A DNA stretch of 64,000 nucleotides, from the NCBI GenBank assembly GCA_964481125.1, contig CAYZSL010000002.1, forward strand, positions 24,597-88,596. The letters are read 5' to 3'. How positions within the stretch are numbered: position 1 is the first letter of the stretch; each line of letters opens with the position of its first letter. Origin of the DNA: an uncultured Candidatus Saccharibacteria bacterium (GTDB lineage Bacteria > Patescibacteriota > Minisyncoccia > Minisyncoccales > RBG-13-42-11). The notes under the pieces were generated by a model. That model did no database searches. It saw only the letters and a list, made by a program, of their open reading frames with translations, and was not told the DNA's origin. Shown here one piece after another: positions 1 through 64,000 of this stretch. The translations under genes were made by a program, and so were the position numbers.

Positions 1-42
1 TTCTTCCTTGTTTGCAATTCGACAAAATACGCATTTCATATA

Positions 43-1344
43 TTAACGTTTGCTTTTTAAGCGCCTTTGCATTTCTTTGACGATTCTTTCCAATCTTATT
101 GTTTCCTGTTTGCCTGTTTTCATGTCTCTGATTATGATCGTACCGTCCAAGCTTTCTTTCTGTCCCAAAAGCAAAGTGTATCTCGCTTCCAGCTTGTCAG
201 CCATTCTTAATTGGGCTTTTAAAGAATCCTTACCGAAAGATTCTGCCACCTGAATTTTAACCTTTCTGAAGTCTTCCAAAAGCTTCAAGCTTTTTCTTTT
301 GGCCATGGTGCCGAGCTGAGCCAGGAAAATCGTAGCAGTAGCTGACTTTACACCTTTCATTTCTTTGCTCTTCATAATGCTAACCACCCTTTCTATCCCC
401 ATAGCTCCGCCGACAGCTTTCGTTTCTTCACCCCCCAGCAGTTTGATTAATCCGTCGTAGCGTCCGCCTCCAACCAAAGCTCTTTTTAAAAGAGGTTCTC
501 CTTCTGTCTTTTTCGGAACTTCAGTGAAAATCTCAAAAGCGGTTTTAGTGTAATAGTCCAATCCTCTGACCAGATAAGGATTCAAACGGTAAGGCAACTC
601 AGTTTCATCGAGAAACTCCAGAACTCCTTTAAAATGGCTGTGGCATTCTTCGCAAAGATGATCGATAAGCTGGGGTGCCTGGCTGACTATCCTCTGGCAT
701 TTTTCCTCTTCGCAATCCAATATCCTTAAAGGATTTTCTTTCAATCTGCGGCGGCAGTCAGCGCACAGAGAAGCATCCCTTGATTTGAAATAGCTGACCA
801 GAAGCTTTTTGTAATATGGCCTACACTGATTGTCTCCTATGCTGTTTATTTCAACAATCAAGTTCTTTATCTTCAATTCGCTCAAAATATTGTAAAAAAT
901 CTGAATAGTCTGGGCGTCAAGCACTGGATTGTCGTCTCCGATAATTTCAACGTTCAGCTGGTTAAACTGGCGGAATCTGCCTGCCTGGGGATGTTCGTAC
1001 CTGAATACCGGACCAGTTGAATACAACTTAACCGGCTGGGGCAAAGACTGCATACCGTGTTCCAGATAAGCTCTGACAATGCCAGGAGTGAATTCCGGCC
1101 TCAAAGTCAGATGGTCTCCTCCTTTTGTCCGTAAGGTAAACATCTGCTTCTGGACAATATCACTTGTCAATCCTGTTCCTTTTTCATAAAGAGCTGTATT
1201 TTCCAAAATCGGAGTATCTATTTTTTGAAAACCGTAAAAGTTAAGCACTGTTTCACAAGCATTGTAAATCTTTTGGAAATATCCCTGGTCTTCCAGCAAA
1301 ATATCGTGCATGCCTGTTGGCGCTTGGAATTTTAGTTTTTTCAT
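43..1344 (-). CDS. hisS: histidyl-tRNA synthetase (class II)
   Basis: ORF 43..1458 translates to a HisRS-like protein (class II core, anticodon-binding C-terminus). Start trimmed to the ATG at 1344 (MKKLKFQAPTGMHDIL), which is the usual HisRS N-terminus; the longer ORF would run into lepB. Confidence 0.85.
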   Translation of the reverse strand: MKKLKFQAPTGMHDILLEDQGYFQKIYNACETVLNFYGFQKIDTPILENTALYEKGTGLTSDIVQKQMFTLRTKGGDHLTLRPEFTPGIVRAYLEHGMQSLPQPVKLYSTGPVFRYEHPQAGRFRQFNQLNVEIIGDDNPVLDAQTIQIFYNILSELKIKNLIVEINSIGDNQCRPYYKKLLVSYFKSRDASLCADCRRRLKENPLRILDCEEEKCQRIVSQAPQLIDHLCEECHSHFKGVLEFLDETELPYRLNPYLVRGLDYYTKTAFEIFTEVPKKTEGEPLLKRALVGGGRYDGLIKLLGGEETKAVGGAMGIERVVSIMKSKEMKGVKSATATIFLAQLGTMAKRKSLKLLEDFRKVKIQVAESFGKDSLKAQLRMADKLEARYTLLLGQKESLDGTIIIRDMKTGKQETIRLERIVKEMQRRLKSKR

Positions 1345-1349
1345 ATGAA

Positions 1350-1907
1350 TTATTGGCTTGGCGAATATTCCGGTGTTTCGATTTTTGCTGAAGCTGATAC
1401 TGGCCAGGCTTTGATCCAAGTTCGACCAATAATGTTTTCCTCGGGTAAAGCCCCCCATCTTCTCGAATCTGCTGAAACAGCCCGGTTATCGCCCAAAACA
1501 AAATAATCGTTTTCTCCGAGAATTATTTGCTGGCTGCCAGCAGTAAAAACAGAGGGGAAAAGATAAGCTGATTCGTCCAAAACCCTGCCGCCATCTTCAC
1601 TGTAAATAACAACTTTTCCATCACCTATTTCTATCGTTTCTCCGGGCAAACCGATTATTCTCTTAATGTAGCGCTGGGAAGGATCATTGGGATATTTAAA
1701 AACAATCACTTCTCCTCTTAAAGGGTCCCTGAATCTGTAAGAAATTTCATCGATAATAAGATAATCCCCGTTCTCAAAACTGGGCTCCATTGACTGGCCC
1801 CTAACGAAAAACGGCTGGAAAATAAAATAGCGGATGGGAATAACGATCAGCAAAGCGAGAATGACTATTTTGCTGACTTCCCACATGAATAGCAAAAAAG
1901 ACTTCAT
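1350..1907 (-). CDS. lepB: signal peptidase I
   Basis: 185 aa. N-terminal TM helix, catalytic-Ser motif GQSMEPS, Lys box, and the GDNR..SxDSR box typical of the S26 family. Confidence 0.8.
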   Translation of the reverse strand: MKSFLLFMWEVSKIVILALLIVIPIRYFIFQPFFVRGQSMEPSFENGDYLIIDEISYRFRDPLRGEVIVFKYPNDPSQRYIKRIIGLPGETIEIGDGKVVIYSEDGGRVLDESAYLFPSVFTAGSQQIILGENDYFVLGDNRAVSADSRRWGALPEENIIGRTWIKAWPVSASAKIETPEYSPSQ

Positions 1908-1968
1908 ACTTTTCTAATTATATCAGAATTTTTATGATTATCAATAGATAATGTTATAATATAAGATT

Positions 1969-2529
1969 ATGGTACTGATTGTCGGCCTGGGCAACCCAGG
2001 AGAAAAATACGAAAAAACGAGGCACAATGTAGGCTTTAAAGCGGTAGAAGAAATTGTCAAGATTTTTGATTTTCCAATCTTTACTTCCAAATCAATTTTT
2101 AAGGCTGAAATTTCAAAAGGAATATACAATAATAAAAATATTGTTTTAGCTAAGCCGAAAACCTTCATGAATCTTTCAGGACAAGCAGTAAAACTGCTGA
2201 TGAAAAGCTTTAAAACAAAAGATTTGATCGTTATTCACGATGATATCGATATTCCTTTGGGGAAAATCAGAATTGCCGATAACCGGGGAGCAGCCAGCCA
2301 TAATGGCGTTGAATCAATAATCAACGAACTGAAAACAAAAAACTTCATAAGACTGCGTATCGGTATAAAACCAAAAATAAAGATTAAGGCTTTGGACAGA
2401 TTCGTTCTTCAAAAGTTCAGTAAAGAAGAAACGGAAGCTGTGAAAGAAGTTATTAAAAAAACCGTTGAAGCGGTTGAAACAATAGTGAATAAAGGACTGC
2501 AAAAGGCGATGAATACATATAATAAATGA
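1969..2529 (+). CDS. pth: peptidyl-tRNA hydrolase
   Basis: 186 aa. N-terminal VGLGNPG..Y..TRHNVGF motif characteristic of Pth. Confidence 0.85.
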   Translation: MVLIVGLGNPGEKYEKTRHNVGFKAVEEIVKIFDFPIFTSKSIFKAEISKGIYNNKNIVLAKPKTFMNLSGQAVKLLMKSFKTKDLIVIHDDIDIPLGKIRIADNRGAASHNGVESIINELKTKNFIRLRIGIKPKIKIKALDRFVLQKFSKEETEAVKEVIKKTVEAVETIVNKGLQKAMNTYNK

Positions 2530-2569
2530 AAAGCCGAGGCAATGACTTGAACATTGTTTTCCTCGGCTC

Positions 2570-2752
2570 TCAAGATCTTTGCTTGATGATGCGCTGAATC
2601 GATTTTGCTACTTCTTTAATTGTGAAACTGGAAGACTTAATGGGATATTTTATAATCACTATCCCATGATCTATCAAACAAATAAAATTTCCAGTTTTTT
2701 TAAGGGAATATGAAGGTGGCAATCGCACCATCTTTTTAATTTGTGCTATCAA
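2570..2752 (-). CDS. hypothetical small protein (60 aa, TTG start)
   Basis: Near-perfect Shine-Dalgarno AAGGAGGTG lies 5 nt upstream of a TTG at 2750-2752. The ORF ends inside a bidirectional hairpin terminator (2534-2575). It is preceded by a structured leader and a consensus promoter. Confidence 0.35.
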   Translation of the reverse strand: MIAQIKKMVRLPPSYSLKKTGNFICLIDHGIVIIKYPIKSSSFTIKEVAKSIQRIIKQRS

Positions 2753-2993
2753 GGATTCACCTCCTTAAATATAGTAAGAGCAAGCATATCTCGCCCTCCA
2801 GTCTACCTGCAAGCGTTATGGATCAGGAACAAAAGTCCAAATCCGTAACCTAGGGCACTAAGTTAAAGGAGGGATAACTTAGAATCCATCCTCCTACCCT
2901 CCCTAAAAGAGAAAGTAAGGTTAAGCCACTAGCAGGCAGACTGCAAGGCGAAACTTTGACAAAAAACAACGATATATTATATATTATACATAA

Positions 2994-3021
2994 TTGAATG
3001 AATTTGTCAACCATGTTAGAA
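2994..3021 (-). promoter_or_regulatory. sigma70-like promoter (TTGACA-16-TATAAT) on minus strand
   Basis: Reverse complement reads TTGACAaattcattcaattatgTATAAT. It drives the leader plus small ORF at 2570-2985. Confidence 0.45.
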
Positions 3022-3074
3022 ATTTTACAAAAGTTTGTAATTTTCAAAAACAATGTTAAGTTAAAAAAACGTTT

Positions 3075-5129
3075 ATGCAATTAGTAATCGTTGAAAGCCC
3101 TACAAAAGGGAAAACAATTGAAAAATTCTTAGGCTCCAAATACCGAGTCTTATCTTCTTACGGTCATGTTAGGGATTTACCCAAGACCAAATTTGGCATT
3201 GACGTGGAAAATGATTTTACTCCGACATACATTATTATGCCAAAAGCCAAAAAAAACGTAGAGCTTCTGAAAAAAGAAATAAAAAAAGCAGATTCAGTAA
3301 TCCTAGCTACAGACGAAGACAGGGAAGGAGAAGCAATCGCCTATCATCTGACCCAGGCTTTAGATTTAAAAAATGCAAAAAGAATTGTTTTCCACGAAAT
3401 TACCAAATCAGCAATTAAAGAAGCCTTAGAAAACCCCAGAGAAATTGATATGGCTTTGGTTGACGCCCAGCAAGCCAGAAGATTTTTGGACAGAATAGTC
3501 GGCTACAAACTCTCTCCTTTTCTATGGAAAAAAGTGGCCAGGGGCCTGTCTGCCGGCAGAGTCCAGTCAATAGCCGTAAGACTGGTGGTTGAGAGAGAAG
3601 AAGAAATAAAGAACTTCAAACCCCAGGAATACTGGACTGTCATTGCTCTTCTAAAAAAATCTTCTACCTCGAAACAAACATTTGAAGCTTTTTTAATTAA
3701 AAAAGACGACAAAGTTTTAGACAAACTGGAAATATCAAACAAAAAAGAAGCAGATAAGATTGTCAAAGACTTAAATGAGGCAGAGTATAAAGTATTAAAT
3801 ATCGATGAAAAAGAAGCAAAAAGAAATCCTTTGCCGCCTTTCACCACCAGCACCTTGCAGCAAACAGCCTGGCAGAAATTCAGGCTTCCGGCAAAGATAA
3901 CCATGCGAATCGCCCAAAGCTTATATGAGAAAGGTTTCATTACCTACCACCGAACCGACTCTTTGAACCTCTCAAACCAATCGCTTTTTTCCGCTAAAAA
4001 ATTCATTATTGACAACTACGGAGAAAAATACTGGCCGGGATTCCCGAGAAAATATAAAACAAAAGCAAAAGGAGCCCAAGAAGCCCACGAAGCAATAAGA
4101 CCCAGTTATCCTGATAAATCCCCTGAACAATTAAAAACGCAAGCTAAGCTTGAAGAAAGCCAATTCAAGCTTTACGATTTAATCTGGAGGAGATTCGTCG
4201 CCTGCCAAATGAGCCAGGCAATATTTGATTCAACGACCGTGGACATTTCAGCCAAAAACTATACTTTCCGGGTTAACGGACAGATGCTAAAATTTGACGG
4301 GTTTTTGAAGATTTATCCGATCAAATACGAAGAAAAAGATCTGCCGTCTTTAAAGAAAGATGAGGTCCTGAAATTAGTAAAATTAGATCCTTCACAACAC
4401 TTTACCGAACCGCCTCCCCGCTATAATGAAGCAACCATCATCAAGACCCTAGAAGAAAACGGAATAGGCAGGCCATCAACTTATGCTCCAATTCTTTCCA
4501 ATATCCAGGATAAAAACTATATTGAAAAAGACGAACAAAGAAGATTCAGACCGACTGAAATTGGCAGCGTGGTCAACAACCTTTTAGTCGCCCATTTTCC
4601 TGAAATCGTTGACATCGGTTTTACAGCTAAAATGGAAGAAGATTTGGACGAAATCGCTCAAAAAAAGAAAGAGCTAATTCCAGTAATTAAGGAATTCTAT
4701 ACACCTTTTGAAAAGAACTTGAAACAAAAATATGAAGAGGTTTCCAAAAAAGACATTACTGAAAAGCCAACTGAAAAAACCTGCCCGAAATGCAAAGCCC
4801 CTCTTTTGATACGAATCGGCAGATACGGAGAGTTTTATGCCTGTTCAAAATTCCCGAAATGCCGGTATACCGAATCACTTGAAAAAAATAATCTCGGAGT
4901 CAAATGCCCGAAATGCAAAAAGGGGAAAATCGTTGAAAAGAGAACTAAAAAAAGAAAGATATTCTACGGCTGCGACCAATTCCCAAAGTGCGACTTTGCT
5001 TTATGGGATAAACCAACTGGAGAAAAATGCAAAAAATGCGACTCTCTCATGGTGAAAACAAGAAGATGGGGAGAAAAATGCTCGAATAAGGAATGCGATT
5101 TTAAAATTGAAAAAGAAGGAAAACTTTGA
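3075..5129 (+). CDS. topA: DNA topoisomerase I with C-terminal Zn-ribbon repeats
   Basis: 684 aa. TOPRIM N-terminus (VIVESPTKGKTI), type IA core, and repeated CPKC/CxxC zinc-finger modules at the C-terminus. Confidence 0.9.
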   Translation: MQLVIVESPTKGKTIEKFLGSKYRVLSSYGHVRDLPKTKFGIDVENDFTPTYIIMPKAKKNVELLKKEIKKADSVILATDEDREGEAIAYHLTQALDLKNAKRIVFHEITKSAIKEALENPREIDMALVDAQQARRFLDRIVGYKLSPFLWKKVARGLSAGRVQSIAVRLVVEREEEIKNFKPQEYWTVIALLKKSSTSKQTFEAFLIKKDDKVLDKLEISNKKEADKIVKDLNEAEYKVLNIDEKEAKRNPLPPFTTSTLQQTAWQKFRLPAKITMRIAQSLYEKGFITYHRTDSLNLSNQSLFSAKKFIIDNYGEKYWPGFPRKYKTKAKGAQEAHEAIRPSYPDKSPEQLKTQAKLEESQFKLYDLIWRRFVACQMSQAIFDSTTVDISAKNYTFRVNGQMLKFDGFLKIYPIKYEEKDLPSLKKDEVLKLVKLDPSQHFTEPPPRYNEATIIKTLEENGIGRPSTYAPILSNIQDKNYIEKDEQRRFRPTEIGSVVNNLLVAHFPEIVDIGFTAKMEEDLDEIAQKKKELIPVIKEFYTPFEKNLKQKYEEVSKKDITEKPTEKTCPKCKAPLLIRIGRYGEFYACSKFPKCRYTESLEKNNLGVKCPKCKKGKIVEKRTKKRKIFYGCDQFPKCDFALWDKPTGEKCKKCDSLMVKTRRWGEKCSNKECDFKIEKEGKL

Positions 5130-5148
5130 TAATCTTAAATGAGAATTT

Positions 5149-5235
5149 GCCTGGGTGGCGGAATTGGTTTACGCGTACGACTCAAAATCGTATAAGAGCA
5201 ATCTTGTGTGGGTTCGAGTCCCACCCCAGGCACCA
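5149..5235 (+). tRNA. tRNA-Leu (anticodon CAA), type II with long variable arm, CCA encoded
   Basis: Folded by hand. Acceptor GCCTGGG/CCCAGGC, anticodon stem TACGA/TCGTA with loop CTCAAAA, T-arm GTGGG-TTCGAGT-CCCAC, terminal ACCA. Confidence 0.8.
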
Positions 5236-5268
5236 ATTTAAAAATCCCCTATTTGAATAAGGGATTTT
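5236..5268. terminator. bidirectional hairpin terminator between tRNA-Leu and tsaC
   Basis: AAAAATCCCCTATTTGAATAAGGGATTTTTTATT: imperfect stem flanked by A- and T-runs. Confidence 0.4.
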
Positions 5269-5853
5269 TTATTCCCTCAAAATCTTCGGCTGAGAACCGG
5301 TAATATCAATCAGCCTTGATTGCTTGCTAAATTTCAGTCTATTATCAGAAATCATTAAATCAAGCTTGGCTTTTTTAAACTGTTTTATTATATCTTTTGC
5401 GTTGTTTAACGGCTTTTTACCTGAAATATTGGCTGAAGTTTGTACTAAAGGCTTATTAACTCTCCCGAGTAATTTATTTAATAAAGGATAATCTGGAGTC
5501 CTAATGGCTATAGTGTCTTTATCAACACCATATAACTTCATTCCTTTTCTTCTTTTTAAAACTACTGTTGTTTTACCGGGCCAAACAGATTTCAAGAACT
5601 TTTCCTGTTTTTTATCTATCTTTGCTATTTTCTTGGCTAATTTTAAATCTTTTACGAAAACAGGTAGCCATTTTCTTTTCTCTCTACCTTTAATTCTAAA
5701 AATCTTTTCAACTGCTTTTTTATTCGTTGCATCAACTATTAATCCATAAACAGTATCTGTCGGGAAAACAACAACTCCGCCTTTTCTTACTATTTCAGCT
5801 GTTTTTCTAACTATGTTTAAATAATTGTCTGACGAAATATCTAAAATGTCCAT
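5269..5853 (-). CDS. tsaC: L-threonylcarbamoyladenylate synthase (YrdC/TsaC family)
   Basis: 194 aa. YrdC-domain motifs (VVVFPTDTVYGL, KxR..LPV). No Sua5 C-terminal extension. Confidence 0.75.
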   Translation of the reverse strand: MDILDISSDNYLNIVRKTAEIVRKGGVVVFPTDTVYGLIVDATNKKAVEKIFRIKGREKRKWLPVFVKDLKLAKKIAKIDKKQEKFLKSVWPGKTTVVLKRRKGMKLYGVDKDTIAIRTPDYPLLNKLLGRVNKPLVQTSANISGKKPLNNAKDIIKQFKKAKLDLMISDNRLKFSKQSRLIDITGSQPKILRE

Positions 5854-5889
5854 TTTATAATTCTATCATTTTTTGAATTTAAAATAAAA

Positions 5890-5925
5890 AACTGGGAACC
5901 CTTATTCAGAATTCCCAGTATTTGG
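5890..5925 (-). terminator. rho-independent terminator for the repeat-protein gene
   Basis: On the minus strand CTGGGAAttctgaataagggTTCCCAG is followed by TTTTTT. Confidence 0.55.
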
Positions 5926-5941
5926 AGTTTTTGTATTCAAG

Positions 5942-6538
5942 TCAATTAGGTGGCGAAGTATAGCCGAAGAAGGGCACCATTCGATAGCGAGTGACCGATC
6001 TGTGCTTTGTAACGGTCCTGTACTTTGTTAACTCCCTATACAGAGTGATGGTCCTTTCTTTCGTAACCTCTCTATACTTTGTAACTGTCCGGCTCTTCGT
6101 TACCTCCCTAATTTCCGTCTCCGTACAATAATTTGTGCAGAAGATTGGTGAACATTCAGGTCCCGGAGGGGGTGGTATTGGAGGTTGTCCCGGAGGGGGT
6201 GGTATTGGAGGTTGTCCCGGAGGGGGTGGTATTGGAGGTTGTCCCGGAGGGGGTGGCCATGGTTTTGGATTACAATTCCGTCCACAAACATATGTACCAC
6301 AGACTACTTGATATGAATATGGTTCATATTCGGTATAATACTCTGTAGCATCGTACGGTTCATCTTCGGTATAGGTTTCCGTTACCTGGTAAGGATCTGG
6401 AACCGTATAAGCCTCTTGGAAATCATAAGACTCCTGGGCAATATAGCTTTCTTGTTTCATCGGAACAGAAAAGCCAACTATCAAAAGAAGAGCCAATACC
6501 ACCAAAACTACAAGAGTCCAGCTAGCTCCCGAAGTCAT
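5942..6538 (-). CDS. membrane-anchored Pro-rich repeat protein (hypothetical surface protein)
   Basis: 198 aa. N-terminal TM helix, Tyr/Glu-rich stretch, 3.5 copies of PPPPGQPPI, then repeated TKYREVTK-like units. Confidence 0.6.
   Translation of the reverse strand: MTSGASWTLVVLVVLALLLIVGFSVPMKQESYIAQESYDFQEAYTVPDPYQVTETYTEDEPYDATEYYTEYEPYSYQVVCGTYVCGRNCNPKPWPPPPGQPPIPPPPGQPPIPPPPGQPPIPPPPGPECSPIFCTNYCTETEIREVTKSRTVTKYREVTKERTITLYRELTKYRTVTKHRSVTRYRMVPFFGYTSPPN
6162..6256. repeat. 27-bp tandem repeat x3.5 (cccggagggggtggtattggaggttgt) inside the CDS
   Basis: Perfect copies start at 6162, 6189 and 6216, with a partial copy at 6243. They encode the PPPPGQPPI units. Confidence 0.9.
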
Positions 6539-6664
6539 TTTGCACCTCCTTTATTTTTTTTCTAGAGCTATCAATAACTATCACATTCTTATTATCTCCT
6601 TTCAAAGAAACTGATTTATTATACTAAATCAAAGCTTTTTGTCAATGGTCAAAGAAATTGAAAA

Positions 6665-7080
6665 AATAGAGCCCTGCTTTTGGTTATATAGCAGGGCTCT
6701 CTCGAAATAGGGGGTGAAATGCCCAGTTTTTCACTAGGGTTTGTAGAGTGACTACTTATTTAAGTCAAACCGCAATCAATAAGCATCACCTCCTTCAAAT
6801 AAAAAGTGCTTTGGGGAAACAGTCCTGCCTACAAATGGGATATCTCCTCTGCTTCTGTCTCCACTTCTAAGACTAAGACAGGACTGTTTCATGCACCGAG
6901 GCAGGGGAAGACCCTGCGGACAATGAACTGTGGGTCGAGTCAATTGACCCGTGCCGGCAAACGTAGCTAAGCCGCTACTGCCGATAATCTCTGGCTTGGT
7001 GGCCCGGAACTGCTAGACGATGTAATACATCGACTACTACCGGCGATCTGATACTTACCATCCAGATCTCCTTTCTATAT
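6665..7080 (-). ncRNA. GC-rich structured transcript of unknown identity (candidate ncRNA or leader)
   Basis: About 50% GC against a 35% background. Minus-strand promoter-like TTGACA-17-TATTCT at ~7090-7120. Minus-strand rho-independent terminator (AGAGCCCTGC..GCAGGGCTCT + TTTTTT) at 6665-6706. Multiple internal hairpins. Only tiny ORFs (27 aa and 8 aa) sit behind SD-like sequences. Confidence 0.3.
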
Positions 7081-7134
7081 TAAACTATGTAATTAGAATA
7101 TTAAAAAAATGAATCTTTGTCAATACGGAAAAGT

Positions 7135-8385
7135 CTATTTCTTAATTCCTCTAAATTCGGTATAAAAAGTAGTTTTATCCTCGATATTTTCAAAAACAAC
7201 AGAATTCGGCCCGATCGAGCAGTCAGAACCAATCAAAACGCCGGGCATCAAAGAAGATCTGATGCCAATTTTCGTGTTTTTGCCGACAATCGCCCCCAAA
7301 GATTTCAATCCCGTGGTTATCCCTGGCTTAACTATTATCTCCCCTCTATCAACTCTGACATTGGCAGTAATTGTTCCTGATCCGACAAGACATCCTTCTC
7401 TAAAAACCGAATCGCCAAAATAACCAGAATGAATGGTTGTGTCTTGCTGGAAGATTGTTCGAGTCACTTCCGCAAAAGCGCCGATTAAAACATTGTTTTC
7501 TAAATTGGAATAACCGCGAATCAAAGAATTGTTGCCGATAATGCTATTAGCCCCTATATAGCAAGGCCCTTTAATAGTTGCATTTTCAAAAATCCTAACA
7601 TTTTCACCGATATAAACATTACCTTCAATAATTACATTTTTTGCAAGCTTAGCTGACTTTTCAATTTTCGGCTTCAAAAGCTTATTGAATAAATACTTTT
7701 CGATAATAAATAAATGCCATGGATATTTCAAAAAAGGAATATCTTCCTCTTTCTCCTGTAAAATAACTAATCTGACATCATTGTTCTTTATATATTCAGA
7801 AAGCGCTGCTTCAAAATTATACTTTCCTTGTTCCGCCTTCTCGAAAGTCTGAAAAAAATCTTTTGATAATAAATAAATACCGGATACTTTAATGTCCGAG
7901 GGCGCTTCTGATGGCTTTGGCTTTTCAATAATCTCTGTAATTTTATCTCCGCTTACTCTTGCCATGCCGAAAAGTTCAGGAGTCTTTGTTTTCTGGCCGG
8001 CTAAAACAGCTTTTGCTTCCCCTAATTTTGATATTAATTGATTAAAAACGTCTGAACACTCAACCATTTCAGCGTTTAAAACTATGAAATTATCTCTTAT
8101 TAAATCTTTAGCCTGCCATAAAGCATCTCCCATGCCATTGGCTTCAGCTTGGATTATGTAAGTTATTTTGCATTTGGGAAATTGATAATCAGAAAGTTCT
8201 TTTTCAAGTGCCATTTCTTTATCCTGCACAATTATAATTTCATTTATGCCAGATTTAATTAATCCGTCTATCGTATACCAAATCAAAGGCTTTCCCATTA
8301 TTTTAATAAGAGATTTATGCTTTCCGTTTAGCGGCCAAAAACGAGAAGATTCACCTGCCGCCAAGATTACTGCTTGATACTGCAT
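7135..8385 (-). CDS. bifunctional sugar-1-phosphate nucleotidylyltransferase / acetyltransferase (GlmU-like)
   Basis: 416 aa. N-terminal nucleotidyltransferase motif ([14 protein letters not shown]) and C-terminal left-handed beta-helix hexapeptide repeats. Confidence 0.75.
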
Positions 8386-8389
8386 AATT

Positions 8390-9835
8390 TTAATAAGTTT
8401 TTTTCTTCTTATGTAAGTCAGCCGTCCTATAGCTTAAGGGTCTGGAAAACATTGGAGCGCCGATATTCTTGATCAATTCCTTTTTCTTTTTTTCCATTAA
8501 ATTACGGGTTTTTGCCTCCACCACTAACTTTATTACCGGTTCAGTATTGGACGGCCTTACTAAAAACCACCAATCCTTAAAATCCGCCCTTAAACCGTCC
8601 TGTTCTGAAATCTTACCTGTTTTATACTTCTTTTTCAATTCTTTGATTTTCCCCTCTTTTGCTTTTGTTTCAAAATATATTTCGCCAGAATGAAAATACT
8701 TTTGAAGAGGTTTTATCAGTTCCGATAAAGTTTTTTTGGTTTTTTCCATTTCATTTACAATCTTTAAAAATACAAAGAATGGAACTTCGTAAAATAAGTT
8801 TTGCCCTAGATAATAATGGCCAGATACTTCCCCACCAAAAAAAATATTATCTTTTCTCATTTTTTCTTTTATTAAAGCATGTCCAATTTTAAAATTGATA
8901 GGAACACCACCATCTTCTTTAATAACTTCCTTTAAAACGTTACTCGACCGAATATCATAAAGAATTTTTGGCTTATTTTTTCCTTTCCATTCCTTTAATA
9001 TAATTTTAGCCATCAAGGCAGTTATCAAATCCCCCCTGATCGGATTACCTTTTTCATCAATAAATATGATTCTGTCAGCATCTCCATCTAAAATAATGCC
9101 AAAATTAGGCTTCTTTTTTCTGACCAAAGAAACAATATCCTTTAAGTTATTTCCAAAAGAAGGATCAGGAACATGGTTAGGGAAATCGCCATCTGGTTTG
9201 CAATAAATAGGATAAACTTTAATGCCTGTTTTTTTAAGAACCTTGAGGAAAATGGGGCCGCCCATTCCATTCCCAGCATCAATTGCAACAGATAATTTTT
9301 TAAATGTTTTTTTATTTATCTTATTTAATTTAAAAACAAAATTTATATAATCTTTTTCAATGTTTTTCTTAATGATTTTGCCCTTTAATGGGGGTAATTT
9401 TTCTTTTTGAAAGGCTTTCTTCGCTAATTGATCTCTCATCCAAAAAATTCCAGTTTCGCCAGAAAGAGGAATGGTTTTCTCGCGCGTTAATTTAAAACCA
9501 TTGAAAGGATTGGGATTATGCGAGGCGGTAATAATTATTCCTCCGTCAAGTCTTAAATGGGAAACTGCAAAATAAAGAGCAGGAGTTATTATTAAACCTA
9601 AATCAATAATATTGCATCCTTCTTGAATAATTCCTTTCGAAAGTCCTCGAAAAAGCTCAGGGGAAGAATAACGAATATCTCTTGCTATTCCAACGGTTAA
9701 TGTCTTCTTTTTTGATTTTTTCCGCAAAAAATGAATAAAGTAACGGCCAACTCGATAAGCCATTTCTTCATTAACATCCTGAGGATATATTCCCCTGATA
9801 TCGTAAAGACGAAAAATTTCTGGATTAATTTTCAT
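8390..9835 (-). CDS. phosphoglucomutase/phosphomannomutase family (PGM/PMM or GlmM-like)
   Basis: 481 aa. Active-site TASHNP motif and the four-domain alpha-D-phosphohexomutase architecture. Confidence 0.8.
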
Positions 9836-9856
9836 TGAAAATCTAATCTAATTAAT

Positions 9857-10651
9857 TTATTTTAACAATCTTAAAATAGCTTTATGAACTTTAATATTAG
9901 AAGCTAAAATCAAACAATTGTTTGCTTCCTTTAATTGAAGTGGATTTCCTTTCAAATCAGTATATTTCCCGCCTGCTTCTTTTAAAATAAGCAATCCGGC
10001 AGCAATATCTCCTATTTTTGGCGGTATATCAAGAGCAATATATGCCTCAAAAGCGCCTGAAGCCACATAAGAAAGTCCGAGGGGACCACAACCAAGTGCC
10101 CTAACGCAATAAGAATTCAAATTAAGCTTTGTCAAAATCTTTGAATTTTTATTAAATTTATTGCGCGACATGCCACAACTTGGCAGTTCAGCGAAAATAA
10201 AACTATCTTTTAAATTGCTTTTACTGGAAACTTTGATTCTCTTGCCGTTCAAATACGCACCTTTATTTTTAGCTGCGTAAAACATTTCTTTCGTCATTGG
10301 ATTATAAACTAATCCGAAAATAATTTCATTCTTGTGTTGTAAAGCTATTGAAACATTAAATAAAGGAAGCCTTCTGATGTAGTGTTTGCTGCCATCTAAA
10401 GGATCAATAATCCAAGTATAATCGGATTTTCCCTTTATTATTCCTTTTTCTTCTGTATTGATAGTATGCCCGGGAAAATTCTTTTTAATCTTATTTATAA
10501 TTAGATTCTCAACCTTATAATCAATGTTAGTAGCAATATCTTGCCTGTCTTTAAATTTAATAATTTCTACTCTATCTAAATTATCTAAAAGTATTTTACC
10601 GGCTTTTTCGGCTAAATCTATGGTAAATAGTTGAACGAGTTTCAGATTCAT
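9857..10651 (-). CDS. inositol monophosphatase family protein (SuhB-like / FBPase-IMPase)
   Basis: 264 aa. WIIDPLDGSKHY metal-binding motif. Confidence 0.75.
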   Translation of the reverse strand: MNLKLVQLFTIDLAEKAGKILLDNLDRVEIIKFKDRQDIATNIDYKVENLIINKIKKNFPGHTINTEEKGIIKGKSDYTWIIDPLDGSKHYIRRLPLFNVSIALQHKNEIIFGLVYNPMTKEMFYAAKNKGAYLNGKRIKVSSKSNLKDSFIFAELPSCGMSRNKFNKNSKILTKLNLNSYCVRALGCGPLGLSYVASGAFEAYIALDIPPKIGDIAAGLLILKEAGGKYTDLKGNPLQLKEANNCLILASNIKVHKAILRLLK

Positions 10652-11631
10652 AATTTGAATAAAGCTTTTGCTAATTTATTGGAATCGTGACGGATAAGGC
10701 TTCTTTTTAAAATGTCTCCGGGAATGCGCTTTGTCTCTTTTTTGCTTAAAAAATCTCCCCTGATTACTTTAAAATAACTATCTTTTAAATCGTCAACAAC
10801 CGGAAACTCTTTTACTTTCTTGTATTTTGCCAAAGCGCTTTTTGGCATGGATTTTGTATTAATTAAAACATAATCTAAACAATCACGTCCTAAATATTTT
10901 TCCAAAACCTGAATATGGTCTTTGGCAGTAAAACCGAATGTCTGGCCGTATCTTGTCATTAAGTTCATAACATATACTACCTTAGCTTTAGTCTTTTTAA
11001 GAGCACCAGCTATTCCTTCAGTCAGTAATCCAGCTATTAAGCTGGTGTACAAATCACCAGGCCCGATAACAACCAAATCCGCCTTTAAAATCGCGTTCTT
11101 TACTTCTTGATGCAGCTTAGCTTTCGGCTTCAAAAAGACTTTCTTAATCTTTAATTTACCATTATGCTTAGGTCCATCAATTAAATGCTCTCCGATAACT
11201 TTCTTTCCGTTTTCATAAATTGCCACTAAATTTGAATCAGTCAGAGTCACTGGCAAAATTCTACCTTTAATTTTAAGAATCTGGCTTGTTTTCTTAATCG
11301 CTTCCATTTGAGAGCCGAAAATGTCGGACAAAGCAGCTAAAAACAGATTGCCAAAAGTCATACCCTTTAGCCCATTTCCTTTTGAAAAACGATAAATGAA
11401 AAGTTTTCTTAATGACTGCTCTTTGCCTTCTTCAGCTAAAGCAACAAAACACTGCCTTATATCGCTGGTCGGCAGCAAACCCAATTCGTCACGGATAACC
11501 TTGTTGCATCCTCCGCTGTCGGTCATGGAAACAACAGCTGAAATATCAGCCGGATACTTTTTTAAACCGGAAAGAACCGTAAAAGAACCGGTTCCACCCC
11601 CAATAACAACGATTTTCTTAGTTTTTGACAT
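10648..11631 (-). CDS. YvcK/CofD family protein (UPF0052, gluconeogenesis factor-like)
   Basis: 327 aa. N-terminal VVIGGGTG Rossmann motif and YvcK/CofD-like conserved blocks. 4-bp overlap with the upstream gene. Confidence 0.75.
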   Translation of the reverse strand: MSKTKKIVVIGGGTGSFTVLSGLKKYPADISAVVSMTDSGGCNKVIRDELGLLPTSDIRQCFVALAEEGKEQSLRKLFIYRFSKGNGLKGMTFGNLFLAALSDIFGSQMEAIKKTSQILKIKGRILPVTLTDSNLVAIYENGKKVIGEHLIDGPKHNGKLKIKKVFLKPKAKLHQEVKNAILKADLVVIGPGDLYTSLIAGLLTEGIAGALKKTKAKVVYVMNLMTRYGQTFGFTAKDHIQVLEKYLGRDCLDYVLINTKSMPKSALAKYKKVKEFPVVDDLKDSYFKVIRGDFLSKKETKRIPGDILKRSLIRHDSNKLAKALFKL

Positions 11632-11679
11632 AAATCAATTTTTATATTAAACTAAAAATACCTTTAAGTCAAAAAGGCT

Positions 11680-12939
11680 ATGATAGATAAATTTTTAATA
11701 CAAGGAGGTATTCCTCTTTCTGGAGAAGTTGAAATCTCAGGTTATAAGAATTCAGCCGGCGCTATTTTGGCGGCTGTTTTGCTTTCTGAAGAACCTTCTG
11801 TTATTGATAACCTTCCCCAGGTAACTGATGTTTCAAACCAGATTGAAATTCTAAGGCAAATGGGCGCAGAGATCGAACAATTAACTCCGAGAAAAATAAG
11901 AATTAACCCGAAAAACATAGACCCTGAAAAAATCCCAACAGACCTCTTTGAAAAAATGAGGGTTTCGGTATTGTTCATCGCTCCTTTAGCTATAAGGTTC
12001 AAAAAATTCAAAATCCCCCATCCTGGCGGGGACAAAATAGGCTTAAGGCCAATAGCCACGCACTTGGAAGCTCTTGAAAACTTCGGAATAAAAACAGAAG
12101 AAAAAGACGGCTTTTACCATTTCCAAGCACCAGAAAGAATAGAAGGAAAGAAAATAGCTTTAAAGGAGTTTTCAGTGACTGCCACGGAAATCTTAATGAT
12201 GTTAGCTAGTAGAGCCCAAGGAAGAACTAAAATTGAGATTGCCGCTGCCGAACCTCAGGTCCAGGATTTAGGAATGTTTCTGAGAAAAATGGGGACGAAT
12301 ATAGAAGGAATCGGAACTCATACCATTGAAATTGAAGGAAAAGATAAATTATCAGGCGCTGAATTCTCATTATGCCCTGATTTACTGGAAGCTGGAACAT
12401 TTTTTATAGCTTTTGCTTTAACTGGCGGCGAAGGGAAAATAAAGAATGTAAATCCAGACCACATGACTTTTTTCCTGGGAAAAATGAAAGAAATCGGGGT
12501 GAACTTCGATGTTTCGAACAATGAAATTTCAATTAAGAAATCAAATAATTTCAAACCGGCCAAAATCCAGGTTCTTCTTTATCCCGGCTTCCCCACTGAT
12601 TTGCAACCCCAAACATCCGTTCTATTAACCCAATGCCAAGGCAAGTCTCTCGTACACGACCCGCTGTATGAAAACCGATTCCAGCATTTGCACGAATTAA
12701 GAAAGCTGGGTGCTGACATTGAGATCACTGATCCCCACCGGGCTCTGATTTTCGGCAAAACAGAATTAATCGGTAATAAAATAAACGCCTCAGATATCAG
12801 GTCAGGCGCTGCCTTAATCCTGGCAGGATTAATTTCAAAAGGCCAGACAACGATTGAAAACATTTCCCAAATTGAAAGAGGACACGAAAATATTGAGGAA
12901 AAACTGAAAAAGCTAGGAGCTAAAATTGAAAAGATTTAA
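11680..12939 (+). CDS. murA: UDP-N-acetylglucosamine 1-carboxyvinyltransferase
   Basis: 419 aa. EPSP-synthase fold; MurA-type sequence throughout. Confidence 0.9.
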   Translation: MIDKFLIQGGIPLSGEVEISGYKNSAGAILAAVLLSEEPSVIDNLPQVTDVSNQIEILRQMGAEIEQLTPRKIRINPKNIDPEKIPTDLFEKMRVSVLFIAPLAIRFKKFKIPHPGGDKIGLRPIATHLEALENFGIKTEEKDGFYHFQAPERIEGKKIALKEFSVTATEILMMLASRAQGRTKIEIAAAEPQVQDLGMFLRKMGTNIEGIGTHTIEIEGKDKLSGAEFSLCPDLLEAGTFFIAFALTGGEGKIKNVNPDHMTFFLGKMKEIGVNFDVSNNEISIKKSNNFKPAKIQVLLYPGFPTDLQPQTSVLLTQCQGKSLVHDPLYENRFQHLHELRKLGADIEITDPHRALIFGKTELIGNKINASDIRSGAALILAGLISKGQTTIENISQIERGHENIEEKLKKLGAKIEKI

Positions 12940-12991
12940 TAAATTGAAAATCGTCAAAGAGGCGGTTTTTTTGTTTTTTAGTAATGTATCT

Positions 12992-13013
12992 GGATGAACA
13001 ATGTTAGAACCTG
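12992..13013. promoter_or_regulatory. box-1 repeat copy a (GGATGAACAATGTTAGAACCTG)
   Basis: Member of the GACGATGTTAGAAC(C/T)TG motif family that recurs 3' of minus-strand genes in the 13-18 kb array. Confidence 0.5.
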
Positions 13014-13029
13014 GTTTGTAAAAGAAAAA

Positions 13030-13062
13030 TCCCCGAGCATATAACCCAGGGATTTTGTGGAC
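13030..13062 (-). terminator. rho-independent terminator after the 63-aa gene
   Basis: Minus strand: AAAATCCCtgggttatatgctcgGGGATTTTT. Confidence 0.5.
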
Positions 13063-13092
13063 AAAAACTCTCAACAGTTAATCTTCCCTACT

Positions 13093-13284
13093 CTATTTTA
13101 GTTCGGTCCTGATTTTTTTAGGCAACGCTTGCCACTCTTTCCAGGTAAAACGAGACACCCCATCGCAATTTGAACATTTTGCTATGGGCCCATTAACCGG
13201 TTGGTGATTCTTATCTTCACCATCCCAAAAACCTGTTTGTTTCCATTGATGATTACAATCTTTGTTTGGTTTCTTTTCGTCCAT
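13093..13284 (-). CDS. hypothetical small Cys/His-containing protein (63 aa)
   Basis: ATG at 13284 preceded by a strong SD (GAAAGGAGGAAATAatg). CNHQW..CSNCDG motif. The longer ORF to 13386 lacks an RBS. Confidence 0.45.
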   Translation of the reverse strand: MDEKKPNKDCNHQWKQTGFWDGEDKNHQPVNGPIAKCSNCDGVSRFTWKEWQALPKKIRTELK

Positions 13285-13307
13285 TATTTCCTCCTTTCTG
13301 AAATTTA

Positions 13308-13559
13308 TCAATCGTCGTGCGGTTTGAATTTCATCGGTCGAGTGGGAAATCTCGGGGAAGAGACAACATCGACTCTTTTTTTGCATTTAGGGCAGTAACT
13401 GAACTTACATGGGTATATCTTTTGTGCCTTATCTTTAGATAATATCTCTTCTCCTACCCTCAGCTTTGTCCCACAGTCTTTACAGAACATTTCGCCGAAT
13501 TCAAGTTCTCCTACGTCCTTTAGGTTTAATTCCTTCGCTATTTTATTATAATGAGCCAT
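13308..13559 (-). CDS. hypothetical Zn-ribbon protein (83 aa)
   Basis: Strong SD (AAAGGAGGTGTAGCTAatg). Two CxxC pairs (CKDCG..CPKCKK). Confidence 0.5.
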   Translation of the reverse strand: MAHYNKIAKELNLKDVGELEFGEMFCKDCGTKLRVGEEILSKDKAQKIYPCKFSYCPKCKKRVDVVSSPRFPTRPMKFKPHDD

Positions 13560-13620
13560 TAGCTACACCTCCTTTACTATTATCATATTATTGTTTATTT
13601 CTAGAAAATCAAGCCCTCTA

Positions 13621-13650
13621 CCAAAAATCGCCTGTTTGGCGAGGTGGCCG
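13621..13650 (-). promoter_or_regulatory. hairpin + TTTTTGGTAGAG module (terminator / extended -10-like)
   Basis: Minus strand CGCCaaacaGGCGATTTTTGGTAGAGG. Paralogous to the modules at 14425-14462 and 17040-17078. Confidence 0.4.
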
Positions 13651-13652
13651 AA

Positions 13653-13687
13653 ATTAGCTCCGCATCGTGGACGACGTTAGAACCAGG
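13653..13687. promoter_or_regulatory. box-2 copy b2 (ATTAGCTCC..GGACGACGTTAGAACCAGG)
   Basis: Shares TTAGCTCC and ACGnTTAGAACC with the long repeats at 17091-17155 and 17977-18049. Confidence 0.5.
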
Positions 13688-13734
13688 ATTATGGGAATTG
13701 AAGACGTTTTTGTTCCCGATTTGGATCTGTCTTC

Positions 13735-13753
13735 GGGACGATGTTAGAACCTG
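13735..13753. promoter_or_regulatory. box-1 copy b1 (GGGACGATGTTAGAACCTG)
   Basis: Directly abuts the stop codon of the gene at 13756..14391. Confidence 0.5.
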
Positions 13754-13755
13754 TT

Positions 13756-14391
13756 TTACTCTAAAAACCTAAAGGTAGAAAGTATTTGACTGAAAGTTCC
13801 ACAATTCCCTGAATAGCATTCTATAGGTTCAAGTTGATTGAATTCGTATAATTTTCCTTCTTTAAATATGCCTACATAAGCCTTGCTACTTTCATCTTGG
13901 GAAAAAGAAACAACAATTTTATATCCACTTAACCCTCCCACAGTAATTTCTTCTTTTTCAATTAAAGCGTCTCCAAACCCTGCTTCTTTCATCAATACCA
14001 TTTGTTCTTCAAACTCATCTTCCCATTCGGCAAGCGAAGAATACCATGTTTTGATTTGAAGCTCTATTCGTTCTATCGGGGGCAATCCATCAGAAAAATT
14101 CTTAATTTCCTCAATGGACATATTTCTAAACTCAATTTGATAATTTGATAATTCGACATGCCAATTATTAGGATATTTCATCTCAAACCCATATTCTTCA
14201 TTCTTATAAGTTTGCCAATCAGCAGTTTCATCTTGAATTGTTATAATTGTAAAGGTTGTTTGTTGTTCTAATAATGTAGTTGGTTCTGTTTTGGAGTTTT
14301 TACTTCCGAGAAAGTAAAACAATATTAAAAGTCCTCCAAGAAATACAACAATAAATATAATTAAAATTTTAGAAAAAGCTTTGTTTTGCAT
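13756..14391 (-). CDS. secreted/membrane-anchored paralog family protein A (N-terminal TM; ETADWQTYKNEEYGFEMKYP; C-terminal ILSTFRFLE)
   Basis: 211 aa. Shares the DETADWQTY(K/R)NEE(Y/C)GFE block and the ILSTF(K/R)F(L/I)(E/D) motif with the genes at 14634..15704 and 16121..17032. Confidence 0.6.
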   Translation of the reverse strand: MQNKAFSKILIIFIVVFLGGLLILFYFLGSKNSKTEPTTLLEQQTTFTIITIQDETADWQTYKNEEYGFEMKYPNNWHVELSNYQIEFRNMSIEEIKNFSDGLPPIERIELQIKTWYSSLAEWEDEFEEQMVLMKEAGFGDALIEKEEITVGGLSGYKIVVSFSQDESSKAYVGIFKEGKLYEFNQLEPIECYSGNCGTFSQILSTFRFLE

Positions 14392-14424
14392 ATTATTGTA
14401 TTATTTAATTAATCTTTCTTTATT

Positions 14425-14462
14425 CTACCAAAAAACCGCCCAAAACAATAGGCGGAATATTG
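14425..14462 (-). promoter_or_regulatory. hairpin + TTTTTTGGTAGAAT (extended -10-like) module upstream of paralog A
   Basis: Minus strand CCGCCTATTGTTTTGGGCGG-TTTTTTGGTAGAAT. The same module recurs upstream of paralog C at 17040-17078. Confidence 0.45.
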
Positions 14463-14463
14463 T

Positions 14464-14489
14464 CAGCTCGCCAAGTCGGACTTGAACCT
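14464..14489. promoter_or_regulatory. box-2 variant (AGGTTCAAGTCCGACTTGGCGAGCTGA on minus strand)
   Basis: Aligns with the minus-strand AGGTTCTAAGCG..GGGGAGCTAA of the other box-2 copies. Confidence 0.35.
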
Positions 14490-14566
14490 GCCAGCTAAGA
14501 GGAGATTTAGGTCGTTTGGGGAGTGGTACAGCCACGCGTCTCGGTCGGGGCTATTTTAAGCTAAAA

Positions 14567-14582
14567 TGTAACAAATGTTACA
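14567..14582. promoter_or_regulatory. perfect palindrome TGTAACAaaTGTTACA (operator-like), with a second half-site-bearing copy at 14601-14613
   Basis: 7-2-7 inverted repeat in the intergenic region between paralog B and paralog A. Confidence 0.35.
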
Positions 14583-14613
14583 CTAGAAAGGTATATTGGA
14601 GTGTTACATTTTA

Positions 14614-14630
14614 TGACGATGTTCGAACTT
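14614..14630. promoter_or_regulatory. box-1 copy c (TGACGATGTTCGAACTT)
   Basis: Lies immediately 3' of the paralog B stop codon. Core GTTCGAAC is a perfect palindrome. Confidence 0.5.
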
Positions 14631-14633
14631 ATT

Positions 14634-15704
14634 TTAGTCTAGAAATTTAAAAGTATTTTCTATTTTTTCCATTAAACCGCGATTTTGATCAAAATATTCT
14701 TTTGAACCGCTTGCCCCCCTCAACATATAAACAATATTATCACGGATAAAATATGTAGTAACAGTGGGGAAAATAAGAGACTCGTCATGGATCTTTCTTA
14801 CCGCCACCTCTCCCCCGATAATAATCCTTTCCTCTTCCGATTTAATCATACTATCAATGCTTTTACCTTCGCTATCATAAATTATAATATCTAGATCTAT
14901 TTTTTCATTAGGATCAATATCTTGTGTAGTAAACACATGATTTGGGTTATCGCTAATATTTGCAATTCTTTCACCAAGTATAGTTGGATCGCATGTGTAT
15001 TCTTCGGAAGTTAAAATAATACCCTCGGAATATTTTACATATTCACCAACTTTCAGATAAAACTCCTTAGGATATTTTATTTCAAAACCACATTCTTCAT
15101 TCCTGTAAGTCTGCCAATCGGCAGTTTCGTCTGACGTTGAGGTTGATGTCAGATTTGTAGATGGCGTTTCGGTAGATGTTGGCGTAGATACTGAAGTTTT
15201 AGGTATCCACCAATATTGATAAGCTAAAATAGCTCCACCGATGATTGCGGCAGCCAAAACAGTGATAAGGATGCCTATGGGGATAGATATTGTTTTATCT
15301 ATTCCATTAATTTTTTCTTGGTTCGTTATTCTTCTATCTAAATATTGGGCAAATAATATAATAAGGAAAGGTATCCCGAAAAATAAAATATTTGATAAAT
15401 CTGTTTTGTCTAACCTTCCCTGGGTCACAAAAAATAAGCGGTAAGCTTGAAATTCAAGCCAGATTATCCCTAAAATAATCAATCCATAAAGGTATTTGGC
15501 TTTTGTTTTCCTGAAAAACATTATTGAACCGTAAATTATAAAAGGTGCAAAAATAACATTTATGATGAGCGGCCATAAATTTACGTCTTTCCCGCCCATC
15601 AATACGCCGAATAATCCGAGGATAGACCCCCAGAAAAATAGATTAGCTAAACCAAAAAAATATATAGCAATAATAATATTTACTGCGGTAATTATTTTTT
15701 TCAT
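14634..15704 (-). CDS. paralog family protein B (multi-TM N-terminal region + ETADWQTYRNEECGFEIKYP domain; C-terminal ENTFKFLD)
   Basis: 356 aa. Four to five predicted TM helices, a Ser/Thr-rich linker, then the conserved paralog domain. Confidence 0.6.
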   Translation of the reverse strand: MKKIITAVNIIIAIYFFGLANLFFWGSILGLFGVLMGGKDVNLWPLIINVIFAPFIIYGSIMFFRKTKAKYLYGLIILGIIWLEFQAYRLFFVTQGRLDKTDLSNILFFGIPFLIILFAQYLDRRITNQEKINGIDKTISIPIGILITVLAAAIIGGAILAYQYWWIPKTSVSTPTSTETPSTNLTSTSTSDETADWQTYRNEECGFEIKYPKEFYLKVGEYVKYSEGIILTSEEYTCDPTILGERIANISDNPNHVFTTQDIDPNEKIDLDIIIYDSEGKSIDSMIKSEEERIIIGGEVAVRKIHDESLIFPTVTTYFIRDNIVYMLRGASGSKEYFDQNRGLMEKIENTFKFLD

Positions 15705-15724
15705 AATTAATTTAACGATATAAA

Positions 15725-16087
15725 TTAAACGAATCTTTTAGAGATTTTCCAGAAATAAACTAAAATCAGAGTCTGAATAACGGCTGCTATAAGCTGTATA
15801 TTGTCTATACTACGAGATGACAAAAAAGAATAAATTGTATTGATAATAGCTAGGGCAGTTATAACAGTATAGCCATAAAGAGCCCATTTCTTCATTTTTC
15901 GAAGACCGAATGAAGTAACAATAAGACCGACAGCGACAATCAATTCAAGCAATGCTAAGACGGGACTAAAAAGTAAAAGAGGCAATACCATAAACAATGA
16001 ACCAATTCCACCAAGCAATAAAAGAACTGATATATTTTTTACTGGTGATAGAAAAGATGATTTTTCTAAATCTGTTCCTATTTCCAT
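15725..16087 (-). CDS. hypothetical small membrane protein (about four TM helices)
   Basis: 120 aa, hydrophobic throughout. Sits between paralogs B and C. Confidence 0.45.
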   Translation of the reverse strand: MEIGTDLEKSSFLSPVKNISVLLLLGGIGSLFMVLPLLLFSPVLALLELIVAVGLIVTSFGLRKMKKWALYGYTVITALAIINTIYSFLSSRSIDNIQLIAAVIQTLILVYFWKISKRFV

Positions 16088-16120
16088 AATTTAAAATCTG
16101 TTAATTTATTAAATCGACCT

Positions 16121-17032
16121 TTATTCTTTAATAATGCTGAAAAAATCATCGCTGGAATCTGATAATGTGGCTCCTTTCACTCCTGGAAAAGCTCTCATTA
16201 CAATTTTGTATTTAGTGCCTAGCGGAATTGACGAGGGTATCGTCCAAAAATACGGGGGAGCGGCAACATTATCATTAATCATATATGTTTTTGTGGGAGC
16301 AGATAACCAATCCTCAAGCCAAATTGAAACATCGTAAGGCTGTTCCCAATCTATTTTATATGTTTTTCCAATTTCCCAAACTTCTCCGCCATTAGGAGAA
16401 ATCAAAATGAATTTATTTAAACTATCCTCTTCAATAAATTTAAAAGTGGAAAGTATTTTCTCAACACCATCCCTGACCTCATCTTTATACCATCCTGCAG
16501 CATCCCAAAAATCTCCATCAGAAGGACCTAAAGAGCTATAAATAGCAAAAAATTCATTATTTTCTGTTAAGTAACGAATAAATAATTTTTCATCAGTTTT
16601 TATTTCTTCACAAACTTTTTCTCCATCATTTCTTAAACAATAATCTTGAGGACATAATTTTATAAAAAACATATTTTCATATTTATCTTTTGGCATACTT
16701 CCAAAATATGGCTCTATGGGTTTAGTTTTAAAACTTAAAAGGACACATTCTGCTTCAAAAGGAAAGTATCCCTCAGTTGTTGTTCCAATCTCAATTTGAT
16801 ACCCATTTTCTTCAAAGACTGAGGGAACTTCAAATTCAAATCCATACTTCATATTCCTATAAATACCCCCATCGGCAGTTTCGTCGATTGGTTTTTCAGA
16901 AATAACTATATCTGGTTGGTTAGACAATTCTTCCTGGAAGTTGAAATACCGCCAATAGATAAATCCTCCAGCTAATATGGCTGAGATTAAGACAATACTA
17001 ATAGCTATTGTTGTAGGTATTTTCTTGTTCAT
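16121..17032 (-). CDS. paralog family protein C (N-terminal TM; IDETADGGIYRNMKYGFEFEVP; internal ILSTFKFIEE; C-terminal extension)
   Basis: 303 aa. Same domain as A and B plus an extra ~110-aa C-terminal domain. Confidence 0.6.
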   Translation of the reverse strand: MNKKIPTTIAISIVLISAILAGGFIYWRYFNFQEELSNQPDIVISEKPIDETADGGIYRNMKYGFEFEVPSVFEENGYQIEIGTTTEGYFPFEAECVLLSFKTKPIEPYFGSMPKDKYENMFFIKLCPQDYCLRNDGEKVCEEIKTDEKLFIRYLTENNEFFAIYSSLGPSDGDFWDAAGWYKDEVRDGVEKILSTFKFIEEDSLNKFILISPNGGEVWEIGKTYKIDWEQPYDVSIWLEDWLSAPTKTYMINDNVAAPPYFWTIPSSIPLGTKYKIVMRAFPGVKGATLSDSSDDFFSIIKE

Positions 17033-17039
17033 ATTACTC

Positions 17040-17078
17040 TATTCTACCAAAAAACCGCCCAAACAATAAAGCGGTATT
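17040..17078 (-). promoter_or_regulatory. hairpin + TTTTTTGGTAGAAT module directly upstream of paralog C (leaderless-type spacing)
   Basis: Minus strand CCGCTTTATTGTTTGGGCGG-TTTTTTGGTAGAATagagtaatATG. Confidence 0.45.
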
Positions 17079-17090
17079 ATCCACAAGTAA

Positions 17091-17155
17091 TTAGCTCCCC
17101 CTATGCAACACGCTTAGAACCTTAGATTGGATAAAGATAAGGGAAGAATTAGAAG
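17091..17155. repeat. 65-bp direct repeat copy 1 (box-2 d2: TTAGCTCCCCCTATGCAACACGCTTAGAACCTTAGATTGGATAAAGATAAGGGAAGAATTAGAAG)
   Basis: About 80% identical to 17977-18049. Together they flank the Cys-rich gene. Confidence 0.7.
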
Positions 17156-17181
17156 CTTTCGTTATAAAAGTGCCTGCTTTT

Positions 17182-17199
17182 GGACGATGTTAGAACTTG
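17182..17199. promoter_or_regulatory. box-1 copy d1 (GGACGATGTTAGAACTTG)
   Basis: Same motif family, about 75 bp downstream of box-2 d2. Confidence 0.5.
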
Positions 17200-17310
17200 T
17201 ATTTATTTTTAGAAATGAAAAGCCCGCAGAGTTTTGGTTTCTCTTTGGGCTTATCTATTCTTTTAGACCTTATCCCGCTAAGATATTTGGCAGGATGCGT
17301 AGCGAGAACG

Positions 17311-17904
17311 CTATGTGTCCAAGGATTTCGGATTACTCTCCCAGCTTCGCATTATTTTCTTAATCTGCTGGGCCAGGTTGGGCGATTCTTTGAGCTTCTC
17401 TATGAAAACAGGGCACGCTGAACATTCTGTAGCTTTCCCGCCGAACAACAACGATCCTACAAGGGTCTTTGTTAGGGATTTTCTCGGGTCATCATCTTGA
17501 TTCCCGGGCCCTTTAATTTTTGTCTTTTCTTCTTCTTCCGTCATCGTCGGCGGCTCAAGACAGAACTTTTCCCAACCACAAGCTTTGCATTGAGGCAATG
17601 CCTCCTTACTGTCCTGCATTAGCTCTTTAATCTTTTGCGACAAGACGGACTCGTCCATCCTCCGCGCAAGACCGGGACAAACCTGACAGACCTTATCTTT
17701 GCCCAGAAACATCATCGTCCCCATCAGCATACCGAATCCAGCATCCTCTGGGTTATCAAACTCCTCTCGGGCATCTCTCTCCATCGCCCTGAGAGTCGTT
17801 TGCACCTCTTGCCAGGTCATAACCGGTGGTTTAATGCAGAACTGGTTCCACTTACAAGTCTTACAGTTTACCATTGTTTCAACCTCTTCGAGTATGTCAG
17901 CCAT
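17311..17904 (-). CDS. Cys-rich tandem-domain protein (2 x [CKxCxWxxFC..PP..CxxCP]), hypothetical metal-binding
   Basis: 197 aa with SD GGAGG 8 nt upstream. Internal duplication of a ~90-aa unit. About 48% GC, well above neighbours. Flanked by the direct repeats at 17091-17155 and 17977-18049. Confidence 0.6.
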   Translation of the reverse strand: MADILEEVETMVNCKTCKWNQFCIKPPVMTWQEVQTTLRAMERDAREEFDNPEDAGFGMLMGTMMFLGKDKVCQVCPGLARRMDESVLSQKIKELMQDSKEALPQCKACGWEKFCLEPPTMTEEEEKTKIKGPGNQDDDPRKSLTKTLVGSLLFGGKATECSACPVFIEKLKESPNLAQQIKKIMRSWESNPKSLDT

Positions 17905-17941
17905 TTAAAACCTCCAACAATTATTTTATTTTGCTTAAAAT

Positions 17942-17971
17942 AATAATACCATATTATATGGTATTTGTCAA
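17942..17971 (-). promoter_or_regulatory. sigma70-like promoter TTGACA-17-TATTAT for the Cys-rich gene
   Basis: Minus strand CTTGACAaataccatataatatggTATTAT, immediately downstream of the repeat copy 'e' GAGCTAA box. Confidence 0.45.
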
Positions 17972-17976
17972 GTTTT

Positions 17977-18049
17977 TAGCTCCCCCCTATTGGATACGTT
18001 CAGAACTTTAGATTGGGTAAACATAAGGGAAAAGATGAGGGAATTGAGG
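17977..18049. repeat. direct repeat copy 2 (box-2 e)
   Basis: TTAGCTCCCCCCTATTGGATACGTTCAGAACTTTAGATTGGGTAAACATAAGGGAAAAGATGAGGGAATTGAGG. Confidence 0.7.
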
Positions 18050-18171
18050 TTTGCGTAAAGGAAAAGAGCTCAACTGGCGTTGGCTCTTTCTCTTCAATTA
18101 CCTTAGGTCGCTGAGGGCAACCTGATTAGCCAAGAAGCGACTAATCTGTTTAGGATTTTTAACCTAAGTTT

Positions 18172-18426
18172 TTATGCAAACATTGGTCGATACCAGGCCT
18201 TTGGCACGTTTGCATCAATCCACTTGATGGCGACCTCTTTTAAGGTCAACCAAAATATGGAATATAGGGGGGCAGGATATTCATCTGCGGGTCTGTCCCA
18301 AGTAATCCTGTAACCTGGCGTTAATTCCTCAATCTTCGGAATTGCCATCTCCATAACCTCTTCTGCTTGATCTTCAAACATTCCTTTGTCAACCAGCATT
18401 TTTTTAAGCTTTTCTCTTGTTGTCAT
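18172..18426 (-). CDS. hypothetical protein (84 aa)
   Basis: RBS GAGGAAGGA upstream; hairpin terminator downstream (18050-18110). Confidence 0.45.
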   Translation of the reverse strand: MTTREKLKKMLVDKGMFEDQAEEVMEMAIPKIEELTPGYRITWDRPADEYPAPLYSIFWLTLKEVAIKWIDANVPKAWYRPMFA

Positions 18427-18511
18427 TATTTCCTTCCTCTCAGTCTGCTTAGCATTTTTCTAAATCAGCCTATAACAAAATAATACCACATAAATGTGGT
18501 TTTGTCAATAT

Positions 18512-18540
18512 TGGCTCCGGAGGTAGGATTCGAACCGCTA
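18512..18540 (-). other. tRNA 3'-end-like fragment (GGTTCGAATCCTACCTCCGGAGCCA) without a matching 5' half
   Basis: The reverse complement reads as T-loop + T-stem + acceptor 3' strand + discriminator + CCA, but no D-arm, anticodon arm or pairing acceptor 5' strand is present. It abuts the iorB stop codon. Confidence 0.35.
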
Positions 18541-19122
18541 ATTCTTTTTAGCTAATTCGAACGCTTTCAAGTTTAACTCCAAATATTTTTCCGGAATTAG
18601 CTTTTTAATAGCTTTTTGAATAGATAGCGGCTTTAAAGGTATTAAACCTTTAAAAGCGGCAAAGCTCATTAAATAAATCCCTGATACAACGCTGTTTCCC
18701 AGCTTTTCCTGGCAGATTTTTTCAGCTGGAATCAAATGAATGTTTTTGCTGATTTTTTTTAACTGATTCATAATTTCAGCTTCAGACAAAGGTTTTTTCA
18801 AAGGAATGGGAATGACAAACTTATTTATTAAAAAGTTTGTTTTCGGATTGGCAAAATATAGTCCGTTTAAAATCTCCTGCTCTTCCAATCCTAAAACCAG
18901 ATCTGCTTTACCTTGAGCAACCATAGGAGAATAAATTTTCTTGCCAAACCTGATATGCACTTCAACTGAACCGCCTCTCTGGGATAAGCCGTGAAGCTCG
19001 GAAGTCCTGACATTATAACCTTCAAACACAGCTGCTTCTGAAATTATCTGTAAAAGAGTAATCAAGCCCTGTCCTCCAGTGCCAACTATCATCATATTAA
19101 ATTGTTCTGCTTTTTTAATCAT
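18538..19122 (-). CDS. iorB: indolepyruvate/2-oxoacid:ferredoxin oxidoreductase subunit beta (gamma-type)
   Basis: 194 aa. MIVGTGGQG motif of POR/IOR gamma domains. 4-bp overlap with iorA. Confidence 0.7.
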   Translation of the reverse strand: MIKKAEQFNMMIVGTGGQGLITLLQIISEAAVFEGYNVRTSELHGLSQRGGSVEVHIRFGKKIYSPMVAQGKADLVLGLEEQEILNGLYFANPKTNFLINKFVIPIPLKKPLSEAEIMNQLKKISKNIHLIPAEKICQEKLGNSVVSGIYLMSFAAFKGLIPLKPLSIQKAIKKLIPEKYLELNLKAFELAKKN

Positions 19123-20738
19123 TTTTTAGGGACAACGAATTTACAAGGATGTTTAGAAACGATTACCGAAACCTCTTCTTTTACCAAAAACTCTTTTATC
19201 GTATCGATAAATTCCTTCTGGTTTACAGGATCAATGGTTTTAACATTTTTTACCCCGCAGGCCCTGACCAATTTCTCAATATTGATATCAGTCTCTGTGC
19301 CAACAGAAACAGGGTGCGGCTGATGGCCTGTCATGGCAGTGGTTTCATTATTCAAAATAATGATCAATGGGTTTGATTTGTTAAAAACAGTGTTTATCAA
19401 AGCCGGTATGCCAGAATGAAAGAAAGAAGAATCGCCGACAAAAGTAATCAGCTTTTGCGAGGTAGCTTTTTTAATTCCATGGGCAATACCGACCGAAGAA
19501 CCCATACAAGACAAATAATCCTGAAGATTGATCGGCGAATTGCCAAAAAGCATATAACAGCCTATCTCGCCCCCGAATACCACCTTATTCACATCAACCG
19601 CCTTTTTAATAGCTGAAACAACCAACCAGTAAGGACATCCAGGACAAAGCTGAGGAGAACGCCTTAAAGGTTTAAAATCTGATTTTCTCGATTTATATGA
19701 CTTACCGGTTATTTTCGCAATAGCTTCAGCCACATATTCCGGCTTCAATTCTCCAACCACCGGCAATACATTCTTTCCGAAAACCTCCAGTTTGCAGTTA
19801 GCTTGCTTAGCCAGTCTTTCAACTTCTTTTTCCAAATGCGATTCCAATTCTTCAACCACTAAAACCTTTTTAAGATTCTTAATAAATGATTTTATTCCTT
19901 TTTCCGCCAAAGGATAGGAAAAAGTAAGCTTCAAAACCGGCAAATCCAGCTTCATTTCGGTTAAAGCTTCCCTAACATATAGATAAGAAACACCAGAGGT
20001 AATAATACCTGTTTTTTGCTTTGCACCCTCTATTTTCAATAAACTTTCAGAAACACTTCTAATTTTTTCTATCTTTTCAAAAAGCTCTTTTTTCATTTCC
20101 AGAACTCTTGGCGGCAAAGTAACAAATCTTTTTACGTCTTTGACAAAAGTTCCCTTTTTAAAACCAGAAGACTTAAAAGCAGACATTCTAACTGGCATTT
20201 TCTGATGAGCCACTCTGGTAGTTGTTCTGATCATGACCGGAATATTGAATTTCTCTGACATTTTAAAGCCCAGTTTTACGAAATCCAAACACTCTTGCGG
20301 GTCTGAGGGCTCCAAAATCGGTATATGGACAATATTATCCATGGGCCTGGTATTCTCTTCTGACTGGGCTGAACTGTGACAAGAAGGATCATCTGCCACG
20401 ATAATAACTGTCGGACCTTTAGCTCCTGTATAAACAAAAGGAATTAAAGCATCCAAACAAACGTTCAAGCCGAAATTCTTCATGGCTACCAATGTTTTTA
20501 AACCGGAAAAACTGGCGCCAACGCCAGCTTCCAAAGCCACTTTTTCATTAGTCGAAAATTCAAAATAAACGCCAGCATCTTTGGCAATTTTAAAAAAAGT
20601 GTTGCCTATTTCAGAAGCCGGAGTACCAGGATAAGTTGAAACAAAATTGACGCCTGCTTCCAGGGCGCCTCGAACAATTGCTTCATTACCCAATAAGATA
20701 ATTTTCTTCCCGCCTTCTTTTGAAAGGAGTTTATCCAT
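19119..20738 (-). CDS. iorA: indolepyruvate:ferredoxin oxidoreductase subunit alpha (TPP-binding, 4Fe-4S)
   Basis: 539 aa. TPP-binding GDSSFFHSG motif and Cys cluster CPGCPYW. Confidence 0.75.
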   Translation of the reverse strand: MDKLLSKEGGKKIILLGNEAIVRGALEAGVNFVSTYPGTPASEIGNTFFKIAKDAGVYFEFSTNEKVALEAGVGASFSGLKTLVAMKNFGLNVCLDALIPFVYTGAKGPTVIIVADDPSCHSSAQSEENTRPMDNIVHIPILEPSDPQECLDFVKLGFKMSEKFNIPVMIRTTTRVAHQKMPVRMSAFKSSGFKKGTFVKDVKRFVTLPPRVLEMKKELFEKIEKIRSVSESLLKIEGAKQKTGIITSGVSYLYVREALTEMKLDLPVLKLTFSYPLAEKGIKSFIKNLKKVLVVEELESHLEKEVERLAKQANCKLEVFGKNVLPVVGELKPEYVAEAIAKITGKSYKSRKSDFKPLRRSPQLCPGCPYWLVVSAIKKAVDVNKVVFGGEIGCYMLFGNSPINLQDYLSCMGSSVGIAHGIKKATSQKLITFVGDSSFFHSGIPALINTVFNKSNPLIIILNNETTAMTGHQPHPVSVGTETDINIEKLVRACGVKNVKTIDPVNQKEFIDTIKEFLVKEEVSVIVSKHPCKFVVPKK

Positions 20739-20767
20739 ATAGAATTATTATACAAAATATCACCTGA

Positions 20768-22588
20768 CTATTCCACTGTCACGGACTTTGCCAGGTTTCT
20801 CGGCTTATCAACGTCGTTACCAAGAGCAACAGACATATAATAAGCAAAAAGGTGCAGAGGAATCACCGATAAAATCGGCGTCAGCATTTCCAAGGTTTTC
20901 GGAATGTAAATGACGTCATCAACCAGCTTTTTAATATCTTCGTTGCCTTCGGTAGCTATGGCTAAAACCGGTCCTTTTCTCGCTTTAATCTCCTGGATAT
21001 TGGATACCATTTTGTCATAAACCGAATCTGAGGGACAAATGGCAACAGTCGGAAAATCCTCTTCTATTAAAGCCAGAGCTCCATGCTTTAATTCTCCGGC
21101 AGGAATGCCCTCGGCATGCAAATAAGAAGTTTCTTTCAATTTCAAAGCGCCTTCCAAAGCAACGGGATAATTGTATTTTCTGCCCATAAACCAAAAGTTT
21201 TTGAAATCTTTATACTTTTGGGCCAATTTCTCAATTTCAGAACTTTGGCTTAAAACCCTTCTGGCAAGATCAGGCAATTTTGAAAGTTCAGAAACAATTC
21301 TTTTGCCGGTTACCAAAGACATGTCCCTTTGCCTTCCCAAATAAACGGTAATCATGGCCAAAGTAGATAATTGTCCCAAAAACGCTTTTGTCGAGGCGAC
21401 AGCCACTTCCTGTCCTGACCTTGTATAAATACCAGCTGCTGTTTCCCTGGATTGGCTGGAGCCGACAACATTCGTAATCCCCAAAGTCAAAGCTCCTTTC
21501 TCTTTCATTTCTTTTATGGCAGCTAGAGTATCTGCTGTTTCGCCTGATTGGGAAACAAATATGCCGGCTGTGTTTTTGTCGATAATAGGCTTTCTGTAGC
21601 GGAATTCCGATCCCAAATCAACTTCTGCGGGTAAATTAGCATACTCTTCCAACATATATTCGCCAACTCTGGCTGCATAAGAAGCTGTACCACAAGCTAT
21701 TAGAAACACTTTTTTAATTTCCCTTAATTTATGTTCCGAGGAAGCCAATCCCCCAAGCTTTACGTTACCTTCATCCAACAAAAGTCTTCCCCTGATAGCA
21801 TTCTCAATAGCTTCCGGCTCATCCATGATTTCTTTCAGCATAAAGTGAGGGTAGATGCCTTTTTGAGCTTCCTCCGGTGTCCAATCAATCTGAACAAATG
21901 CTTTTTCTTTTAAAATATGGAAATTATCCATTTTTAAAACGGCAATTTCATTGTCGTCTAAATTAATGACTTGTCTGGTATGAGTAATGACAGCTGAAGG
22001 GTCAGAAGCAATCAAGATTCCGTCCTGATTAACGCCCAAAATCAGAGGAGAAGAAAGACGGGCAGCAACTATTTTGCCGGGATCTTTTTTGGCAATAACA
22101 ACCAGTCCGTAAGTGCCTCTTACTTCTCTTAAAGCCTTTCTAACTGCCTCCTCAAGATTCCCATCAAAATATTTTTCAATTAAATGAGATAAAACTTCAG
22201 TATCGGTTTCAGAACTAAATTTATGGCCTTCTTTAATCAACTTTTCCTTTAATTCCCGGTAATTCTCAATAATGCCGTTGTGAATTGAAAAAATCTCTTT
22301 TTTGCAATCCCAGTGCGGATGAGCGTTTTCATCTGTCACTCCGCCGTGAGTCGCCCAGCGAGTATGTAAGATAAAAGGATTGCCTTTTAATTCCAGATTG
22401 CTTTCTGCTATTAATTTTTCCAAATCGTCTATCCTGCCTGCTTTTTTCAAACAAAAAATCTCCTTTTTTTCAGGACTGTACCAGGCAACGCCTGCTGAAT
22501 CATAACCGCGATACTCTAATCTTCTTAAAACATCCAATCCTACCCTAACATCTTGATTTTTGCCGATGTAACCGACAATACCGCACAT
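20768..22588 (-). CDS. glmS: glutamine--fructose-6-phosphate aminotransferase
   Basis: 606 aa. N-terminal MCGIVGY (Ntn Cys) followed by two SIS domains. Confidence 0.9.
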   Translation of the reverse strand: MCGIVGYIGKNQDVRVGLDVLRRLEYRGYDSAGVAWYSPEKKEIFCLKKAGRIDDLEKLIAESNLELKGNPFILHTRWATHGGVTDENAHPHWDCKKEIFSIHNGIIENYRELKEKLIKEGHKFSSETDTEVLSHLIEKYFDGNLEEAVRKALREVRGTYGLVVIAKKDPGKIVAARLSSPLILGVNQDGILIASDPSAVITHTRQVINLDDNEIAVLKMDNFHILKEKAFVQIDWTPEEAQKGIYPHFMLKEIMDEPEAIENAIRGRLLLDEGNVKLGGLASSEHKLREIKKVFLIACGTASYAARVGEYMLEEYANLPAEVDLGSEFRYRKPIIDKNTAGIFVSQSGETADTLAAIKEMKEKGALTLGITNVVGSSQSRETAAGIYTRSGQEVAVASTKAFLGQLSTLAMITVYLGRQRDMSLVTGKRIVSELSKLPDLARRVLSQSSEIEKLAQKYKDFKNFWFMGRKYNYPVALEGALKLKETSYLHAEGIPAGELKHGALALIEEDFPTVAICPSDSVYDKMVSNIQEIKARKGPVLAIATEGNEDIKKLVDDVIYIPKTLEMLTPILSVIPLHLFAYYMSVALGNDVDKPRNLAKSVTVE

Positions 22589-22592
22589 AAAT

Positions 22593-24992
22593 TTAGATTA
22601 CGATATTTATTAATCTTCCGGGAACAAAAATTACCTTTTTAATTTCTTTATTCTGTATCCATTTTTTAACATTTTGACTGGAAATTGCAAGTTCTTTGGC
22701 TTTTTCTTCGGAAATATCAATTTCAACTTCGATTTTGTCCCTGACCCTGCCGTTAACCTGAATAACCAAGGTTATCATATCGTCTTTAATCAGTTTCTTG
22801 TCGTATTTCGGCCAAGATTGCTTATGGATCGAATCCTTATTCCCTAACTGCCTCCAAAGCTCTTCAGTAATATGCGGCGCAAAAGGAGCTAAAATGATCA
22901 AGAATAAAGAATAATAAGAAAGAGAAATCTTTTCTTCTTTTTCAAAACGATTGGCCAATATCATTAAAGCTGAAACTGCTGTATTGAATTTAAAATCCTC
23001 CAAATCCTCATTTATTTTTTTAATTGTTTTATGAACCAGCTTCTCCAATTCTTGGTTTTTAATTCCTTTTTCCTGATTCACTTTAAAACTTAATTTCCAT
23101 ACCTTATCTAAAAACCTATAACAACCTTTCAACCCATTAATATTCCAATTAATCGCCTGATCAAAAGGGCCCATAAACATTTCATAAAGTCTCAAGCTGT
23201 CAGCGCCAAAAGTTTTTACAATGTCATCGGGATTAATGACATTACCGAAAGACTTTGACATTTTTCTGCTGTCTTCAGCCAAGACTATGCCGTGCGAAGT
23301 CCTTCTTTTGTACGGTTCTGACCCTGGAACAACGCCGATATCATAAAGGAACTTGTACCAAAAACGGGAATACAGCAAATGCAAAGTAGTATGTTCAAAC
23401 CCTCCATTGTACCAGTCAACCGGCAACCAATGTTTTAATTTCTTTTTATCAGCTATTTTTTTATCATTTCCAGGATCAGTATAACGAATGTAATACCAAT
23501 TAGAGCCTGCCCAGTTGGGCATAGTATCTGTTTCTCTTTTGGCGGACCCTTTGCATTTCGGGCATTTTACATTAACCCACTCTTCAATTTTGGATAAAGG
23601 TGATTCTCCTGTTCCTGTTGGCTGGTATTTTTCAACATATGGGAGTTCAATCGGCAATTCCTTTTCTGAGACAGAAACTGCTCCGCATTTTTCACAATGG
23701 ATAATCGGAATCGGCTCTCCCCAGTAATGCTGCCTGGAAAAAACCCAATCACGTAGTTTGTACTGAATTGTTTTTTTGCCGAGTTTTTTCTTTTCCAGCC
23801 ATTCGGTTATTTTCTTGATTGCTTGTTCAGATGTTAATCCATTAAATTCTTCAGAATTAACTAAAACTCCGTAACCAACAAAGGCTTCTTTAGAAATATC
23901 GCCCCCTGAAATGACTTCCCTGATTTCCAATCCATATTTCTTGGCAAAATCGTAATCGCGGTAATCGTGTGCTGGCACCGTCATAACCGCTCCTCCGCCG
24001 TAAGCAGCTACTATATAATCACCGATCCAGACAGGCACCTTCTCGCTATTAATCGGATTCAAACAAAAGGAACCGGTAAAAACGCCTGTTTTTTCTTTTT
24101 CCAATTCTGTTCTTTCGAATTCGCTTTTCTTTTTTGATTCTTCAATATACTTTGCAACTTCCTCTCTGCGTTCTTCTTTCGTTATCTTTTGGATTAAGGG
24201 ATGCTCTGGAGCCAAAACAACTGCCGTTACCCCGAAAATAGTATCTATCCTAGTGGTAAAAACTTTTATTGATTCCTGAGAATCAACCAGTTTAAAATCA
24301 ACTTCAGCCCCGTAACTCTTGCCAATCCAGTTAATCTGCTGGGTTTTGATTTTTTCAAGGTAATCAACCTTGTCCAAATCTTCAATCAATCGATCGGCAT
24401 ATTTTGTTATTTTCAATAACCATTGTTTTATCGTTTTTTGTTCGGTTTGGGCATCGCAACGCTCGCACTTGCCGTCCACCACTTCCTCGTGAGCCAAACC
24501 GATCCTACAAGAGGGACACCAATTAATAGGAATTTCTGCTTGATAGGCCAATCCCTTTTTGAATAGTTGTAAAAATATCCACTGAGTCCATTTATAATAC
24601 TTTGGGTCAGTAGTATTTATTTCCCGGCTCCAATCAAAAGAAAGACCCAAAGATTTCAACTGTCTCTTGAAATTAGCGATATTTTTCTCAGTAGCCACTT
24701 GCGGATGAACGCCTGTTTTTATGGCATAGTTTTCAGTCGGCAAACCAAAAGCGTCCCAGCCAATGGGATATAAAACATTAAAGCCCTCCATTCTTTTTTT
24801 TCTAGCTACTGCATCTAATGCAGAATAGCTGCGGCAGTGGCCGACATGAAGACCATCCCCCGAAGGATAAGGAAATTCAATAAGAATGTATTGTTTCGGC
24901 TTTTTCGAAGAATCTTCAGCCTTGTAAAAGCCGTTTTTCTCCCAATATTCCTGCCATTTTTTCTCAATTTTCTGCGGATTATATGATTCCAT
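22593..24992 (-). CDS. leuS: leucyl-tRNA synthetase
   Basis: 799 aa. HIGH-type motif LHVGHCRSY and KMSKS (RKMSKSFGN). Confidence 0.9.
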   Translation of the reverse strand: MESYNPQKIEKKWQEYWEKNGFYKAEDSSKKPKQYILIEFPYPSGDGLHVGHCRSYSALDAVARKKRMEGFNVLYPIGWDAFGLPTENYAIKTGVHPQVATEKNIANFKRQLKSLGLSFDWSREINTTDPKYYKWTQWIFLQLFKKGLAYQAEIPINWCPSCRIGLAHEEVVDGKCERCDAQTEQKTIKQWLLKITKYADRLIEDLDKVDYLEKIKTQQINWIGKSYGAEVDFKLVDSQESIKVFTTRIDTIFGVTAVVLAPEHPLIQKITKEERREEVAKYIEESKKKSEFERTELEKEKTGVFTGSFCLNPINSEKVPVWIGDYIVAAYGGGAVMTVPAHDYRDYDFAKKYGLEIREVISGGDISKEAFVGYGVLVNSEEFNGLTSEQAIKKITEWLEKKKLGKKTIQYKLRDWVFSRQHYWGEPIPIIHCEKCGAVSVSEKELPIELPYVEKYQPTGTGESPLSKIEEWVNVKCPKCKGSAKRETDTMPNWAGSNWYYIRYTDPGNDKKIADKKKLKHWLPVDWYNGGFEHTTLHLLYSRFWYKFLYDIGVVPGSEPYKRRTSHGIVLAEDSRKMSKSFGNVINPDDIVKTFGADSLRLYEMFMGPFDQAINWNINGLKGCYRFLDKVWKLSFKVNQEKGIKNQELEKLVHKTIKKINEDLEDFKFNTAVSALMILANRFEKEEKISLSYYSLFLIILAPFAPHITEELWRQLGNKDSIHKQSWPKYDKKLIKDDMITLVIQVNGRVRDKIEVEIDISEEKAKELAISSQNVKKWIQNKEIKKVIFVPGRLINIVI

Positions 24993-24994
24993 TG

Positions 24995-25816
24995 TTAAAT
25001 ATTGAATAATTTCTTAGCATTTTCAGTAGTTGCTTCCAATATTTCTTCATAGCTCAATTTCCTGATTTTAGCAATTCTTTCAGCAACGTATTTTACATAT
25101 ATTGGCTCATTGCGGCCGGTCATGGGAAACGGCGTCAAATAGGGACAATCTGTCTCAATCAAAACCTTATCAAGTGGAATTTTCTCAATAACTTCGTCCA
25201 AATTCAACTTAAAAATTATTCCGTTAAATCCGAGATAAAATCCCATATCAAGATATTTTTCAGCTTGCTGCCAATCCCCAGAAAAGCAATGAATAGCTCC
25301 CTGTAATTTACCGTCGTATCGCCCAAGTATTTCAATAAGTTCATCATGCGCCATGCGGCAATGGAAAATTATAGGAAGATTCAATTCTTTAGCCAAATCA
25401 ATTTCTTTTAAAAACGTTTCTCTCTGTTTTTCTTTAAATACTTCCAGCTTTGTTTTGGTCTTCGGCCGGTAATAATAATCAAGGCCTATTTCGCCGATAG
25501 CCACTACTTTTTTTGATTCAGCTAAAGTTTTATATTTTAAATAATCAAAATCTTCATTTTTTGTCTGAAAAGCTATTTCTTCCGTATCTAGCTTTGTCTT
25601 AAAGATTCCTTCAGCTAAATGAATCGGATGAAGACCAACAGCGACATATACGCCTTGTTCATGCTTTTCAGCCATTCCAACCGCTCTTTTTGACGTTTCG
25701 TAAGTGGAACCGACGTTTATTATCCAAACATCGTTATCTAAAGACCGACGAATTACTTCGTCGGCATCATCTTTATAGGCATTAAAATTCAAGTGAGCGT
25801 GGGTATCAATTAGCAT
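24995..25816 (-). CDS. tatD: TatD family metal-dependent deoxyribonuclease
   Basis: 273 aa. Begins MLIDTHAHLNF; TIM-barrel hydrolase motifs. Confidence 0.85.
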   Translation of the reverse strand: MLIDTHAHLNFNAYKDDADEVIRRSLDNDVWIINVGSTYETSKRAVGMAEKHEQGVYVAVGLHPIHLAEGIFKTKLDTEEIAFQTKNEDFDYLKYKTLAESKKVVAIGEIGLDYYYRPKTKTKLEVFKEKQRETFLKEIDLAKELNLPIIFHCRMAHDELIEILGRYDGKLQGAIHCFSGDWQQAEKYLDMGFYLGFNGIIFKLNLDEVIEKIPLDKVLIETDCPYLTPFPMTGRNEPIYVKYVAERIAKIRKLSYEEILEATTENAKKLFNI

Positions 25817-27216
25817 TATATTCTCGGAAATAAAGGTATGCTTTTTTCACTTTTTAAATGCTCAAGTATCTTTTCAGAGGTTTCTGGCAAAAATGGTTTT
25901 AACAAAGAAGCGATCTCTTTAATAGCAAACAATAAATTGTTTAATATTGTGTTTTGGTTATCAGATTGCTCCCAAGGCCTTTCTTTTTCAATATATTTGT
26001 CGCAAAAACTGATTAATTCCCAAATAACGGCCAAAGCTTCATTAAATTTGAATTCGTCTAACGCTTTCTTATATTCTTTTTTGCTTTTATCGATTGCTTT
26101 CTGGAAGCTTTTATCTGAAAGCTTGTCGGGAACAGATAATTTCAGGCTTTGTGCGATTTTAACCACTCTGGCCACCAAATTCCCTATGCCGCTGGCCAAA
26201 TCCGAATTATATCTCTGTTCAAACTTATCATATGTAAAATCGCCGTCCTCGGTTGAGGGAATCTCGCGCAAAAGAAAATATCTGACAGCATCCACACCAT
26301 ATTTTCCGACTAATTCAAAAGGACCAATCACATTCCCCAGGCTTTTTGACATTTTTTTTCCGTCAGCAGTAATAAAGCCGTGGACGAATATATTCTTCGG
26401 CCTTTCCAAGCCGACAGCTAAAAGCATGGCTGGCCACATTAAAGCGTGGAAACGGAATATATCCTTGCCAAGACAGTGGACATCAGCTGGCCAATATCGA
26501 TGAGGAAAAAGATAATTAAGCAAAGCCTCAAACCAAACATATATTATTTGGTCGGGATCATCGGGCACTGGTATTCCCCATTTTGAACTCTCTTTTGACC
26601 GGGAAACGCTGATATCTTCTATCCCCTGGTTGATAAAACTTAAAATTTCATTCTTTCTGCTTTCCGGAATAATTTTAATTTTATCTTTCTCTATCTCTTT
26701 TTTCACTAAAGAAGCATATTTTGAAAGCTTGAAAAAATAATTCTCTTCCTCAACCGATTCCGGCTTATTATCGTGATTGGGGCATTTGCCGTTTATTAAA
26801 TCCTTTTCTTTAACAAAGGCTTCGCAACCAACGCAATAAAGCCCCTTGTATTTCTTTTTATAAATATCTCCTTTTTTAACCAGTTTATTCCAAAACTTTT
26901 CAACTGTCGGCCAGTGCCTTTTCCTGTCAGTCGTCCTAATGAAATCATTGTTAGAAATATTTAAAACTTTTGTTAAAGCCCTATATCTCTCAGAAATTTC
27001 ATCAACAAAAACAATTGGCGCTTTCCCTTGTTCTTCTGCTTTCCTTTCAATTTTTAACCCGTGTTCGTCCGTGCCAGTCAAAAAGAAAACATTCTTTCCC
27101 AAAATCTTCTGATGGCGGGCCAGTACGTCTGCCTGAACCAATTCCAAAACAAAACCGATATGCGGCAAAGCATTTGTGTAGGCAATGCTAGTTGTTATAT
27201 AAAACTTATTTTTCAT
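25816..27216 (-). CDS. metG: methionyl-tRNA synthetase (short form)
   Basis: PHIGF motif and KKMSKSLGN. Start trimmed to MKNKFYITT so it does not overlap rsmI; the ORF as given extends to 27237. Confidence 0.85.
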   Translation of the reverse strand: MKNKFYITTSIAYTNALPHIGFVLELVQADVLARHQKILGKNVFFLTGTDEHGLKIERKAEEQGKAPIVFVDEISERYRALTKVLNISNNDFIRTTDRKRHWPTVEKFWNKLVKKGDIYKKKYKGLYCVGCEAFVKEKDLINGKCPNHDNKPESVEEENYFFKLSKYASLVKKEIEKDKIKIIPESRKNEILSFINQGIEDISVSRSKESSKWGIPVPDDPDQIIYVWFEALLNYLFPHRYWPADVHCLGKDIFRFHALMWPAMLLAVGLERPKNIFVHGFITADGKKMSKSLGNVIGPFELVGKYGVDAVRYFLLREIPSTEDGDFTYDKFEQRYNSDLASGIGNLVARVVKIAQSLKLSVPDKLSDKSFQKAIDKSKKEYKKALDEFKFNEALAVIWELISFCDKYIEKERPWEQSDNQNTILNNLLFAIKEIASLLKPFLPETSEKILEHLKSEKSIPLFPRI

Positions 27217-27886
27217 TTCTATGTATGATAATAACAAACTCTCCTTTTATTTTATCATTTTGAACGTCTTTTATCACTTTTTCGACGTTTCCCCGGTAAA
27301 CCGTTTCGAATTTCTTGGTTAGCTCGCGACAAACCACTACCCTCAATCCTTTATTCATGTTTTTTAATTCTTCCAATGTTTTTATAATCCTGTAGGGAGA
27401 TTCATATAATATTACCGGATATTTTGAGCTGACCGCCTCTTCAAAAAACTTCTTTCTCTTGTTTTTCACTGGCGGAAAGCCCAAAAATAAGAATCTATCA
27501 GTCGGAAACCCGGAAACCGAAGCAGCTGCAATCACAGCTGAAGCTCCGGGGATGGGAACGATTTTCACCTTATCTCCTAAGTTTTTTGCTACTTCATCAA
27601 TCAATAAATTTCCTGGATCAGAAATGCCAGGAGTCCCAGCATCCGAAACAAGAGCTAAGTTCCTGCCTACCTTTAATAAATCAATAATGTAATCTGTTTT
27701 ATTAAGTTTTGAATGCTGGTGATAGCTTATTGTTTGTTTTTTAATGCCACATGAATCCAATAATATTTTGGTTTTCCTGGTGTCTTCGCACAAAATTAAA
27801 TCAACCTCCGATAAAATGCGGAGGGCTCTTTTTGAAACGTCTTCTAAATTCCCGATGGGAGTAGCAATAATGTAAAGAAATGCCAT
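27206..27886 (-). CDS. rsmI: 16S rRNA (cytidine1402-2'-O)-methyltransferase
   Basis: Tetrapyrrole-methylase fold with N-terminal YIIATPIGNLED. Confidence 0.8.
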   Translation of the reverse strand: MAFLYIIATPIGNLEDVSKRALRILSEVDLILCEDTRKTKILLDSCGIKKQTISYHQHSKLNKTDYIIDLLKVGRNLALVSDAGTPGISDPGNLLIDEVAKNLGDKVKIVPIPGASAVIAAASVSGFPTDRFLFLGFPPVKNKRKKFFEEAVSSKYPVILYESPYRIIKTLEELKNMNKGLRVVVCRELTKKFETVYRGNVEKVIKDVQNDKIKGEFVIIIHRNEK

Positions 27887-27887
27887 T

Positions 27888-28925
27888 TTATGCAACCGCT
27901 TCTTCTGAACTTATGCGGTCTTTTCTTTTTTTGAAAAAATCACTGATAAATTCAAAAAAGATTCCGGCCAAAGGAATTGCTAGGATAGCGCCCAATAATC
28001 CCCAAAGCTGTCCGCCAATCAATAAAGCGATTAAAACCAAAACTGGCGGCAATCCGATGAATTTCTTGCTCAAAATCGGAGTAAGAATATTTCCTTCTAT
28101 CTGCTGGATCAGAAAGAAAACAATCAGAATGAATATGGCTTTTAACCAGTCATCCAAGAAAACCAAAATAGCAATTACTCCTCCAGCCAATACCGGACCA
28201 ATAATGGGAATAATGTTGGTAATGCCGGCAAACAAACCCAAACTGAAAGCGTAATCAATCTTAAACAACTTCAAAGCGAGAAAAGAAGCCAAACCCACAA
28301 AAAAGCAGCATAAAACCCTTGTACCGAACCATCCAGAAATCTTCTGCTGAGATCTTTCCCAAACGCTTACTGCATAATCCTCGTTTTTCTTTGGGAAAAG
28401 AAGCCTGATCGCTCTTTCTGCCCATCTGCCTTCCAGGGAAAAGAAAAAAGCAAGGGAAAAAATGGTAAAAGCAGAAAAGATTCCACCAAAAACAGCTGAC
28501 AAGGCGGTGAAAATATTCGAAGAAGCTCCCAGTAACCAATTTTCAACAGCAACAATGAAACTTTCAAAATTTTCAAAAGCTCCTATGCCCAGCCATTTTA
28601 AAGGTGGAGTTATCTTTTCGAAATATTCTGAAAACATCTCAGCAAATTGCCTGATTTCAGGGATAAAAGACAAAGATATCAAATATATTGATCCTCCAAA
28701 AAAGCCGAAAATCAAAACATAAACTAAGCCAGTAGCCAGAACGCGGTGAACTTTTCTCCTTTGCAGGAAATCTATTGCCGGATTGAACAAAACCGAAATG
28801 ATCAAAGCGAAAATGATCAAAATCAAAATATCCCTGATTTCATAAAGGAGATAAATGATAAGGGCAGCCAAAGCAACCTTTAAAATGCTCCTCCAGGAAA
28901 TATCCAATAGTTTTTCGCTGTTCAT
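27888..28925 (-). CDS. AI-2E family transporter (UPF0118/PerM-like membrane protein)
   Basis: 345 aa, 7-8 TM helices, AI-2E-like conserved C-terminal TM block. Confidence 0.7.
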   Translation of the reverse strand: MNSEKLLDISWRSILKVALAALIIYLLYEIRDILILIIFALIISVLFNPAIDFLQRRKVHRVLATGLVYVLIFGFFGGSIYLISLSFIPEIRQFAEMFSEYFEKITPPLKWLGIGAFENFESFIVAVENWLLGASSNIFTALSAVFGGIFSAFTIFSLAFFFSLEGRWAERAIRLLFPKKNEDYAVSVWERSQQKISGWFGTRVLCCFFVGLASFLALKLFKIDYAFSLGLFAGITNIIPIIGPVLAGGVIAILVFLDDWLKAIFILIVFFLIQQIEGNILTPILSKKFIGLPPVLVLIALLIGGQLWGLLGAILAIPLAGIFFEFISDFFKKRKDRISSEEAVA

Positions 28926-30190
28926 AATTTTAGCAACTTTTGAAATTTTTCTTTGTCCTTGAATGGGCCGATTAAAGCTAAATTAAGCTTATCATTCCTG
29001 AAAATCTCTTTGGCTACTTTCAGAATATCATTCTGACTGACTTTATCAATCATTTGACATTGTTTTTCCGGAGTATCAATCTTGCCCTTTAATATTTCCT
29101 GTTCGCCAAAATATGTTGCCCAAGCTTCAGAAGTTTCTAACCCCAAATAAAGATGACCTTTTATATTGTCTTTGGCTTTTTGAAGCTCTGCTTTTGATAC
29201 TTTTTTTTCTTTCAGTTTCCGGTATTCCTTAATAATAACTTTAATTGCATCTACTGTTCTTTTATTGTCGAGTCCGGCATGAGTAATTAGATATCCTGAA
29301 TCAGTATATGCTTCAGCCATTGCTCTAACATGGTAAGCCATGCCCCTCTTTTCCCTGATTTCGGTAAAAAGCCTGGAACTCATATTCCCGCCCAAAAGAT
29401 TGGCCAATACCGCTAAAGGATATCTTTTTTGAGAAAAAATATTATAAGCTCTCACGCCCAAAACTAAGTGAGTCTGATCTGTCTCTTTTGTTTGAATAAG
29501 AACTTGCGGAGTTTTTTGCTTTTCAACTACGGGTTTCTTTAATAAAGTTTTATTCTTTTTAAATTTACCGAAAAACTTCTTTAATTTAAAAATTGCTTCT
29601 TTTTCTGAAAAATTTCCGGCCAAAACAATAACTGCATTCTTTGCGCTGAATTGATTTCTGGAATATTTTATTACGTCTTCTCGAGAGATTTGCCTTAGTG
29701 TTTCTTTTTCTCCTGAAATCATCCAGCCAGCCGGCTGATCTCCATATAAAAGTTTTTCCCAGAGCTCTAAAATATATGTCTGAGGCATATCAAAATACAT
29801 GTTAATTTCTTCAATAATTGTCTTCTTTTCCTTTTCAATGGCTTTCTCTTTAATAAGTGGATTAAAAATCATATCTGAAATAATATCGCAAGAAAGTTCA
29901 AGATGCTTTGAATCAACTTTTGTCCAAAAACCCATTAATTCCTTACTGGTATAAGCATTAATAATGCCGCCAACTTTATCTATCTCTTTGGCAATATCTG
30001 TGGGATTTGGCCGTTTCTTTGTCCCCTTAAAAACTATGTGTTCCAAAAAATGAGAAATGCCGTTAATTTTCTTGGTTTCATATTTTGTTCCAGCGCCAAA
30101 TAAAACAAGCAAGGTCAAAGCCCGCGTATTTTCCATCGGATAAGTAATAATGCGTAATCCGTTCTTTAAAACGGTTTTCTTTAAAGCCAT
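28922..30190 (-). CDS. M16 family zinc peptidase (insulinase-like)
   Basis: 422 aa. Inverted zinc motif HFLEH..E. Confidence 0.75.
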   Translation of the reverse strand: MALKKTVLKNGLRIITYPMENTRALTLLVLFGAGTKYETKKINGISHFLEHIVFKGTKKRPNPTDIAKEIDKVGGIINAYTSKELMGFWTKVDSKHLELSCDIISDMIFNPLIKEKAIEKEKKTIIEEINMYFDMPQTYILELWEKLLYGDQPAGWMISGEKETLRQISREDVIKYSRNQFSAKNAVIVLAGNFSEKEAIFKLKKFFGKFKKNKTLLKKPVVEKQKTPQVLIQTKETDQTHLVLGVRAYNIFSQKRYPLAVLANLLGGNMSSRLFTEIREKRGMAYHVRAMAEAYTDSGYLITHAGLDNKRTVDAIKVIIKEYRKLKEKKVSKAELQKAKDNIKGHLYLGLETSEAWATYFGEQEILKGKIDTPEKQCQMIDKVSQNDILKVAKEIFRNDKLNLALIGPFKDKEKFQKLLKL

Positions 30191-30196
30191 AAAAAG

Positions 30197-31555
30197 TTAT
30201 TTTCCCAGTTTATTCTTAAAAAGCTCAACCAACTCTTTTGTTTTTACTCTTTCCTGTTCCATGGTGTCCCTGTCGCGGACAGTCACATCGTCTTTTTCCA
30301 AAGTGTCAAAATCAACAGTCACTGACCATAGGGTCCCTATTTCGTCCTGCCTGCGATATCTTCTGCCTATTGAACCGACCTCGTCGTACTGGCAGACAAA
30401 ATGGATTTTAAGCAATTCAAACAATTCTTTTGCTTTATCGGTCAATTGCGCTTTATTCTTAACTAAAGGAAAAACAGCTATCTTGACCGGAGCCAAGCTT
30501 TTATCCAATTTAAGAGTCACTTCCATTTCTTTTGTTGATTCTGTTGTTTTCGTTCTGCCGCCTTTTGTTTCAGAATATGCATTAACCAAGAAAGTCAAAA
30601 AGCTTCTGTCAGCGCCGGCTGAAGTTTCAATAATATAAGGATAATATTTTTCTTTGGTTTCTTCGTCAAAATACCGCAAATCCTGCTTGGAATGTTTTGC
30701 GTGGTTAGATAGATCCCAATCTCCCCTGTTGTGGATTCCTTCAATTTCTTTCCAGCCGAAAGGAAATTTGTATTCAATATCAACCGCTCTTTTGGCATAA
30801 TGCGCCAGATCTGATTTTTCTACTTCTCTAAAGCGTAAATTATCCTTTTTCACTCCCAGTTTTAAATACCAATCCATTCTTGATTTTTTCCAATCTTCAA
30901 AGAATTTGTCAGCTTTTTTCGGATAGCAAAACCACTGCATTTCCATTTGTTCAAATTCTCGAGTTCGGTAAACGAAGTTGCCTGGAGTAATCTCATTTCT
31001 AAAAGCTTTACCAACTTGAGCTATACCAAAAGGAATTTTCAAACGCATTGAATTTAAAACATTGAGAAAGTTCAAATATATCCCCTGGCAGGTTTCCGCT
31101 CTCAAATAGGTGGTGGCTGCTTCATTTTCAAGAGAACCAACGAAAGTTTTCATCATTAAATTGAATTTCTTTGCTTCTGTCAGTCCGCCACCGCATTCTG
31201 GACACTTTTTCTCTTCAATCGCATCAAGACGAAATCTCTTGTGGCATTTTTTGCATTCAACCAGCTCGTCGGCAAACCCAGCACTCAAATGGCCTGATGC
31301 CTGCCAAACTTGAGGAGACATTAAAATTGCTGCATCCAAACCGACAATATTCTCCTGCTTTTTTGTCATCTCATCCCACCAAGCTTTCTTGATATTATTC
31401 TTCATTTCAACGCCCAAAGGCCCGAAATCGTAGCAAGAACCAAAACCGCCGTAAATCTCTGAAGATTGAAAGATAAAACCACGCCTCTTGGTCAATGAAA
31501 TGATTTTTTCCAAAAGATTCTCCATATTAGCGAATAATGCTCTTTTCATAGCCAA
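30197..31555 (-). CDS. glyQS: glycyl-tRNA synthetase, alpha2 (archaeal/eukaryal-like) type
   Basis: 452 aa. Class II motifs with an internal Zn-like CxxC..CPEC insertion. Single-chain GlyRS. Confidence 0.85.
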   Translation of the reverse strand: MAMKRALFANMENLLEKIISLTKRRGFIFQSSEIYGGFGSCYDFGPLGVEMKNNIKKAWWDEMTKKQENIVGLDAAILMSPQVWQASGHLSAGFADELVECKKCHKRFRLDAIEEKKCPECGGGLTEAKKFNLMMKTFVGSLENEAATTYLRAETCQGIYLNFLNVLNSMRLKIPFGIAQVGKAFRNEITPGNFVYRTREFEQMEMQWFCYPKKADKFFEDWKKSRMDWYLKLGVKKDNLRFREVEKSDLAHYAKRAVDIEYKFPFGWKEIEGIHNRGDWDLSNHAKHSKQDLRYFDEETKEKYYPYIIETSAGADRSFLTFLVNAYSETKGGRTKTTESTKEMEVTLKLDKSLAPVKIAVFPLVKNKAQLTDKAKELFELLKIHFVCQYDEVGSIGRRYRRQDEIGTLWSVTVDFDTLEKDDVTVRDRDTMEQERVKTKELVELFKNKLGK

Positions 31556-33203
31556 CGCTTGAATCGTCCGGCAAACTAGTATTAATTGAAGGGCTGGTAG
31601 TCTGCAAGGTTTCGCCAGTCCACTGGTCTTGGCCGCTGATTCTTGCTTCGTTAATCAAGACAGGTGTCTGGCCTATTTGGCTTGAATCCGGCCAAAAGGA
31701 AATCTGGAATGAAATACTTGGCGCTTGATTCAAAATTCCCTGGCCGGCCGATAGATCTCCGATGTTCCAAACTATTTCCCTGGATTGGGAATCAAAAGTG
31801 AAATTGTTTTTTTGCTCTTCCGGAAACATCTTGCCCGTCAAACTGACATTGCTGGGTAAAGTGGCTTTAACCTTAACGTCTTTTAAATCATTGTAATAAT
31901 TCTTAACCTGCCAGGAGATTGTGTAGGTAGTTGATTGTCCTACAGTCGGCGGAAGAGGGCCTGAGTTTCCAAAAACCTCATCGTTAAAATACCCTTTTTG
32001 GAAAACAGCCAGTTTTGAATTAACCTTGTTGGTAAATATTTCTTTGACCTGACTCAAGAATATCGTTGAAGCAATCTGCGGATTTGCCTCTGACAGGCTT
32101 TTAATTTCCTGGGAGTCTTTCAATTTTATCCAGAATTCAACCTTGCCTTCTTCCTGCGGATGCAAGAACTGAAGCTTGCTTACTCTTCTCCAATCCCAAA
32201 TTATGGAATTATCTCCCGAAGTGAAATCGCCGTCCAAAGTCTTGGTAGTGGCAAAATCAAACGAAGAGCCGTTTAAAGTAACCAGCATAAACATATCGTT
32301 CAAAGCTTCCTCGCCAATATTCTTGAAGAAAATCTCATAATGGAGCAAATCGCCCGGGTTAGCGACAAGCTTCGGATTACCGTTGATTTCCTGAGTGATG
32401 TACAAAGTAGGCTTAATAATAGATATTCCTTTTGACACATCCCTCAAGATAATGAAGTTGCCGTCTTTCCAGCTGCCTAACTTCGCCCTAAAAATCTTTT
32501 CTTCTCCGATCGTGCCGGAAAGCTTGCCTGAAATTTGGATTCTGCCTCCCTGGGTTTTATTCAAAAGGCCGATTTCCCATTCTGTTTTTTCCAGAGACTT
32601 GGGGGTAGAATCGACAAACTCAAATCCCAAAGGATATTCAACCATTATCCTCAAGTCGGAAAGCGGATAATCGATATTCGAAAAATAATTCAAATTAAGG
32701 CTGAATGTTTTTCCCGATTCAACTTTTGCCGGCAAATCAAATTCTAAATTGAGAGGGATTTTTTTGATTATTGTCGTGAATGAAGTTTTTGATGTATAGC
32801 GGGCTCTTAAATTCTTGGGAGAATAGCTTAAGGAAACCTTAGCTTCCTTAACTTCTCCTTCCTTACCCATAAGCCTTCCTTTAAAAATGAAAGTTTTTTC
32901 CTGGCCCGGGTAAATCGCTCCCCCCAGTTCTTCTGACTTTTTAACCACTCTTAAGGAGGTATAATCTGTGGGTACAGCATACTCAGGATAATCAAAAATT
33001 AACTCGGGTTCTTCCAAATTAACATTCCCGTTGTTCTTGTATTTGACAACGTATTCAATCTCCTGAAGCAATTCTGTTTCTTCCGGCCCCAAAATCTCAA
33101 GCTTCAAGACTTCTTTTGAATAAACGTTTCTCTGATAATAATAAAAACCGATAATCCCGACGACTACCGCTAAAACGATGATAAAAATAGTAAGTTTTCT
33201 CAT
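31527..33203 (-). CDS. N-terminally anchored large extracellular protein (hypothetical, beta-rich)
   Basis: 558 aa. Single N-terminal TM helix, then beta-strand-rich repeats. No recognisable catalytic motif. Confidence 0.5.
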   Translation of the reverse strand: MRKLTIFIIVLAVVVGIIGFYYYQRNVYSKEVLKLEILGPEETELLQEIEYVVKYKNNGNVNLEEPELIFDYPEYAVPTDYTSLRVVKKSEELGGAIYPGQEKTFIFKGRLMGKEGEVKEAKVSLSYSPKNLRARYTSKTSFTTIIKKIPLNLEFDLPAKVESGKTFSLNLNYFSNIDYPLSDLRIMVEYPLGFEFVDSTPKSLEKTEWEIGLLNKTQGGRIQISGKLSGTIGEEKIFRAKLGSWKDGNFIILRDVSKGISIIKPTLYITQEINGNPKLVANPGDLLHYEIFFKNIGEEALNDMFMLVTLNGSSFDFATTKTLDGDFTSGDNSIIWDWRRVSKLQFLHPQEEGKVEFWIKLKDSQEIKSLSEANPQIASTIFLSQVKEIFTNKVNSKLAVFQKGYFNDEVFGNSGPLPPTVGQSTTYTISWQVKNYYNDLKDVKVKATLPSNVSLTGKMFPEEQKNNFTFDSQSREIVWNIGDLSAGQGILNQAPSISFQISFWPDSSQIGQTPVLINEARISGQDQWTGETLQTTSPSINTSLPDDSSVGYEKSIIR

Positions 33204-33222
33204 ATGTAATTATATTAGCAAA

Positions 33223-33951
33223 TTATTGGGTTTCCCTCAAAATCTCGGAAAAATAATAATTGGATATTTCCTTTAACGAATCTAAATCTTCTTTTTCGAC
33301 TTTTAATCTTGGCAAAGCTGATAAGTCCTTTTTTAACAAAATTCTGATTAATTTTATGGCGTTCAAGCTTATCGGATTTTCCAGTTTTTCAGCTTTACTG
33401 CAATTATTGCAGATTAATCCTCCTTTTTTAAAACTAAAATAGATTTTCTCTGGAATTAGTTTCTTATCACAAGAAGCGCAACGATAAAATTCAATCTGAT
33501 AGCCCAATAAAGAAAGAAAATTCCAAAGGAAATAATGGTAAACGAGATTCCTTGTTTCAGTTTTAATTTTTATATCATTCAGTTTTTCAAAAGTTTCTCC
33601 AAACAATTGCCAAAGTTTTTCATCCGGTTCCTGGCCTTTTAATAAGCTATTTGAAACTTCGGCAATTTGGGAAGCAATAGTTACAGATTTTAAACTTTTT
33701 CTTAAATTGCCGAAACTTTCAATCAAAATAGCATCAGTCAAAGTTTTATAGGCTTTGCCCTGGATAAACTCAACCTCTGAAAGATAAAATAATTCTAAGC
33801 CAGATCTTAACTTTGATGTAATCTTCCTTTCCGCTCTGGCTAATAACTCCAATTTACCAAAATCTTTAGTAAAAAAAGTGAAAAGGCGATCAGCTTCTCC
33901 GACATCTTTCTTTTTTAAAATGAATCCTTGGGTCCGATAATGGATGAACAT
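33223..33951 (-). CDS. recO: DNA repair protein RecO
   Basis: 242 aa. N-terminal OB-fold region and C-terminal CxxC..CxxC zinc motif (CASCDKK..CNNC). Confidence 0.7.
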   Translation of the reverse strand: MFIHYRTQGFILKKKDVGEADRLFTFFTKDFGKLELLARAERKITSKLRSGLELFYLSEVEFIQGKAYKTLTDAILIESFGNLRKSLKSVTIASQIAEVSNSLLKGQEPDEKLWQLFGETFEKLNDIKIKTETRNLVYHYFLWNFLSLLGYQIEFYRCASCDKKLIPEKIYFSFKKGGLICNNCSKAEKLENPISLNAIKLIRILLKKDLSALPRLKVEKEDLDSLKEISNYYFSEILRETQ

Positions 33952-34773
33952 TTAAAGTTTCTCGATAACTTTTTCAAAAGAATCCAAACGCTCTTTCAAT
34001 TTGGAATGCAACTGATGTTCCTTAAGCTCCTTTATCTGTTTTTTGATTGAATCGATAAAACTGTAAAATGACTCTTCTCGTCTTTCTGGGTTATCTAAAT
34101 TGTTTTTTATTTCTTCTTCTGACATAGAAAGATAAAAAATCGGCATATGTTCAATTTTTCCCTTCTTTAACTCCATCTTGCCTGCTTTTTTCTCGAAAAA
34201 AATGCCGTATGCAAGATCAGCTCCTTTTCCCTCAAGATTTTTTTTAGAAACTTCTTCCTTTTTCTCTTCAAATATTTCTCCGCTATCGGCTCCAACTTCA
34301 TCAAAAGCACAAACTATATTTCCAGTTTCCCTTTCTAAAATGATGTTGTCTACGTTGTTCTTTAAATCATCGTATTCTGAGGTTCTGGTTACGATAAAAT
34401 CTTTTCCTAATTTTTCTTGGAAGATAGAGGTTTTTAACATTTCAAAAATCTCGCCCATAGGTGTTTCTTTTAATACCTCTTTTTTTGGAAACGCCCAAGA
34501 CGACTTACTTCCACTCATGGCTTTAGCTTTAAAATACGCCTTCAAATCCTTAACATATTTTCGACATGATTCAATAAAGTCTTTGCTATAAACGCCTCCA
34601 AATTCGTTAATATTAATCCTGAGTCTTTCATCGACCGGAACTCCCTCTTCCCTTAATTCCAAAAACCTTTCCCTAATATCTCCTTTTAATATTTCCAGAC
34701 CATCTTTTTTAACTTCCTTTTGTTCCGGCTGCACCTCCCCTTGTCTTATAGGCTGTGGTTCTCTTTCCAACAT
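33952..34773 (-). CDS. hypothetical protein (charged, K/E-rich)
   Basis: Start trimmed to MLEREPQ so that it does not overlap the ileS stop; no recognisable domain. Confidence 0.45.
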   Translation of the reverse strand: MLEREPQPIRQGEVQPEQKEVKKDGLEILKGDIRERFLELREEGVPVDERLRININEFGGVYSKDFIESCRKYVKDLKAYFKAKAMSGSKSSWAFPKKEVLKETPMGEIFEMLKTSIFQEKLGKDFIVTRTSEYDDLKNNVDNIILERETGNIVCAFDEVGADSGEIFEEKKEEVSKKNLEGKGADLAYGIFFEKKAGKMELKKGKIEHMPIFYLSMSEEEIKNNLDNPERREESFYSFIDSIKKQIKELKEHQLHSKLKERLDSFEKVIEKL

Positions 34774-34774
34774 A

Positions 34775-37648
34775 TTATATTTTTTTAATTGCCAGTAATA
34801 TATTCTGCCCGCCAATTGCAACTTCTTTTTCCATATCAAAACCTTCTTGTGCCTCTCCTGAAATCAAATCTTTTACCCTAGCTTCCTTTAAAATAAAATC
34901 CCTATTTTTAGCTAAAATATTACCCAGTTCGCCACTGCCAGAATAGCTTACCAAGATTTCATCTTTTGGTTTTAAGCCAGCTTTCTTTCTCATTTCCTGG
35001 ATATTCCTGATCAATTCTCTGACTGTTCCTTCTTCTTTCAGTTCTGCGCTAATCTCAATATCTAACTCCACTTCTTTCTTTATTTTATTATCAAAAACCA
35101 CTTCTTTTACATTTACCTCCTCTTTTATCAAATCCAGCAATTCTGAATCAAATTTTAGTTTCACATTTTTCACTTTTAAACTCTGTAAAGGCTGCCTTGT
35201 TTTTATTCCAGATGCTGATCTTTCTGCCAAAGCCAAGGCAACTATTTCTCTGGTTTTCTGCATTTTCTCTTCAAGCTCCTTATTAATAGATTTTTTATTA
35301 ACTCCCGGCCATTCGATTAAATGAACTGATTCTGGCATTCCGTCTTTCTTGAACTTCTGGTAGTTTTCTTCGGCAAAAAACGGCATTATCGGAGCAATAA
35401 GATTCAATAAATTAACAATAACGCAGTAAAGGGTTTGAGAAGCTTCTCTTTTCTCTTCAGGATTATCGGGTTTTTGGAAACGCTTTCTCGATCTGCGAAT
35501 ATACCATAAAGACAAATCGTTTATAAAGAAATCTTCAATCGCCAAAGCAGCTGACATTACATTATAATCATCCAAATCCTTTGTTATTTTAGCTATTAAA
35601 CTGTTTAACCGGGAAAAAATCCAAAGATCTAAACAATTCTTACTTTCAACAATATTTGTTTTATCAGGATATTCTTCCGGAGAAACGTAGGTAGTAAAGA
35701 ATTCAATGGAATTGTGCAAAGTCAATAATTTCCTTTTTGTTTCTTCGGCAAGCTTGTAGCCGAAATTAAGATTATAAGCCGGATTTTGCTTGGCATACAG
35801 CCATCTCATGGGGTCTGCTCCTATTTTCTCAACCGCCTCGTCAAACCAAATGGCATTACCCTTGGATTTGTGCATCTCTTCACCCTTTTCATCACGAACC
35901 AACGCGTATCCGAAAATCGTCCTTGTCGGATTTTTCTTTTCCAAAACCATGCTCATAACGATCAAAGAATAGAACCAGTTTTTGAATTGGCCAGGGAAAG
36001 ACTCGCAAATCAAATCAGCTGGAAACCATTTTTTCCAATAATTCTTGTCAGTGGAATATCCCATGGTGGAAAAAGAAACAATTCCAGCATCCAGCCACGG
36101 ACTGCCGACGTCAGGAATGCGGGAAATTAATTTGCCACATCGCGAACATTTGATTTTAACTTTATCCACCCATGGCCGATGAGGAGAATTTCCCTCAAAA
36201 TCCTGCCAGCCTTCAACCGCTCTTTTTTTCAATTCTTCTTTTGAACCGATAACTTCAAAATGTCCGCAGGAACATTCAAAAATCGGCAAAGCCAATCCCC
36301 AATATCTTTTTTTGGAAATCAGCCAGTCCTGCATATTCTTTAACCAATCCAGCTCCCTTTCCAGACCGAAAGAAGGCAGCCATTTTATCTTTTTAACTAT
36401 ATTCATCAGCGGCTTTCTCAGTTTCTCCATGGAAATATACCATTCATCAACCAAACGGAATATCAAATCTTCCTTGCAACGCCAACAGGTCGGATACCGG
36501 TGTTTGTAATCTTCAATCCTGTAAACAACATTCTTATTTCTTAAATTATCAAAAACCATTTCATTAACTTCTGCTGCCAGATTTCCGGTTAAAAATCCGA
36601 AGCCTTCTTTATATCTGCTTTCATCATCCAAAGGATCGATAACAGGAAGATTGAATTTCTTGCCGAGCTGAAAATCCTCTTGGCCGCAACCAGGAGCAAT
36701 ATGGACGATACCTGTTCCTTCTTCCTCTGAAACTTCGTCCCAAAATATAACTTTATGTTTGAAATCGCCTAAAGTCTCTTTAACTGCCGGCAGTTCATCA
36801 AACATTCCCCCATATTCCAACCCTTCCAAATCTTTTCCCGAAAACTCTCTGATTATTTCTAAATTACCGAAAATTCCTGCTTTATCTTTTTGCAAAATGA
36901 GAATCTCATTGTCTTCGCTTTTAATTTCGGTATAAATCAATTTCGGATTTACAGCCACCACCACATTAGCTGGCAACGTCCATGGAGTAGTTGTCCAAAC
37001 CAAAAGATATGTCTTTTCCCGACCGATAACAGGCAGCTTAACGAAAACTGATTTATGGATGATTTCCTGATATTCTTCCGTCAGAATCTCATGCTGGGAA
37101 ATGGCTGTGCCGCAGCGAATGCACCAGGGCACAACGTCTCTTCCCTTATAAAGCAGTCCGTCTTTCCAACATTTCTTTAAAAAATTCCAAATAGCGTAGT
37201 TGTTCTCGTCAGACATGGTGTAATATGAATTGTCCCAATCCATCCACTGGCCCAATCTAACAGACTGTTCTGTTTGGATTTTGGAATATTTTCTGACCCT
37301 TTCTTTGCACTTATTGACGAAATTAGCTATGCCGTATTTTTCAATATCTTTTTTGTTTTTGAAGCCCAACTCTTTTTCCACCTCTACTTCAACCCAAAGG
37401 CCCTGGCAGTCAAAGCCGTTCTGAAACCTCTGGTCAAACCCTTGGAAAGCTTTATATCTTTGAAAAACGTCCTTGTAAGTCCTTCCCCAGGCATGATGGA
37501 CTCCCATGGGATTATTGGCAGTTATCGGACCGTCCAAAAAAGACCAGCGTTTTTTATCCTGGTTTTTCTCTCTCAGTTTTTCAAAAATCCTATTCTCCTG
37601 CCAAAACTTTAATATCTTTTGCTCTATTTGAGGAAAATTTAATTCCAT
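34775..37648 (-). CDS. ileS: isoleucyl-tRNA synthetase
   Basis: 957 aa. HIGH-type PMGVHHAWG, KMSKS variant EMHKSKGN, editing domain, and C-terminal Zn-binding Cys pairs. Confidence 0.9.
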   Translation of the reverse strand: MELNFPQIEQKILKFWQENRIFEKLREKNQDKKRWSFLDGPITANNPMGVHHAWGRTYKDVFQRYKAFQGFDQRFQNGFDCQGLWVEVEVEKELGFKNKKDIEKYGIANFVNKCKERVRKYSKIQTEQSVRLGQWMDWDNSYYTMSDENNYAIWNFLKKCWKDGLLYKGRDVVPWCIRCGTAISQHEILTEEYQEIIHKSVFVKLPVIGREKTYLLVWTTTPWTLPANVVVAVNPKLIYTEIKSEDNEILILQKDKAGIFGNLEIIREFSGKDLEGLEYGGMFDELPAVKETLGDFKHKVIFWDEVSEEEGTGIVHIAPGCGQEDFQLGKKFNLPVIDPLDDESRYKEGFGFLTGNLAAEVNEMVFDNLRNKNVVYRIEDYKHRYPTCWRCKEDLIFRLVDEWYISMEKLRKPLMNIVKKIKWLPSFGLERELDWLKNMQDWLISKKRYWGLALPIFECSCGHFEVIGSKEELKKRAVEGWQDFEGNSPHRPWVDKVKIKCSRCGKLISRIPDVGSPWLDAGIVSFSTMGYSTDKNYWKKWFPADLICESFPGQFKNWFYSLIVMSMVLEKKNPTRTIFGYALVRDEKGEEMHKSKGNAIWFDEAVEKIGADPMRWLYAKQNPAYNLNFGYKLAEETKRKLLTLHNSIEFFTTYVSPEEYPDKTNIVESKNCLDLWIFSRLNSLIAKITKDLDDYNVMSAALAIEDFFINDLSLWYIRRSRKRFQKPDNPEEKREASQTLYCVIVNLLNLIAPIMPFFAEENYQKFKKDGMPESVHLIEWPGVNKKSINKELEEKMQKTREIVALALAERSASGIKTRQPLQSLKVKNVKLKFDSELLDLIKEEVNVKEVVFDNKIKKEVELDIEISAELKEEGTVRELIRNIQEMRKKAGLKPKDEILVSYSGSGELGNILAKNRDFILKEARVKDLISGEAQEGFDMEKEVAIGGQNILLAIKKI

Positions 37649-37653
37649 ATCAA

Positions 37654-38241
37654 TTACAATTTTCTAAATTCTCCGGTTTTTACTTCTTTTTTGCCGACTA
37701 TTATTTTAACAAGCTTTTTCAAAGAATATTTCTTCACTACTTTTTCAAAAAGAGTCAACGGCCGCTGATGGCTAACAACTAGAATATTCTTACCTTTATA
37801 TTTCTTTTCCATTTCTTTAAAAAAACTGCGCAATCTCGATTCAATATCTACATAGGTTTCCCCGCCGGGGGTCAGCAAAACATACCTATTTCTGTAATAT
37901 TGCAAAGCCGTTAATTTCTTCCCTTGTTTCCAGAAAGCTCCAAAGTCTTTAAACGACATTCCGTTAAAAATACCCAAACCGATCTCTCTTAATCTTTTAT
38001 CTAAGTAAGGTTTCAATCCTAATTCCTTGCCTACGATTTCAGCAGTTTGTTTCGCTCTTAAAATGTCAGAGGTAAAAATCAAATCTATTTTTTTGCTTTT
38101 CAAATCTTTTCCGGCTTTTACTGCTTGTTTCTTGCCCTTTTTAGTTAAAGGAACTTTTCTTTTTTCCGGCCAGCAAGATTCAAAATCTTTTACATTTTTC
38201 AAAGATTCCCCGTGCCGTAAAAGAAAATAACGATTATTCAT
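37654..38241 (-). CDS. histidine phosphatase family protein (phosphoglycerate-mutase-like)
   Basis: 195 aa. LLRHGES catalytic motif. Confidence 0.7.
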   Translation of the reverse strand: MNNRYFLLRHGESLKNVKDFESCWPEKRKVPLTKKGKKQAVKAGKDLKSKKIDLIFTSDILRAKQTAEIVGKELGLKPYLDKRLREIGLGIFNGMSFKDFGAFWKQGKKLTALQYYRNRYVLLTPGGETYVDIESRLRSFFKEMEKKYKGKNILVVSHQRPLTLFEKVVKKYSLKKLVKIIVGKKEVKTGEFRKL

Positions 38242-38245
38242 ATAA

Positions 38246-39799
38246 TTACATTTTTTCCGGAGCAGAAACTCCCATTAAAGATAAAGTGCTTTTTAATATT
38301 ATTTTTGCAGCCAAAGATAATCCCAAACGAGCTTCTGACAAACGGACGTCTTCTGAAATAACCCGGCAATCATGATAAAACTGATGGAAAGAAGTAGCTA
38401 AATCCAAAGCATATTGAGGAATTCTTTGAACCTGATAGTCTCTGGCTGTATCTTCAATAACTTCCGGGAACTTAATTAATTGCTTGATAAGCATCAACTC
38501 AGACGGATGATTCAAAAGATTCAAGTTTTTAATCGAAGGCTTTAATTTCAGACCTTCATTTTTCAACTTTCTTAAAATGCTGCAGATTCTGGCATGAGCG
38601 TATTGTGCATAATAAACAGGATTTTCCTCTGATTGGTCTTTGGCCAATGCCACGTCAAATTCCATCTGGGTATCTGACGACTTCATTAAGTATATGAATC
38701 TGACTGCGTCTGCGCCAGCTTCATTAATCAGCCATTCCAAAGTTACCACCTTTCCCTTTCTTTTTGACATCTTTTCTCCTTTTAATCTGACTACCTGAGT
38801 TATCAGAAAAACCAGCTCTCCTTTGTAATTAAGTATCCTGCTGACTGCTTTTATCTTATTAACGTGCGCTTGGTGGTCAGCCCCCCAGATATCGATTATC
38901 TTGTCGTATTTCTTATCAAACCTGTCTTTATGGTAGGCAATGTCAGGCAAAAGATAGGTAAATTCTCCGGTTTCCCTGACAACAACCCAATCCTTTGAAT
39001 CGCCGTATGAGGAAGTTTTCAGCCATTGGGCGCCGTCTCTTTCGTAAACCAAATTCTTTGATTTAAGCCATTCGTATATTTTATTTATCTTGCCTTTTTG
39101 ATATAAATCTTTTTCTTCGGAAATCCAAAAATCAAACTTAATCTTCAGTTTATTCTCAATGAAGTTTTTAATGTCTTTTTGTACTGCCTGAGCTAAAAAA
39201 GAACCAGCTTCCCTTTCATCCTTGCATTTGCTGATTTCCGGCTTTAACTTGCTTATCTTTTTCTCAAGATATTCGTTCAAATAAGTCGTGCCTTGTCCCA
39301 AAGCTGTCTTTCCCAATTCCTTTATTTGAGAACTGCTTTTGGCATCATTAGCATAATGGGAACGAAAAACCTTGAATCCACTCTTTTTAAAAACATTGGT
39401 TAAAGTTTCGCCTAAAAAAGCGCCACGGCCATGGCCGATATGCAGTTCTCCGGTAGGATTGGCGCAAATACATTCAATGTCTATTTTTTTGTTTTTGCCG
39501 ATTTCTAAGTTTCCGAATTTATCTTCCTTTTTCAAAATTTCTTCAGTTTTTCTCTGTAAATACTCTTTTGAAAGGAAAAAATTAATAAAGCCGTTTTTCA
39601 CCTCAACCTTCTCTAAAATATCAGATTTTATATTATCAGCTATTTCTTTTGGATCTTTCTTTAACACCATGGCTATATTGCTAGTATAATCGCCAAAAGC
39701 AGGCTCTGTCGGCCTGTCTATTTTAACTTCAACTTCCTGTTTATACAGCTGTTTTATCGCTTTTTCAAGCAAATTTTTGACCTCATTTCTGGCTGTCAT
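38246..39799 (-). CDS. argS: arginyl-tRNA synthetase
   Basis: 517 aa. HIGH motif (ELHIGHGRG), KMSK-like (KMSKRKG), DALR anticodon-binding C-terminus. Confidence 0.9.
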   Translation of the reverse strand: MTARNEVKNLLEKAIKQLYKQEVEVKIDRPTEPAFGDYTSNIAMVLKKDPKEIADNIKSDILEKVEVKNGFINFFLSKEYLQRKTEEILKKEDKFGNLEIGKNKKIDIECICANPTGELHIGHGRGAFLGETLTNVFKKSGFKVFRSHYANDAKSSSQIKELGKTALGQGTTYLNEYLEKKISKLKPEISKCKDEREAGSFLAQAVQKDIKNFIENKLKIKFDFWISEEKDLYQKGKINKIYEWLKSKNLVYERDGAQWLKTSSYGDSKDWVVVRETGEFTYLLPDIAYHKDRFDKKYDKIIDIWGADHQAHVNKIKAVSRILNYKGELVFLITQVVRLKGEKMSKRKGKVVTLEWLINEAGADAVRFIYLMKSSDTQMEFDVALAKDQSEENPVYYAQYAHARICSILRKLKNEGLKLKPSIKNLNLLNHPSELMLIKQLIKFPEVIEDTARDYQVQRIPQYALDLATSFHQFYHDCRVISEDVRLSEARLGLSLAAKIILKSTLSLMGVSAPEKM

Positions 39800-39839
39800 A
39801 TTAGTTATTTTAGCTTTAAAATGTGCTTTTGTAAAATAT

Positions 39840-40268
39840 TGACTTTTTCATACACTTCTGTTAAAAATAGGGCAAGGCATGGAAACAGTGAGGTTCACCA
39901 CACAAGCTGCATAGCGCTGGTATGCTTATCGCCTAACGGCATATTGGTTGTGGGGGAGGTTCGAATCCTCCAAACTGATTCTATTGAGAAACTCGTAATG
40001 TAGAAAAGCAGACTCCACCAATGTCGAGGCGGACTGAAAAGTGGTCAAAAGTTGCGATAGGAACTGGGAGGAGATAAAACTTGGTTTTAAAAACTGTATG
40101 TCTCCGTCAGTGGAATACCACCCTTTACGAGTTTGCCCTCATTAGTCTCTCCTGTTTAGAGAGCTGATGACTCAAGGATTCCATGCTAAGGGAGTATACT
40201 TCGGCTAGCAGAAGACTCTTTTAAAAGAGTACACCTCAGCCACCAGAAGCTCCCTTTTTTTTATTAAA
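39840..40268 (+). ncRNA. structured RNA of unknown identity between argS and smpB (promoter TTGACT-17-TAAAAA at 39840-39875; terminator with T8 at 40195-40268)
   Basis: About 370-nt transcript. Long-range 5'/3' pairing GGCATGGAA/TTCCATGCT. Internal T-arm-like hairpin GGAGGTTCGAATCCTCC. Terminal GGGAG..CTCCC + TTTTTTTT. No ORF longer than 30 codons. Confidence 0.3.
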
Positions 40269-40291
40269 GGATTTAATGCTAAACTTAACTA

Positions 40292-40741
40292 ATGAAGGTA
40301 TTATCAGACAATAAAAAAGCATATTTTAACTATGAAATCCTGGAGAAAATCGAGGCTGGCATTGCTTTAATCGGACGGGAAGTAAAATCAATCAAAACAG
40401 GAAGGATAAACCTGGCAGGTTCCTACGTAACCCTGAGCAATAATGAACTCTTCCTGGTCGGAGCTCATATTCCTCCCTACCAGCCCAAAAACGCTCCAGC
40501 TGACTATCTGCCTGAACGCCAAAGAAAGCTTCTTTTGAAAAGAGCTGAAATCAAGTACTTAATCGGCAAAACCAAAGAAAAAGGATTGACTTTAGTGCCA
40601 TTAAAGGTATATACTAAAAAAGCTAAGATAAAGCTTGAATTCGGCATAGCCAAAGGTAAGAAGAAGACAGACAAGAGAGAAACGATAAAAAAAAGAACAC
40701 TTACAAAAGAAATAGAAAGAGAATTAAAAATGCGGGGATGA
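40292..40741 (+). CDS. smpB: SsrA-binding protein
   Basis: 149 aa. Conserved SmpB N-terminus (NKKAxFxYEIL) and C-terminal basic tail. Confidence 0.9.
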   Translation: MKVLSDNKKAYFNYEILEKIEAGIALIGREVKSIKTGRINLAGSYVTLSNNELFLVGAHIPPYQPKNAPADYLPERQRKLLLKRAEIKYLIGKTKEKGLTLVPLKVYTKKAKIKLEFGIAKGKKKTDKRETIKKRTLTKEIERELKMRG

Positions 40742-41088
40742 TATGCTTCGATGAGAAGCGGACTGAAATAAGCAGGCCAAGTTGTCAGCACTTGTAAAAA
40801 ACTGGCAAAAAGGATAAGTGCCAACTTATTCAAACAACCTGCTCTTGCTTACGCATAAGTAGCAGAGCCATTCGTTTTGCCGATTCTCGCTTAGCAAAAT
40901 CGAGTGTCAAAATTAGCGAGATAAGATAGTTTTTCTGAATCCGGGAAAACTATTGAAAAAAAAATCGGATTCAGGGTATAGATATTTTGTCGGGTTTTGA
41001 CTCTATATTCTTTTTTAAAACCTGACTAAGCCTGTAGAATTGTTTTGGGAGAACTCCTCAGACGCGGGTCCAAATCCCGCCATCTCCA
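40734..41088 (+). ncRNA. ssrA: tmRNA (ssrA), standard one-piece
   Basis: 5' GGGGATGATATGCTTCGATGAG matches GGGGCTGATTCTGGATTCGACGGG of E. coli ssrA. 3' GACGCGGGTCCAAATCCCGCCATCTCCA matches GGACGCGGGTTCAACTCCCGCCAGCTCCA. Tag-like frame GCC AAC TTA TTC AAA CAA CCT GCT CTT GCT TAC GCA TAA ((A)NLFKQPALAYA) at 40820-40858. CCA is not fully encoded. Confidence 0.75.
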
Positions 41089-41093
41089 CAAAA

Positions 41094-41618
41094 ATTAAAT
41101 TATATAATTTGATTAAAAGAATATTAGCCAACAATCAAATAAGAGCAAGAGAAGTAAGACTGATTGATGAAGCTGAAAAACAACTGGGAGTGGTTACTTT
41201 GGAGGAAGCGCTTAGTATGGCTCGTGAGCGCAATTTAGATTTAATTCAGGTTACAGAAAAAGTAGACCCGCCTGTCTGCCGTTTGGGAGATTACGGAAAA
41301 TACCTTTATCGCGAAGAGAAAAAAGAAAAAGCAATACACAAACATAAAGGCGGAGACTTGAAAGGAATAAGATTAACTTTCAATATCTCCCAGCACGATC
41401 TGGAAACGCGGGCCCATCAGGCAGAAAAATTCCTAAAAAGAGGAGACCAGGTAAGAATAGATCTGCCCTTAAGGGGAAGGCAAAAAGCTCTTCAGGATTT
41501 TGCCAGAGAAAAAGTAGAGAAATTCCTCAACACATTAAATGAGCTTGTCCCGATAAAAAGAGAGCGGGAATTAAAAAGGGAAGCAAGGGGATTTACAATG
41601 ATAATTTCAAAATTATGA
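41094..41618 (+). CDS. infC: translation initiation factor IF-3 (non-AUG start likely ATT/TTG)
   Basis: Conserved IRAREVRLI.. and IF-3 C-terminal domain. The ATG at 41040 lies inside the tmRNA, so the start is placed at the in-frame ATT at 41094 (alternative TTG at 41109), as infC commonly uses AUU. Confidence 0.7.
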   Translation: MKLYNLIKRILANNQIRAREVRLIDEAEKQLGVVTLEEALSMARERNLDLIQVTEKVDPPVCRLGDYGKYLYREEKKEKAIHKHKGGDLKGIRLTFNISQHDLETRAHQAEKFLKRGDQVRIDLPLRGRQKALQDFAREKVEKFLNTLNELVPIKRERELKREARGFTMIISKL

Positions 41619-41800
41619 AAACAAGAAAATCAGTAAAAAAACGCTTTAAGGTTACCAAATCCGGCAAAATTCTGAGAAAACCGACTCAGCTTAATCACTA
41701 TTTGGCGAAAAAATCTGGCAAAAAAGGCAGGCAGAGCCGGAAATGGAAAGAAGTTTCAAAGAGCGAAATCAAAAAAATTAAAAGGTTATTAGGAATATAA
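41615..41800 (+). CDS. rpmI: 50S ribosomal protein L35
   Basis: 61-aa basic protein with L35 signature KTRKSVKKRFKVTKSGK. Confidence 0.85.
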   Translation: MKTRKSVKKRFKVTKSGKILRKPTQLNHYLAKKSGKKGRQSRKWKEVSKSEIKKIKRLLGI

Positions 41801-41804
41801 TATT

Positions 41805-42152
41805 ATGGCTCGAGTTAAACGAGGAACAACAGCGCACAAACGCAGGAAAAAGGTATTAAAACAGACCAAAGGCTTTCGCTGGGGAAGAAAATCAAAATAT
41901 AAATTGGCGAAAGACGCTCTTTACCATGCCTGGGAATACTCTTATCGAGACAGAAAAACAAAAAAGAGAGAATTTAGGAAACTTTGGCAAACAAGCATTA
42001 ATGGCGCTTGCAGAAAACAAGGCCTGTCTTATTCAAGGTTTATCGCCAATTTAAAGAAGAATAAGATTGAGATTGATCGAAAAGTCCTATCCCAACTCTG
42101 TCAAAATCATCCTCAAATTTTTGAAAAGATTGTTGAAGAAGTGAAAAACTAA
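41805..42152 (+). CDS. rplT: 50S ribosomal protein L20
   Basis: 115 aa. Begins MARVKRGTTAHKRRKKVLK. Confidence 0.9.
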   Translation: MARVKRGTTAHKRRKKVLKQTKGFRWGRKSKYKLAKDALYHAWEYSYRDRKTKKREFRKLWQTSINGACRKQGLSYSRFIANLKKNKIEIDRKVLSQLCQNHPQIFEKIVEEVKN

Positions 42153-42165
42153 TTTTTAAATTAAA

Positions 42166-42210
42166 AACCTCCGCCCTTCGTAATCTTTGTAGTATGGACG
42201 GAGGTTTTTC
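42166..42210. terminator. bidirectional rho-independent terminator
   Basis: AAACCTCCGcCC..GGaCGGAGGTTTTT between rplT (+) and the purF-like gene (-). Confidence 0.6.
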
Positions 42211-42212
42211 GT

Positions 42213-43562
42213 TTAAAGATCTGGGTATTTGGGGAATTCACCGGTGAAACAGCCCAGGCAAACATTTTCAATTTTTATTGGATCTTCTGCCTTTCTTTTA
42301 TCGCTTTGGGCTGAAACAATTACCCTGCCGAAATTATCAACGCTGTTGAAGAACAAACTTTTGACCCCTAGTATCTTTCTCATTTGCTCAATGGTATGTT
42401 TGGCAGCAAGCAGTTCTCCACGAGGGGTAACATCAAAGGGACAAGGGTATTTCATTGGCGGCGTTTCAATTCCTAAATGTACCTCTACTGCTCCCGCTTG
42501 TTTGACAGCAAAAATTCTTGCTAGGGTTTGATTACCCTCAACGATTGAATCATCTATTATGACAATCTTTTTCCCTTTTATCGCCCAGGGCATTATCAAG
42601 AGTTTGTTTCTCGCTCTTTTCGCTCTCCTGCTAACAAAGAACGGAAGAAAGCTTCGGCCACCAGCTTCGATATTGAAATCGAAAATGCTCTGATAACCAA
42701 TTCCTAGGGCTCTAGCCAATCCTTCGGCAGCTGTAATACCTGACATGGGAAAGCTAGAAATAATATCAGCATCAGGACAGACGGGAACAAGTTCTCTGCC
42801 CTCATTCGCTCTCACTTGACCAACCCAGATATCTTCAATAATCGTGGATGGTCTAGCCCAATAGCCGTACTCAAATCCGCAGATTGTAAGACCGGGGCTC
42901 GGAACGCGTTCCATAATTGTGAATCCGCTGGACTGAAGAGAGGCTATTTCTCCTGGCCTGATATCTCTGATCAACTCCATGCCTATATGTTCCAAGCATG
43001 CTGATTCGGAAGCGACCGCACACCCTATTTTGTCATCGCCAAAAAATCTACCAGCGATCAATGGCCTGATTCCCAAGACATCTCTGGCAGCAAAAACGCC
43101 TTCAAGCGTAAGTAAAACCAAGGAGAATGGACCTTTCACGTTTTTGTAAACGTTTTTTAATCCATCCAAGGGATTTTTTTCTGCCCCGATTAATCTTGCT
43201 ATAATGCCAGCTTCGGAACCGATAAGGTATGGCGATTTTGCTCTGAGTTCTTCCCGGTTGATAATTTTCCCGTCAAAGGCTACGGCAATCGGCCCCATCG
43301 GAGTTTCTTCAATTTTGTCTGGCTGAGGATTGTTGGGGCTTTGATTGACATGCAAGATTATCCTTTGAGGATCTTTAAGTTTTAGCTTTTCTCTTTCTAG
43401 CAGCGGTGTTATTTTCCCCTTATCTGCCTCTCTTATGATAGCTCCATCTTGAATAGTGGCGAATCCTCCCCACTCATCTCCTCTGGGCTGAATAATGCCT
43501 ATGGCATCCGTTGATCCTTCCCAACAATCTTTATTAACATCAATACCAATTACTCCAGACAT
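42213..43562 (-). CDS. amidophosphoribosyltransferase (PurF) homologue with Ser in place of the N-terminal catalytic Cys
   Basis: 449 aa. Class-II GATase-like N-domain starting MSGVIG (canonical PurF/GlmS is MCGIxG). PRTase motif IVIIDDSIVEGNQT. SD AGGAGG 8 nt upstream fixes the start. About 45% GC. Confidence 0.65.
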   Translation of the reverse strand: MSGVIGIDVNKDCWEGSTDAIGIIQPRGDEWGGFATIQDGAIIREADKGKITPLLEREKLKLKDPQRIILHVNQSPNNPQPDKIEETPMGPIAVAFDGKIINREELRAKSPYLIGSEAGIIARLIGAEKNPLDGLKNVYKNVKGPFSLVLLTLEGVFAARDVLGIRPLIAGRFFGDDKIGCAVASESACLEHIGMELIRDIRPGEIASLQSSGFTIMERVPSPGLTICGFEYGYWARPSTIIEDIWVGQVRANEGRELVPVCPDADIISSFPMSGITAAEGLARALGIGYQSIFDFNIEAGGRSFLPFFVSRRAKRARNKLLIMPWAIKGKKIVIIDDSIVEGNQTLARIFAVKQAGAVEVHLGIETPPMKYPCPFDVTPRGELLAAKHTIEQMRKILGVKSLFFNSVDNFGRVIVSAQSDKRKAEDPIKIENVCLGCFTGEFPKYPDL

Positions 43563-43662
43563 TTCTTTTTCCTCCTATGATATCTATTTAGTAGGGTTGT
43601 GAAAGAGCACCCTCCGATTTCTTATTAACACGCTATCCTTTTTAAGTAAACCTATTTCCTTT

Positions 43663-44088
43663 TTAAAGGAAACTGTCTGCTTTTTTTAGTATTGCTTTGG
43701 CATTTTGGAATTTCAACTGTTTTAAAGCTTTTTCAAAAAGAAGCCATTTGTACCCTATATGCTCTTTCGAAATCTTTACTCTTTTTGTTTTTGTTTCGGC
43801 TAAGTAGAAAACAACGAATTTTAAGATTGTTTTACTTTTAAATTCAAAAAAATATTTAATTTTTTCTTCAAACCCTTTAATAAAACTAATATCAGTCAAT
43901 CCTGTCTCCTCAGTTGTTTCCCTCCTGGCTGTCATTGTCGGCTTTTCACCTTTTTCAATATGGCCTTTGGGAAAATCCCAGTATGGTTTTGGCCTTCTGG
44001 ATCCTCTGGGATAGTGCAAAAGAAGGTAAAAGAGTTTACCTTCTGATTTTCTAAAAATGATGACACCGGCACACCTTTCAACAGGCAT
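43663..44088 (-). CDS. NUDIX hydrolase
   Basis: 141 aa. Nudix box GHIEKGEKPTMTARRETTEETG. Confidence 0.75.
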   Translation of the reverse strand: MPVERCAGVIIFRKSEGKLFYLLLHYPRGSRRPKPYWDFPKGHIEKGEKPTMTARRETTEETGLTDISFIKGFEEKIKYFFEFKSKTILKFVVFYLAETKTKRVKISKEHIGYKWLLFEKALKQLKFQNAKAILKKADSFL

Positions 44089-44091
44089 AGT

Positions 44092-45810
44092 TTATTTAAA
44101 ATATTGCAATAATTTTGCTAATGACTGGCTGTTAATAATATCGCTTTTTTCTGCCCAACCACGACGAGCCTGGGCAATGCCGAAATTCATGAATCGCATA
44201 TGGTTTTTATCGTGTGAATCGGTATTAATTACCATCTTCACGCCAGCTTCTTTGGCTTTTTTAATATTCTTTTCGTTCAAATCCAATCTTTCCGGCCAAG
44301 CATTAATTTCCAGAATCGTTTTCGTTTCTCTGGCCACTTTCAGAATTTTATCAAAGTCTATCTGATATTCGTCTCTCTTCTTTAAAATCCTGCCTGTCGG
44401 ATGGGAAATTATGTCTACATTCGGATTTCTCATCGCTTTGATCATTCTTTCTGTCATTGCCGATCTTTCCATTTTAAAAGCTGAATGCACTCCGGCAATA
44501 ACAAAATCCAGTTTTTCCAATGCTTCGTCTTTAATATCAATTGAACCGTCAGACAATATGTTAGCTTCGCACCCTTGTAGAATGCGGAATTTTGAATTCT
44601 TGAATTTTAAATTAAGCTTGTCTATTTCTTTCCTTTGATTAAGCAGTTCTCTTTCATTCAATCCGTTCTCAATTCTTAAGAACTTTGTATGGTCAGCAAT
44701 GCCGATATATTGATAACCCATGTCCTGAGCCGCTTTTGCCATAACTTCAATCGTGTTTGCTCCGCCGTCCCAAGCAGAATGACAATGCAAATCTCCTTTA
44801 ATGTCATTGTAGCCAATAATTTTTGGCAATTTCTCTTTTTGGGCCGCTTCCAGCTCGCCCTGGTCTTCTCTCAGTTCCGGTTCAATCCAAGAAAGACCCA
44901 AAGCTTTGTAAACTCCGTTTTCATACCAACCGGCAATCATCTTCTTTCCTTTAAAAAGCCCATATTCGTTCAGCTTCATTCCTTTTTCAATAGCAATCGT
45001 TCTTAAAACAATATTATGCTCTTTGGATCCGGTAAAATACTGCAAGGCTGAACCGAAAGATTTTTTGGAAACCACTCTCAAATCAACGTCAAACCCCTCT
45101 TTTAACCTGATTGATGACTTTGTCGTTCCTTTCCCCCATATTTTTGTTATATTCGGCAACTGAACAAAAAAGTCCATTACTTTTTTTGGATTTTTCGCCG
45201 TTATTAAAATATCAACGTCGCCAATGGTTTCTTTCCTTCTTCTGACAGAACCAGCTTCGCTTATCTGTTCCACCTCTTTTAAGGCTTTTAACTTGTCTAA
45301 AATTTCTTTTACTTTCGGCAGAATCTCGCCAAGCAAAAATCTTCCTTTTGATCTTTTTAAAAAAGCAATTCCTTCTAAAAGATTTTTCTCTGTTTTCTCG
45401 CCGAATCCCTCCAAAGCAGCAATCTTGTGAGCCTTAGCTGCTTTTTCCAGCTCTTTAACATTCCTTATTCCCAATTTCTGATAAAACAACTTTGCTCTTT
45501 TTGGTCCCATTCCCTCAACAGTAATTATCTCTTCCAGGTCTAAAGGCAAACGTTTCTTAAACTGCTGATAGTATTGTATTTTTCCTGTTTTCAAATATTC
45601 TTCAATCTTTTCGGCAATGCTTTTGCCGACTCCAGGAATCTCTTCAAGATCTTTTATCCCTCCCCGCTTATAAATATCTTCAACATCTTCTTCCATCCCT
45701 TCCAAAGCAATAGCTGCCTTTTCATAAGCATAAGGCTTGAAAGCCACTTTATCCATTTCCAAGTAATCGGCGATTTCGTAGAAGAGTTTGGCTAATTCTT
45801 GGTTCTTCAT
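44092..45810 (-). CDS. polX: family X DNA polymerase with C-terminal PHP domain
   Basis: 572 aa. Pol-beta-like HhH + nucleotidyltransferase N-half (GSVRRRKETIGDVDIL), PHP C-half (HCHSAWDGG). Confidence 0.8.
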   Translation of the reverse strand: MKNQELAKLFYEIADYLEMDKVAFKPYAYEKAAIALEGMEEDVEDIYKRGGIKDLEEIPGVGKSIAEKIEEYLKTGKIQYYQQFKKRLPLDLEEIITVEGMGPKRAKLFYQKLGIRNVKELEKAAKAHKIAALEGFGEKTEKNLLEGIAFLKRSKGRFLLGEILPKVKEILDKLKALKEVEQISEAGSVRRRKETIGDVDILITAKNPKKVMDFFVQLPNITKIWGKGTTKSSIRLKEGFDVDLRVVSKKSFGSALQYFTGSKEHNIVLRTIAIEKGMKLNEYGLFKGKKMIAGWYENGVYKALGLSWIEPELREDQGELEAAQKEKLPKIIGYNDIKGDLHCHSAWDGGANTIEVMAKAAQDMGYQYIGIADHTKFLRIENGLNERELLNQRKEIDKLNLKFKNSKFRILQGCEANILSDGSIDIKDEALEKLDFVIAGVHSAFKMERSAMTERMIKAMRNPNVDIISHPTGRILKKRDEYQIDFDKILKVARETKTILEINAWPERLDLNEKNIKKAKEAGVKMVINTDSHDKNHMRFMNFGIAQARRGWAEKSDIINSQSLAKLLQYFK

Positions 45811-45813
45811 TGA

Positions 45814-46437
45814 TTAAAATGGTTTTTCCGTAGGCGGCACCCTCGGGACAAAACCGTCTCTGTGAAAAAGATGATTGCGCATAAAAAACAAAAGGAAAGT
45901 AGCTCCCAATCCAAAAAGACTTATTAAAACGAAAATAATCTTAAAGCCCAAGAAAGTAGCTAATATTCCGCCGAAAGCAGCGGCAAAACTGAAAGCAAAA
46001 CCAATAGTAGTACTCTCAATACTCCAGGAAAACGCCTCCCATCCTCTATCAATATGCCTGGTGAAAATACCTGCCCAACTGGGCAAAACGCAGGCCATGC
46101 ACAGTCCTCTTATCGCTTCCAGTAAAAATATATGCCAGAGCTCCGTGGTAAAAATATATGCCAAAGGAATCAAATTGGCGAAAAACATGCCGAAAACCAA
46201 AAGGTTAAAATCGTCTTTTTCCCCTTTCTTAACGTCAAGATAATGGGCGATAAAAGGCTGGGCAACTGATTTAACAAACCAAAAAGTAGCAGCAATAAGG
46301 CCGACAGCAGCTAACGTCCCGCCATTAATTTGCTGGGTTATGAAAATAGCGAAGATCGGGCCGATTAATCCCCAGCCGCACTGAAGAAAAAAATCGGAAA
46401 CAATAAGGGTTCTGATAACTTTATTAATCCCCGTCAT
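45814..46437 (-). CDS. hypothetical 6-TM membrane protein (MFS half-like)
   Basis: 207 aa, hydrophobic; could be a half-transporter or a truncated MFS. Confidence 0.45.
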   Translation of the reverse strand: MTGINKVIRTLIVSDFFLQCGWGLIGPIFAIFITQQINGGTLAAVGLIAATFWFVKSVAQPFIAHYLDVKKGEKDDFNLLVFGMFFANLIPLAYIFTTELWHIFLLEAIRGLCMACVLPSWAGIFTRHIDRGWEAFSWSIESTTIGFAFSFAAAFGGILATFLGFKIIFVLISLFGLGATFLLFFMRNHLFHRDGFVPRVPPTEKPF

Positions 46438-47446
46438 AGTTGTTTAAAACTTTGTTATCTCTTTTAAAAATTATTTCTTTTATCAAAGATACTCCCAATC
46501 GGAATAAAATGAAAATACCGAGCAAAGCAACCATCAACTCAGCGCCCCTGATAATCATGGTGAAAGCAGTGGCTGTGGCCGTCTTTAGGTGCAGATAATT
46601 AAAGGCAAATGACTGAACTGCTTCATGAGAGCCAAGAGAAGTGGGAATGGGAATAATCATCGCCAAATAGGTAAAGCCGAGAACTGACATGGCGGACAGA
46701 AAACTAATCTTTCCTCCCAAGAAAATGATTAAAAGCCAGGTTCGTAAAATCATCAAGCCAGTTCTTAAAAAGTTCAAAATGAAAACCTTCCACATATTCT
46801 GTTTTCTCGGCTTAAAAAAGGAAAATATTTCTTTCTCGATTTCAAGAAGATGGTTTTCCTGTCCATTGTTCATAAACCTGCCCAAGAACCTGGTCATACT
46901 CTGCTTTTTAAAAGCTTTGACGTAAAAAAACGAAATAGCAGCGATAAAGAATAAAATGATAATACTGGCGCATACAAGAAGCTTCATCGGCGGGATGCCG
47001 ATGGTCAAAAGAAAGAATACGGCCCCAAACAGAATGACTATCAAGTTGACTGTCCATTCCAGAATCCTGTCCAGTATCACCGAAGACATACCCTGCGGCC
47101 AGGGCACCTCATCCCTCTTCTTAAGCATATATCCCTGGAAAATTTCTGCTCCGACAATCAAAATCGGCGCTAAAAGCCTGATGGAAAAAGTGGCTAGATA
47201 AATCCGCCACATTTCCCGAAAAGAAATTTTTTGGCCCTTGCCGTCCAAAATTGCTTTCCATTTCCAGGTGCCGAATACGGCCATAAGAAAAGTGATAAAG
47301 AGAATTGCTAGGCCTTGCCAGCCGGTAAAAACCAAGAGTGCGTTCTTAATTTCCTGCCAGCCGACTATTTTTAAAACCCAAAAGAAAATCAATGCGCCAA
47401 CCAGAAAAGAAAATAGGAAAAGTAAAACTTTTTTCATATGAATCAA
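46424..47446 (-). CDS. UPF0104/flippase-like (MprF TM-domain-like) membrane protein
   Basis: 340 aa, about 8 TM helices, LPG-synthase-TM-like organisation. Confidence 0.6.
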   Translation of the reverse strand: MIHMKKVLLFLFSFLVGALIFFWVLKIVGWQEIKNALLVFTGWQGLAILFITFLMAVFGTWKWKAILDGKGQKISFREMWRIYLATFSIRLLAPILIVGAEIFQGYMLKKRDEVPWPQGMSSVILDRILEWTVNLIVILFGAVFFLLTIGIPPMKLLVCASIIILFFIAAISFFYVKAFKKQSMTRFLGRFMNNGQENHLLEIEKEIFSFFKPRKQNMWKVFILNFLRTGLMILRTWLLIIFLGGKISFLSAMSVLGFTYLAMIIPIPTSLGSHEAVQSFAFNYLHLKTATATAFTMIIRGAELMVALLGIFILFRLGVSLIKEIIFKRDNKVLNNYDGD

Positions 47447-48186
47447 CGAAATTTATCGCTGAGAAAACTGACAATTTTCGGACCGACCTCAGGAGATTCC
47501 CAGGAATAATTATGCCCGGGCGCCTGAAAAGCCCTGGAAAGAGACAAATACTGTCCGTTAATCTTAGCAGCCAGCCACTTAAAAGGGCTTTCGATCAAAG
47601 AAAAAAACAAAGGGCTGACTTGGCCCCCGACTAAAGTGTCTTTTCCTTCGTTGTCCACTTGGATAAGATTGCTTTTTTTAAAATTATCTGCCCAAAAAGG
47701 AGTGCCAATGGCAATAGCAAAAACTGAATCTTTGATCTCTTCGGAAATGTTTTCGTAGGTTTTCGTAACAAAAGCTCCGCCAATAGAAAGCCCGGTAATA
47801 ATTATTTTCTTGTCCGGAAAAGCTTTATTAATCTCTTCTATTTTTCCAGCCAAATCTTTTGAAGAATTTTTAAAATTATTTGATAATTCCCTTAAACTGG
47901 ACACTTCGCCCAACAGATCGTCTTTCGTCCTAATATAGGGAATAACCACTGTGCTGTATCCCCACTGGCCAAGAGTCTGCTGCATTTTTTCAACAATCGG
48001 GGCGAAATCATCCGCTTTTTCAAAAGGCACGTTGCCCCAGCCCCCGGAATTAAAAATAATGATAATATCTCTGTCCTGAGACAACGATAAAACCTCCTGC
48101 GGCTGTAAATTGTCCGGCATGACTTCCGGCCCGAAAAGTACGAATAAAGCGATGAGAATTGTAAAAAGATAAATAAATTTCTTCAT
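47443..48186 (-). CDS. secreted alpha/beta-hydrolase-like protein
   Basis: 247 aa. N-terminal signal/TM segment; GLSIG (GxSxG) nucleophile elbow. Confidence 0.55.
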   Translation of the reverse strand: MKKFIYLFTILIALFVLFGPEVMPDNLQPQEVLSLSQDRDIIIIFNSGGWGNVPFEKADDFAPIVEKMQQTLGQWGYSTVVIPYIRTKDDLLGEVSSLRELSNNFKNSSKDLAGKIEEINKAFPDKKIIITGLSIGGAFVTKTYENISEEIKDSVFAIAIGTPFWADNFKKSNLIQVDNEGKDTLVGGQVSPLFFSLIESPFKWLAAKINGQYLSLSRAFQAPGHNYSWESPEVGPKIVSFLSDKFR

Positions 48187-48815
48187 CTTTTTTTCCTTCG
48201 ATGGAATCTTTTTTCCAAGACCGTTAAAAACTCTAATAGAACATCGTCATCAAAAAATTCCCTTGCCCACAACCACCAAGGAACCAAAGGGGGATTTTTG
48301 CGCTTTTCCCAGTATTCGTAGGCCTGCAAGAAGTTTTCCATCCTGTCTGCCTGGTGGAAAAATCTTCCTTCCGGAGTCAGTTTTTTCTCGTAATCCAACC
48401 AGATATTCCTTATCTCGCTCTTTAAATCTGAAGGCAGTTTTGCGATAAGCTTTTCTAATCCTTTTCTTTCTCTCTTGTATTTACTGGCAGCAATTCTTTC
48501 TTTCTTAGCATCTGAGAACCTTGGCCACGTTTTCATCAGTTCTTTAAGCTTTTTTTTGTTCTTGGGCAAAATCGAGTCGTACGGAGTCGTATCTCCAGCA
48601 TATATTTCGCACAAATCATGAACAAGAGCAATTTTTATAAGCTTTTCCAGATTAATACCTTTTTTCTTCCTGCCCAAAACCCAACCCAATATGGCTGCGC
48701 GGAAAACATGCTCAGCAATGCTTTCTGGGTCTTTAATCTGGTTTATAACCCAACCCTTTCTTTTATTTCTTTTCAATTTACCAACTTCAATCAAAAAATT
48801 AAGTACGTCTTTCAT
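48183..48815 (-). CDS. HD-domain phosphohydrolase (YfbR-like)
   Basis: 210 aa. H..HD motif (AEHVFR..ALVHDLCE). Confidence 0.7.
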   Translation of the reverse strand: MKDVLNFLIEVGKLKRNKRKGWVINQIKDPESIAEHVFRAAILGWVLGRKKKGINLEKLIKIALVHDLCEIYAGDTTPYDSILPKNKKKLKELMKTWPRFSDAKKERIAASKYKRERKGLEKLIAKLPSDLKSEIRNIWLDYEKKLTPEGRFFHQADRMENFLQAYEYWEKRKNPPLVPWWLWAREFFDDDVLLEFLTVLEKRFHRRKKR

Positions 48816-48897
48816 GCTTATTCAATTTATCATATTCCAGCCAAATAAAAAAGAGAGTAAAAAACCCTCTCAAAACCAAAATGAGACAGAAATTCTA

Positions 48898-49374
48898 TCA
48901 GCTAGTTCTGTATTTTATCTTTTTAATCTTGTAAGTTGTCTGAATTGGAGAAGAAACAACAACTGCTTCTCCGATCCTGTGGCCCAAAAGAGCCATACCA
49001 ACAGGTGATTCATTGGAAATTTTACCGGCAGAAGGATTGGCCTCCAGAGAACCCACTAAAGTAAATTCATCAGTCTGTCCGCCAACTTCAACTGAAATGG
49101 TCGCTCCCAAATCAACAATATTTTGCTTTTCTTTGCGGGGAAACTTAATCAGCGTAGCACTCTTAATAATGCTATCTATCTCCGATATCCTTGATTCCAA
49201 AAAACTGACATCTTCCTGGAAAATAAGATATTCCGGATTTAAATCTTCAGACTGCAAAACCTTAGGAGATTCTCCCCTAGTTTTAGCAAGCTTAAGCTCT
49301 TTTAAGCTCTTGTATTCGTTCTTTATCTTTTCCAGTCCTTCTTTAGTTAGATAAAACTTTTTTTCTTCTGTCAT
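48898..49374 (-). CDS. greA: transcription elongation factor GreA
   Basis: 158 aa. N-terminal coiled-coil and C-terminal FKBP-like domain. Confidence 0.85.
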   Translation of the reverse strand: MTEEKKFYLTKEGLEKIKNEYKSLKELKLAKTRGESPKVLQSEDLNPEYLIFQEDVSFLESRISEIDSIIKSATLIKFPRKEKQNIVDLGATISVEVGGQTDEFTLVGSLEANPSAGKISNESPVGMALLGHRIGEAVVVSSPIQTTYKIKKIKYRTS

Positions 49375-49615
49375 GTTTTTAAAAACCCCTCTTGGTTGAG
49401 AGGGGAAGTAGTTTTAAGTTGAGTTATTTACTAATAATCCCCTCTCAGCAGTTAATTTTTACAAAAGTCAAAACCATAGTGGCAGAGACCTTTTTCAAAA
49501 TTGACCAAACTCTATAGGGATTATGTGTCATGTTTTTTCGTTGAATACTATCTTTTTTAATTATAGTCTATTCAGAATCCTTGTCAACCCCTGAACCCTG
49601 TCCTACATGTCCTAC

Positions 49616-50863
49616 TTAGAATAATGTTTTTTGCTTCAATAATTTCTTGCCTTCACCCTGATCAAAAATCCTGATCTTGCCGAAAACTCCGTCATATCCT
49701 GGCTCTTTGTTTACCTTTCCCTCTCTTACCCTTAATATTCCTTCTGCAATATTAGGGAAAGCAGCTGATTTCAGCTTTTCTGGCGAAGCATTAAGAAGAA
49801 TCTCAAATTCAGAGCCGAATTCCTCAATTAGGCTTTGATATGTTTTTTCTACTTGTTTACTGGCTACGGTCATACCCAAGGTATCAGCAACAATTTCTAT
49901 CAGAGGAACTAAACTTTTAAAAGGTATGGCATTTTCCGGCTCGAATCCTTCTTCTTTATCAGACAGCGCATCAACCCTGTTTAAAACTCCGACGGTTAAC
50001 GGCTTGCCGCAAACCGGACAGATACCGTTGTATTTTTTGGTTTCTGCGGGAGAAAGCCTGACATCGCAGTTCCGGTGTCCGTCAAAATGATATTTGCCTT
50101 CTTCCGGAAAAAACTCAATGGTGTATAAAAACTTCTTTGGGTCTTTGGTTTTAATTGCTTCGACAATTGATTGATAGCTTAACTCCGTATCAAAAACATT
50201 GGCTTCCCTGCCTATCTTCCTCGGACTATGCGCATCGCTGTTTGAGATAAGGGCTGTTTTTCGGCCGTCTGGCATACGCCAAAGCATGTCCGGAGAAGCG
50301 CTAAGACCAGTTTCCATTGCATAAATGTATTTTGATAAATCTTCAAAACATTCCTCGATCGAATCAAATCCTGATTTTGAACCGAAAATGGCGAACCATG
50401 GAGTGAGACAATGACATGGCACAACCAGACAATCCTCAGAGACACCTAAAACGATCTTAGCTAATTCCTTAGCATCTAATCCCAGAATCGGCCTACCATC
50501 TGATTTTAAATTGCCGATCCAGCCCAGCTGAACGTTAATCTTTTCTACTGCCTCAAAGGAAGGAGCGAACAATAAAACATGGATCTTCCTGACTCTGTTG
50601 TTTTTTGAATAAATACAGCTTATTTCATTGGTCAGGATAAAACGCGTACCGTTATCCTGTTTTTTAATTTTAAAAAGCCCTGGCTCTGCGGGCTCTAATT
50701 TATCTTTTAAAGATTTAAACCACTCCGGATGGCTGAAGTCGCCAGTCCCTAAAACCTTAATGCCCTTGATCTTCGCCCACTTATCAAGATTTTCCAAATC
50801 CATGTCCCTAGAAGTGGCTCTCGAATATTTGCTGTGAATGTGAAAATCCGCTATGAACTTCAT
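49616..50863 (-). CDS. PHP-domain metal-dependent phosphoesterase with C-terminal Zn-ribbon-like Cys pairs
   Basis: PHP motifs FIADFHIHSKYS and DAHSP. Start trimmed to MKFIADF; the ORF as given extends to 50890. Confidence 0.65.
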   Translation of the reverse strand: MKFIADFHIHSKYSRATSRDMDLENLDKWAKIKGIKVLGTGDFSHPEWFKSLKDKLEPAEPGLFKIKKQDNGTRFILTNEISCIYSKNNRVRKIHVLLFAPSFEAVEKINVQLGWIGNLKSDGRPILGLDAKELAKIVLGVSEDCLVVPCHCLTPWFAIFGSKSGFDSIEECFEDLSKYIYAMETGLSASPDMLWRMPDGRKTALISNSDAHSPRKIGREANVFDTELSYQSIVEAIKTKDPKKFLYTIEFFPEEGKYHFDGHRNCDVRLSPAETKKYNGICPVCGKPLTVGVLNRVDALSDKEEGFEPENAIPFKSLVPLIEIVADTLGMTVASKQVEKTYQSLIEEFGSEFEILLNASPEKLKSAAFPNIAEGILRVREGKVNKEPGYDGVFGKIRIFDQGEGKKLLKQKTLF

Positions 50864-50930
50864 CCCAATAAAGCTGCCAAAAATAGGCATCCGAAAACTA
50901 GACGGAAAAATAGCTTCTAGTATGTTTTAT

Positions 50931-51194
50931 CTATAGTCTGAAAACCTTGTATCCTTCGTGAACTCTCTGGGGAACCTTTAAGCCGACAGAATTGCCTCTG
51001 CTAGCTTCCCTGACTTTCTTGTGGTCCACTTCCATAGAATCGACCTTATGCTCAAAATCAGTGTCTCCGCCGACTATCCTGATAGTGTCTCCTACCCTTA
51101 ATCTGTCTGAAACATCAATCACCGCTACTCCGATGTGGCCGAAAAAGTGGGTAATTCTGCCTATTAATTTTCCTTCTCTTTTTTCGTCTGCCAT
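50931..51194 (-). CDS. small beta-barrel protein (EF-Tu domain-2-like), hypothetical
   Basis: 87 aa. GDTIRIVGGDTDFEHKV resembles translation-factor beta-barrel domains. Confidence 0.45.
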   Translation of the reverse strand: MADEKREGKLIGRITHFFGHIGVAVIDVSDRLRVGDTIRIVGGDTDFEHKVDSMEVDHKKVREASRGNSVGLKVPQRVHEGYKVFRL

Positions 51195-51226
51195 ATTTTT
51201 AAAATGTATTTATATGTATGCGACCT

Positions 51227-51790
51227 TTAGTTTTTGTATTTTGAATTTGATTTTTTCTCTTTTTTAATCAAATTAATGACTTCCTGAACCAGTTTCTTGG
51301 GATCTTCATCATAAACAATTTTTGCCACTTTTCGGTGGGGACCGGTAATAATTGACCTTATCTTGTCGGCTGTCCCGCCTGTTCCTTCCAAAACGCCTAT
51401 TGGCTTTTGGATTTCAAAGGCAGTGGTAAATTCGTGCAAAGTGCCCATTCTGCCGCAGATAATGATAACTGCATCTGCTGACTTTGTCATAATGGTATCT
51501 CTGCCCACGTAATCTGCTCCGGTATAGATCATAACGTCAAAAGGCTCTAAAGGCAGTTTGTAAGTTTTCAAATGGGCGCCCTCTGAAGTGGCTGGTGAAA
51601 AGCCAACGTTAAAACCGCCAGCTTTTTTGCATCCCAAGGCAGCAAAGTAAGGAACGCCGGTAGTCGCTCCTGTAACAAGTACGCACTTTTTCTTGGCGAT
51701 TTCCCGACCAACCTCTTCTGACACTCTTTTAATATTTCTGCAGCAATGGCTGGTTCTGGCCGCGCCTGAAACAACGATTTTGTAATTCAT
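51227..51790 (-). CDS. LOG/TIGR00725-family Rossmann protein
   Basis: 187 aa. VVSGAARTSH..GATTGVPYFAALG..ICGRMGTLHE pattern of the LOG/SLOG superfamily. GC-richer than neighbours. Confidence 0.6.
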   Translation of the reverse strand: MNYKIVVSGAARTSHCCRNIKRVSEEVGREIAKKKCVLVTGATTGVPYFAALGCKKAGGFNVGFSPATSEGAHLKTYKLPLEPFDVMIYTGADYVGRDTIMTKSADAVIIICGRMGTLHEFTTAFEIQKPIGVLEGTGGTADKIRSIITGPHRKVAKIVYDEDPKKLVQEVINLIKKEKKSNSKYKN

Positions 51791-52071
51791 AAGCTATTCT
51801 TATTTTAACACAACTCTTTAAATTAAAAAATCCCGCTATAAGCCGGATTCTTTAATAAGGGGGAATAGCTCTTGACGAACTTGATTGTTCACTTAAGTCT
51901 AGTTGGACATTGTTAGGCAGCTGCTGTATCTCCTTCATCAAAAACTATCTGTCCTTTTGGGCAAAAAACCCGCACCCCCTCACTTTTAAGTTTAATTGAG
52001 TGATATTTTTTGTCAAGATTTTGTTGATTCTAACCTCTATAAAGAAAAAGTGGCAAGGCTCTCAGCTTTAT

Positions 52072-52578
52072 CTAAATTCCAAATTTCCGGATAGCCTCAT
52101 TCATATCTTCTGCTAAAGCCATCCTTGTCATTTTTTGAATATCAGAGGGAATTGGTTTATAACTTGCTGGCATTCTAAACTTTCTGTAGTTTTGGAGTTT
52201 TTTAAACTTATCTCGTGGAAGTTCTGCGATATAAAGAAAACCATTTTTTTTATCATTAATTTTAGACCTAATTTCTTTAGCTGATAACTTTTCAATTTTA
52301 TTGATATCTATAAATGAGGATCTTTCCCTAAAATAATCAGGGTATTCTAAGTTTCTATTTATCCATTCAGATTCTTTGACTTCAATTGTCAAAAACTTTT
52401 GACAAGCACTGATAGAACTCATTAAAATAAAAAAATAAAAAAAATCCACTTCTAACTCTAAGGGGAATGTATTTCCAGCTAATTTATATTTTCTTCTTGT
52501 CTTTTTAATACGTTTTTCAAAAGACTTTTTGTCGAAATATACATTTCGTGTCTTGATATACTCTTCGAGAGCAATCAT
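52072..52578 (-). CDS. unknown protein, candidate toxin/effector partner of the Panacea-domain protein (PD-(D/E)xK-like D..EVK motif)
   Basis: 168 aa, very AT-rich. Lies 12 bp downstream of the Panacea-domain gene in the same orientation. Contains ELEVD(47)...IEVKE(66). Confidence 0.5.
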   Translation of the reverse strand: MIALEEYIKTRNVYFDKKSFEKRIKKTRRKYKLAGNTFPLELEVDFFYFFILMSSISACQKFLTIEVKESEWINRNLEYPDYFRERSSFIDINKIEKLSAKEIRSKINDKKNGFLYIAELPRDKFKKLQNYRKFRMPASYKPIPSDIQKMTRMALAEDMNEAIRKFGI

Positions 52579-52590
52579 AGTTTTAAAGCT

Positions 52591-53067
52591 CTATCGCTTA
52601 CCAAACTTTAATCTCAATCCTATACCCTTTGAATTATTTGTTTTTGCTCCCAATGCGATCATCGGTTTTGTTCTATAAGCTATTTCGGTAAGGGCTCTTG
52701 CGCCATATCCTTTTACTGATTCTAATAATTCATCTATTATCATCAATTCTTTGCTGTTTATTTTATCGCTATTATAATCAGAAGATTCACTAGGAGAATA
52801 TACTACAAATTCTTTCCCTGTTGTTATCGTATAGTCGCTCTTTGGAATAATTATTTTTTTATTGATTAAATCTTCAATATACAAATAAATTTTGCTATCA
52901 AAAGGACCATAATAATATCTTCTATATTTAAAATTTGATACTTGTTTTTTATATCTCTCTACGCTTATTAAGTCTACCAAATAAGCAAGCTTCATCAGGC
53001 TTGTTATTGAACATTCTGGATTTTTCTTAAGTAGAGAAAAAATCAGTTGCTTGGTTTTTTCATTCAT
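52591..53067 (-). CDS. Panacea-domain (DUF4065, SocA-like) protein, candidate antitoxin
   Basis: 158 aa. SLMKLAYLVDL...YRRYYYGPFDSKIY matches the KLxKLlYxaD...W/YxYGPv..ly signature of DUF4065. Confidence 0.55.
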   Translation of the reverse strand: MNEKTKQLIFSLLKKNPECSITSLMKLAYLVDLISVERYKKQVSNFKYRRYYYGPFDSKIYLYIEDLINKKIIIPKSDYTITTGKEFVVYSPSESSDYNSDKINSKELMIIDELLESVKGYGARALTEIAYRTKPMIALGAKTNNSKGIGLRLKFGKR

Positions 53068-53153
53068 ATTGTAATTATATTATTATAGCAGCTCTGTTAA
53101 AAGAATACAAGTAAAATAAAAAACTGCTCAAAAATGAATATTTTACTTTAATA

Positions 53154-53225
53154 TGCCCCCAGCAGGAATCGAACCTGCATTTTGAGTTCCGGAAACTCAT
53201 GTTTTATCCATTAAACTACAGGGGC
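53154..53225 (-). tRNA. tRNA-Pro (anticodon CGG), CCA not encoded
   Basis: Reverse complement: acceptor GCCCCTG/TGGGGGC, anticodon stem GAGTT/AACTC with loop TCCGGAA, T-arm GCAGG-TTCGATT-CCTGC. Confidence 0.8.
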
Positions 53226-53938
53226 TTTTTAGCAATTAAATAAATATTACCCTCTTTAGATTTTTTGTTTCTAAAACCGCCGATTTCCTTTAACTTTAAA
53301 TCAGACCTTTCAGCTAGTTCTTTTAATTCGTTCTTTGTAAAAAAGTGGACATAACGTAGGAGAACGTTTTTCCAAGGAATGAAAAAATCTTTAAAATCGA
53401 GTTTTGATTTTCCTAAAATTTTTAAGATAAAACATTTTAAAAAACCTGAAAATCTTTTGTACCGACCGGTTAGAATCATATTAATCGGATTCAAGTTCCA
53501 AACAGTTAAAATTAGCATTCCTTTGGGCTTCATGATTCTTTTTATCTCTTTTAAAAATTTGAGGCGCAATTCTTTAGATGGAATATGATGCAATACGGCA
53601 ATACATAAAACTCTATCGAAAAGATTATCCGGAAATGGTAAATTAAAAGCAGACGAAACTAGAAAATTACCGTTAGGATACTTGTTTTTCGCAATTTCAA
53701 TTAATCTTTCTGAAAAATCTACTCCGGTATAATCAACTTTTTTGTCGTTAAATATTTCAAAAAATCTTCCATTTCCACAACCTAGATCTAAAACTCTATC
53801 TCCGACAAAAATGTATCGCAAGAACCATTCTTTCTCTTTAGGGGAAACGAAATTTCTAGTCTTTGACCAGTCCTCAGCAATTAGATTATAATCTTCCTTA
53901 GTTTTACCTAATAAATATTTAGCAAAATCTTTATCCAT
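53216..53938 (-). CDS. class I SAM-dependent methyltransferase
   Basis: 240 aa. Motif I VLDLGCGNGRF. The stop codon sits inside the 5' end of tRNA-Pro (10-nt overlap). Confidence 0.75.
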   Translation of the reverse strand: MDKDFAKYLLGKTKEDYNLIAEDWSKTRNFVSPKEKEWFLRYIFVGDRVLDLGCGNGRFFEIFNDKKVDYTGVDFSERLIEIAKNKYPNGNFLVSSAFNLPFPDNLFDRVLCIAVLHHIPSKELRLKFLKEIKRIMKPKGMLILTVWNLNPINMILTGRYKRFSGFLKCFILKILGKSKLDFKDFFIPWKNVLLRYVHFFTKNELKELAERSDLKLKEIGGFRNKKSKEGNIYLIAKKPL

Positions 53939-55469
53939 GAATCATTTAGAATTAATAGTCAGAGAAATTATTAAAAATCGGGTAAAAGACCGTGATACTT
54001 TAGCTAAAATCAATAGAAAAGCTGCTAAAAACCACAAAATCCCTTGTCCAGATAACATTTCTCTATTAAAAACTTACCACGAATTAACCAAAAAGAGAAA
54101 AATAAAAAAATCTCCACTTTTGGAGCTTTTGTTGATTACAAGGCCGGTTCGTTCGCTATCCGGTATAGTAAATATTTCAGTTTTAACAAAGCCATATCCT
54201 TGTCCTGGCAAATGCCTTTATTGCCCACAAGAAGCAAATATACCGAAAAGCTATGTTTCAGGGGAACCAGCCGTAGAAAGAGCTAAAAAACTGAATTACG
54301 ACCCATACTTACAAACAAAATTAAGAATTGAGATGTTGGAATACGAAGGACATCCCACTGACAAGATTGAACTGAGGATTGTCGGTGGCACCTGGTCTTT
54401 CTATCCTAAAAAATACCAGGAATGGTTCGTTAAAAGATGTTTTGACGCCTGTAACAAAAGAAAAAACAAAACCTTAAAAGAAGCCCAAAAAATCAATGAA
54501 AAAGCAAAACATAGAATAGTCGGATTATCCATTGAAACAAGGCCTGATTTCATAAACGAAAAAGAAATAAAGCAGTTAAGGACCTTAGGAACAACAATGG
54601 TTGAACTGGGAGTGCAAACTATTTACGACAACATTCTCGACATAAACTTAAGAGGCCACAAAGTAAAAGAAACAATTTCAGCGACAAAGCTTTTAAAAGA
54701 TGCTGGCTTTAAGGTTCTTTATCAGATAATGCCCAATTTATTAGGATCCAACGTAAAAAAAGATGAAGCAATGTTCAAAGAATTGTTCAAAAACCAAGAT
54801 TTCCAACCGGATCTCTTAAAAATATATCCTTGCGCCCTTTTAAAAGAAGCTCCTCTATATAAATTATGGAAAAAGAAAAAATATAAGCCTTATACAGAAA
54901 AACAACTAATAAATCTAATTAAAAGCATAAAAAAGAAAATCCCTTCATATATAAGAATTCAAAGAATAAGCAGGGATATTCCTTCTTCGCGCATTATCGC
55001 TGGTCCGGCCAAAATCTCTAATATCCGCCAGATTCTGAAAAACCAAAACATACACTGTAAATGCATAAGATGCAGAGAAGTAAGAGATAACTACAAACAG
55101 AAAGAAAAGCTGTATTTATTCAGAAAAGAATACAAAGCTTCCAAAGGTAAAGAAATATTCTTAAGCTTTGAAAATAAAAACAGAACAAAGCTTTACAGTT
55201 TGCTCCGTTTAAGGAAAACTTCAGAAAACCAAGCAATTATAAGAGAAATACACACTTTCGGCCAACAGCTGCCAATAAGCGAACGCCAAAATGCCATATC
55301 CCCCCAGCACCAGGGACTGGGCAAGAAACTAATAAAAGAAGCTGAAAGAATAACAAAAAAAGAATTCAAGTTAAAAAAAATCAGCGTTATTGCCGCTGTC
55401 GGAGCGAGAAACTATTTCAGAAAATCAGGATATAAGCTGGAAGACACTTATATGGTTAAGATTCTTTAA
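53937..55469 (+). CDS. elp3: Elp3-family radical SAM / GNAT acetyltransferase (tRNA U34 modification-like)
   Basis: 510 aa. Radical-SAM CPGKCLYCP, then a C-terminal GNAT domain (QHQGLGKKLIKEAE). Confidence 0.8.
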   Translation: MNHLELIVREIIKNRVKDRDTLAKINRKAAKNHKIPCPDNISLLKTYHELTKKRKIKKSPLLELLLITRPVRSLSGIVNISVLTKPYPCPGKCLYCPQEANIPKSYVSGEPAVERAKKLNYDPYLQTKLRIEMLEYEGHPTDKIELRIVGGTWSFYPKKYQEWFVKRCFDACNKRKNKTLKEAQKINEKAKHRIVGLSIETRPDFINEKEIKQLRTLGTTMVELGVQTIYDNILDINLRGHKVKETISATKLLKDAGFKVLYQIMPNLLGSNVKKDEAMFKELFKNQDFQPDLLKIYPCALLKEAPLYKLWKKKKYKPYTEKQLINLIKSIKKKIPSYIRIQRISRDIPSSRIIAGPAKISNIRQILKNQNIHCKCIRCREVRDNYKQKEKLYLFRKEYKASKGKEIFLSFENKNRTKLYSLLRLRKTSENQAIIREIHTFGQQLPISERQNAISPQHQGLGKKLIKEAERITKKEFKLKKISVIAAVGARNYFRKSGYKLEDTYMVKIL

Positions 55470-55712
55470 CCCTACGTTCTTCAGCTTTCCTCGTGCTTTT
55501 ATATATAAACCTGCTAGGCGTACGATAAGCCAACTTTCCTCTTTTAGCTCTTTTCGACGAGTAATTCTTCATTCTTTTTATTTACAAGTCTTTTATACAA
55601 TTCATCAATCAATCTTTCATGTTCTTTCGAACTTAAACCATCCCGGCGAATCCGGGCTTTTTCAAAACGAATATATTTGCACAGTGATTTCGGCAGTTTC
55701 TTTTCCATAATA

Positions 55713-57059
55713 TTATTTCTTCATCCTGTTTAAACGTTCAAACTCTTCCCTGACTATCTGCCTGTCGTCCCAGGCTATCTTCTCGCCTTTGGCCACGCAC
55801 ATCCACGGTTCGCAGCCTTTGCCGGTAATTACTACTGTATCACCTTCTTTAGCTAATTTCAAAGATTTCTTAATAGCTTCCCTACGATCTAAAATCTTGA
55901 AAACTTTTGATTTCTGCTTTTTGGATTTTGAACCGGCAATCCCGGAAAAAACTTCCTCCAATATTTTCTTCGGATCTTCATCATAAGGGTCCTCATCAGC
56001 CAGAATAATTTCGTCGCAGTACTTGGCAGCAATTTCCCCCATTTTCGGCCTCTTCCATTTATCCCTGCCTCCGCCAGCCGAACCAAGCAAACAGATTAAT
56101 CTTTTTCCTTTAAATGACTGGTAAACTTTTTCCAAAGCATCTGGAGTATGGGCATAGTCAACAATCACTTTAAAGGGCTCGTTAATAACAATTTCCATCC
56201 TGCCTGCCATCTTTTCAATCTTTTCCAAAGTTGATTTGCAGGAGGGCAAATTGATTCCTTCTGACAACCCCACGCAAATTGCTGCCAAAGCATTATAAAC
56301 ATTAAATCCTCCCAATAATTTCAAATTAATACCAACGTCTTTAATTTCTTTTAAAGTCTTTGATTTTTTATCGATAAGCCTTATCTCCTGCTTTTTGTTT
56401 TTAATCCCATAAAGATATTTTTGTTCAGCAGGAAACTGTAGAAAATAATCTGCATTTTCATCATCCGAATTAATAATATGTATTTTTTTAACGGCTTTAA
56501 AGAGCTGCCCCTTGGCTTTTCGATAATTCTCAAAGCTGCCGTGCCTTTCAATATGCTCTGGCGCCAAATTAGTAAAAATCGCTGTCTTAAAATCAATAAA
56601 CTTATGGCGATGCTGTAGAATTCCTTCTGAGGTTACTTCCAATATCGCGTATTTACAGCCCTCATCCAACGCCTCTCTTAAAAACTTCTGGATCTGAAAA
56701 CGACCAGGCATTGTCATTTTCAGCATATTGGGCCTTTCATGGATGTTTATCTTAAACCTTATAGAAGAAAGGGAAGCGGTTTTATAGCCTGATTCCTGGA
56801 AAATACGATGGCAGAAATCAACGACCGTTGATTTACCTTTAGTGCCAGTAACCCCGATAATCGTCATCTTTTTACCAGGAAATCGGTATAAAAAAGCACC
56901 CAAAAACGCAAGTATAAAATGATACCAGTCAATTAAAAAAGAAGGTGTAATTTTTTTGATCAATTCCTTCATAGTTCTCTTCTCTTCATATTCTAGACAA
57001 ATTATCTCCAAAATAAAAGAGGGTGAGAATTGCTCCTCACCCTCTATGAAAAAGCCCAA
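55713..57059 (-). CDS. Mur ligase family protein (MurE/MurF-like)
   Basis: GVTGTKGKST P-loop and DYAHTPDAL motif. An alternative start at 56972 (MKELIKK) would remove an acidic 29-aa N-terminal extension; an N-terminal TM-like segment follows. Confidence 0.7.
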   Translation of the reverse strand: MGFFIEGEEQFSPSFILEIICLEYEEKRTMKELIKKITPSFLIDWYHFILAFLGAFLYRFPGKKMTIIGVTGTKGKSTVVDFCHRIFQESGYKTASLSSIRFKINIHERPNMLKMTMPGRFQIQKFLREALDEGCKYAILEVTSEGILQHRHKFIDFKTAIFTNLAPEHIERHGSFENYRKAKGQLFKAVKKIHIINSDDENADYFLQFPAEQKYLYGIKNKKQEIRLIDKKSKTLKEIKDVGINLKLLGGFNVYNALAAICVGLSEGINLPSCKSTLEKIEKMAGRMEIVINEPFKVIVDYAHTPDALEKVYQSFKGKRLICLLGSAGGGRDKWKRPKMGEIAAKYCDEIILADEDPYDEDPKKILEEVFSGIAGSKSKKQKSKVFKILDRREAIKKSLKLAKEGDTVVITGKGCEPWMCVAKGEKIAWDDRQIVREEFERLNRMKK

Positions 57060-57088
57060 CTACCGGAGGGAAAACCTTGTTAGGCATT

Positions 57089-57520
57089 TTATGAAGCCGG
57101 CTTGGCCTCAATGTGCCTTAATGGCTGGTTGACTTCATGCGCGCGGTGAGACGTAGCGACCTCTTCTTGGTCAGTGCCATCGAAGACATCAAATTTGTCC
57201 CTTATATGCCTAAAGAATGGCACCAATGGCGCTAAGAAAGCTGTCAGCAGAGCTAACACAGTAAGGAATATGAGAAATGCCGCAAAAAACGCTCCGAATG
57301 TGTTAACCAGACTGGGTAATGCTGGTTCCAGGATCCCGCCGTTGTATATTGGAGAAAGAACATCGCCACTAGGGCTGCTCAGCATGGCCGGCATTACGAC
57401 TGTTGCCTTACCAACGTCGATTGAGCTGTCAGCCTTAGCAGGTGTCGGTGTCAGGAGGACGGAGCAAGCTACTAGCAAAACTGCCAGTACCCCGAATATA
57501 GTCGGAAATCTTTCTCTCAT
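57089..57520 (-). CDS. GC-rich small lipoprotein-like membrane protein (hypothetical)
   Basis: 143 aa. SD AGGGAGG; signal peptide with LVAC lipobox-like site; one additional TM helix. At least 50% GC. Confidence 0.5.
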   Translation of the reverse strand: MRERFPTIFGVLAVLLVACSVLLTPTPAKADSSIDVGKATVVMPAMLSSPSGDVLSPIYNGGILEPALPSLVNTFGAFFAAFLIFLTVLALLTAFLAPLVPFFRHIRDKFDVFDGTDQEEVATSHRAHEVNQPLRHIEAKPAS

Positions 57521-57662
57521 TATGCCTCCCTTAACTTTGATAACGTTCCTCCGGTAAAATTAGGCGTTTCCACCTAAGATTAGGTTATTTTATATGGTCC
57601 CAAAATGCCTGTCAATGTGAATAACTTGAAAACAAATTAAATTTGAGATAAAAAGAATAGAC

Positions 57663-59600
57663 ATGTTCAAAATTGTCTCAAAATTCAAACCGACCGGCGA
57701 CCAACCGGAAGCGATAAAGAAACTGGTTAAAAACTTAAAAACTGGCATAAAACACCAGGTGCTTTTGGGCGTTACCGGCTCTGGTAAAACCTTTACCATG
57801 GCAAAAGCAATTGAAAAGATCCAGAAGCCGGTATTAATCATTTCTCACAACAAAACATTGGCTGCCCAACTATATCAAGAATTCAAAGAATTCTTTCCGA
57901 AAAACGCTGTCCATTACTTTGTTTCGTATTACGACTATTACCAGCCAGAAGCCTATATCCCTCAAACAGATACATATATTGAAAAAGACGCCAAAATTAA
58001 CGAAGAGATAGACAGACTAAGACATGCGGCCGTCCAAGATCTGTTATCAAGAAAAGACATCATTATTATTGCTTCGGTCTCCTGTATTTACAACATCGGT
58101 TCACCAGAAGACTACCAGCAGGTTTCCTTAGAAATAAAAACAGGCCAAAAATTAAAAAGAAAAGATTTGCTTTCCTGTTTAACCTCTCTCCAATATCAAA
58201 GGAATGATATTGATTTTAAACCTGGCACTTTCAGAATCAGAGGCAGCATAATCGAAATCTATTCTGTAACCGGAGAAGAAATAATACAAATTGAGCTTTC
58301 GGGCGACAGAATCGAAAGTATAAAAAGCAAGAACAGCATTATTGATTCTAAATACAAAAACATTAATTCTTTCAAACTATTTCCTGCTCACTTTTGGGTT
58401 ACTCCTCAAGAAAAGCTGAATATCGCCATTGAGAATATAAGATTGGAACTGCAAGAACAATTGAAAAAACTGAAAAAACAGAAAAAATTAGTTGAATGGC
58501 AAAAGCTAAACCAAAGAACGAATTATGATTTGGAAATGATGAAAGAAACCGGCTTTTGCCACGGCATTGAAAACTATTCCAGGCATTTGGAGTTCAGAAA
58601 ACCAGGGTCCCCTCCTTACGCCTTAATTAATTATTTCCCGAAAGACTTCTTGGTTTTTATCGACGAATCCCACATAACTATCTCGCAGTTAAAAGCCATG
58701 TCTGTCCAAGATAAAATAAGAAAAAAAACATTGATTGATTACGGATTCAGACTGCCTTCGGCCATCGATAATCGTCCGTTAAAATTCGATGAATTCGAAA
58801 AAAGCATTAACCGGACAATCTATGTTTCAGCTACGCCAGGAGAATATGAGAATTTAAAGATAAAGAACGACAAATCAAAACTGCTGGTTGAACAGCTGGT
58901 CAGGCCGACAGGACTATTAGAACCCTCAATTGAAATAAAACCGACCAAAAATCAAGTAAAAGACTTAATCAAAGAAATAAAACAAAGAATAGCAAAAAAA
59001 CAAAGAGTTTTGGTTTTAACCTTAACGAAAAGACTGGCTGAAGCTGTTTCCGATTACTTGACTGAAGAAGGAATTAAATCTAAATGGCTCCATTCGGAAA
59101 TCAAAACCATGGAAAGGCCTCAGATTCTTAAAAGCCTTAGAGAGGGGAAATATGACGTTCTGGTCGGCATCAATCTTTTAAGAGAAGGATTGGATTTACC
59201 GGAAGTCTCCTTAATCGCCATTTTAGACGCTGACAAAGAAGGCTTTTTAAGGTCAGAAACCACGTTAATCCAGACAATGGGAAGGGCTAGCCGCCATACT
59301 GAGGGCCATGTCATTCTTTACGCTGATAAAATTACCGGCTCTATGGCCAGAGCCATTAAAGAAATCGAAAGAAGGAGAAAAATCCAAGAAAAATACAATA
59401 AAAAGAACAAAATAATCCCAAAAGCCATTGTTAAAGCGATCAGAGACTGGCCATTTAACAAAAAGGAGGAAGTATCTACAGAATTTTGGCCGATTAGAGA
59501 CATAAAACTACTGGAAAAAGAAATGAAAACAGCTGCCAATAACTTAGATTTTGAAAAAGCAGCTGAAATTAGAGATTTAATCAAAAAACTCAAGAAATGA
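57663..59600 (+). CDS. uvrB: excinuclease ABC subunit B
   Basis: 645 aa. Walker A GVTGSGKT, beta-hairpin region and UVR domain at the C-terminus. Confidence 0.9.
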   Translation: MFKIVSKFKPTGDQPEAIKKLVKNLKTGIKHQVLLGVTGSGKTFTMAKAIEKIQKPVLIISHNKTLAAQLYQEFKEFFPKNAVHYFVSYYDYYQPEAYIPQTDTYIEKDAKINEEIDRLRHAAVQDLLSRKDIIIIASVSCIYNIGSPEDYQQVSLEIKTGQKLKRKDLLSCLTSLQYQRNDIDFKPGTFRIRGSIIEIYSVTGEEIIQIELSGDRIESIKSKNSIIDSKYKNINSFKLFPAHFWVTPQEKLNIAIENIRLELQEQLKKLKKQKKLVEWQKLNQRTNYDLEMMKETGFCHGIENYSRHLEFRKPGSPPYALINYFPKDFLVFIDESHITISQLKAMSVQDKIRKKTLIDYGFRLPSAIDNRPLKFDEFEKSINRTIYVSATPGEYENLKIKNDKSKLLVEQLVRPTGLLEPSIEIKPTKNQVKDLIKEIKQRIAKKQRVLVLTLTKRLAEAVSDYLTEEGIKSKWLHSEIKTMERPQILKSLREGKYDVLVGINLLREGLDLPEVSLIAILDADKEGFLRSETTLIQTMGRASRHTEGHVILYADKITGSMARAIKEIERRRKIQEKYNKKNKIIPKAIVKAIRDWPFNKKEEVSTEFWPIRDIKLLEKEMKTAANNLDFEKAAEIRDLIKKLKK

Positions 59601-59634
59601 AAATCCCCCACTAAAGGGGGAGTTTCAGTTAAGA

Positions 59635-61575
59635 TTATAATTTTTTATTCATAAAGTCTTTGAACCTCTGCCAGAAAGATTTGGGTTTTTTCTCTGGAGT
59701 TTCTTGCATGGCTTTCCACGCTTCTGCCATTCCACTTGGTACATGAATTTTTTCCCACGCTTCTTTATTTGCTTCTTCTGTTATTTCTTGTGCTTCTGAA
59801 TCCAAGGGAAAGGCTTCTTTCCATTTTTTAAGCTTTTCTTCTTCGGGCGATAGTTCAGCTTCAAGTTGGCTTTCTGTTCCGCCCAGTTTCTTTTTTAACT
59901 GCTCTTTTAAAAACCTAAAAAATGGAGTTTCAACGGAAAATCCCGATTGGGTTGGAAACTCTTTTTTATCTTTCTTTTTGTCGGTCAATTCACCATTTTC
60001 AGCCACAAACTTTCCCGTAGCGTTATCTATAAGCCAAGCTTTAGTGTGTAAATAATTATATTCTACTTTCCAGCCAAGCTTTCTTAAATAAGCGTCTTTG
60101 AGTACTTCGTAGTTGGGCTTTTCTCCGACAACATTTTTAATGCTTTCTTCAAATTCTTCAAACTGGCTTTTGGGCTTATCCTTCATGGCCCCTTTCAATG
60201 CTTCAAACTCGTCTCTTATCTTCTTCAAATCACTTAATCTTTGTGTCTTTTCCTCTTCAATATTAGAAGTTGGTATTTTGCCTTTCTTTTCGGCTTCCAA
60301 CAATGATCTTACTTCATTTTCCCATCTTGTAGGCATTTTTCTACGCATATTATCAATCTGTTCCTTTGTTACTCCTCTACTTGTATATTTTTCAATCATC
60401 ATGGCTTCGATTCTCTTGCGGTCTTCTTCGGCCACAGAATCTTTTTTAAATCCTTCAAATGAGGTTTCTTTTGCCCTACCCTTCCTTTTTCTTTCAACTT
60501 TCCCAGGCGCTTCTTTTTTTAGCATCTCAGCTTTTTGTCGTTTATCTTCCATCACCTTTATTGCAGCTCTTTCCATGTCAATCTTTGTTTGACGCTTCTC
60601 TACTTCTGATTTATTACCAATAGATGATGCTTTATCACGTAATCTTTCCCAGGCGTCAATATTTTTATTGGCCCTTTCTATCCTAATGTTATAAAAGTCA
60701 ATATCTTCTATGTCTGGAGGGTTTAACTCAACTTTTGGCTCAACCTTCTCGTCGGTGGAAGCATTTTCTGGTTTTGGAGGTTCTTTTGGTTCGCTTTCTA
60801 TATTATTATTTTTCATATTTTTATTTTTTTGATTATTTTTATTATCAATTGCCTCAAATTTTTTCCAGGCTTCCATAACGCTCATTTTATCAATATCTTC
60901 TTGAGGTATGTTATTTTTTAATAGAATGTTAAGTAATCTCCCATCCTTTACCGAGGGTTTTGCACCCCAATTATTAATTTTATCTATTTGCTTTCTTACC
61001 CATTCAAGCCCTTCTTCGCCCATCATATTTTCTATGTTTTTAATTGTCTTCTGAAGACTTTCTACTCTTGCCTCAGCTCTTTTCTTGAATTTACTGGGTG
61101 TGTCTTTAGAAGATATTATTTCATGCAAACGCTTAATTGCTTTTTTATTTAAATAATCAATTTTCTGTTCATTGGGTAATTCTACAATTCCATCTATCCA
61201 ATATTTAGTTGTAACTTCTTTAGGATCAAAGGCGACTATAGCTTTTTTCTCTTTAATTTTGTCTTTTCGTTTATCAGTAGAAAAATCATTCTTCTTTTCA
61301 GATTTTTCAATAGAATTAGATTCACCGATAGAACTTTTTTCCATGTAGCCATTATTTTCGTATTCTACTTTTTCTTCAAGCGGAACAATAATTTCCATTC
61401 CGTCTTTTTCCATCACTATTTTCTCGCCTTTTGACTCAGCTGATTCTCCTTGATCCCCTAAGGGAAATCCACTAGATAATTCGTCATCTGGTATTATTCT
61501 TTTGCCTTCTTTTTTTTTGCTTCCAATTGGATCTCCGTCTCTTGGTTCTTTCCAATTTCCGTGTCGTTCTCCCAT
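59635..61575 (-). CDS. large K/E-rich predicted coiled-coil protein (hypothetical)
   Basis: 646 aa. No TM helix, strongly charged, low complexity. Immediately downstream of the HerA/VirD4-like ATPase on the same strand. Confidence 0.5.
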   Translation of the reverse strand: MGERHGNWKEPRDGDPIGSKKKEGKRIIPDDELSSGFPLGDQGESAESKGEKIVMEKDGMEIIVPLEEKVEYENNGYMEKSSIGESNSIEKSEKKNDFSTDKRKDKIKEKKAIVAFDPKEVTTKYWIDGIVELPNEQKIDYLNKKAIKRLHEIISSKDTPSKFKKRAEARVESLQKTIKNIENMMGEEGLEWVRKQIDKINNWGAKPSVKDGRLLNILLKNNIPQEDIDKMSVMEAWKKFEAIDNKNNQKNKNMKNNNIESEPKEPPKPENASTDEKVEPKVELNPPDIEDIDFYNIRIERANKNIDAWERLRDKASSIGNKSEVEKRQTKIDMERAAIKVMEDKRQKAEMLKKEAPGKVERKRKGRAKETSFEGFKKDSVAEEDRKRIEAMMIEKYTSRGVTKEQIDNMRRKMPTRWENEVRSLLEAEKKGKIPTSNIEEEKTQRLSDLKKIRDEFEALKGAMKDKPKSQFEEFEESIKNVVGEKPNYEVLKDAYLRKLGWKVEYNYLHTKAWLIDNATGKFVAENGELTDKKKDKKEFPTQSGFSVETPFFRFLKEQLKKKLGGTESQLEAELSPEEEKLKKWKEAFPLDSEAQEITEEANKEAWEKIHVPSGMAEAWKAMQETPEKKPKSFWQRFKDFMNKKL

Positions 61576-61638
61576 ACTTGTTAAAAATTAAGGTTATTAA
61601 TTTCTTTTATTGTATAACAAAAATGTGCTTTTGTCAAC

Positions 61639-63978
61639 TTAGAAATATCCTTTCTGCATTCTCTTTAAAAGTTCATTTTCTACCACAGATAAATCTCTTC
61701 CATATTTTACTCGGGATAACTCTTTTATCAATTCTGCCACTTTCTCATTCGCTTGGCTTGGAGGAAAAGTGACGATATTGAAAGGATTGGAAGTTTCTCC
61801 GTTAATTAATAGCCTAATAGCGGCATTACGGTTATCAATATTAACCAGATCATTCTCATCAAAAACCGGCTCAAACTGGGTGACTAAGTATTTGGCGTCT
61901 TCCGGCCCCACCCTGAAGCAGACAATGGAGCCGACATTGCCGAAAATCGCTTTTCTAGTGTCCTCGTCAATCTGGCCGATAAACTGATGGGCCAAAACCA
62001 TGGCCAGCTTGTATTTTCTTGCTTCAGCCAAAGCAGAAGCAATGCTGCCGGTAGTGACGTTGTGAAACTCGTCTATATACAGATAAAAAGGCTTTCTCTT
62101 CTCTTCTTTCAAGTCAGCTCTGGACATGGCGGCAATAAGTATTTTGCCGACGATAATCATACCCAATAAGTACGAATTAAGGTCTCCTAATTTTCCTTTG
62201 GAAAGATTAACTATCAGAATCTTGCCCTGGTCCATAATTTCTCTGAAGTTTATTGATGATTGCTGCTGGGAAATAATAGGACGAACAAGGTCATTGGCCG
62301 TAAAAACGTTCATTTTACTGGTAATGTAGGGCACCATATTCGCCAAGGCTGCCTCGCCCCCTGCTTTTTCCGCCTCCTGCTCCCAGAAATTCTTAACCAC
62401 TATGTTCTTACAGCGGGACAGTTTGTACTTTCTGAAGTTGGTATCCGCCAAAACCCTTGGCACCTCGATTAAAGTGGTGCCTGAATCCGGATCTTCCATA
62501 ACCAATAAAAGAGCATTTCTCATATACTGCTCGAATATAGGACCGCCGAATCCCTGGGCTTTCATATTATATAACTTTTCAAAAATCTCCAGAATTTCAT
62601 TAACGACGAACGTTTTTGATTCCGGGTAATTCCGGTCGTATTCAAGTATGTTAAGACCGAGAGGCTTGGCAACATCTCCCGGATTGAAATAAATTACGTC
62701 TTCTGCCCTGGAAGCAGGAATCAGTCCCAAAACGCGCTCAGCCAAATCACCATGAGGGTCAATCAAAGCTACTCCCTGGCCGCTTTCAATATCCTGTCTA
62801 AGCATTTCCTGAATTAATACGGACTTACCCGTACCTGTCTGACCGACAATGTAAAAATGCCTTTGCCTGTCTTCGTCTGTGGTCCTTACTATTCTTTCCT
62901 CTGCCCGGAAAGCGCTCTTCCCGATATTTATTCCTTGCTCTGGAAGGTTGACCGGAGGCGCCACCTGCTTCATTTTAATCCATTTGATATTCGGGGTATG
63001 AAGGCTGGAAGCAGGCAAATGAAAAATCGTCGCCAATTCTCCAGAAGAAAAAACCATGGCTTCGCTCTCATTGAAAAGCCTGAAAGAAAATTTATAAAAA
63101 AGCTTTTTTAATTCTCTTTTAGCTGCGTGCTTGAATTTAAACTGATTTAAAAGAGGGGCGTTGAATTGTTCAAAAGAACTTTCTATTTCTCCGAGCATGC
63201 TTTTGGCCCTTATCTCGTTTTCGGCTGACACTAATATCCTTAAATTGACGTCGAATAAAGATTGGGAAGCTTTTGTGGAAATTGAAGCAATGGCTTCCTG
63301 CTGGGCCGGACCTATTTCTGTTCTATTAAAAGCGTCTTCCGGTTTTTTATCGTTTTTCGGAAAAAAAGTTTTACCCATGTCAGCGAAAAACCCAGATTTT
63401 TTAGCCTCAGACATAGCTGTATCGAAGTTTTTTCCTGATTGCAAAGCTTGTACCGCTTCAAAAGCCACCTTTTTAATTGATTTTTTACTCGACCTGAAAA
63501 GAATCTGAACAGCTGCTCCTTCCCCTTCTTTCTTTAATTTGGTAAGGGTGCTGGTTATCGAAGACAAAGGATCAACCTGAAAGTCTTTGTAGCTTTTAAT
63601 CGGCAAAATGGCTAAACTGCTCAAAGAAGCTTTGCTGCCGACAGAAGCGCCCTCCGGATTAAAAATATTGTAATCTTCAATCGACTGGACCTGGGCTTTC
63701 GGCCAAAAACCGAGAATCTGCTTTTCCATTATTTGGGAAAACTTGCGCGGGCAGGCAACATAAAAGAATATTTCTTCTTTGGCGTGATGAACGGCAATTT
63801 CAAAAACGAAATATGGATTGCCGAACAAAAAACGGGAGAATGCATTTTCCTCCCGAATGCCTGCCAAAGACGAAAAAAACTGTTCGCCGAGTTTCAAATA
63901 ATCCTGTAGGGGCATTTCTTTTTCTTTATCTACCTTCCCTTCATGGGGCAGAGTAATCATAAATAAAGAAAGATTCAT
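61639..63978 (-). CDS. FtsK/HerA-superfamily P-loop ATPase (VirD4/TraG-coupling-protein-like or HerA-like)
   Basis: 779 aa. Walker A IVGQTGTGKS, followed by LIDPHGD (the DPxGE box of HerA/TrwB), Walker B LYIDEFHN, and a VLAHQFIGQI Q-rich box. No N-terminal TM helices. Confidence 0.6.
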   Translation of the reverse strand: MNLSLFMITLPHEGKVDKEKEMPLQDYLKLGEQFFSSLAGIREENAFSRFLFGNPYFVFEIAVHHAKEEIFFYVACPRKFSQIMEKQILGFWPKAQVQSIEDYNIFNPEGASVGSKASLSSLAILPIKSYKDFQVDPLSSITSTLTKLKKEGEGAAVQILFRSSKKSIKKVAFEAVQALQSGKNFDTAMSEAKKSGFFADMGKTFFPKNDKKPEDAFNRTEIGPAQQEAIASISTKASQSLFDVNLRILVSAENEIRAKSMLGEIESSFEQFNAPLLNQFKFKHAAKRELKKLFYKFSFRLFNESEAMVFSSGELATIFHLPASSLHTPNIKWIKMKQVAPPVNLPEQGINIGKSAFRAEERIVRTTDEDRQRHFYIVGQTGTGKSVLIQEMLRQDIESGQGVALIDPHGDLAERVLGLIPASRAEDVIYFNPGDVAKPLGLNILEYDRNYPESKTFVVNEILEIFEKLYNMKAQGFGGPIFEQYMRNALLLVMEDPDSGTTLIEVPRVLADTNFRKYKLSRCKNIVVKNFWEQEAEKAGGEAALANMVPYITSKMNVFTANDLVRPIISQQQSSINFREIMDQGKILIVNLSKGKLGDLNSYLLGMIIVGKILIAAMSRADLKEEKRKPFYLYIDEFHNVTTGSIASALAEARKYKLAMVLAHQFIGQIDEDTRKAIFGNVGSIVCFRVGPEDAKYLVTQFEPVFDENDLVNIDNRNAAIRLLINGETSNPFNIVTFPPSQANEKVAELIKELSRVKYGRDLSVVENELLKRMQKGYF

Positions 63979-64000
63979 ACCCTGGTTAAGGAAAAATCTT

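Follow-up and report, generated by a model that had tools for sequence, protein, structure and literature searches.

The junction between the core genes murA and iorB in this Parcubacteria-type CPR bacterium appears, on balance, to be an integration hotspot of att-like repeats served by a recombinase that would be encoded elsewhere. Within the window, i.e. the whole 64-kb stretch of DNA that was analysed, these convergent genes (murA plus strand, iorB minus strand) border a slot of 5.6 kb, the contents of which comprise eight minus-strand ORFs arranged as five self-contained cassettes: h84; gc197; psbP303-tm120-psbP356; psbP211; and zn83-zn63 (Table 1). Every cassette has its own promoter-like element and most have their own terminator. 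A gene array at this locus had been described in an initial annotation, and that observation was confirmed, including the count of eight minus-strand genes from murA to iorB, but the interval proposed for it (12990-18050) excluded the eighth gene and the iorB-side junction; its interpretation as a whole was partly supported. The tRNA-like junction repeats were absent from that annotation, though nothing else in the region is as informative. The block was 100% identical across four further assemblies of the same population and is therefore not an assembly artefact, and this same identity leaves ongoing mobility without direct evidence.

Table 1. Features of the murA-iorB slot and its borders, in window coordinates
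Feature	Position	Strand	Description	Family match
murA	11680..12939	+	right-hand conserved border of slot	TIGR01072 1.9e-143
site A	12996..13011	-	terminal core copy GGTTCTAACATTGTTC, 57 nt from murA stop	
terminator-like hairpin	13026..13056	-	after zn63; 13 pairs plus T run	
zn63	13093..13284	-	63 aa from SD-preceded ATG; 3 Cys, 1 His; SD AAAGGAGG	
zn83	13308..13559	-	83 aa; CxxC...CxxC zinc-ribbon-like, 5 Cys; SD AAGGAGGTG	
terminator/-10 module	13615..13642	-	hairpin + T run + TGGTAGAGG; precedes zn83	
site C	13654..13684	-	full site GGTTCTAACGTCGTCC-acgatg-CGGAGCTAA; 5' border of zn83-zn63 cassette	
site B	13736..13751	-	exact core GGTTCTAACATCGTCC; 4 nt past psbP211 stop	
psbP211	13756..14391	-	211 aa; TM helix + linker + PsbP/Mog1-like domain	
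D4 copy 1	14398..14458	-	terminator hairpin + TTTTTTGGTAGAAT promoter module	
site Dp	14463..14488	-	GGTTCAAGTCCGACTTGGCGAGCTGA; partial-tRNA-like, T-loop geometry; 5' border of psbP211 cassette	
site D	14614..14629	-	core copy AGTTCGAACATCGTCA; 4 nt past psbP356 stop	
psbP356	14634..15704	-	356 aa; multi-pass TM domain + S/T/P linker + PsbP-like domain	
tm120	15725..16087	-	120 aa; small integral membrane protein, same operon as psbP356	
psbP303	16121..17032	-	303 aa; TM helix + PsbP-like domain + C-terminal Kre9/KNH-like Ig domain	
D4 copy 2	17017..17077	-	terminator hairpin + TTTTTGGTAGAAT promoter module	
site F with left arm	17091..17145	-	ttcccttatctttatccaatctaa-GGTTCTAAGCGTGTTGCATAGGGGGAGCTAA; repeat D5, copy 1	
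site E	17182..17197	-	core AGTTCTAACATCGTCC; 3' border of GC-rich gc197 cassette	
gc197	17311..17904	-	197 aa; two Cys-rich repeats; foreign base composition	
gc197 promoter-like site	17943..17971	-	TTGACA-17-TG-TATTAT, 11/12	
site G with left arm	17976..18031	-	AGTTCTGAACGTATCCAATAGGGGGGAGCTAA; repeat D5, copy 2	
h84	18172..18426	-	84 aa; no family assignment	phrog_31275 E 0.002 only
h84 promoter-like site	18480..18508	-	TTGACA-17-TG-TATTAT, 11/12	
T0	18512..18536	-	GGTTCGAATCCTACCTCCGGAGCCA; partial tRNA-Asn, T loop to CCA; starts 2 nt past iorB stop	
iorB	18538..19122	-	left-hand conserved border of slot	IOR_beta 3e-38

Orthologs of murA, 73-93% identical, were found in 100 loci, and about 70 relatives with conserved murA/iorB-iorA-glmS-leuS synteny formed the comparison set. 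In most of these the stop codons of murA and iorB overlap, with zero intervening DNA, and eleven carry inserts of 0.6-5 kb that have no proteins in common with the window. This synteny comparison bears out the earlier suggestion that the block is accessory, and the empty or differently filled state of the slot in relatives therefore suggests a landing pad for incoming genes as opposed to local growth of a surface-protein family.

The cassettes are delimited by a repeat whose 16-nt core is GGTTCTAAC(A/G)TCGTCC, occurring in exact form (GGTTCTAACATCGTCC) at site B. With up to three mismatches allowed, five copies of this 16-mer were found in the 64 kb, against 0.25 expected, all on the minus strand within 12996-17197 and each 3' of a cassette gene, two of them 4 nt past the stop codon and two after a 3' UTR of about 80-115 nt. 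Fuller copies run on to CGGAGCY, followed by a terminator plus promoter. The full site of about 31 nt (GGTTCT-N17-GGAGCY) forms the 5' border of four cassettes and adjoins either a hairpin/T-run/-10 module or a TTGACA-type promoter, with the shorter, tRNA-like site Dp taking its place in the psbP211 cassette; core-only copies, from which the second arm is missing, form 3' cassette borders. Spacing between the arms GGTTCT and GGAGCC was constant at 17 nt (14 copies), and at two positions G-C to A-T changes were seen on both sides. The T0 copy reads as the final 25 nt of tRNA-Asn, a pattern matching the 3' ends of tRNA-Asn(GTT) genes in 5/7 IMG/VR matches, and appears from its sequence to be tRNA-derived, with the remaining site copies resembling it apart from a T loop that is longer by about 5-6 nt. 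No tRNA was called at site Dp, nor was an intact tRNA found at either slot border.

Across 1.13 Mb of related loci, the 16-mer gave nine matches, eight of which lie in murA-iorB slots (L005, L026, L029 with four copies, L032 and L088) in one orientation throughout, and a 27-nt profile placed 14/14 matches at E<1 inside slots, which account for 2.8% of the DNA. In the site-bearing slots of five other species the core again falls at cassette borders, flanking cargo such as a HAD hydrolase, a PP-loop ATPase, LysO, an FMN reductase and an HTH protein, and no cassette protein was common to different slots. Single copies separate successive cassettes in L029, from a tRNA-like copy at iorB through to a terminal copy at murA, and a tRNA-like fragment directly past the iorB stop opens seven slots. 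The exact string TTTTTGGTAGAAT, array-only within the window, also precedes cassettes in L005, L029, L032 and L086. Inserts with the site occupy three or more positions on the murA tree, with sister loci empty. Inserts in L025, L048, L068 and largely L006 are without the junction site, indicating that genes also reach the slot in other ways, and a resident attB is not visible because the empty relatives have no intergenic DNA.

Outside the slot, L105 has an exact site (ACAGGTTCTAACATCGTCCagttccCGGAGCC) where about 110 nt of AT-rich DNA with a terminator give way to GC-rich DNA, the latter continuous with genes for terminase, portal and capsid. Relatives of this phage carry tyrosine recombinase genes 1-2.5 kb upstream of terminase. 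The site was not found in 80 related phage loci (821 kb), and this single-case junction could be an assembly join through a common repeat. A further occurrence, on another contig (L106), accompanies a gc197 homolog (62% identical) that has an F/G-type full site upstream, 79% identical to site F, and a core downstream. Only three gc197 homologs were found, all in different contexts, the other two adjoining a P-type ATPase gene and an HD-domain gene. The protein has 10 Cys in two CxxC...C...CxxC repeats, and its GC of 0.48 and GC3 of 0.56 lie above backgrounds of 0.377±0.026 and 0.362±0.049, in agreement with the original description of a GC-rich foreign gene in the array. That description had counted it among small Cys proteins with near-perfect SD sequences, which is accurate for zn83 and zn63 (AGGAGG-type) but not for gc197, at 197 aa, as a small protein. 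The zn63 ORF extends to 13386 and family searches with it gave no match. For zn83, DZR/Zn_ribbon Pfam matches were weak and under cut-off, and four homologs at 66-73% identity were found in other genomic contexts, beside which the junction site was not found.

A rather unlikely alternative is that the slot is a homologous-recombination hotspot without a dedicated site-specific system, at which inserts between the convergent murA and iorB are tolerated and are swapped among relatives through recombination within these two genes. The junction repeat would then be a conserved module with a regulatory or insulator role, made up of a 3' UTR element, a terminator and a promoter, and would move together with genes that come from a common donor pool. 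Consistent with this, a Pfam scan of all ORFs of at least 120 aa in the 64 kb revealed neither an integrase nor any other recombinase, a motif search of the hotspot loci found nothing, and the slots of L025, L048 and L068 were filled without the site. Further, one cassette in L005 has beside it a second, 56-nt copy of the murA 3' end (96% identity), indicative of recombination involving murA itself, and in every case the site is joined to a terminator hairpin, with full copies also joined to a -10-like element. However, no other intergenic region of the 64 kb has the module, nor do the 10-kb flanks of 100 related loci, its first copy is a partial tRNA-Asn in the manner of a classical att remnant, and the L105 copy sits at the edge of GC-rich, phage-gene-bearing DNA. 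Flanking proteins of site-bearing and empty loci are moreover 73-88% identical, which would make a poor substrate for homologous exchange from one such lineage to the other.

The paired arms could also be read as a structured RNA element, i.e. a GGUUCU/GGAGCC hairpin in the 3' UTR, its loop 17 nt long and the terminator directly downstream of it. Such an element would control the stability, processing or termination of accessory-gene transcripts, perhaps through resemblance to a portion of a tRNA. Most of the 14 copies allow 5-6 arm positions to pair, the two-sided G-C to A-T changes fit such a helix, the T.G pairs at positions 3 and 6 are invariant and acceptable in RNA, and full copies with the D4-type module would be transcribed because they lie upstream of an intrinsic terminator. 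We nevertheless regard this as improbable, given the lack of any Rfam match with E values of up to 5 allowed, a short and wobble-rich helix with just 14 copies to compare, 3'-border copies that retain the core without the second arm, and an L105 copy that borders foreign DNA, not a 3' UTR.

Among the cargo, psbP211 scored 35.6 bits against PF18933 (cut-off 27), and its AF2 model (pLDDT 81) had PsbP as best Foldseek matches at E of about 1e-6, whereas psbP356 scored 17.8 bits, under the cut-off; the Kre9/KNH Ig-like domain of psbP303 is borderline (24.4 bits against a cut-off of 24.6). The three proteins are paralogs, as first annotated, alignable but distant at 27-34% identity (psbP356 and psbP303 are 34% and 27% identical to psbP211), with pairwise BLASTP values of 3.9e-10, 3.3e-5 and 1e-5 and mostly only the TM-plus-motif region aligning. 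The features said to unite them hold in part: the DETADWQTY(K/R)NEE(Y/C)GFE(M/I)KYP block is present in two but reads DETADGGIYRNMKYGFEFEVP in the third, and the C-terminal ILSTF(K/R)F motif occurs in psbP211 and psbP303 (internally in the latter, with the Ig-like domain after it) but is IENTFKFLD in psbP356. Likewise, the N-terminal TM anchor is a single hydrophobic helix in psbP211 and psbP303, with psbP356 instead having a multi-pass domain of about 165 aa.

These similarities had been taken to reflect a locally expanding family of surface proteins. On that model, one surface-protein gene would have been duplicated locally in tandem and its copies would have diverged, the repeated flanks being leftovers of the duplicated units. 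The three paralogs do lie inside 3.3 kb, two of them are preceded by the D4 promoter module (61 nt at 77% identity), an alignment of two paralog 3' ends that takes in the core site reaches 80% over 41 nt, and a 66-nt conserved-motif block is 86% identical between two. However, the paralogs are no closer mutually than to database homologs on other contigs, within a family of about 39,000 clusters at 50% identity, and a family alignment of 32 sequences from other contigs shows almost no variation in the shared blocks; being family-wide, the motifs are therefore not evidence of recent local expansion. The paralogs are also spread over two repeat-bounded cassettes beside unrelated ones, junction sites flank the unrelated gc197 and zn83-zn63 here and, in five other species, cargo that is likewise unrelated, and the promoter module precedes HAD hydrolase, PP-loop ATPase, uridine kinase and methyltransferase genes in other slots. 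Tandem duplication is thus hardly likely as the origin of the array, and a locally expanding family was not upheld, but the designation as surface proteins remains reasonable, as the TM helix, linker and PsbP-like domain make all three plausibly extracytoplasmic. These three membrane-anchored PsbP/Mog1-fold proteins probably act as extracytoplasmic binding or scaffold modules, and the cargo of the slot is mostly envelope proteins.

Returning to the integration hotspot, each cassette is bounded by direct copies of the att-like site, at which a tyrosine-type integrase would act site-specifically, its gene lying on a phage, within an integrative element or elsewhere in the chromosome. Circular or element-borne one-site cassettes would insert at a resident site, with every insertion duplicating it, and later decay would leave cargo genes flanked by site remnants. 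The analysis shows the gene content, the fold, the variability of the hotspot, and how the sites are distributed and built. Since no integrase or intact tRNA was found, recombination at the site, the recombinase involved and hence the mechanism are what we infer. Several borders in the window are doublets (E/F, B/C and D/Dp) instead of single common sites, which simple serial integration at one site does not predict.

At the protein level, the PsbP/Mog1 superfamily (PF18933 PsbP_2) includes as structural relatives CyanoP, M. tuberculosis Apa and LpqN, DcrB, Tsi3 and EagT6/SciW, and the array proteins share with it a confidently predicted alpha/beta sandwich that matched PsbP structures. Their N-terminal anchor and linker suggest that they lie outside the cytoplasm, as lipoprotein and periplasmic members do. 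In contrast to PsbP, they have no photosystem context and are 11-19% identical to solved structures, and psbP356 and psbP303 differ from other members in their fusions to a multi-pass membrane domain and an Ig-like domain, respectively.

As mobile units, the cassettes recall Xer-dependent integrated elements (IMEX) and pdif modules, which are small and integrase-less, with short conserved sites at their ends and a chromosomal recombinase acting in trans. The murA-iorB locus, however, has no 11-6-11 dif-like site or GC-skew switch, empty relatives have zero sites, and its copies are all direct repeats, whereas pdif sites alternate in orientation. Integron arrays and CALINs, the latter being attC-site clusters lacking an integrase, likewise contain small co-oriented cassettes that are functionally unrelated, with a short conserved recombination-like site after each one, and the single sites between successive L029 cassettes follow this arrangement. 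The core contains TTCTAAC, near the attC R'' box RYYYAAC, and the site arms show signs of complementarity, as in attC. Differences are that the array has neither intI nor attI, its cassettes bring their own promoters and terminators, and the site is about 31 nt with no GTTRRRY partner and a strongly conserved primary sequence, whereas attC is a 55-141-nt imperfect palindrome conserved in structure.

The remaining comparison is with the tycheposon islands of Prochlorococcus, tRNA-anchored flexible islands built by serial integration (bioRxiv 10.1101/2020.12.28.424599). The murA-iorB slot departs from these in having no intact tRNA gene at its border, with the first partial tRNA abutting a protein-coding stop, in repeats that are mostly the derived version with the longer T loop, and in units that comprise one gene or a short operon (0.5-3.3 kb), with no integrase seen in 64 kb. 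It resembles them in being a fixed chromosomal slot with cargo differing per relative, in the partial-tRNA direct repeats that separate elements or remnants, and in its many cargo-only units without an integrase and its link to phage-like DNA (bioRxiv 10.1101/2020.12.28.424599).

The interval between murA and iorB holds eight ORFs, all on the minus strand, as the initial annotation had read them but for minor corrections, and its borders are solid (murA, TIGR01072 at 1.9e-143; iorB, IOR_beta at 3e-38). The remainder of the 64 kb encodes housekeeping functions (HisRS, Pth, TopA, GlmS, LeuRS, MetRS, IleRS, ArgRS, SmpB/tmRNA, IF3, RecO, UvrB and MurC-type). The nearest genomes are MAGs labelled Candidatus Nealsonbacteria or Paceibacterota, and because the region is 100% identical in four further assemblies, with no within-population variation, it is real sequence from one population. 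Window genes were mapped onto 100 loci around murA orthologs (51-93% identity), among which the order murA followed by convergent iorB-iorA-glmS-leuS is widely conserved. In most loci with both genes the murA and iorB stop codons overlap or lie a few bases apart, and inserts of 0.6-5.1 kb are present in eleven loci only (L005, L006, L025, L026, L028, L029, L032, L048, L068, L086 and L088). There were no homologs of the window cassette proteins in these eleven inserts, nor any protein common to any two slots; the L025 murA is 93% identical, yet the adjoining insert is completely different. The cargo of the other slots is miscellaneous, comprising HTH regulators, a PP-loop ATPase, LysO, FMN reductase, HAD hydrolase, uridine kinase, methyltransferase and LeuCD-type genes. 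This syntenic comparison strongly supports the earlier suggestion that the array is accessory, the slot being empty in most relatives and occupied by unrelated cargo in eleven. Some slots are filled without a junction site, and in a neighbour-joining tree of murA, weak evidence as a single-gene tree, site-bearing slots occupy at least three separate positions, with empty sister loci (e.g. L088 versus L096).

Features of the murA-iorB slot, with cassettes in the order iorB to murA, and of other regions discussed in the text (gene names carry lengths in amino acids; L-numbers are comparison contigs)
Feature	Sequence	Coordinates	Strand	5' site	3' site	Remark
murA	window	11680-12939	+			
iorB	window	18538-19122	-			
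T0	window	18512-18536				GGTTCGAATCCTACCTCCGGAGCCA; begins two bases past iorB stop
h84 cassette	window		-	T0	none clear	
gc197 cassette	window		-	G	E	
psbP303-tm120-psbP356 cassette	window		-	F	D	
psbP211 cassette	window		-	Dp	B	
zn83-zn63 cassette	window		-	C	A	
Five 16-mer copies	window	12996-17197	-			
Segment similar to L106	window	17082-17148				
DETADWQTY...KYP block	window	14168-14233, 15067-15132				211- and 356-aa genes
-10-like TAGAAT of psbP303	window	17017-17032				14392-14427 also listed
SLOG/SocA patch	window	51227-53225				
tRNA-Arg(CCG)	window	53154-53225				
646-aa ORF	window	59635-61575				
779-aa protein	window	61639-63978				
murA 3'-end duplicate	L005	12101-12156, 11234-11289				direct
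Full site and inverted core	L106	180-252				
zn83 homolog context	L210	2140-2210				
Contig divergence	L118/L119 vs L120	~7300-9500				

The cassette borders carry copies of a junction repeat (sites A to G, Dp and T0) with a 16-mer core and a full extent of about 31 nt, GGTTCT-N17-GGAGCY. The 16-mer, GGTTCTAACATCGTCC, recurs in intergenic DNA, with five copies in the 64 kb at up to three mismatches against 0.25 expected, all in the same orientation and each located 3' of a cassette gene. C, F and G are fuller copies that extend to GGAGCTAA beside a promoter-like element: C and F are each backed by a terminator hairpin fused to TTTTTGGTAGAAT or TTTTTGGTAGAGG, the exact TTTTTGGTAGAAT being found nowhere else in the window, and G is backed by a TTGACA-17-TATTAT promoter. 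Terminator-like hairpins number 14 in the region, against 4.2 expected, and, of the promoter-like sites, the two that rank highest lie in front of h84 and gc197. Three borders are doublets (E/F, B/C and D/Dp). A search of 1.13 Mb of related loci with the window-derived 16-mer, again at up to three mismatches, returned nine matches, eight of them in the murA-iorB slots of five other loci and always in the same orientation. This search provides the independent evidence, because 13 of the 14 matches of a 27-nt profile (E<1, all in slots, which make up 2.8% of the DNA) were its own training copies. In L029, one site lies between successive cassettes, from a tRNA-like copy at iorB to a terminal copy beside murA.

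T0 corresponds to the last 25 nt of a sequence of tRNA-Asn type. A pattern derived from T0 and its L029 counterpart matched seven IMG/VR contigs, five of the matches being the 3' end of a tRNA-Asn(GTT) gene, and in seven slots the first sequence past the iorB stop codon is a tRNA-like fragment, GGTTCGAATCC.... Compared with T0, the internal sites seem to be the same sequence with a T loop longer by approximately 5-6 nt; in L029, T0 reads GGTTCGAAT-CCCATCCCTGGAGCC and an example internal site AGTTCTAATATTGTACCATCCCTGGAG. ARAGORN and Rfam detected no intact tRNA in the window slot or the 11 other filled slots, and the CPR loci retrieved contained no tRNA-Asn gene. The arms GGTTCT and GGAGCC keep a constant spacing of 17 nt (12 nt in the tRNA-like form), and across 14 copies there are two positions at which G-C to A-T changes occur on both sides. 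These paired changes are suggestive only, and count in favour of a less probable alternative in which the site would be a structured RNA element; Rfam searches of the region, at the gathering threshold and at E up to 5, returned nothing but a chance DUF805b match.

IMG/VR contains the exact site ACAGGTTCTAACATCGTCCagttccCGGAGCC once, at the end of the 14.8-kb contig L105. Its position there coincides exactly with a switch in composition, from an AT-rich stretch of about 110 nt that includes a terminator to GC-rich sequence, and the latter runs on without a break into genes for terminase, an SPP1-type portal and capsid. In many of the 98 contigs related to L105, a tyrosine recombinase gene (LLGHxxIxTTAIY) is located 1-2.5 kb upstream of terminase, a position that would fall just outside L105. 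The phage junction is a single case, because the site is absent from all 80 related phage loci fetched. Two core-site patterns recovered only L105 from IMG/VR, the Dp site and the left arm of F and G had no match there, the neighbours of the 202-aa and 449-aa genes of L105 gave no CPR link, and BLAST of the junction against INPHARED phages returned nothing relevant. The unrelated CPR contig L118 has a further core copy, GGTTCTAACATTGTCCACGATGC, within a variable region; it matches site C at 21 of 23 positions. L118, L119 and L120 come from one CPR population, and L118 and L119 diverge from L120 downstream of a PsbP-like gene, L120 carrying an IS481-type transposase and the other two DUF3800 and small ORFs, beyond which come a core site copy and a ~70-nt repeat (ttcggataaggtctcgtag...).

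The best-supported reading of the murA-iorB slot is that of an integration hotspot, in which the cassettes would be bounded by att-like repeats derived from the tRNA-Asn 3' end, and these repeats would be recombined by an integrase encoded elsewhere; the recombination step at the sites is one that we infer from sequence. The model has several weak points. No recombinase was found in a Pfam scan of every ORF of at least 120 aa in the 64-kb window or in a tyrosine-recombinase motif search of the hotspot loci, no integrase was found in the 12 filled slots, and no attB is visible in empty relatives; further weaknesses are the slots filled without a site, the doublet borders, the one phage junction only and the uniformity within the population. 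The main rival is that homologous recombination exchanges the cassettes and that the repeat is a regulatory module. In its favour, a 234-aa gene cassette that adjoins murA in the Nealsonbacteria MAG locus L005 is flanked by a second, directly repeated copy of the last 56 nt of murA (96% identity, E 5.6e-22), indicating that murA itself is involved in some events; this cassette looks as if it was inserted into, or recombined through, the murA end. Separately, relatives whose slot is otherwise empty (L009, L043, L044, L045, L047, L051, L053, L071, L089, L093 and L097) have, at the very end of iorB, a ~46-nt repeat, ctcgcgagcgacagcgaagcggtgaaatgaactttagttcattga, that contains an inverted repeat. 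It occurs singly or as a tandem of up to three copies (L044 has three and L045 two), and looks like a small mobile or expanding element targeting the same junction.

With regard to the cargo, the initial annotation had proposed a locally expanding family of surface proteins, which the family-wide comparison does not support. The three paralogs align (the other two to psbP211, at 34% and 27% identity), with significant pairwise BLASTP similarity restricted to the TM helix and the N-terminal motif. psbP211 passes the Pfam cut-offs for PF18933 PsbP_2 (35.6 versus 27 bits) and PF01789 (25.6 versus 23.5 bits), psbP356 scores 17.8 bits against PF18933, under the cut-off, and psbP303 has no PsbP-type Pfam match, the latter two being tied to the family through the family alignment. 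An AlphaFold (AF2) model of psbP211, the sole paralog modelled, from an alignment of 32 homologs (pLDDT 81) places a TM helix at residues 8-30 and an alpha/beta domain at 58-211, with a disordered linker between them. Its top 11 Foldseek matches in the PDB are all PsbP or CyanoP (E 6e-7 to 6e-6, probability 1.0), plant and cyanobacterial PsbP being best, followed by Apa, LpqN, Tsi3, DcrB and EagT6/SciW, so that the fold predicted for this protein is of the PsbP-type alpha/beta kind. In psbP356 the single helix is replaced by a multi-pass membrane domain, and psbP303 has an additional, borderline Kre9/KNH Ig-like domain. The motifs W-x-x-Y-x-N-E-E-Y-G-F-E-x-x-Y-P and S-T-F-x-F are nearly invariant in the 32-sequence alignment, and a profile built from it retrieves 38,944 cluster representatives (E up to 1e-3), many of which contain two to five tandem domains; the motifs are therefore the mark of a very large family and not of recent local expansion, and the three proteins are ordinary members of this PsbP-like envelope-protein family, adding little new. 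Local duplication of one surface-protein gene does not suffice alone to have built the array, as it leaves unexplained the same sites around unrelated genes here and in other species. There was no murA/iorB slot among the examined neighbourhoods of PsbP-like homologs. The DNA of the DETADWQTY...KYP block is 86% identical over 66 nt in psbP211 and psbP356, whose proteins share only about 30% identity otherwise; this reflects either very strong constraint or gene conversion.

The GC-rich gene gc197 had been called foreign, and its composition bears this out (GC3 0.56, against a background of 0.36±0.05); the PsbP-like genes are AT-richer than background (GC3 0.23-0.28). The gc197 protein has two Cys-rich repeats, an unusable AF2 model (pLDDT 44) and only three homologs among 5.8 billion proteins, in three different genomic places: after a P-type ATPase gene in L107, after an HD-domain gene in L110, and in L106 downstream of an F/G-type full site with 79% identity over 67 nt to the window, ACAGGTTCTAACATAGTCCagttcc following downstream. 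The L106 full site, GGTTCTGAATGCGTCCCATAGGGGGAGCC, is followed about 35 nt on by an inverted core copy, GGGACGGTTAGAACT, the sole inverted pair seen, which recalls the R''/R' layout of attC. zn83 and zn63 are small Cys proteins with zinc-ribbon matches at sub-threshold level only and strong SD sequences, in contrast to psbP303, for which there is no SD and a -10-like TAGAAT ends 8 nt before the ATG, suggesting a leaderless or near-leaderless transcript. Searches of all eight cassette proteins against PHROGs, NCBIfam and PADLOC gave sub-threshold matches or none, and no defence model matched any of them. In L210, a zn83 homolog (73% identity) is part of a small gene cluster after ftsEX, immediately downstream of what reads by eye as a tRNA-Gln(CTG) gene, apparently a further tRNA-adjacent context for a cassette gene. 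Elsewhere in the window, genes for a SLOG-cluster4 protein, an unassigned 168-aa ORF and a SocA/Panacea antitoxin-domain protein beside tRNA-Arg(CCG) may form a second small accessory patch at a tRNA, and a 779-aa protein with weak matches to TrwB/VirD4-type coupling proteins and HerA-like ATPases may, together with the adjoining 646-aa ORF, which has no family match, be part of a DNA-transfer or uptake apparatus.

CPR (Patescibacteria) genomes are very small and regarded as minimal and static, and gene gain and loss in them are little understood. The locus is a concrete, sequence-defined case, in which a slot empty to the base pair in most relatives is repeatedly filled with unrelated cassettes in one clade; its interest rests on the junction repeats, a conserved tRNA-derived sequence that marks the cassettes and is likewise found bordering phage-type DNA. 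Should the repeat function as a recombination site, it would offer a searchable signature for the flexible genes of uncultured CPR bacteria, a handle to link CPR hosts with temperate phages and a candidate integration site for genetic tools.

Several known systems were compared with the slot. A dif-like site consists of 28 bp (XerC arm, 6-nt spacer and XerD arm), and IMEX or pdif elements presuppose a resident dif in empty genomes; there was no such 28-mer and no skew switch, the stop codons of empty relatives overlap, and XerD-arm likeness in the window is limited, by eye, to a TAACAT hexamer, so that this reading was rejected. REP and MITE repeats are dispersed in numerous copies over the intergenic regions of a genome; here all copies in the 64 kb, and eight of nine in the 1.13 Mb, sit in one slot. 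Integrons have an IntI-type tyrosine recombinase and attI beside the array, which CALIN may lack, attC sites that are imperfect palindromes of 55-141 nt (R'' RYYYAAC and R' GTTRRRY), and promoterless, co-oriented cassettes expressed from Pc. Neither the Pfam scan of the 64 kb nor the motif search of the hotspot loci detected IntI, and a classical attC was rejected, the site being about 31 nt with TTCTAAC present, the partner arm GGAGCY 17 nt away and GTTRRRY absent. The window cassettes are co-oriented, but a promoter-like element stands at the start of each, and a terminator-like hairpin at the end of most. A literature search yielded nothing specific on CPR integrons or att sites. Tycheposons are tRNA-anchored islands in which serial integration has left partial tRNAs separating the elements, many of which carry cargo only (bioRxiv 10.1101/2020.12.28.424599). 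The slot likewise presents partial-tRNA direct repeats (T0, and related repeats at the window cassette borders) and the same site with differing cargo among relatives; an intact border tRNA is absent from the window and the 11 other filled slots, and tyrosine recombinases appear only in the phage relatives of L105. Membership of neither class fits, because an intact tRNA, an integrase and an attC-type palindrome are absent and the cassettes have their own promoters. A rather doubtful, more specific possibility is an undescribed CPR (Parcubacteria-type) cassette-capture system, in which a murA-iorB landing pad would collect promoter-bearing gene cassettes through a ~31-nt tRNA-Asn-derived site with two complementary arms, a functional analogue of attC/attI, by means of a trans integrase shared with temperate phages; this would act as an integron-like gene-acquisition device. 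By analogy, the closest described counterpart is the tycheposon-type tRNA-anchored island, and that in cassette size and organisation the integron/CALIN array; the junction repeats mark out, in CPR genomes, a recurrent slot for gene acquisition that is recognisable by its sequence, a new form of these integrative-island and cassette-array architectures.

Follow-up and report, generated by a model that had tools for sequence, protein, structure and literature searches.

Results

Organization of the cassette array

Between the genes por-gamma and murA the window (the whole 64-kb stretch of DNA analysed here) carries an array of five gene cassettes, which spans positions 18536 to 12997 on the minus strand. 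The cassette genes are orphans and each cassette has its own promoter; the gene types flanked by the repeated boxes code for Zn-ribbon proteins, a Cys-rich protein of 197 aa, an 84-aa protein, and PsbP-like proteins. All features below lie on the minus strand and are given in the direction of the genes.

At its head the array has 25 nt from the 3′ end of a tRNA-Asn (GGTTCGAATCCTACCTCCGGAGCCA, position 18512–18536), a sixth junction which the preliminary description of this DNA had missed. The fragment begins 1 nt past the stop codon of por-gamma and comprises the T-loop, the 3′ strand of the T-stem, the 3′ strand of the acceptor stem, and CCA. It differs from the tRNA-Asn(GTT) genes of the related loci L030 and L054 by 2 mismatches in 23, and tRNA calling at the array head gave no intact tRNA. 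Downstream follow a type-1 promoter (18480–18508; TTGACA, 17 nt, TATTAT with TG) with the palindrome ACCACATTTATGTGGT inside, and cassette 1, which encodes the 84-aa orphan protein (18172–18426) and has an intrinsic terminator at ∼18059–18086. Junction E (17979–18040) consists of a long box-2 element (TTCCCTTATGTTTACCCAATCTAAAGTTCTGAACGTATCCAATAGGGGGGAGC), previously placed at 17977, and has no box-1. It is followed by a second type-1 promoter with the palindrome ACCATATAATATGGT (17943–17971) and by cassette 2 (17311–17904) with the gene of the Cys-rich orphan protein and a terminator; the family of this protein has only 4 proteins in 5.8e9.

Junction D comprises a box-1 (CAAGTTCTAACATCGTC, 17183–17199) and a long box-2 element (17094–17154) with a second core GGTTCTAAGCGTGTTG (17106–17121) and the sequence GGGGGAGC (17094–17101). 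The adjoining type-2 module (17041–17075) is made up of the hairpin ACCGCTTTATTGTTTGGGCGGT, a T-run, and the extended −10 sequence TGGTAGAAT, and it lies 8 nt ahead of the ATG of cassette 3 (14634–17032). This cassette holds three genes (303 aa, a membrane protein of 120 aa, and 356 aa), two of which are paralogous to the protein of cassette 4. At junction C the box-1 (AAGTTCGAACATCGTCA, 14615–14631) starts 2 nt past the stop codon. Its right-hand unit (GGTTCAAGTCCGACTTGGCGAGC, 14466–14488) had been noticed as a degenerate box-2 at 14464; this site is real and is a variant resembling the tRNA 3′ end, with equal length and layout and, as read from the sequence, ∼17 of 23 positions identical to the tRNA-Asn 3′ end. 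A type-2 module of the repeat family D4 (hairpin CCGCCTATTGTTTTGGGCGG, T-run, and again TGGTAGAAT; 14422–14455) leads to cassette 4, which encodes a PsbP-like secreted protein of 211 aa (13756–14391).

Junction B has a box-1 (GGTTCTAACATCGTCC, 13737–13753), also 2 nt past the stop codon, and a complete minimal unit GGTTCTAACGTCGTCC-ACGATGC-GGAGC (13657–13684; formerly a box-2 at 13653) that recurs identically in the related locus L040. After a degenerate type-2 module (hairpin TCGCCAAACAGGCGA and TTTTTGGTAGAGG; 13617–13642) come the two small Zn-ribbon-type orphan genes of cassette 5 (13093–13559) with their terminator (13026–13056). The array tail is a box-1 only (GGTTCTAACATTGTTC, 12997–13013), which has no GGAGC after it and abuts the murA terminator. 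The tail variant ACATTGT is kept at the same place in the relative L004, where the intervening genes differ from those of the window.

The promoter modules are not restricted to this array. There are >35 copies of the type-2 module across the related loci, and the type-1 promoter with its palindrome is also located downstream of tRNA-Asn (L030 and L043) and downstream of junction elements (L030, L037, L051, and L043).

Frequency and spacing of the boxes

The box-1 motif GACGATGTTAGAACYTG has five matches with ≤3 mismatches in the window, all on the plus strand (12997–13013, 13670–13686, 13737–13753, 14615–14631, and 17183–17199). By chance 0.21 matches are expected, and 0 of 100 shuffles reached five. 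The match at 13670 falls within a sequence that had been taken for a box-2. Both repeats of the preliminary description are real; its box-2 positions are retained and its box-1 positions are off by 1–5 nt. The 64 kb contain only 4 copies of the 8-mer core GTTAGAAC, which share one strand and are confined to the array region. For the core that had been called near-palindromic, T-loop-like GGTTC(T/G)AA is the better description. The box-2 tail TTAGCTCC(C/G)C is found at 13654, 17091, and 17976. The count of this short tail by itself does not exceed the chance level; high significance is reached by the complete box-2 element of ∼60 nt (nhmmer E 5e-17 for junction D and 3e-15 for junction E).

The boxes 1 are located 2, 2, 79, and 111 nt past the preceding stop codon and the boxes 2 are located 58–94 nt ahead of the next start codon, so that the earlier ranges (0–75 and 35–60, respectively) were only roughly right. 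A spacing of 65–75 bp between both boxes had also been reported. The cores are indeed 67 and 76 nt apart in two junctions, but ∼140 nt apart in a third, and junction E lacks the partner box.

The junction unit and its similarity to the tRNA-Asn 3′ end

On the gene strand the minimal unit reads (ATAAAACA)GGTTCTAACATCGTCC-N7-GGAGC and comprises 28 nt. Minimal units are the commoner form of the junctions, and the pair of box-1 and box-2 is a long variant composed of a box, ∼60 nt of conserved gene-less filler, and a second unit. Both junction ends read GGTTCTAAC / GGTTCTAA(A/G) in the same direction and are direct repeats with 13 of 16 positions identical. The 16-nt box is nearly invariant across 45 copies, and the 7-nt spacer next to it is variable and flanked by an imperfect inverted repeat, (G)TCC / GGA(G).

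The unit resembles the 3′ end of tRNA-Asn (GGTTCGAATCC-TACCCGC-GGAGC) with 5 extra bases. Both the repeats and the tRNA end contain GGTTCnAA, CC, an N7 similar to TACCCGC, and GGAGC, and the repeats add the insertion of 5 nt. Closer to the tRNA sequence are the right-hand unit of junction C and the unit of L059 (N7 = CACCCGC). Each cassette runs from GGAGC to the next 16-nt box and contains a promoter of its own, one to three genes, and in most cases a terminator. In the array head the tRNA-Asn 3′ fragment is joined to GGAGC and a promoter, the internal junctions have both halves of the unit, and the tail is the box alone. We consider it an even call that the two boxes are the best-conserved parts of a single junction element which separates the gene cassettes of a one-directional array from each other.

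The element in related loci

The junction element was found in ∼30 metagenome contigs of Patescibacteria-like or candidate-phyla-radiation bacteria, always in same-orientation arrays and co-directional with the flanking genes. The related loci contain 47 units in 259 kb as compared to ∼0.85 in shuffles, and in all 10 loci carrying two or more units the orientation is the same (36/36 units). An intact tRNA-Asn(GTT) gene heads the arrays in L030, L042, L043, and L053, and tRNA-Asn 3′ fragments take this position in the window as well as in L051 and L054. An identical, GGAGC-proximal promoter of 32 nt follows both the tRNA end of L043 and a unit located 1.5 kb downstream of it.

The neighbouring genes in these contigs are unrelated and include csp, an engB-like GTPase gene, and genes for methyltransferases and HAD hydrolases. 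A csp cassette is present with differing neighbours in L030, L056, L037, and L033; between L030 and L056 the homology of this cassette starts at TGGGGAGC and stops 4 nt past the box. The homolog of the 197-aa gene in L024 (62% amino acid identity) has box-2 upstream and box-1 downstream, and these flanking boxes are better conserved than the protein itself. The loci L035 and L059 are 97% identical until ∼30 nt beyond a gene and then continue with different junction variants and downstream genes. Contigs from other samples match the window with 100% identity and break off at 13003, 14615, 13658, and 17104, inside boxes or GGAGC, which is weak evidence. No excised circle was detected, and no two near-identical strains were found whose difference is exactly a single cassette.

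The site between por and murA is a variable hotspot, which is empty or differently filled in relatives. Both genes abut in L006 and are separated by 1.7 kb and 5 kb of other genes in L004 and L005, respectively. In L008 the gap is ∼75 nt and keeps the sequence CTTACCCGCCGAGC, which is identical to the tRNA-Asn end at 12 of 14 positions.

Discussion

The preliminary description had left the choice between binding sites of a regulator controlling a regulon of paralogs and junction scars of serial cassette acquisition. The latter proposal is supported by the variable por–murA site, the unidirectional arrays, their starts at tRNA-Asn, and the cassette homology ending at the unit. The former finds no support in boxes that flank non-paralogous genes and that accompany unrelated genes in the ∼30 contigs, in the unfixed distance to the promoter, or in the tail box, which abuts the murA terminator with no gene downstream. 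We suggest, with a confidence that is evenly balanced, that the boxes are junctions of the att type at which cassettes were serially inserted and exchanged, and not binding sites of a regulator.

According to this proposal cassettes would have been inserted serially at an attachment site of the tRNA-Asn type and would be inserted, lost, and exchanged through recombination at the junction units. The crossover might take place in or near the 7-nt spacer between (G)TCC and GGA(G), as in the core sites of tyrosine recombinases, and the recombinase would act in trans and be encoded outside the locus. Alternatively, DNA uptake followed by a homology-guided exchange of the RecA type between the conserved modules of 30–170 nt could have the same effect. 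Several observations do not fit easily. They include the failure to find a recombinase gene in the ORFs searched, an excised circle, or a strain pair differing by a single cassette. The N7 sequence varies among the units of the window array, contrary to the prediction of a strict tyrosine-recombinase overlap model, and some breakpoints between related loci are tens of nucleotides off the unit. The 5-nt insertion bars the unit from replacing a functional tRNA 3′ end, so that the resemblance could reflect ancestry and not current function. In addition, a pure DNA site explains neither the weak helix of the long element, with some double changes, nor the codon-like reading on its opposite strand (see below).

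It could be argued that the boxes are functionless hitch-hikers, a passive by-product of repeated duplications of the promoter downstream of tRNA-Asn together with a 3′ piece of the tRNA. The tRNA-Asn gene and many units do precede the same promoter, and the tandem paralogs in the window (repeat families D1, D2, and D4) testify to local duplication. We nevertheless judge this unlikely, as the 16-nt box outconserves the downstream promoters across organisms and across three promoter types, the box at the array tail stands without any promoter, and one cassette has flanks with differing junction variants.

To a similar degree improbable is a structured RNA on the gene strand, which might serve as a 3′-UTR stabilizer or processing signal or as a leader and whose tRNA-like shape might recruit tRNA-processing enzymes. 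The long element can form a 10-bp helix (CUUCCCUUAU/AUAGGGGGAG) that is 92.9% paired over 35 copies and has conserved G–U pairs working on the gene strand only. At four helix pairs both sides are changed as compared to 0.9 in shuffles (0/500), yet every double change rests on one sequence and the covariation term of RNAalifold is ∼0. Transcription as a 3′ UTR is suggested by several junctions in which box-1 lies 2 nt past the stop codon with no terminator between and a hairpin with T-run follows the element; on the other hand, many copies have a terminator before and a promoter after them and would thus be transcribed from neither gene. Moreover, the covariance models of Rfam (15) gave no match to the element at gathering or permissive E-value thresholds, and the tested single-sequence folds (DNA parameters) are no better than shuffles.

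Still less probable in our view is that the boxes are cis-regulatory sites at which one regulator binds direct repeats and co-regulates the array. The near invariance of the 16-nt box over 45 copies next to a variable N7, the two direct copies 47–76 nt apart upstream of promoters, and the fixed distance of 7–9 nt between GGAGC and the −35 hexamer in type-1 junctions would be in line with an operator, as would the stress-type genes among the associates (csp, an RRM protein, desulfoferrodoxin, and a cation ATPase). However, the distance to the promoter is variable, three unrelated promoter modules come after the unit, and no gene follows the terminal box at 12997. The real candidate for an operator is another motif, namely, the palindrome ATACCAC-N6-GTGGTAT within the promoter. 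Furthermore, a regulator leaves the anchoring at tRNA-Asn, the empty site in relatives, and the 60 conserved nucleotides between the repeats unexplained.

We regard it as highly improbable that the long element is a small antisense gene for a peptide of 32–45 aa, (M)LPLLDAFRTLDWKKIREELE..., on the plus strand of the window with its start in box-2 and its stop codon in box-1 (GGA CGA TGT TAG): almost every copy keeps the frame open, some have ATG immediately ahead of LPL, ∼50 short predicted proteins among 1.84e9 representatives contain the motif, in which the changes are conservative (R/K, I/V/L, D/N) and the tails specific to the family, and codon position 2 is most conserved (3.5 substitutions per site vs 8.8 and 7.6 at positions 1 and 3, respectively), but both window copies lack the start codon (TAG is just before LPL at 17092–17094), pN/pS does not discriminate this frame (0.42–0.52) from three others (0.41–0.66), neither a Pfam family nor a longer parent protein was found, and the minimal units are too short for the peptide.

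If the boxes are junctions of cassette exchange, integron arrays and CALINs (attC clusters without integrase) are a close comparison. They likewise consist of unidirectional, small, mostly orphan genes in cassettes without a recombinase; one conserved recombination-type repeat with ends more conserved than its middle separates successive cassettes, and the content varies among close relatives. As already pointed out in the preliminary description, the boxes are neither classical attC sites nor CRISPR. The ends are direct and the inverted R″ (RYYYAAC) and R′ (GTTRRRY) cores of attC are absent, GTTCTAA mismatching GTTRRRY. An attC hairpin is missing as well: when folded as DNA, junctions B and D (both strands) and the stretches of the tail (junction A) and of junction E (gene strand) reach z-scores of −1.0 to +0.9, no better than shuffles. 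The fold of junction C (z = −2.8) results from a hairpin in the spacer and not from pairing of its two boxes. Unlike integron cassettes, the cassettes described here carry their own promoters and terminators, and their array has its anchor in a tRNA-Asn 3′ end; the array head is por-gamma with the tRNA-Asn fragment, without IntI or attI nearby. Neither the tested ORFs of the window nor 130 ORFs from the related loci nor the array ends yielded an integrase or recombinase. As to CRISPR, the 28-nt units are irregularly spaced by 0.07–2.6 kb and the intervals hold genes, as opposed to repeats of 23–50 nt with regular spacers of 25–60 nt.

Tentatively, and with some doubt, we propose that Patescibacteria (CPR) own a distinct, integron-like gene-capture system in which standardized cassettes would be inserted and shuffled at a mimic of the tRNA-Asn 3′ end, either by a recombinase encoded elsewhere in the genome or by general recombination of the host after DNA uptake. 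A standardized cassette would consist of the junction unit, one of few conserved promoter modules, a cargo gene, and a conserved terminator module. If true, these tiny genomes would gain a dedicated, self-expressing locus for accessory genes.

The asn-tRNA loci are classical targets of islands in enterobacteria, for example, of ICEKp and the Yersinia high-pathogenicity island. The arrays resemble islands at tRNA genes in that they begin at a tRNA-Asn gene or at the 3′ end of one, that direct repeats similar to the tRNA 3′ end bound the segments, and that the site is empty in relatives. In contrast to islands of 10–100 kb with int, the segments have 0.6–2.6 kb and no integrase; an integrase gene at the tRNA-proximal end was found neither in the tested ORFs of the window nor in the related loci. 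The repeat appears to be a diverged mimic of the tRNA end, with 5 nt inserted, and not a copy. Only the 3′ 25 nt of the tRNA are present in the window; four related arrays start at an intact tRNA-Asn(GTT) gene. In archaeal chromosomes, integrated elements are reportedly bordered by fragments of tRNA genes. There, too, serial capture at tRNA genes leaves direct repeats of tRNA fragments, and short, conserved fragments of ORFs lie across the att site, but these elements originate from viruses or plasmids whose integrase gene is partitioned, whereas here bacteria are the hosts and the short ORF has no parent protein.

Xer-dependent modules (pdif modules, IMEX) are also small, recombinase-less, and bounded by short sites with a core of a 6–8 nt spacer between imperfect inverted arms, and the pdif sites are used by a tyrosine recombinase encoded by the host. 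They differ in having inverted pairs of 28-nt sites with the dif consensus, whereas the units described here are direct, tRNA-like, and without similarity to dif. Inverted 11-nt arms of the dif type are absent from the unit, which, as read from the letters, has only the imperfect inverted TCC-N7-GGA.

Finally, pneumococcal BOX elements and MITEs are composite, modular, and conserved intergenic elements near promoters as well. In contrast to these dispersed elements, the junction element is strictly oriented with the genes and clustered in arrays, with none elsewhere in the 64 kb. No inverted repeat bounds it, and it has neither the terminal inverted repeats nor the target-site duplications of a MITE. 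A true MITE, quite unlike the junction element, is carried by the locus L033.

Results

The preliminary description had reported two repeated boxes in the array, and this observation holds. Five sites in the 64-kb window agree with box-1 (GACGATGTTAGAACYTG) to within three mismatches, all on the plus strand (12997, 13670, 13737, 14615, and 17183), against a chance expectation of 0.21 matches; five matches were reached in none of the shuffles. The 8-mer core of this box, GTTAGAAC, occurs four times in the window and every time inside the array, and the tail of box-2, TTAGCTCC(C/G)C, is found at 13654, 17091, and 17976. The sites had been recognized correctly with coordinates that were 1–5 nt off, and the distances to the genes had been given too small: box-1 lies 2–111 nt past a stop codon and box-2 58–94 nt ahead of the next start codon. 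As the minus strand carries every gene in 13093–18426, the boxes are best read as the reverse complement, that is, in gene direction. On this strand box-1 is GGTTCTAACATCGTCC and box-2 is ...GGTTCTAA(G/C)..GT..-N-GGGGAGC.

The array stretch (12997–18536) sits between two convergent housekeeping genes, murA (11680–12939, plus strand) and the gene of the gamma subunit of pyruvate:ferredoxin oxidoreductase (por, 18538–19122, minus strand). Its head is the sequence GGTTCGAATCCTACCTCCGGAGCCA (18536–18512, minus strand) directly after the por stop codon, which comprises the T-loop, the 3′ strand of the T-stem, and the 3′ strand of the acceptor stem with the CCA of a tRNA-Asn. This fragment has two mismatches in 23 positions to the tRNA-Asn(GTT) genes of related loci, and tRNA detection called no intact tRNA at the array head. 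Next comes a strong promoter, TTGACA-17-TATTAT, with the palindrome ACCACATTTATGTGGT inside it; the same promoter type is also present after box-2 at 17979. Behind the remaining junctions stands another conserved module, composed of hairpin, T-run, and TGGTAGAAT (extended -10), and at 17041–17075 the ATG is just 8 nt further on. From the tRNA-Asn fragment the array thus runs through five promoter–gene(s)–terminator cassettes, with the junctions E, D, C, and B between them, to the tail, where box-1 stands alone (12997–13013) and abuts the murA terminator. We have high confidence in this anatomy.

The genes inside the array are small and most are without family assignment. Their products are Zn-ribbon proteins, three PsbP-like or N-terminally related secreted proteins, a membrane protein, a Cys-rich 197-aa protein, and an 84-aa protein. 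The paralogous secreted proteins (13756–14391, 14634–15704, and 16121–17032) have the motif ETADWQTY(K/R)NEE(Y/C)GFE(M/I)KYP in common after an N-terminal membrane anchor, and their nucleotide identity of up to 86% over 66 nt indicates that the array has recently undergone internal duplication or gene conversion. In cassette 5 the listed open reading frames 13093–13386 and 13308–13559 have 79 nt in common; publicly the distal gene is called as a shorter 63-aa version (13093–13284), so that its true start is uncertain.

Homologs of the 197-aa protein are very rare. One of them (62% identity, on the related contig L024) has a box-2 element upstream and box-1 downstream, and these boxes are more conserved than the protein itself. 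A metagenome scan with 20 bases taken from box-2 returned 33 loci, of which ∼29 truly contain a 60-nt element, TAATTCTTCCCTTATnTTnnnCCAATCnAnnGTTCTrAAyGyGTCCAATAGGGGGAGC; in several, box-1 precedes this element at ∼45 nt. In a profile search this long element was present in two to four copies per locus in many loci, always oriented as the flanking genes and 50–200 nt upstream of the next start codon. The 16-nt box yielded 47 copies in 259 kb of related loci compared with ∼0.85 in shuffles, and within each of the 10 loci with at least two copies a single orientation was kept (36/36 copies). Since GGAGC follows the box after 5–8 nt in 26 of 45 copies, the minimal junction, here called the unit, is GGTTCTAACATCGTCC-N7-GGAGC. 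The pair of boxes originally described is the long variant of the junction, composed of the box, a conserved ∼60-nt filler that holds no forward gene, and a second unit; other loci have shorter two-unit and one-unit variants around the same cassette. Elsewhere, the cassettes of unit-bearing arrays include a cold-shock protein (csp) and an RRM-type glycine-rich RNA-binding protein (L056 4880–5076 and 2294–2677; L051 6328–6709), both with long conserved 5′ UTRs. A junction element also precedes the gene of an EngB-like GTPase (L056 4016–4654).

The unit has the layout of the 3′ end of tRNA-Asn (GGTTCGAATCC-TACCCGC-GGAGC), except that the T-loop is followed by five additional bases, and N7 is often GTCCCTC, GCTCCGC, or CACCCGC, similar to the TACCCGC of the tRNA. 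At the head of four arrays (L030, L042, L043, and L053) stands an intact tRNA-Asn(GTT) gene, oriented as the array; three others (L054, L051, and the window) have a 3′ tRNA-Asn fragment there, which in L051 and the window abuts the stop codon of the preceding gene. The palindrome-bearing promoter seen after the units is also present after the tRNA end in L030 and L043; the L043 tRNA and a unit 1.5 kb downstream have the same 32 nt behind their GGAGC.

The best matches of murA are from Candidatus Nealsonbacteria (84% identity) and Paceibacterota metagenome-assembled genomes (82%), and by this gene sequence the organism is placed within the Patescibacteria. Among the relatives, por and murA abut in locus L006, are separated by ∼75 nt in L008, where the spacer keeps CTTACCCGCCGAGC (12/14 identical to the tRNA-Asn end), and by 1.7 kb with two other genes in L004, while L005 has 5 kb with genes different again. 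Judged by these comparisons the por–murA site is a variable hotspot. In L004, por is followed by a T-loop-like sequence and GGGGAGCC, then the hairpin-TGGTAGAAT module and one HAD-like gene, with box-1 10 nt past its stop codon in the ACATTGT variant of the window's tail box. This locus therefore keeps the frame of the array: head and tail are conserved and the content between them is turned over. In the same locus a ∼60-nt piece of the murA 3′ end occurs a second time (12100–12160 versus 11240–11296) beyond an inserted gene (11324–12028); apparently a separate insertion used the murA 3′ end as target and brought a replacement copy.

A cassette with the csp gene is common to L030, L056, L037, and L033/L038 at 78–88% identity, with different neighbors in each. 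Between L030 and L056 the homology begins at TGGGGAGC and stops 4 nt past the 16-nt box (BLAST end points, approximate), so that both ends are inside the N7 spacer and the junction variants on either side differ. L035 and L059 share 97% identity across a gene and the next ∼30 nt, after which their junction variants and downstream genes differ. In other samples, contigs with 100% identity to the window break off at 13003, 14615, 13658, and 17104, within boxes or GGAGC; these ends hint at branching assemblies and are no proof. An alternative order of the window's own cassettes was not recovered by way of identical cassette proteins in other samples, which gave short contigs with the same arrangement.

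Two candidates turned out to be something else. The 450-nt conserved "non-coding" block of several arrays, considered as an RNA gene, is the csp cassette, whose 65-aa open reading frame is under the cut-off. The 149-nt indel between L033 and L038, considered as gain or loss of a unit, is an unrelated MITE-like element (L033 5538–5686; terminal inverted repeats CCCCGTAGAGAAATTTCGAA...TTCGAAATTCTTCTACGGGG and TATG flanks), absent in L038 at about 4509 and polymorphic between two contigs that are otherwise 99.9–100% identical.

Discussion

By function the closest systems are integron/CALIN arrays and tandem islands at asn-tRNA genes. The locus lacks defining features of both: unlike integron/CALIN arrays it has no inverted cores, no hairpin, and no IntI, and unlike the tandem islands it has no island-borne integrase, while its repeats resemble the tRNA end without being identical to it. 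A literature search gave no account of such arrays in CPR bacteria. We thus regard it as an att-bounded cassette array of a variant not described in the literature searched, with moderate confidence in the mechanism of insertion and exchange.

The structure fits cassettes, circular or linear, that would insert at a tRNA-Asn-type attachment site. The head would be the target-left half joined to the cassette-right half, the internal sites would contain both cassette halves, and the tail would be the cassette-left half joined to the target flank; integrons and tandem islands at tRNA genes have the same left-half/right-half layout. With (G)TCC on one side and GGA(G) on the other, the 7-nt spacer could be the core of a tyrosine-recombinase site, a step that we infer. 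No recombinase was found by Pfam in 130 ORFs of related loci, in 10 window ORFs adjoining tRNA/tmRNA genes, or in 10 ORFs at the array ends, and the element was absent from viral contigs searched with two patterns. Given these results the enzyme would act in trans. Alternatively, the conserved modules of 30–170 nt could drive the exchange through their homology.

Two features of the element are not explained by site-specific insertion. On the gene strand a 10-bp helix, CUUCCCUUAU/AUAGGGGGAG, reaches 92.9% pairing, and in four of its pairs both partners are changed compared with 0.9 in shuffles, but every double change is carried by one sequence and the RNAalifold covariation term is ∼0. Translated from the opposite strand, the long element gives (M)LPLLDAFRTLDWKKIREELE...GRC*, and the stop codon falls within box-1. 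Among 1.84e9 representatives, a profile search recovered ∼50 short predicted proteins that have this motif with conservative substitutions, but no long family, longer parent protein, or Pfam family, and a word-indexed search of 5.8e9 proteins gave just three spurious short ORFs. Moreover, the start codon is missing in both window copies, and neither pN/pS in six frames nor the substitution phase singles out this frame. The element had no Rfam match at gathering or permissive thresholds in the window array and three related loci. If it proves to be an RNA or micro-protein gene, it would still be widespread and conserved, without Rfam or Pfam entry.

The reading of the boxes as binding sites of a regulator is weakened, as the tail box has no target gene, the spacing between box and promoter varies across three promoter types, and the promoter itself contains a different motif that is the better candidate for an operator. 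An integron attC site had been rejected earlier on the ground that the boxes are direct and not inverted. Indeed the ends are direct repeats, and when junctions B and D (both strands) and the A and E stretches were folded as single-stranded DNA, the result was no better than for shuffles (z-scores -1.0 to +0.9), with junction C an exception through a hairpin in its spacer. The spacing rules out CRISPR, as already stated in the preliminary description.

CPR bacteria (Patescibacteria) have very small genomes and few recognized mobile elements, and to our knowledge most of their lineages are without a cultured genetic system. If our reading is true, a conserved cassette array that is anchored at tRNA-Asn, has a junction repeat of its own, and carries promoters and terminators as portable modules would be a way of gaining and losing genes not described before in CPR, and would concern a large part of the bacterial tree. 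The attachment unit, promoters, and terminators would be natural defined parts for genetic tools.

In type-1 promoters the palindrome ATACCAC-N6-GTGGTAT occupies the -35/-10 spacer (window 18480–18508 and 17943–17971; L030 1762 and 2336; L037 179; L043 1614 and 106; L051 3321). It is likely a repressor operator common to the cassettes and the promoter downstream of tRNA-Asn. Being palindromic it also places a -10-like TATTGT on the opposite strand, directed into the junction element. A terminator–promoter fusion module, (AAAATCGCCAAGAA)GGCGG, TTTTTT, GGTAGAAT, is present at 17041–17075 and 14422–14455 in the window and in more than 35 copies in L004 and L030–L061; in many copies it is just 6–8 nt ahead of the ATG, which implies leaderless mRNAs. 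Within the 64-kb window the TGGTAGAAT form is confined to this array.

Upstream of an smpB-like ORF and the tmRNA, the window has ∼410 nt without ORF (39850–40260, plus strand) with a perfect T-arm-like hairpin, GGGGGAGGTTCGAATCCTCC, at 39952–39972, for which there was no tRNA call and no Rfam family at gathering threshold. A conserved ∼130-nt 3′ module ending in TTTATTTAGGACAAGAAATCAGC...GCTGGTTTTTTG is found downstream of unrelated cassette genes (L025 955–1089; L030 2652–2783; also L035, L036, L046, and L061); with its nested hairpins AGCGGG...CCCGCT and GAAGAC...GTCTTC it may be a structured 3′ UTR. A third module, AGG(A/C)TAGTG....GTTCGGGAGACCGAAAC or ...GACCGAGAC...., contains a hairpin with a GAGA-type loop and stands after many GGAGC ends (L033 14808; L035 62; L037 6662; L036 973; L048; window 14520–14545).

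Follow-up and report, generated by a model that had tools for sequence, protein, structure and literature searches.

The window, which is the whole 64-kb stretch of DNA that was analysed, includes a 5.6-kb region between iorB and a convergent EPSP-synthase-like gene. This region contains p84, a gene encoding a cysteine-rich protein (hereafter the Cys-rich gene), p303, p120, p356 and p211, together with small ORFs. The Cys-rich gene, which the original prediction had placed at 17311..17904, is present as an ORF on the minus strand and encodes 197 aa. The features that define its surroundings and its expression signals are as follows.

12940..18537, no strand: variable island of 5.6 kb, bounded by the stop codons of iorB (18538) and of the convergent EPSP-synthase-like gene (12939)
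18172..18426, minus strand: p84, an 84-aa ORF, upstream neighbour of the Cys-rich gene, with its own predicted TTGACA-17-TATTAT promoter at 18508..18480
18058..18094, minus strand: predicted intrinsic terminator for p84, a hairpin (−16.9 kcal/mol, z = −3.7) with UUUUCCUU after it
17943..17971, minus strand: predicted promoter of the Cys-rich gene, sigma-70-type TTGACA-17-(TG)TATTAT, 11/12 matches plus the TG extension
17911..17915, minus strand: ribosome-binding site GGAGG of the Cys-rich gene, seen in the sequence itself 6 nt upstream of the ATG
17211..17261, minus strand: predicted intrinsic terminator (−18.3 kcal/mol, z = −5.8) for the Cys-rich gene, with UUUUCAUUU after it
16121..17032, minus strand: p303, a membrane-anchored protein, downstream neighbour of the Cys-rich gene

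The base composition of the Cys-rich gene is unusual, as had been claimed. Its GC content is 0.48, compared with a mean of 0.372 (sd 0.045) for the genes of the window (z = 2.4), and its GC3 is 0.556, compared with 0.356 (sd 0.071), that is, more than 2.8 sd above the mean (z = 2.8). In a 300-nt profile, the GC content peaks at 0.47-0.49 across this gene, and the flanks have values of 0.27-0.37. The full-length homologues found in L001, L002 and L006 also exceed the GC content of their own flanks, by 4-11 points.

The TTGACA-17-TATTAT promoter that had been reported next to the right-hand repeat was found on the minus strand, 7 nt past the end of that repeat copy. Its score of 11/12 makes it the joint best promoter-like site of the region, and the same architecture is present at 18480-18508 as well as in L012, L019, L009 and L028. 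The spacer of the promoter forms the palindrome ACCATAT-A-ATATGGT (hairpin fold z = −3.0). The idea that this palindrome is an operator was discarded, given that it is missing from the promoters of all three full-length homologues. Comparably strong promoters and terminators surround these homologues, and the terminator of the Cys-rich gene is kept downstream of those in L001 and L006. The predicted promoter, the GGAGG sequence and the predicted terminator thus define the Cys-rich gene as a putative autonomous, monocistronic transcription unit.

The junction between iorB and the EPSP-synthase gene is clearly an insertion hot spot, since it occurs in empty, differently filled and recombinase-bearing states. 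In L031 and L033, whose IorB proteins are 85-86% identical to that of the window, the order LeuRS-GlmS-IorA-IorB is followed directly by EPSP synthase-CofD, without the island. Other genes occupy the position of the island in L029/L030 (IorB 92%) and in L032 (87%), and the cargo of L032 includes a large serine recombinase. BLAST comparisons with these relatives revealed homology confined to the two island edges. The Cys-rich gene is accessory, because the island is missing or replaced by other cargo in close relatives; its three full-length homologues are located in other contexts, next to unrelated neighbours. None of the six island proteins matched PHROG (0/6), no phage genes were recognised beside the Cys-rich gene in the window, and the genes flanking the island are housekeeping genes. 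PADLOC detected no defence system in the island, and p84 had no match in Pfam, NCBIfam, PHROG or PADLOC.

Two units of about 90 aa with CKxCxWxxFC spacing had been proposed for the Cys-rich protein. We observed an internal duplication in which residues 9-98 align with residues 100-187 (33% identity, E = 3e-13), and the cysteine spacing, CxxCxWxxFC...PP...CxxCP, is as described. The two units correspond to these segments:

17611..17904, minus strand: domain 1 (aa 1-98), putative ligands C14, C17, C23 and C76, plus the variable C73
17311..17610, minus strand: domain 2 (aa 99-197 and the stop codon), putative ligands C106, C109, C115 and C164, plus C161

Only three full-length homologues were found among 5.8 billion proteins. 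An exhaustive profile search yielded 79 clusters, nearly all of 60-125 aa, that match one half of the protein. The alignment of both halves with 31 single-domain members revealed that C14, C17, C23, C76 and M96 are invariant and that W19, P26 and P27 are near-invariant (at least 90% conserved), and the first cysteine of the second pair is variable. The single-domain members, of about 95-125 aa, have an invariant CX2CX5C...C arrangement, and in most members of the family a Cys-Pro is present at the fourth putative ligand. The family can be recognised as a unit of about 95 aa with the pattern CX2C-x-W-x3-C-x2-PP ... C(P) and a C-terminal helix, which ends in the invariant Met and in most cases carries I/V-K/R 3-4 residues earlier.

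The domain had been considered unfamiliar, and neither the sequence searches nor the fold searches with a predicted structure matched any known family. Searches with the Cys-rich protein and its family against Pfam, NCBIfam, PHROG, PADLOC and PDB gave no match. The AlphaFold2 model of the domain (pLDDT 89.5) is mainly helical, with a beta-bridge between residues 24-25 and 74-75 that adjoins the cysteine loops, and it had no match in PDB (Foldseek, E>1) or in BFVD. The four-cysteine domain is a new, unannotated family without counterpart in Pfam, PHROG or PDB. Three known classes were discarded. A Fer4 ferredoxin does not agree with the absence of any Fer4 family match even at E<=1, nor with the spacing, which is CX2CX5C...CX2CP and not CX2CX2CX3CP. 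For a zinc ribbon or treble clef, the Cys-rich protein gave only sub-threshold matches (OapC, E = 0.07); the model is mainly helical, Foldseek against PDB gave E>1, and the first cysteine of the second pair is not conserved. Zn_ribbon_9 was matched by one of 33 family members, at 0.008. Regarding WhiB-like (Wbl) proteins, there was no match to the Pfam Whib family and no structural match in PDB, and the order of the cysteines is reversed.

Judging from the beta-bridge of the model alone, the four invariant cysteines would be clustered by two loops per domain, which may gather them around one metal centre. Given the CX2CX5C pattern with a distal cysteine, this putative centre is probably [4Fe-4S] rather than zinc. 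This arrangement ligates the [4Fe-4S] cluster of NUBP1/Nbp35, and it also constitutes the Fe-S motif in Dna2/AddB (PMC8007109, PMC3439918). With one putative centre per domain, the tandem protein would therefore have two. A CX2CX5C triad with a remote cysteine is shared with WhiB-like proteins, the N-terminal motif of NUBP1/Nbp35, the 'iron staple' of Dna2/AddB and the SPASM auxiliary clusters. The WhiB-like proteins of actinobacteria and actinophages also resemble the Cys-rich domain in being small, mostly helical and frequent in phages. In contrast, the distal cysteine follows the triad in the Cys-rich domain and precedes it in the WhiB-like, NUBP1, Dna2 and SPASM motifs, and the conserved W and PP-x-MT motifs distinguish the Cys-rich family from these [4Fe-4S] proteins.

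The neighbouring iorA gene raises the alternative that the Cys-rich protein supplies the adjacent indolepyruvate:ferredoxin oxidoreductase with its missing ferredoxin-like electron carrier. In IorA (19119-20738), only POR_N and TPP_enzyme_C were recognised, and the C-terminal 2x[4Fe-4S] domain that such subunits normally carry is absent; its match to the IOR_alpha model spans positions 2-534 of 595 and stays below the cut-off. The Cys-rich gene lies two genes downstream of IorA, and its product could carry two clusters. However, four relatives whose IorA is equally short (539-540 aa) lack a Cys-rich gene downstream; the Cys-rich gene has its own promoter and terminator, and p84 and a terminator separate it from iorB. 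Furthermore, the full-length homologues are found beside unrelated genes, the single-domain relatives are found in phages, and the protein has no Fer4 signature. We consider this possibility extremely improbable.

All the single-domain members whose context was examined are located in phage or phage-like contigs. P0030 and P0007 are included in runs of small co-directional ORFs, one of which contains a YopX/phrog_98 gene, and relatives of the domain are present on four IMG/VR viral contigs with GC contents of 0.36-0.72. In L038, genes for a primase, an RNA ligase and an HNH protein are near the single-domain relative. Homologues in cultured phages were not detected by tblastn in 50,697 phage records, using the tandem and the viral single-domain sequences as queries, and the viral single-domain genes have no conserved neighbour beyond two closely related contigs. 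The Cys-rich protein would be a small factor of phage origin, with a binding or regulatory role that depends on a metal or on redox state; it appears to be neither an enzyme nor a dedicated partner of IorAB. Since no phage genes accompany the tandem version in the window, its direct descent from a phage is a conjecture.

As a counterpoint to a foreign origin, the GC anomaly, and with it the high GC3, could result from codon-usage or mRNA selection in a native gene with very high expression. The near-consensus promoter and ribosome-binding site of the Cys-rich gene are consistent with this idea, as is the GC3, which is high in four of the four genomes that have the full-length gene at a protein identity of 56-62%; a high GC3 kept at this divergence means that amelioration has not occurred. 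In addition, p84 and L019:3386-3970 (GC 0.48, bracketed by the intergenic element described below), which have the same promoter type as the Cys-rich gene, are also GC-rich. Nevertheless, the Cys-rich gene is missing from close relatives and lies inside a hot-spot island, it is extremely rare (four clusters among 5.8 billion proteins), and related domains are phage-borne. We regard selection on a native gene as an unlikely explanation.

The Cys-rich gene is bracketed by direct repeats, for which an identity of about 80% had been claimed; we obtained 80% over about 90 aligned columns. The segments 17097-17145 and 17983-18031 are 82% identical, and an extension at 17084-17101 and 17969-17986 is 89% identical. 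A degenerate 30-nt core of the repeat occurs at only two places in the 64 kb, and no match was obtained in 100 shuffles (0/100). The repeats and the related sequences of the island are the following.

17969..18056, minus strand: right element copy (profile match 17982-18038; nhmmer 56.5 bits), with the end GGGGGGAGC, 7 nt before the −35 hexamer
17084..17199, minus strand: left element copy, 'long' form, upstream box plus core (nhmmer 61.3 bits)
17180-17199, minus strand: upstream box of the left copy, GTTCTAACATCGTCCAA on the minus strand
17084-17155, minus strand: core of the left copy (profile match 17094-17154)
17041..17075, minus strand: module of hairpin, TTTTTT and TGGTAGAAT, a terminator-like hairpin joined to an extended −10
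14463..14635, minus strand: third, longer relative of the element, with a box-like start and a ...GGCGAGC end

The upstream box of the left copy recurs in L001, L015, L020, L023, L026 and L019. The hairpin module, located 8 nt upstream of the p303 ATG (17032), recurs after the element in L009, L011, L014, L015, L019, L022, L023 and L026. A p303-like gene follows an element copy in L015 too.

Both repeats belong to a clade-wide family of intergenic elements and are neither cassette ends nor target duplications. This modular element of about 60 nt is carried by 20 metagenome contigs and approximately 13 species-representative genomes of Patescibacteria (more than 30 contigs). 'Long' copies have a second box of about 18 nt (TGGACGATGTTAGAACC) some 75 nt from the first, and the boxes are direct repeats. 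The ends of the element, CTTCCCTTAT and ATAGGGGGAG, are complementary at 8 of 10 positions, with no evident flanking duplication. The element lies in the stretch that separates a gene's terminator from the promoter of the following gene, and the flanking genes tend to be co-oriented with it: about 13 of 15 upstream and about 13 of 15 downstream in a first set, whereas an independent set gave ratios of 12:3 upstream and 10:4 downstream. The flanking genes are functionally unrelated, and those downstream encode a GFO/IDH oxidoreductase, a cupin, a DUF805 protein, a P-type ATPase and an EngB GTPase, among others; these unrelated downstream genes rule out a gene-specific cis-regulator. The repeats had been taken as the signature of a cassette. 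This part of the proposal did not hold, since they also flank unrelated genes, most of them without a compositional anomaly. An empty site with a single copy of the repeat had been suggested as a check, and the empty sites of L031 and L033 hold no copy at all, which together with the presence of the repeat in more than 30 unrelated contigs discards a target-site duplication.

Other origins of the element were also rejected. The folds of single sequences were not significant on either strand (z from −0.1 to +1.1), the alignment folds reached −4.3 and −3.3 kcal/mol without covariation, and Rfam gave no match at the gathering threshold or at E<=10, all of which argues against a structured ncRNA or riboswitch. 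A tRNA or tmRNA fragment was discarded, as the genes detected by ARAGORN are only distant. The template/variable repeat of a DGR was excluded, since the mismatches between copies are not adenine-specific and there is no reverse transcriptase nearby. A search of the literature for published accounts of CPR intergenic repeats retrieved nothing relevant.

On the opposite strand, the element could represent a tiny gene, or its remnant, encoding a peptide of about 30-50 aa with the core LPLLDAFRTxDWxKIREEL. Almost every copy keeps this frame open, with many of the differences being synonymous or conservative; over the first 12 codons, the two L019 copies are distinguished by five synonymous substitutions and by none that is non-synonymous. 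Gene callers predicted nine such ORFs (34-66 aa), including one in Candidatus Nealsonbacteria. Yet the copies have no conserved start codon or Shine-Dalgarno sequence, about one third of them have an in-frame stop directly before 'LPL', and the Nei-Gojobori pN/pS of 0.42 is not clearly below that of other frames (0.46-0.60). The second conserved box is in a different frame and contains the stop codon, and 5.8 billion sequences include no longer protein from which the peptide could derive. Given the co-orientation of about 80% with the flanking genes, the putative gene would nearly always run antisense to its neighbours, an uncommon arrangement for a gene. Hence, we find a peptide-coding role very doubtful. 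The remnant of a longer gene was ruled out by a profile search with 'LPLLDAFRTxDW', which recovered only the ORF calls of 34-66 aa; Pfam gave nothing.

The element shares several properties with BIME/REP (E. coli), BOX (pneumococci), ERIC and Correia/NEMIS: all are short (30-130 nt) modular units that occur in several combinations, are exclusively intergenic, near gene 3' ends and promoters, and are multi-copy, clustered, assembly-breaking and clade-conserved. Unlike these repeats, the element has no strong core palindrome or stable hairpin, its terminal inverted repeats are weak (10 nt, 8/10), and it is strongly co-oriented with transcription. Moreover, compared with BIME/REP-type repeats, its core is more conserved across species than the neighbouring protein genes. 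To our knowledge, no transposase is associated with it.

A different interpretation is that the copies are recombination sites of a cassette system that moves single-gene expression modules, the Cys-rich gene among them. Such modules would be inserted, deleted or shuffled when co-oriented copies recombine, through a site-specific or a box-mediated mechanism, by a logic comparable to that of integron cassettes or dif-flanked modules. In support of this, clustered and co-oriented copies bracket single genes in L019 (five copies in 2.5 kb), L009, L023, L010, L012, L018 and L028, and both copies of the 64-kb window bracket one accessory gene in a hot-spot island. The element-Cys gene-element order recurs in L001, in spite of a protein identity of only 62%. 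The 'short' copies resemble the product of a deletion between two boxes, and a related element is common to different islands at the same hot spot, as the longer relative at 14463..14635 is 87-88% identical to its counterparts in the L029 and L030 islands. Arrays of the element also resemble integron cassettes in that they comprise mostly single, small, unrelated and co-oriented genes with a recurring site of about 60 nt in variable regions. However, in contrast to attC, the element lacks inverted R''/R' core sites, an attC-type hairpin and a folded bottom-strand structure, and the bracketed modules differ from integron cassettes in having their own promoters and terminators. No integrase or other recombinase was found within ±10 kb in the window or beside the L019 and L023 arrays. 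The element separates core genes too (e.g., those of the EngB-type GTPase and RRM proteins), L002 and L006 have the Cys-rich gene without the element, and we found no pair of filled and empty sites that differ by exactly one module. Taken together, a cassette system is distinctly unlikely, and the chance is slimmer still that the element is the site of a previously unrecognised, integron-independent CPR gene-cassette system, in which complete modules of promoter, gene and terminator would be gained, lost and exchanged at chromosomal hot spots, with the Cys-rich gene as a phage-derived metal-binding cassette. Since both copies of the window bracket the Cys-rich gene, as in L001, the link between gene and element may exceed coincidence.

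The explanation that we favour, with a probability of roughly 0.6, is that the Cys-rich gene is a moron-like accessory module in a hot-spot island and that the repeats are copies of an intergenic element of the clade. The module is contained in the 5.6-kb variable island, in the chromosome of an ultra-small bacterium (Parcubacteria/Paceibacterota, CPR), and the protein is a tandem duplication of a phage-type, mostly helical domain of about 95 aa. The element would mark the boundaries of transcription units in an orientation-specific manner, without having been generated by the insertion of the Cys-rich gene. The claim of an acquired cassette is therefore only partly sustained: the accessory character, the foreign-looking composition and the phage-borne relatives agree with it, but the repeats are not the ends of a cassette. 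Phage morons are autonomous accessory transcription units in prophages, as known from the literature on lambdoid phages. Like them, the Cys-rich gene stands singly, is served by a promoter and a terminator of its own, and has a deviant base composition, unrelated neighbours and relatives in phage genomes; unlike them, it is located outside a prophage, in a chromosomal island without recognisable phage genes, and is flanked by a clade-specific intergenic element.

The four-cysteine domain is present in phages of 36-72% GC, and its duplicated version in CPR chromosomes. If Fe-S binding is true, small phage/host factors that bear a cluster would comprise a second family besides the WhiB-like proteins, to which it is unrelated. 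The iorB/EPSP-synthase junction offers a convenient natural system for the study of gene flux in CPR genomes. As for the element, it may be a boundary or termination signal, a protein-binding site or a recombination site; its conservation across Patescibacteria and its orientation with transcription point to a signal for boundaries, termination or recombination that has not been described before, in CPR organisms whose gene regulation is almost unknown.

The proposed ORF 17311..17904 was recovered on the minus strand and encodes a protein of 197 aa. As originally noted, it is GC-rich (GC 0.48, GC3 0.556): among the window's 54 large ORFs, with means of 0.372 (sd 0.045) for GC and 0.356 (sd 0.071) for GC3, it ranks second by GC, and it exceeds the GC3 mean by 2.8 sd. 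The claimed TTGACA-17-TATTAT promoter is also present, with a TG extension, 7 nt past the end of the right repeat on the minus strand. The arrangement from p84 to p303, in minus-strand order, is as follows:

18508..18480, minus strand, promoter of p84, of the type found at the Cys-rich gene
18426..18172, minus strand, p84, the first gene in this order
18094..18058, minus strand, terminator hairpin of p84 (z=-3.7)
between the p84 terminator and the Cys-rich gene promoter, minus strand, right repeat
17971..17943, minus strand, promoter of the Cys-rich gene
17915..17911, minus strand, GGAGG of the Cys-rich gene
17904..17311, minus strand, ORF of the Cys-rich gene
17261..17211, minus strand, strong terminator of the Cys-rich gene (-18.3 kcal/mol, z=-5.8)
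between this terminator and p303, minus strand, left repeat and then a hairpin-TTTTTT-TGGTAGAAT module
17032..16121, minus strand, p303, the last gene in this order

With its own promoter, GGAGG and terminator, the Cys-rich gene is predicted to be a monocistronic, self-sufficient unit. Near-consensus promoters and similar terminators also accompany all three homologous genes found elsewhere. Expression, and not a foreign origin, could account for the high GC3, given that it is kept in all four homologues and that a second gene whose promoter is of this type is likewise GC-rich; this explanation leaves unchanged the accessory status of the gene shown by synteny. The ORF with the highest GC in the window (0.498; 57089-57520, minus strand) encodes a 143-aa membrane protein without a Pfam match and is preceded by a TTGACA...TATAAA promoter; it may be another foreign module.

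The synteny was established through IorB (18538-19122), which has many close homologues. In the relatives L031 (538-kb contig, IorB 86% identical) and L033 (85%), the genes right after LeuRS-GlmS-IorA-IorB are that for EPSP synthase, which is convergent, and CofD. These frame genes are also found in the window, but 5.6 kb (12940-18537) separate IorB from EPSP synthase, and BLAST homology to the relatives is confined to the edges of this island. Different small genes occupy the same position in L029 and L030 (IorB 92% identical), and in L032 (87%) it holds a large serine recombinase, a ParB-methylase and an MmeI-type enzyme. The Cys-rich gene is accessory and was probably acquired horizontally. 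The empty site proposed for comparison was found in L031 and L033, but what is missing there is the whole island, and no copy of the repeat is present.

The L032 region downstream of IorB (L032:4743-10292) encodes the large serine recombinase, a ParB-N6 methyltransferase, an HTH_17 protein and the MmeI-type restriction-modification gene; therefore, an integrative element uses the same hot spot. Within the window island, p303, p356 and p211 (13756-17032, minus strand) share an N-terminal membrane anchor followed by the motif 'ETADWQTY(R/K)NEEYGFE' and thus make up a paralogous family of exported proteins.

The direct repeats reported around the Cys-rich gene are real: 17097-17145 and 17983-18031 are 82% identical, and a second pair (17084-17101 and 17969-17986) is 89% identical. 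A 30-nt degenerate core matched only these two repeats in the window and nothing in shuffles. A 23-position pattern, built from three copies, the two in the window and one that precedes the homologue in contig L001, matched in 20 JGI metagenome contigs. A 19-position pattern matched in 16 species-representative genomes, with about 13 true full-length copies, and the genomes carrying these are mostly labelled Patescibacteria, Parcubacteria or Nealsonbacteria. Further copies found with an nhmmer profile are clustered in the same orientation, with five within 2.5 kb in L019 and two or three each in L009, L010, L012, L018, L023, L028, L042 and L045. The consensus of this element, in the orientation of the flanking genes, is cttcnAATTCTTCCCTTATnTTtntCCAATCnAnnGTTCTgAAtGcGTCCaaTAGGGGGAGC, of which the first 36 nt are pyrimidine-rich, with only 5% G. 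An additional upstream box, GGTTCTAACATCGTCCA, characterises the 'long' copies, among them the left one of the window (box at 17180-17199), and in 'short' copies this box is fused to the GGGGGAGC end. Many short contigs stop in or near the element (L008 ends inside the left copy), an effect that multi-copy repeats have on assemblies. An intergenic segment of ~175 nt (window 14463-14635, minus strand; L029:5657-5827; L030:2615-2788), 87-88% identical, is common to the window island and the differently filled L029 and L030 islands. It has a box-like start, AAGTTCGAACATCGTCA, the end ...GGTTCAAGTCCGACTTGGCGAGC and a fold z-score of only -1.85, and looks like a longer member of the element family.

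The element is located 23-170 nt past a co-oriented gene, often past its terminator, and 45-185 nt before the next co-oriented gene. Downstream of it comes either a TTGACA promoter with a palindromic spacer, after 6-8 nt, or a hairpin-T6-TGGTAGAAT module. Neighbours were co-oriented in about 13 of 15 cases on each side in the first set, and the ratio of co-oriented to other neighbours in an independent set was 12:3 upstream and 10:4 downstream. The adjoining genes are functionally unrelated, include core genes and, with one exception, show no GC anomaly. By the refutation criterion set originally, the repeats are therefore not evidence that the Cys-rich gene is a cassette; they are generic intergenic elements and not cassette ends, so that of the laterally acquired cassette originally proposed, the accessory and probably horizontal nature of the gene stands and its delimitation by the repeats does not. 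At L019:3386-3970, a 194-aa gene with a palindromic-spacer promoter lies between two full copies; its GC is 0.48 in a 0.38 locus, the pattern seen at the Cys-rich gene, and the two proteins are unrelated in sequence. A second conserved intergenic module, ...AAGTAAGYGTT...TTTATTTAGGACAAGAAATCAGC-loop-GCTGGTTTTTTG, a terminator, is often found directly upstream of the element (sites in L002:1000-1095, L009, L011, L017, L022, L028 and L019:5520-5580); in L002 it comes after the Cys-rich gene homologue, and no full element follows.

A candidate role of the element is that of a transcription-boundary signal, for example in termination or insulation, which would suit its strict co-orientation and the low G content of its 5′ half. 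Folding and RNA-family searches ruled out a structured RNA. As regards a coding role, one frame on the strand opposite the genes is open (LPLLDAFRTxDWxKIREEL...), and many of the differences within it are synonymous or conservative, but this frame has no start codon, often has an in-frame stop directly upstream, yielded no parent protein and shows a pN/pS of 0.42, barely under the other frames. We also keep alive the idea of a recombination site, in view of the repeated box, the hybrid 'short' forms, the clustered copies and the element-gene-element order seen again around the L001 homologue; however, no recombinase was found near the Cys-rich gene or the element arrays checked, and neither a hairpin site nor a filled/empty pair was found.

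The promoter type TTGACA-AAnACCAyA-N3-5-TrTGGTAT-TAT recurs in the window (18480-18508 and 17943-17971, minus strand) and in L012, L019, L009 and L028. A hairpin-forming palindrome makes up its 17-nt spacer and a T-rich run comes next, so that this promoter could also serve as a terminator or operator; the three Cys-rich gene homologues do not share the palindrome at their promoters. The TTTTTTGGTAGAAT module (window 17030-17054, minus strand; L015; L019:4205-4256) ends only 6-8 nt before the downstream ATG, including that of p303, which suggests leaderless mRNAs. A p303-like gene in L015 again has the element in front. At L001:290-430, the interval from the element copy to the homologue's promoter holds an extra extended -10 (TGCTATAAT); past it, a ~120-nt GC-rich segment with a terminal hairpin, for which no Rfam match was obtained, may be a small RNA.

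Regarding the protein, the tandem units that had been described align with each other at 33% identity (E=3e-13), and each half contains CxxCxWxxFC, PP and CxxCP. Only three full-length homologues, 56-62% identical, were found among 5.8 billion proteins, each on a contig of 1-1.7 kb. When 1.84 billion representatives were searched exhaustively with a profile, 79 clusters were obtained at E<=1e-3, nearly all of 60-125 aa and matching either one half or the other. The alignment of both window halves with 31 members of these clusters revealed that C14, C17, C23, C76 and M96 are invariant, that W19, P26 and P27 are conserved in at least 90%, and that the 'CxxCP' pair varies at its first Cys. In the single-domain protein P0005, the N-terminus resembles domain 1 and the C-terminus domain 2, in keeping with a tandem form that arose when a P0005-like gene was duplicated. 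In line with the original remark that the unit was not recognised as a common Zn-ribbon or ferredoxin, no match was obtained in Pfam, NCBIfam, PHROGs, PADLOC or PDB sequences. The AlphaFold2 model of domain 1 is confident (pLDDT 89.5) and shows five helices and a two-residue bridge (24-25 / 74-75) adjoining the Cys-bearing loops; these features recur in domain 2 of the full-length model, whose interdomain arrangement is uncertain (pLDDT 72, pTM 0.40). Foldseek searches against PDB and BFVD gave no match (all E>1).

The four invariant cysteines, placed in two apposed loops of the model, indicate one putative metal site per domain. Ligand sets for [4Fe-4S] repeatedly combine a CX2CX5C triad with a distant fourth Cys, as in NUBP1/Nbp35 (CX13CX2CX5C; PMC8007109) and Dna2/AddB (CX248CX2CX5C; PMC3439918); by this analogy we would favour, as an inference only, Fe-S over Zn. 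IorA (19119-20738, minus strand, 539 aa) matches the 595-position IOR_alpha model only from 2 to 534, below the cut-off, and therefore lacks the usual C-terminal 2x[4Fe-4S] ferredoxin domain; a short IorA (539-540 aa) is also found in close relatives. This absence suggested that the Cys-rich protein is the electron carrier of IorA, but relatives with an equally short IorA lack the Cys-rich gene, the gene has its own promoter and terminator, and the relatives of its product are phage-borne.

Both single-domain members examined for context belong to strings of small ORFs that overlap and point the same way; one string includes a YopX/phrog_98 gene. An IMG/VR scan detected relatives in four viral contigs (15-98 kb, GC 36% to 72%), among which no conserved neighbour gene was found; in one of them, L038, the relative sits among primase, RNA-ligase and HNH genes. 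The gene was absent from the cultured phage records searched. In having its own promoter, terminator and odd composition, the Cys-rich gene resembles a phage 'moron'; in contrast, the surrounding island has no recognisable phage genes when its proteins are compared with PHROGs. Given the phage-like contexts of its single-domain relatives, the Cys-rich gene thus represents a chromosomal form, duplicated internally, of a small protein associated with phages. Two results are novel: a conserved, oriented intergenic element of Patescibacteria, and an unannotated, phage-associated four-cysteine domain family.
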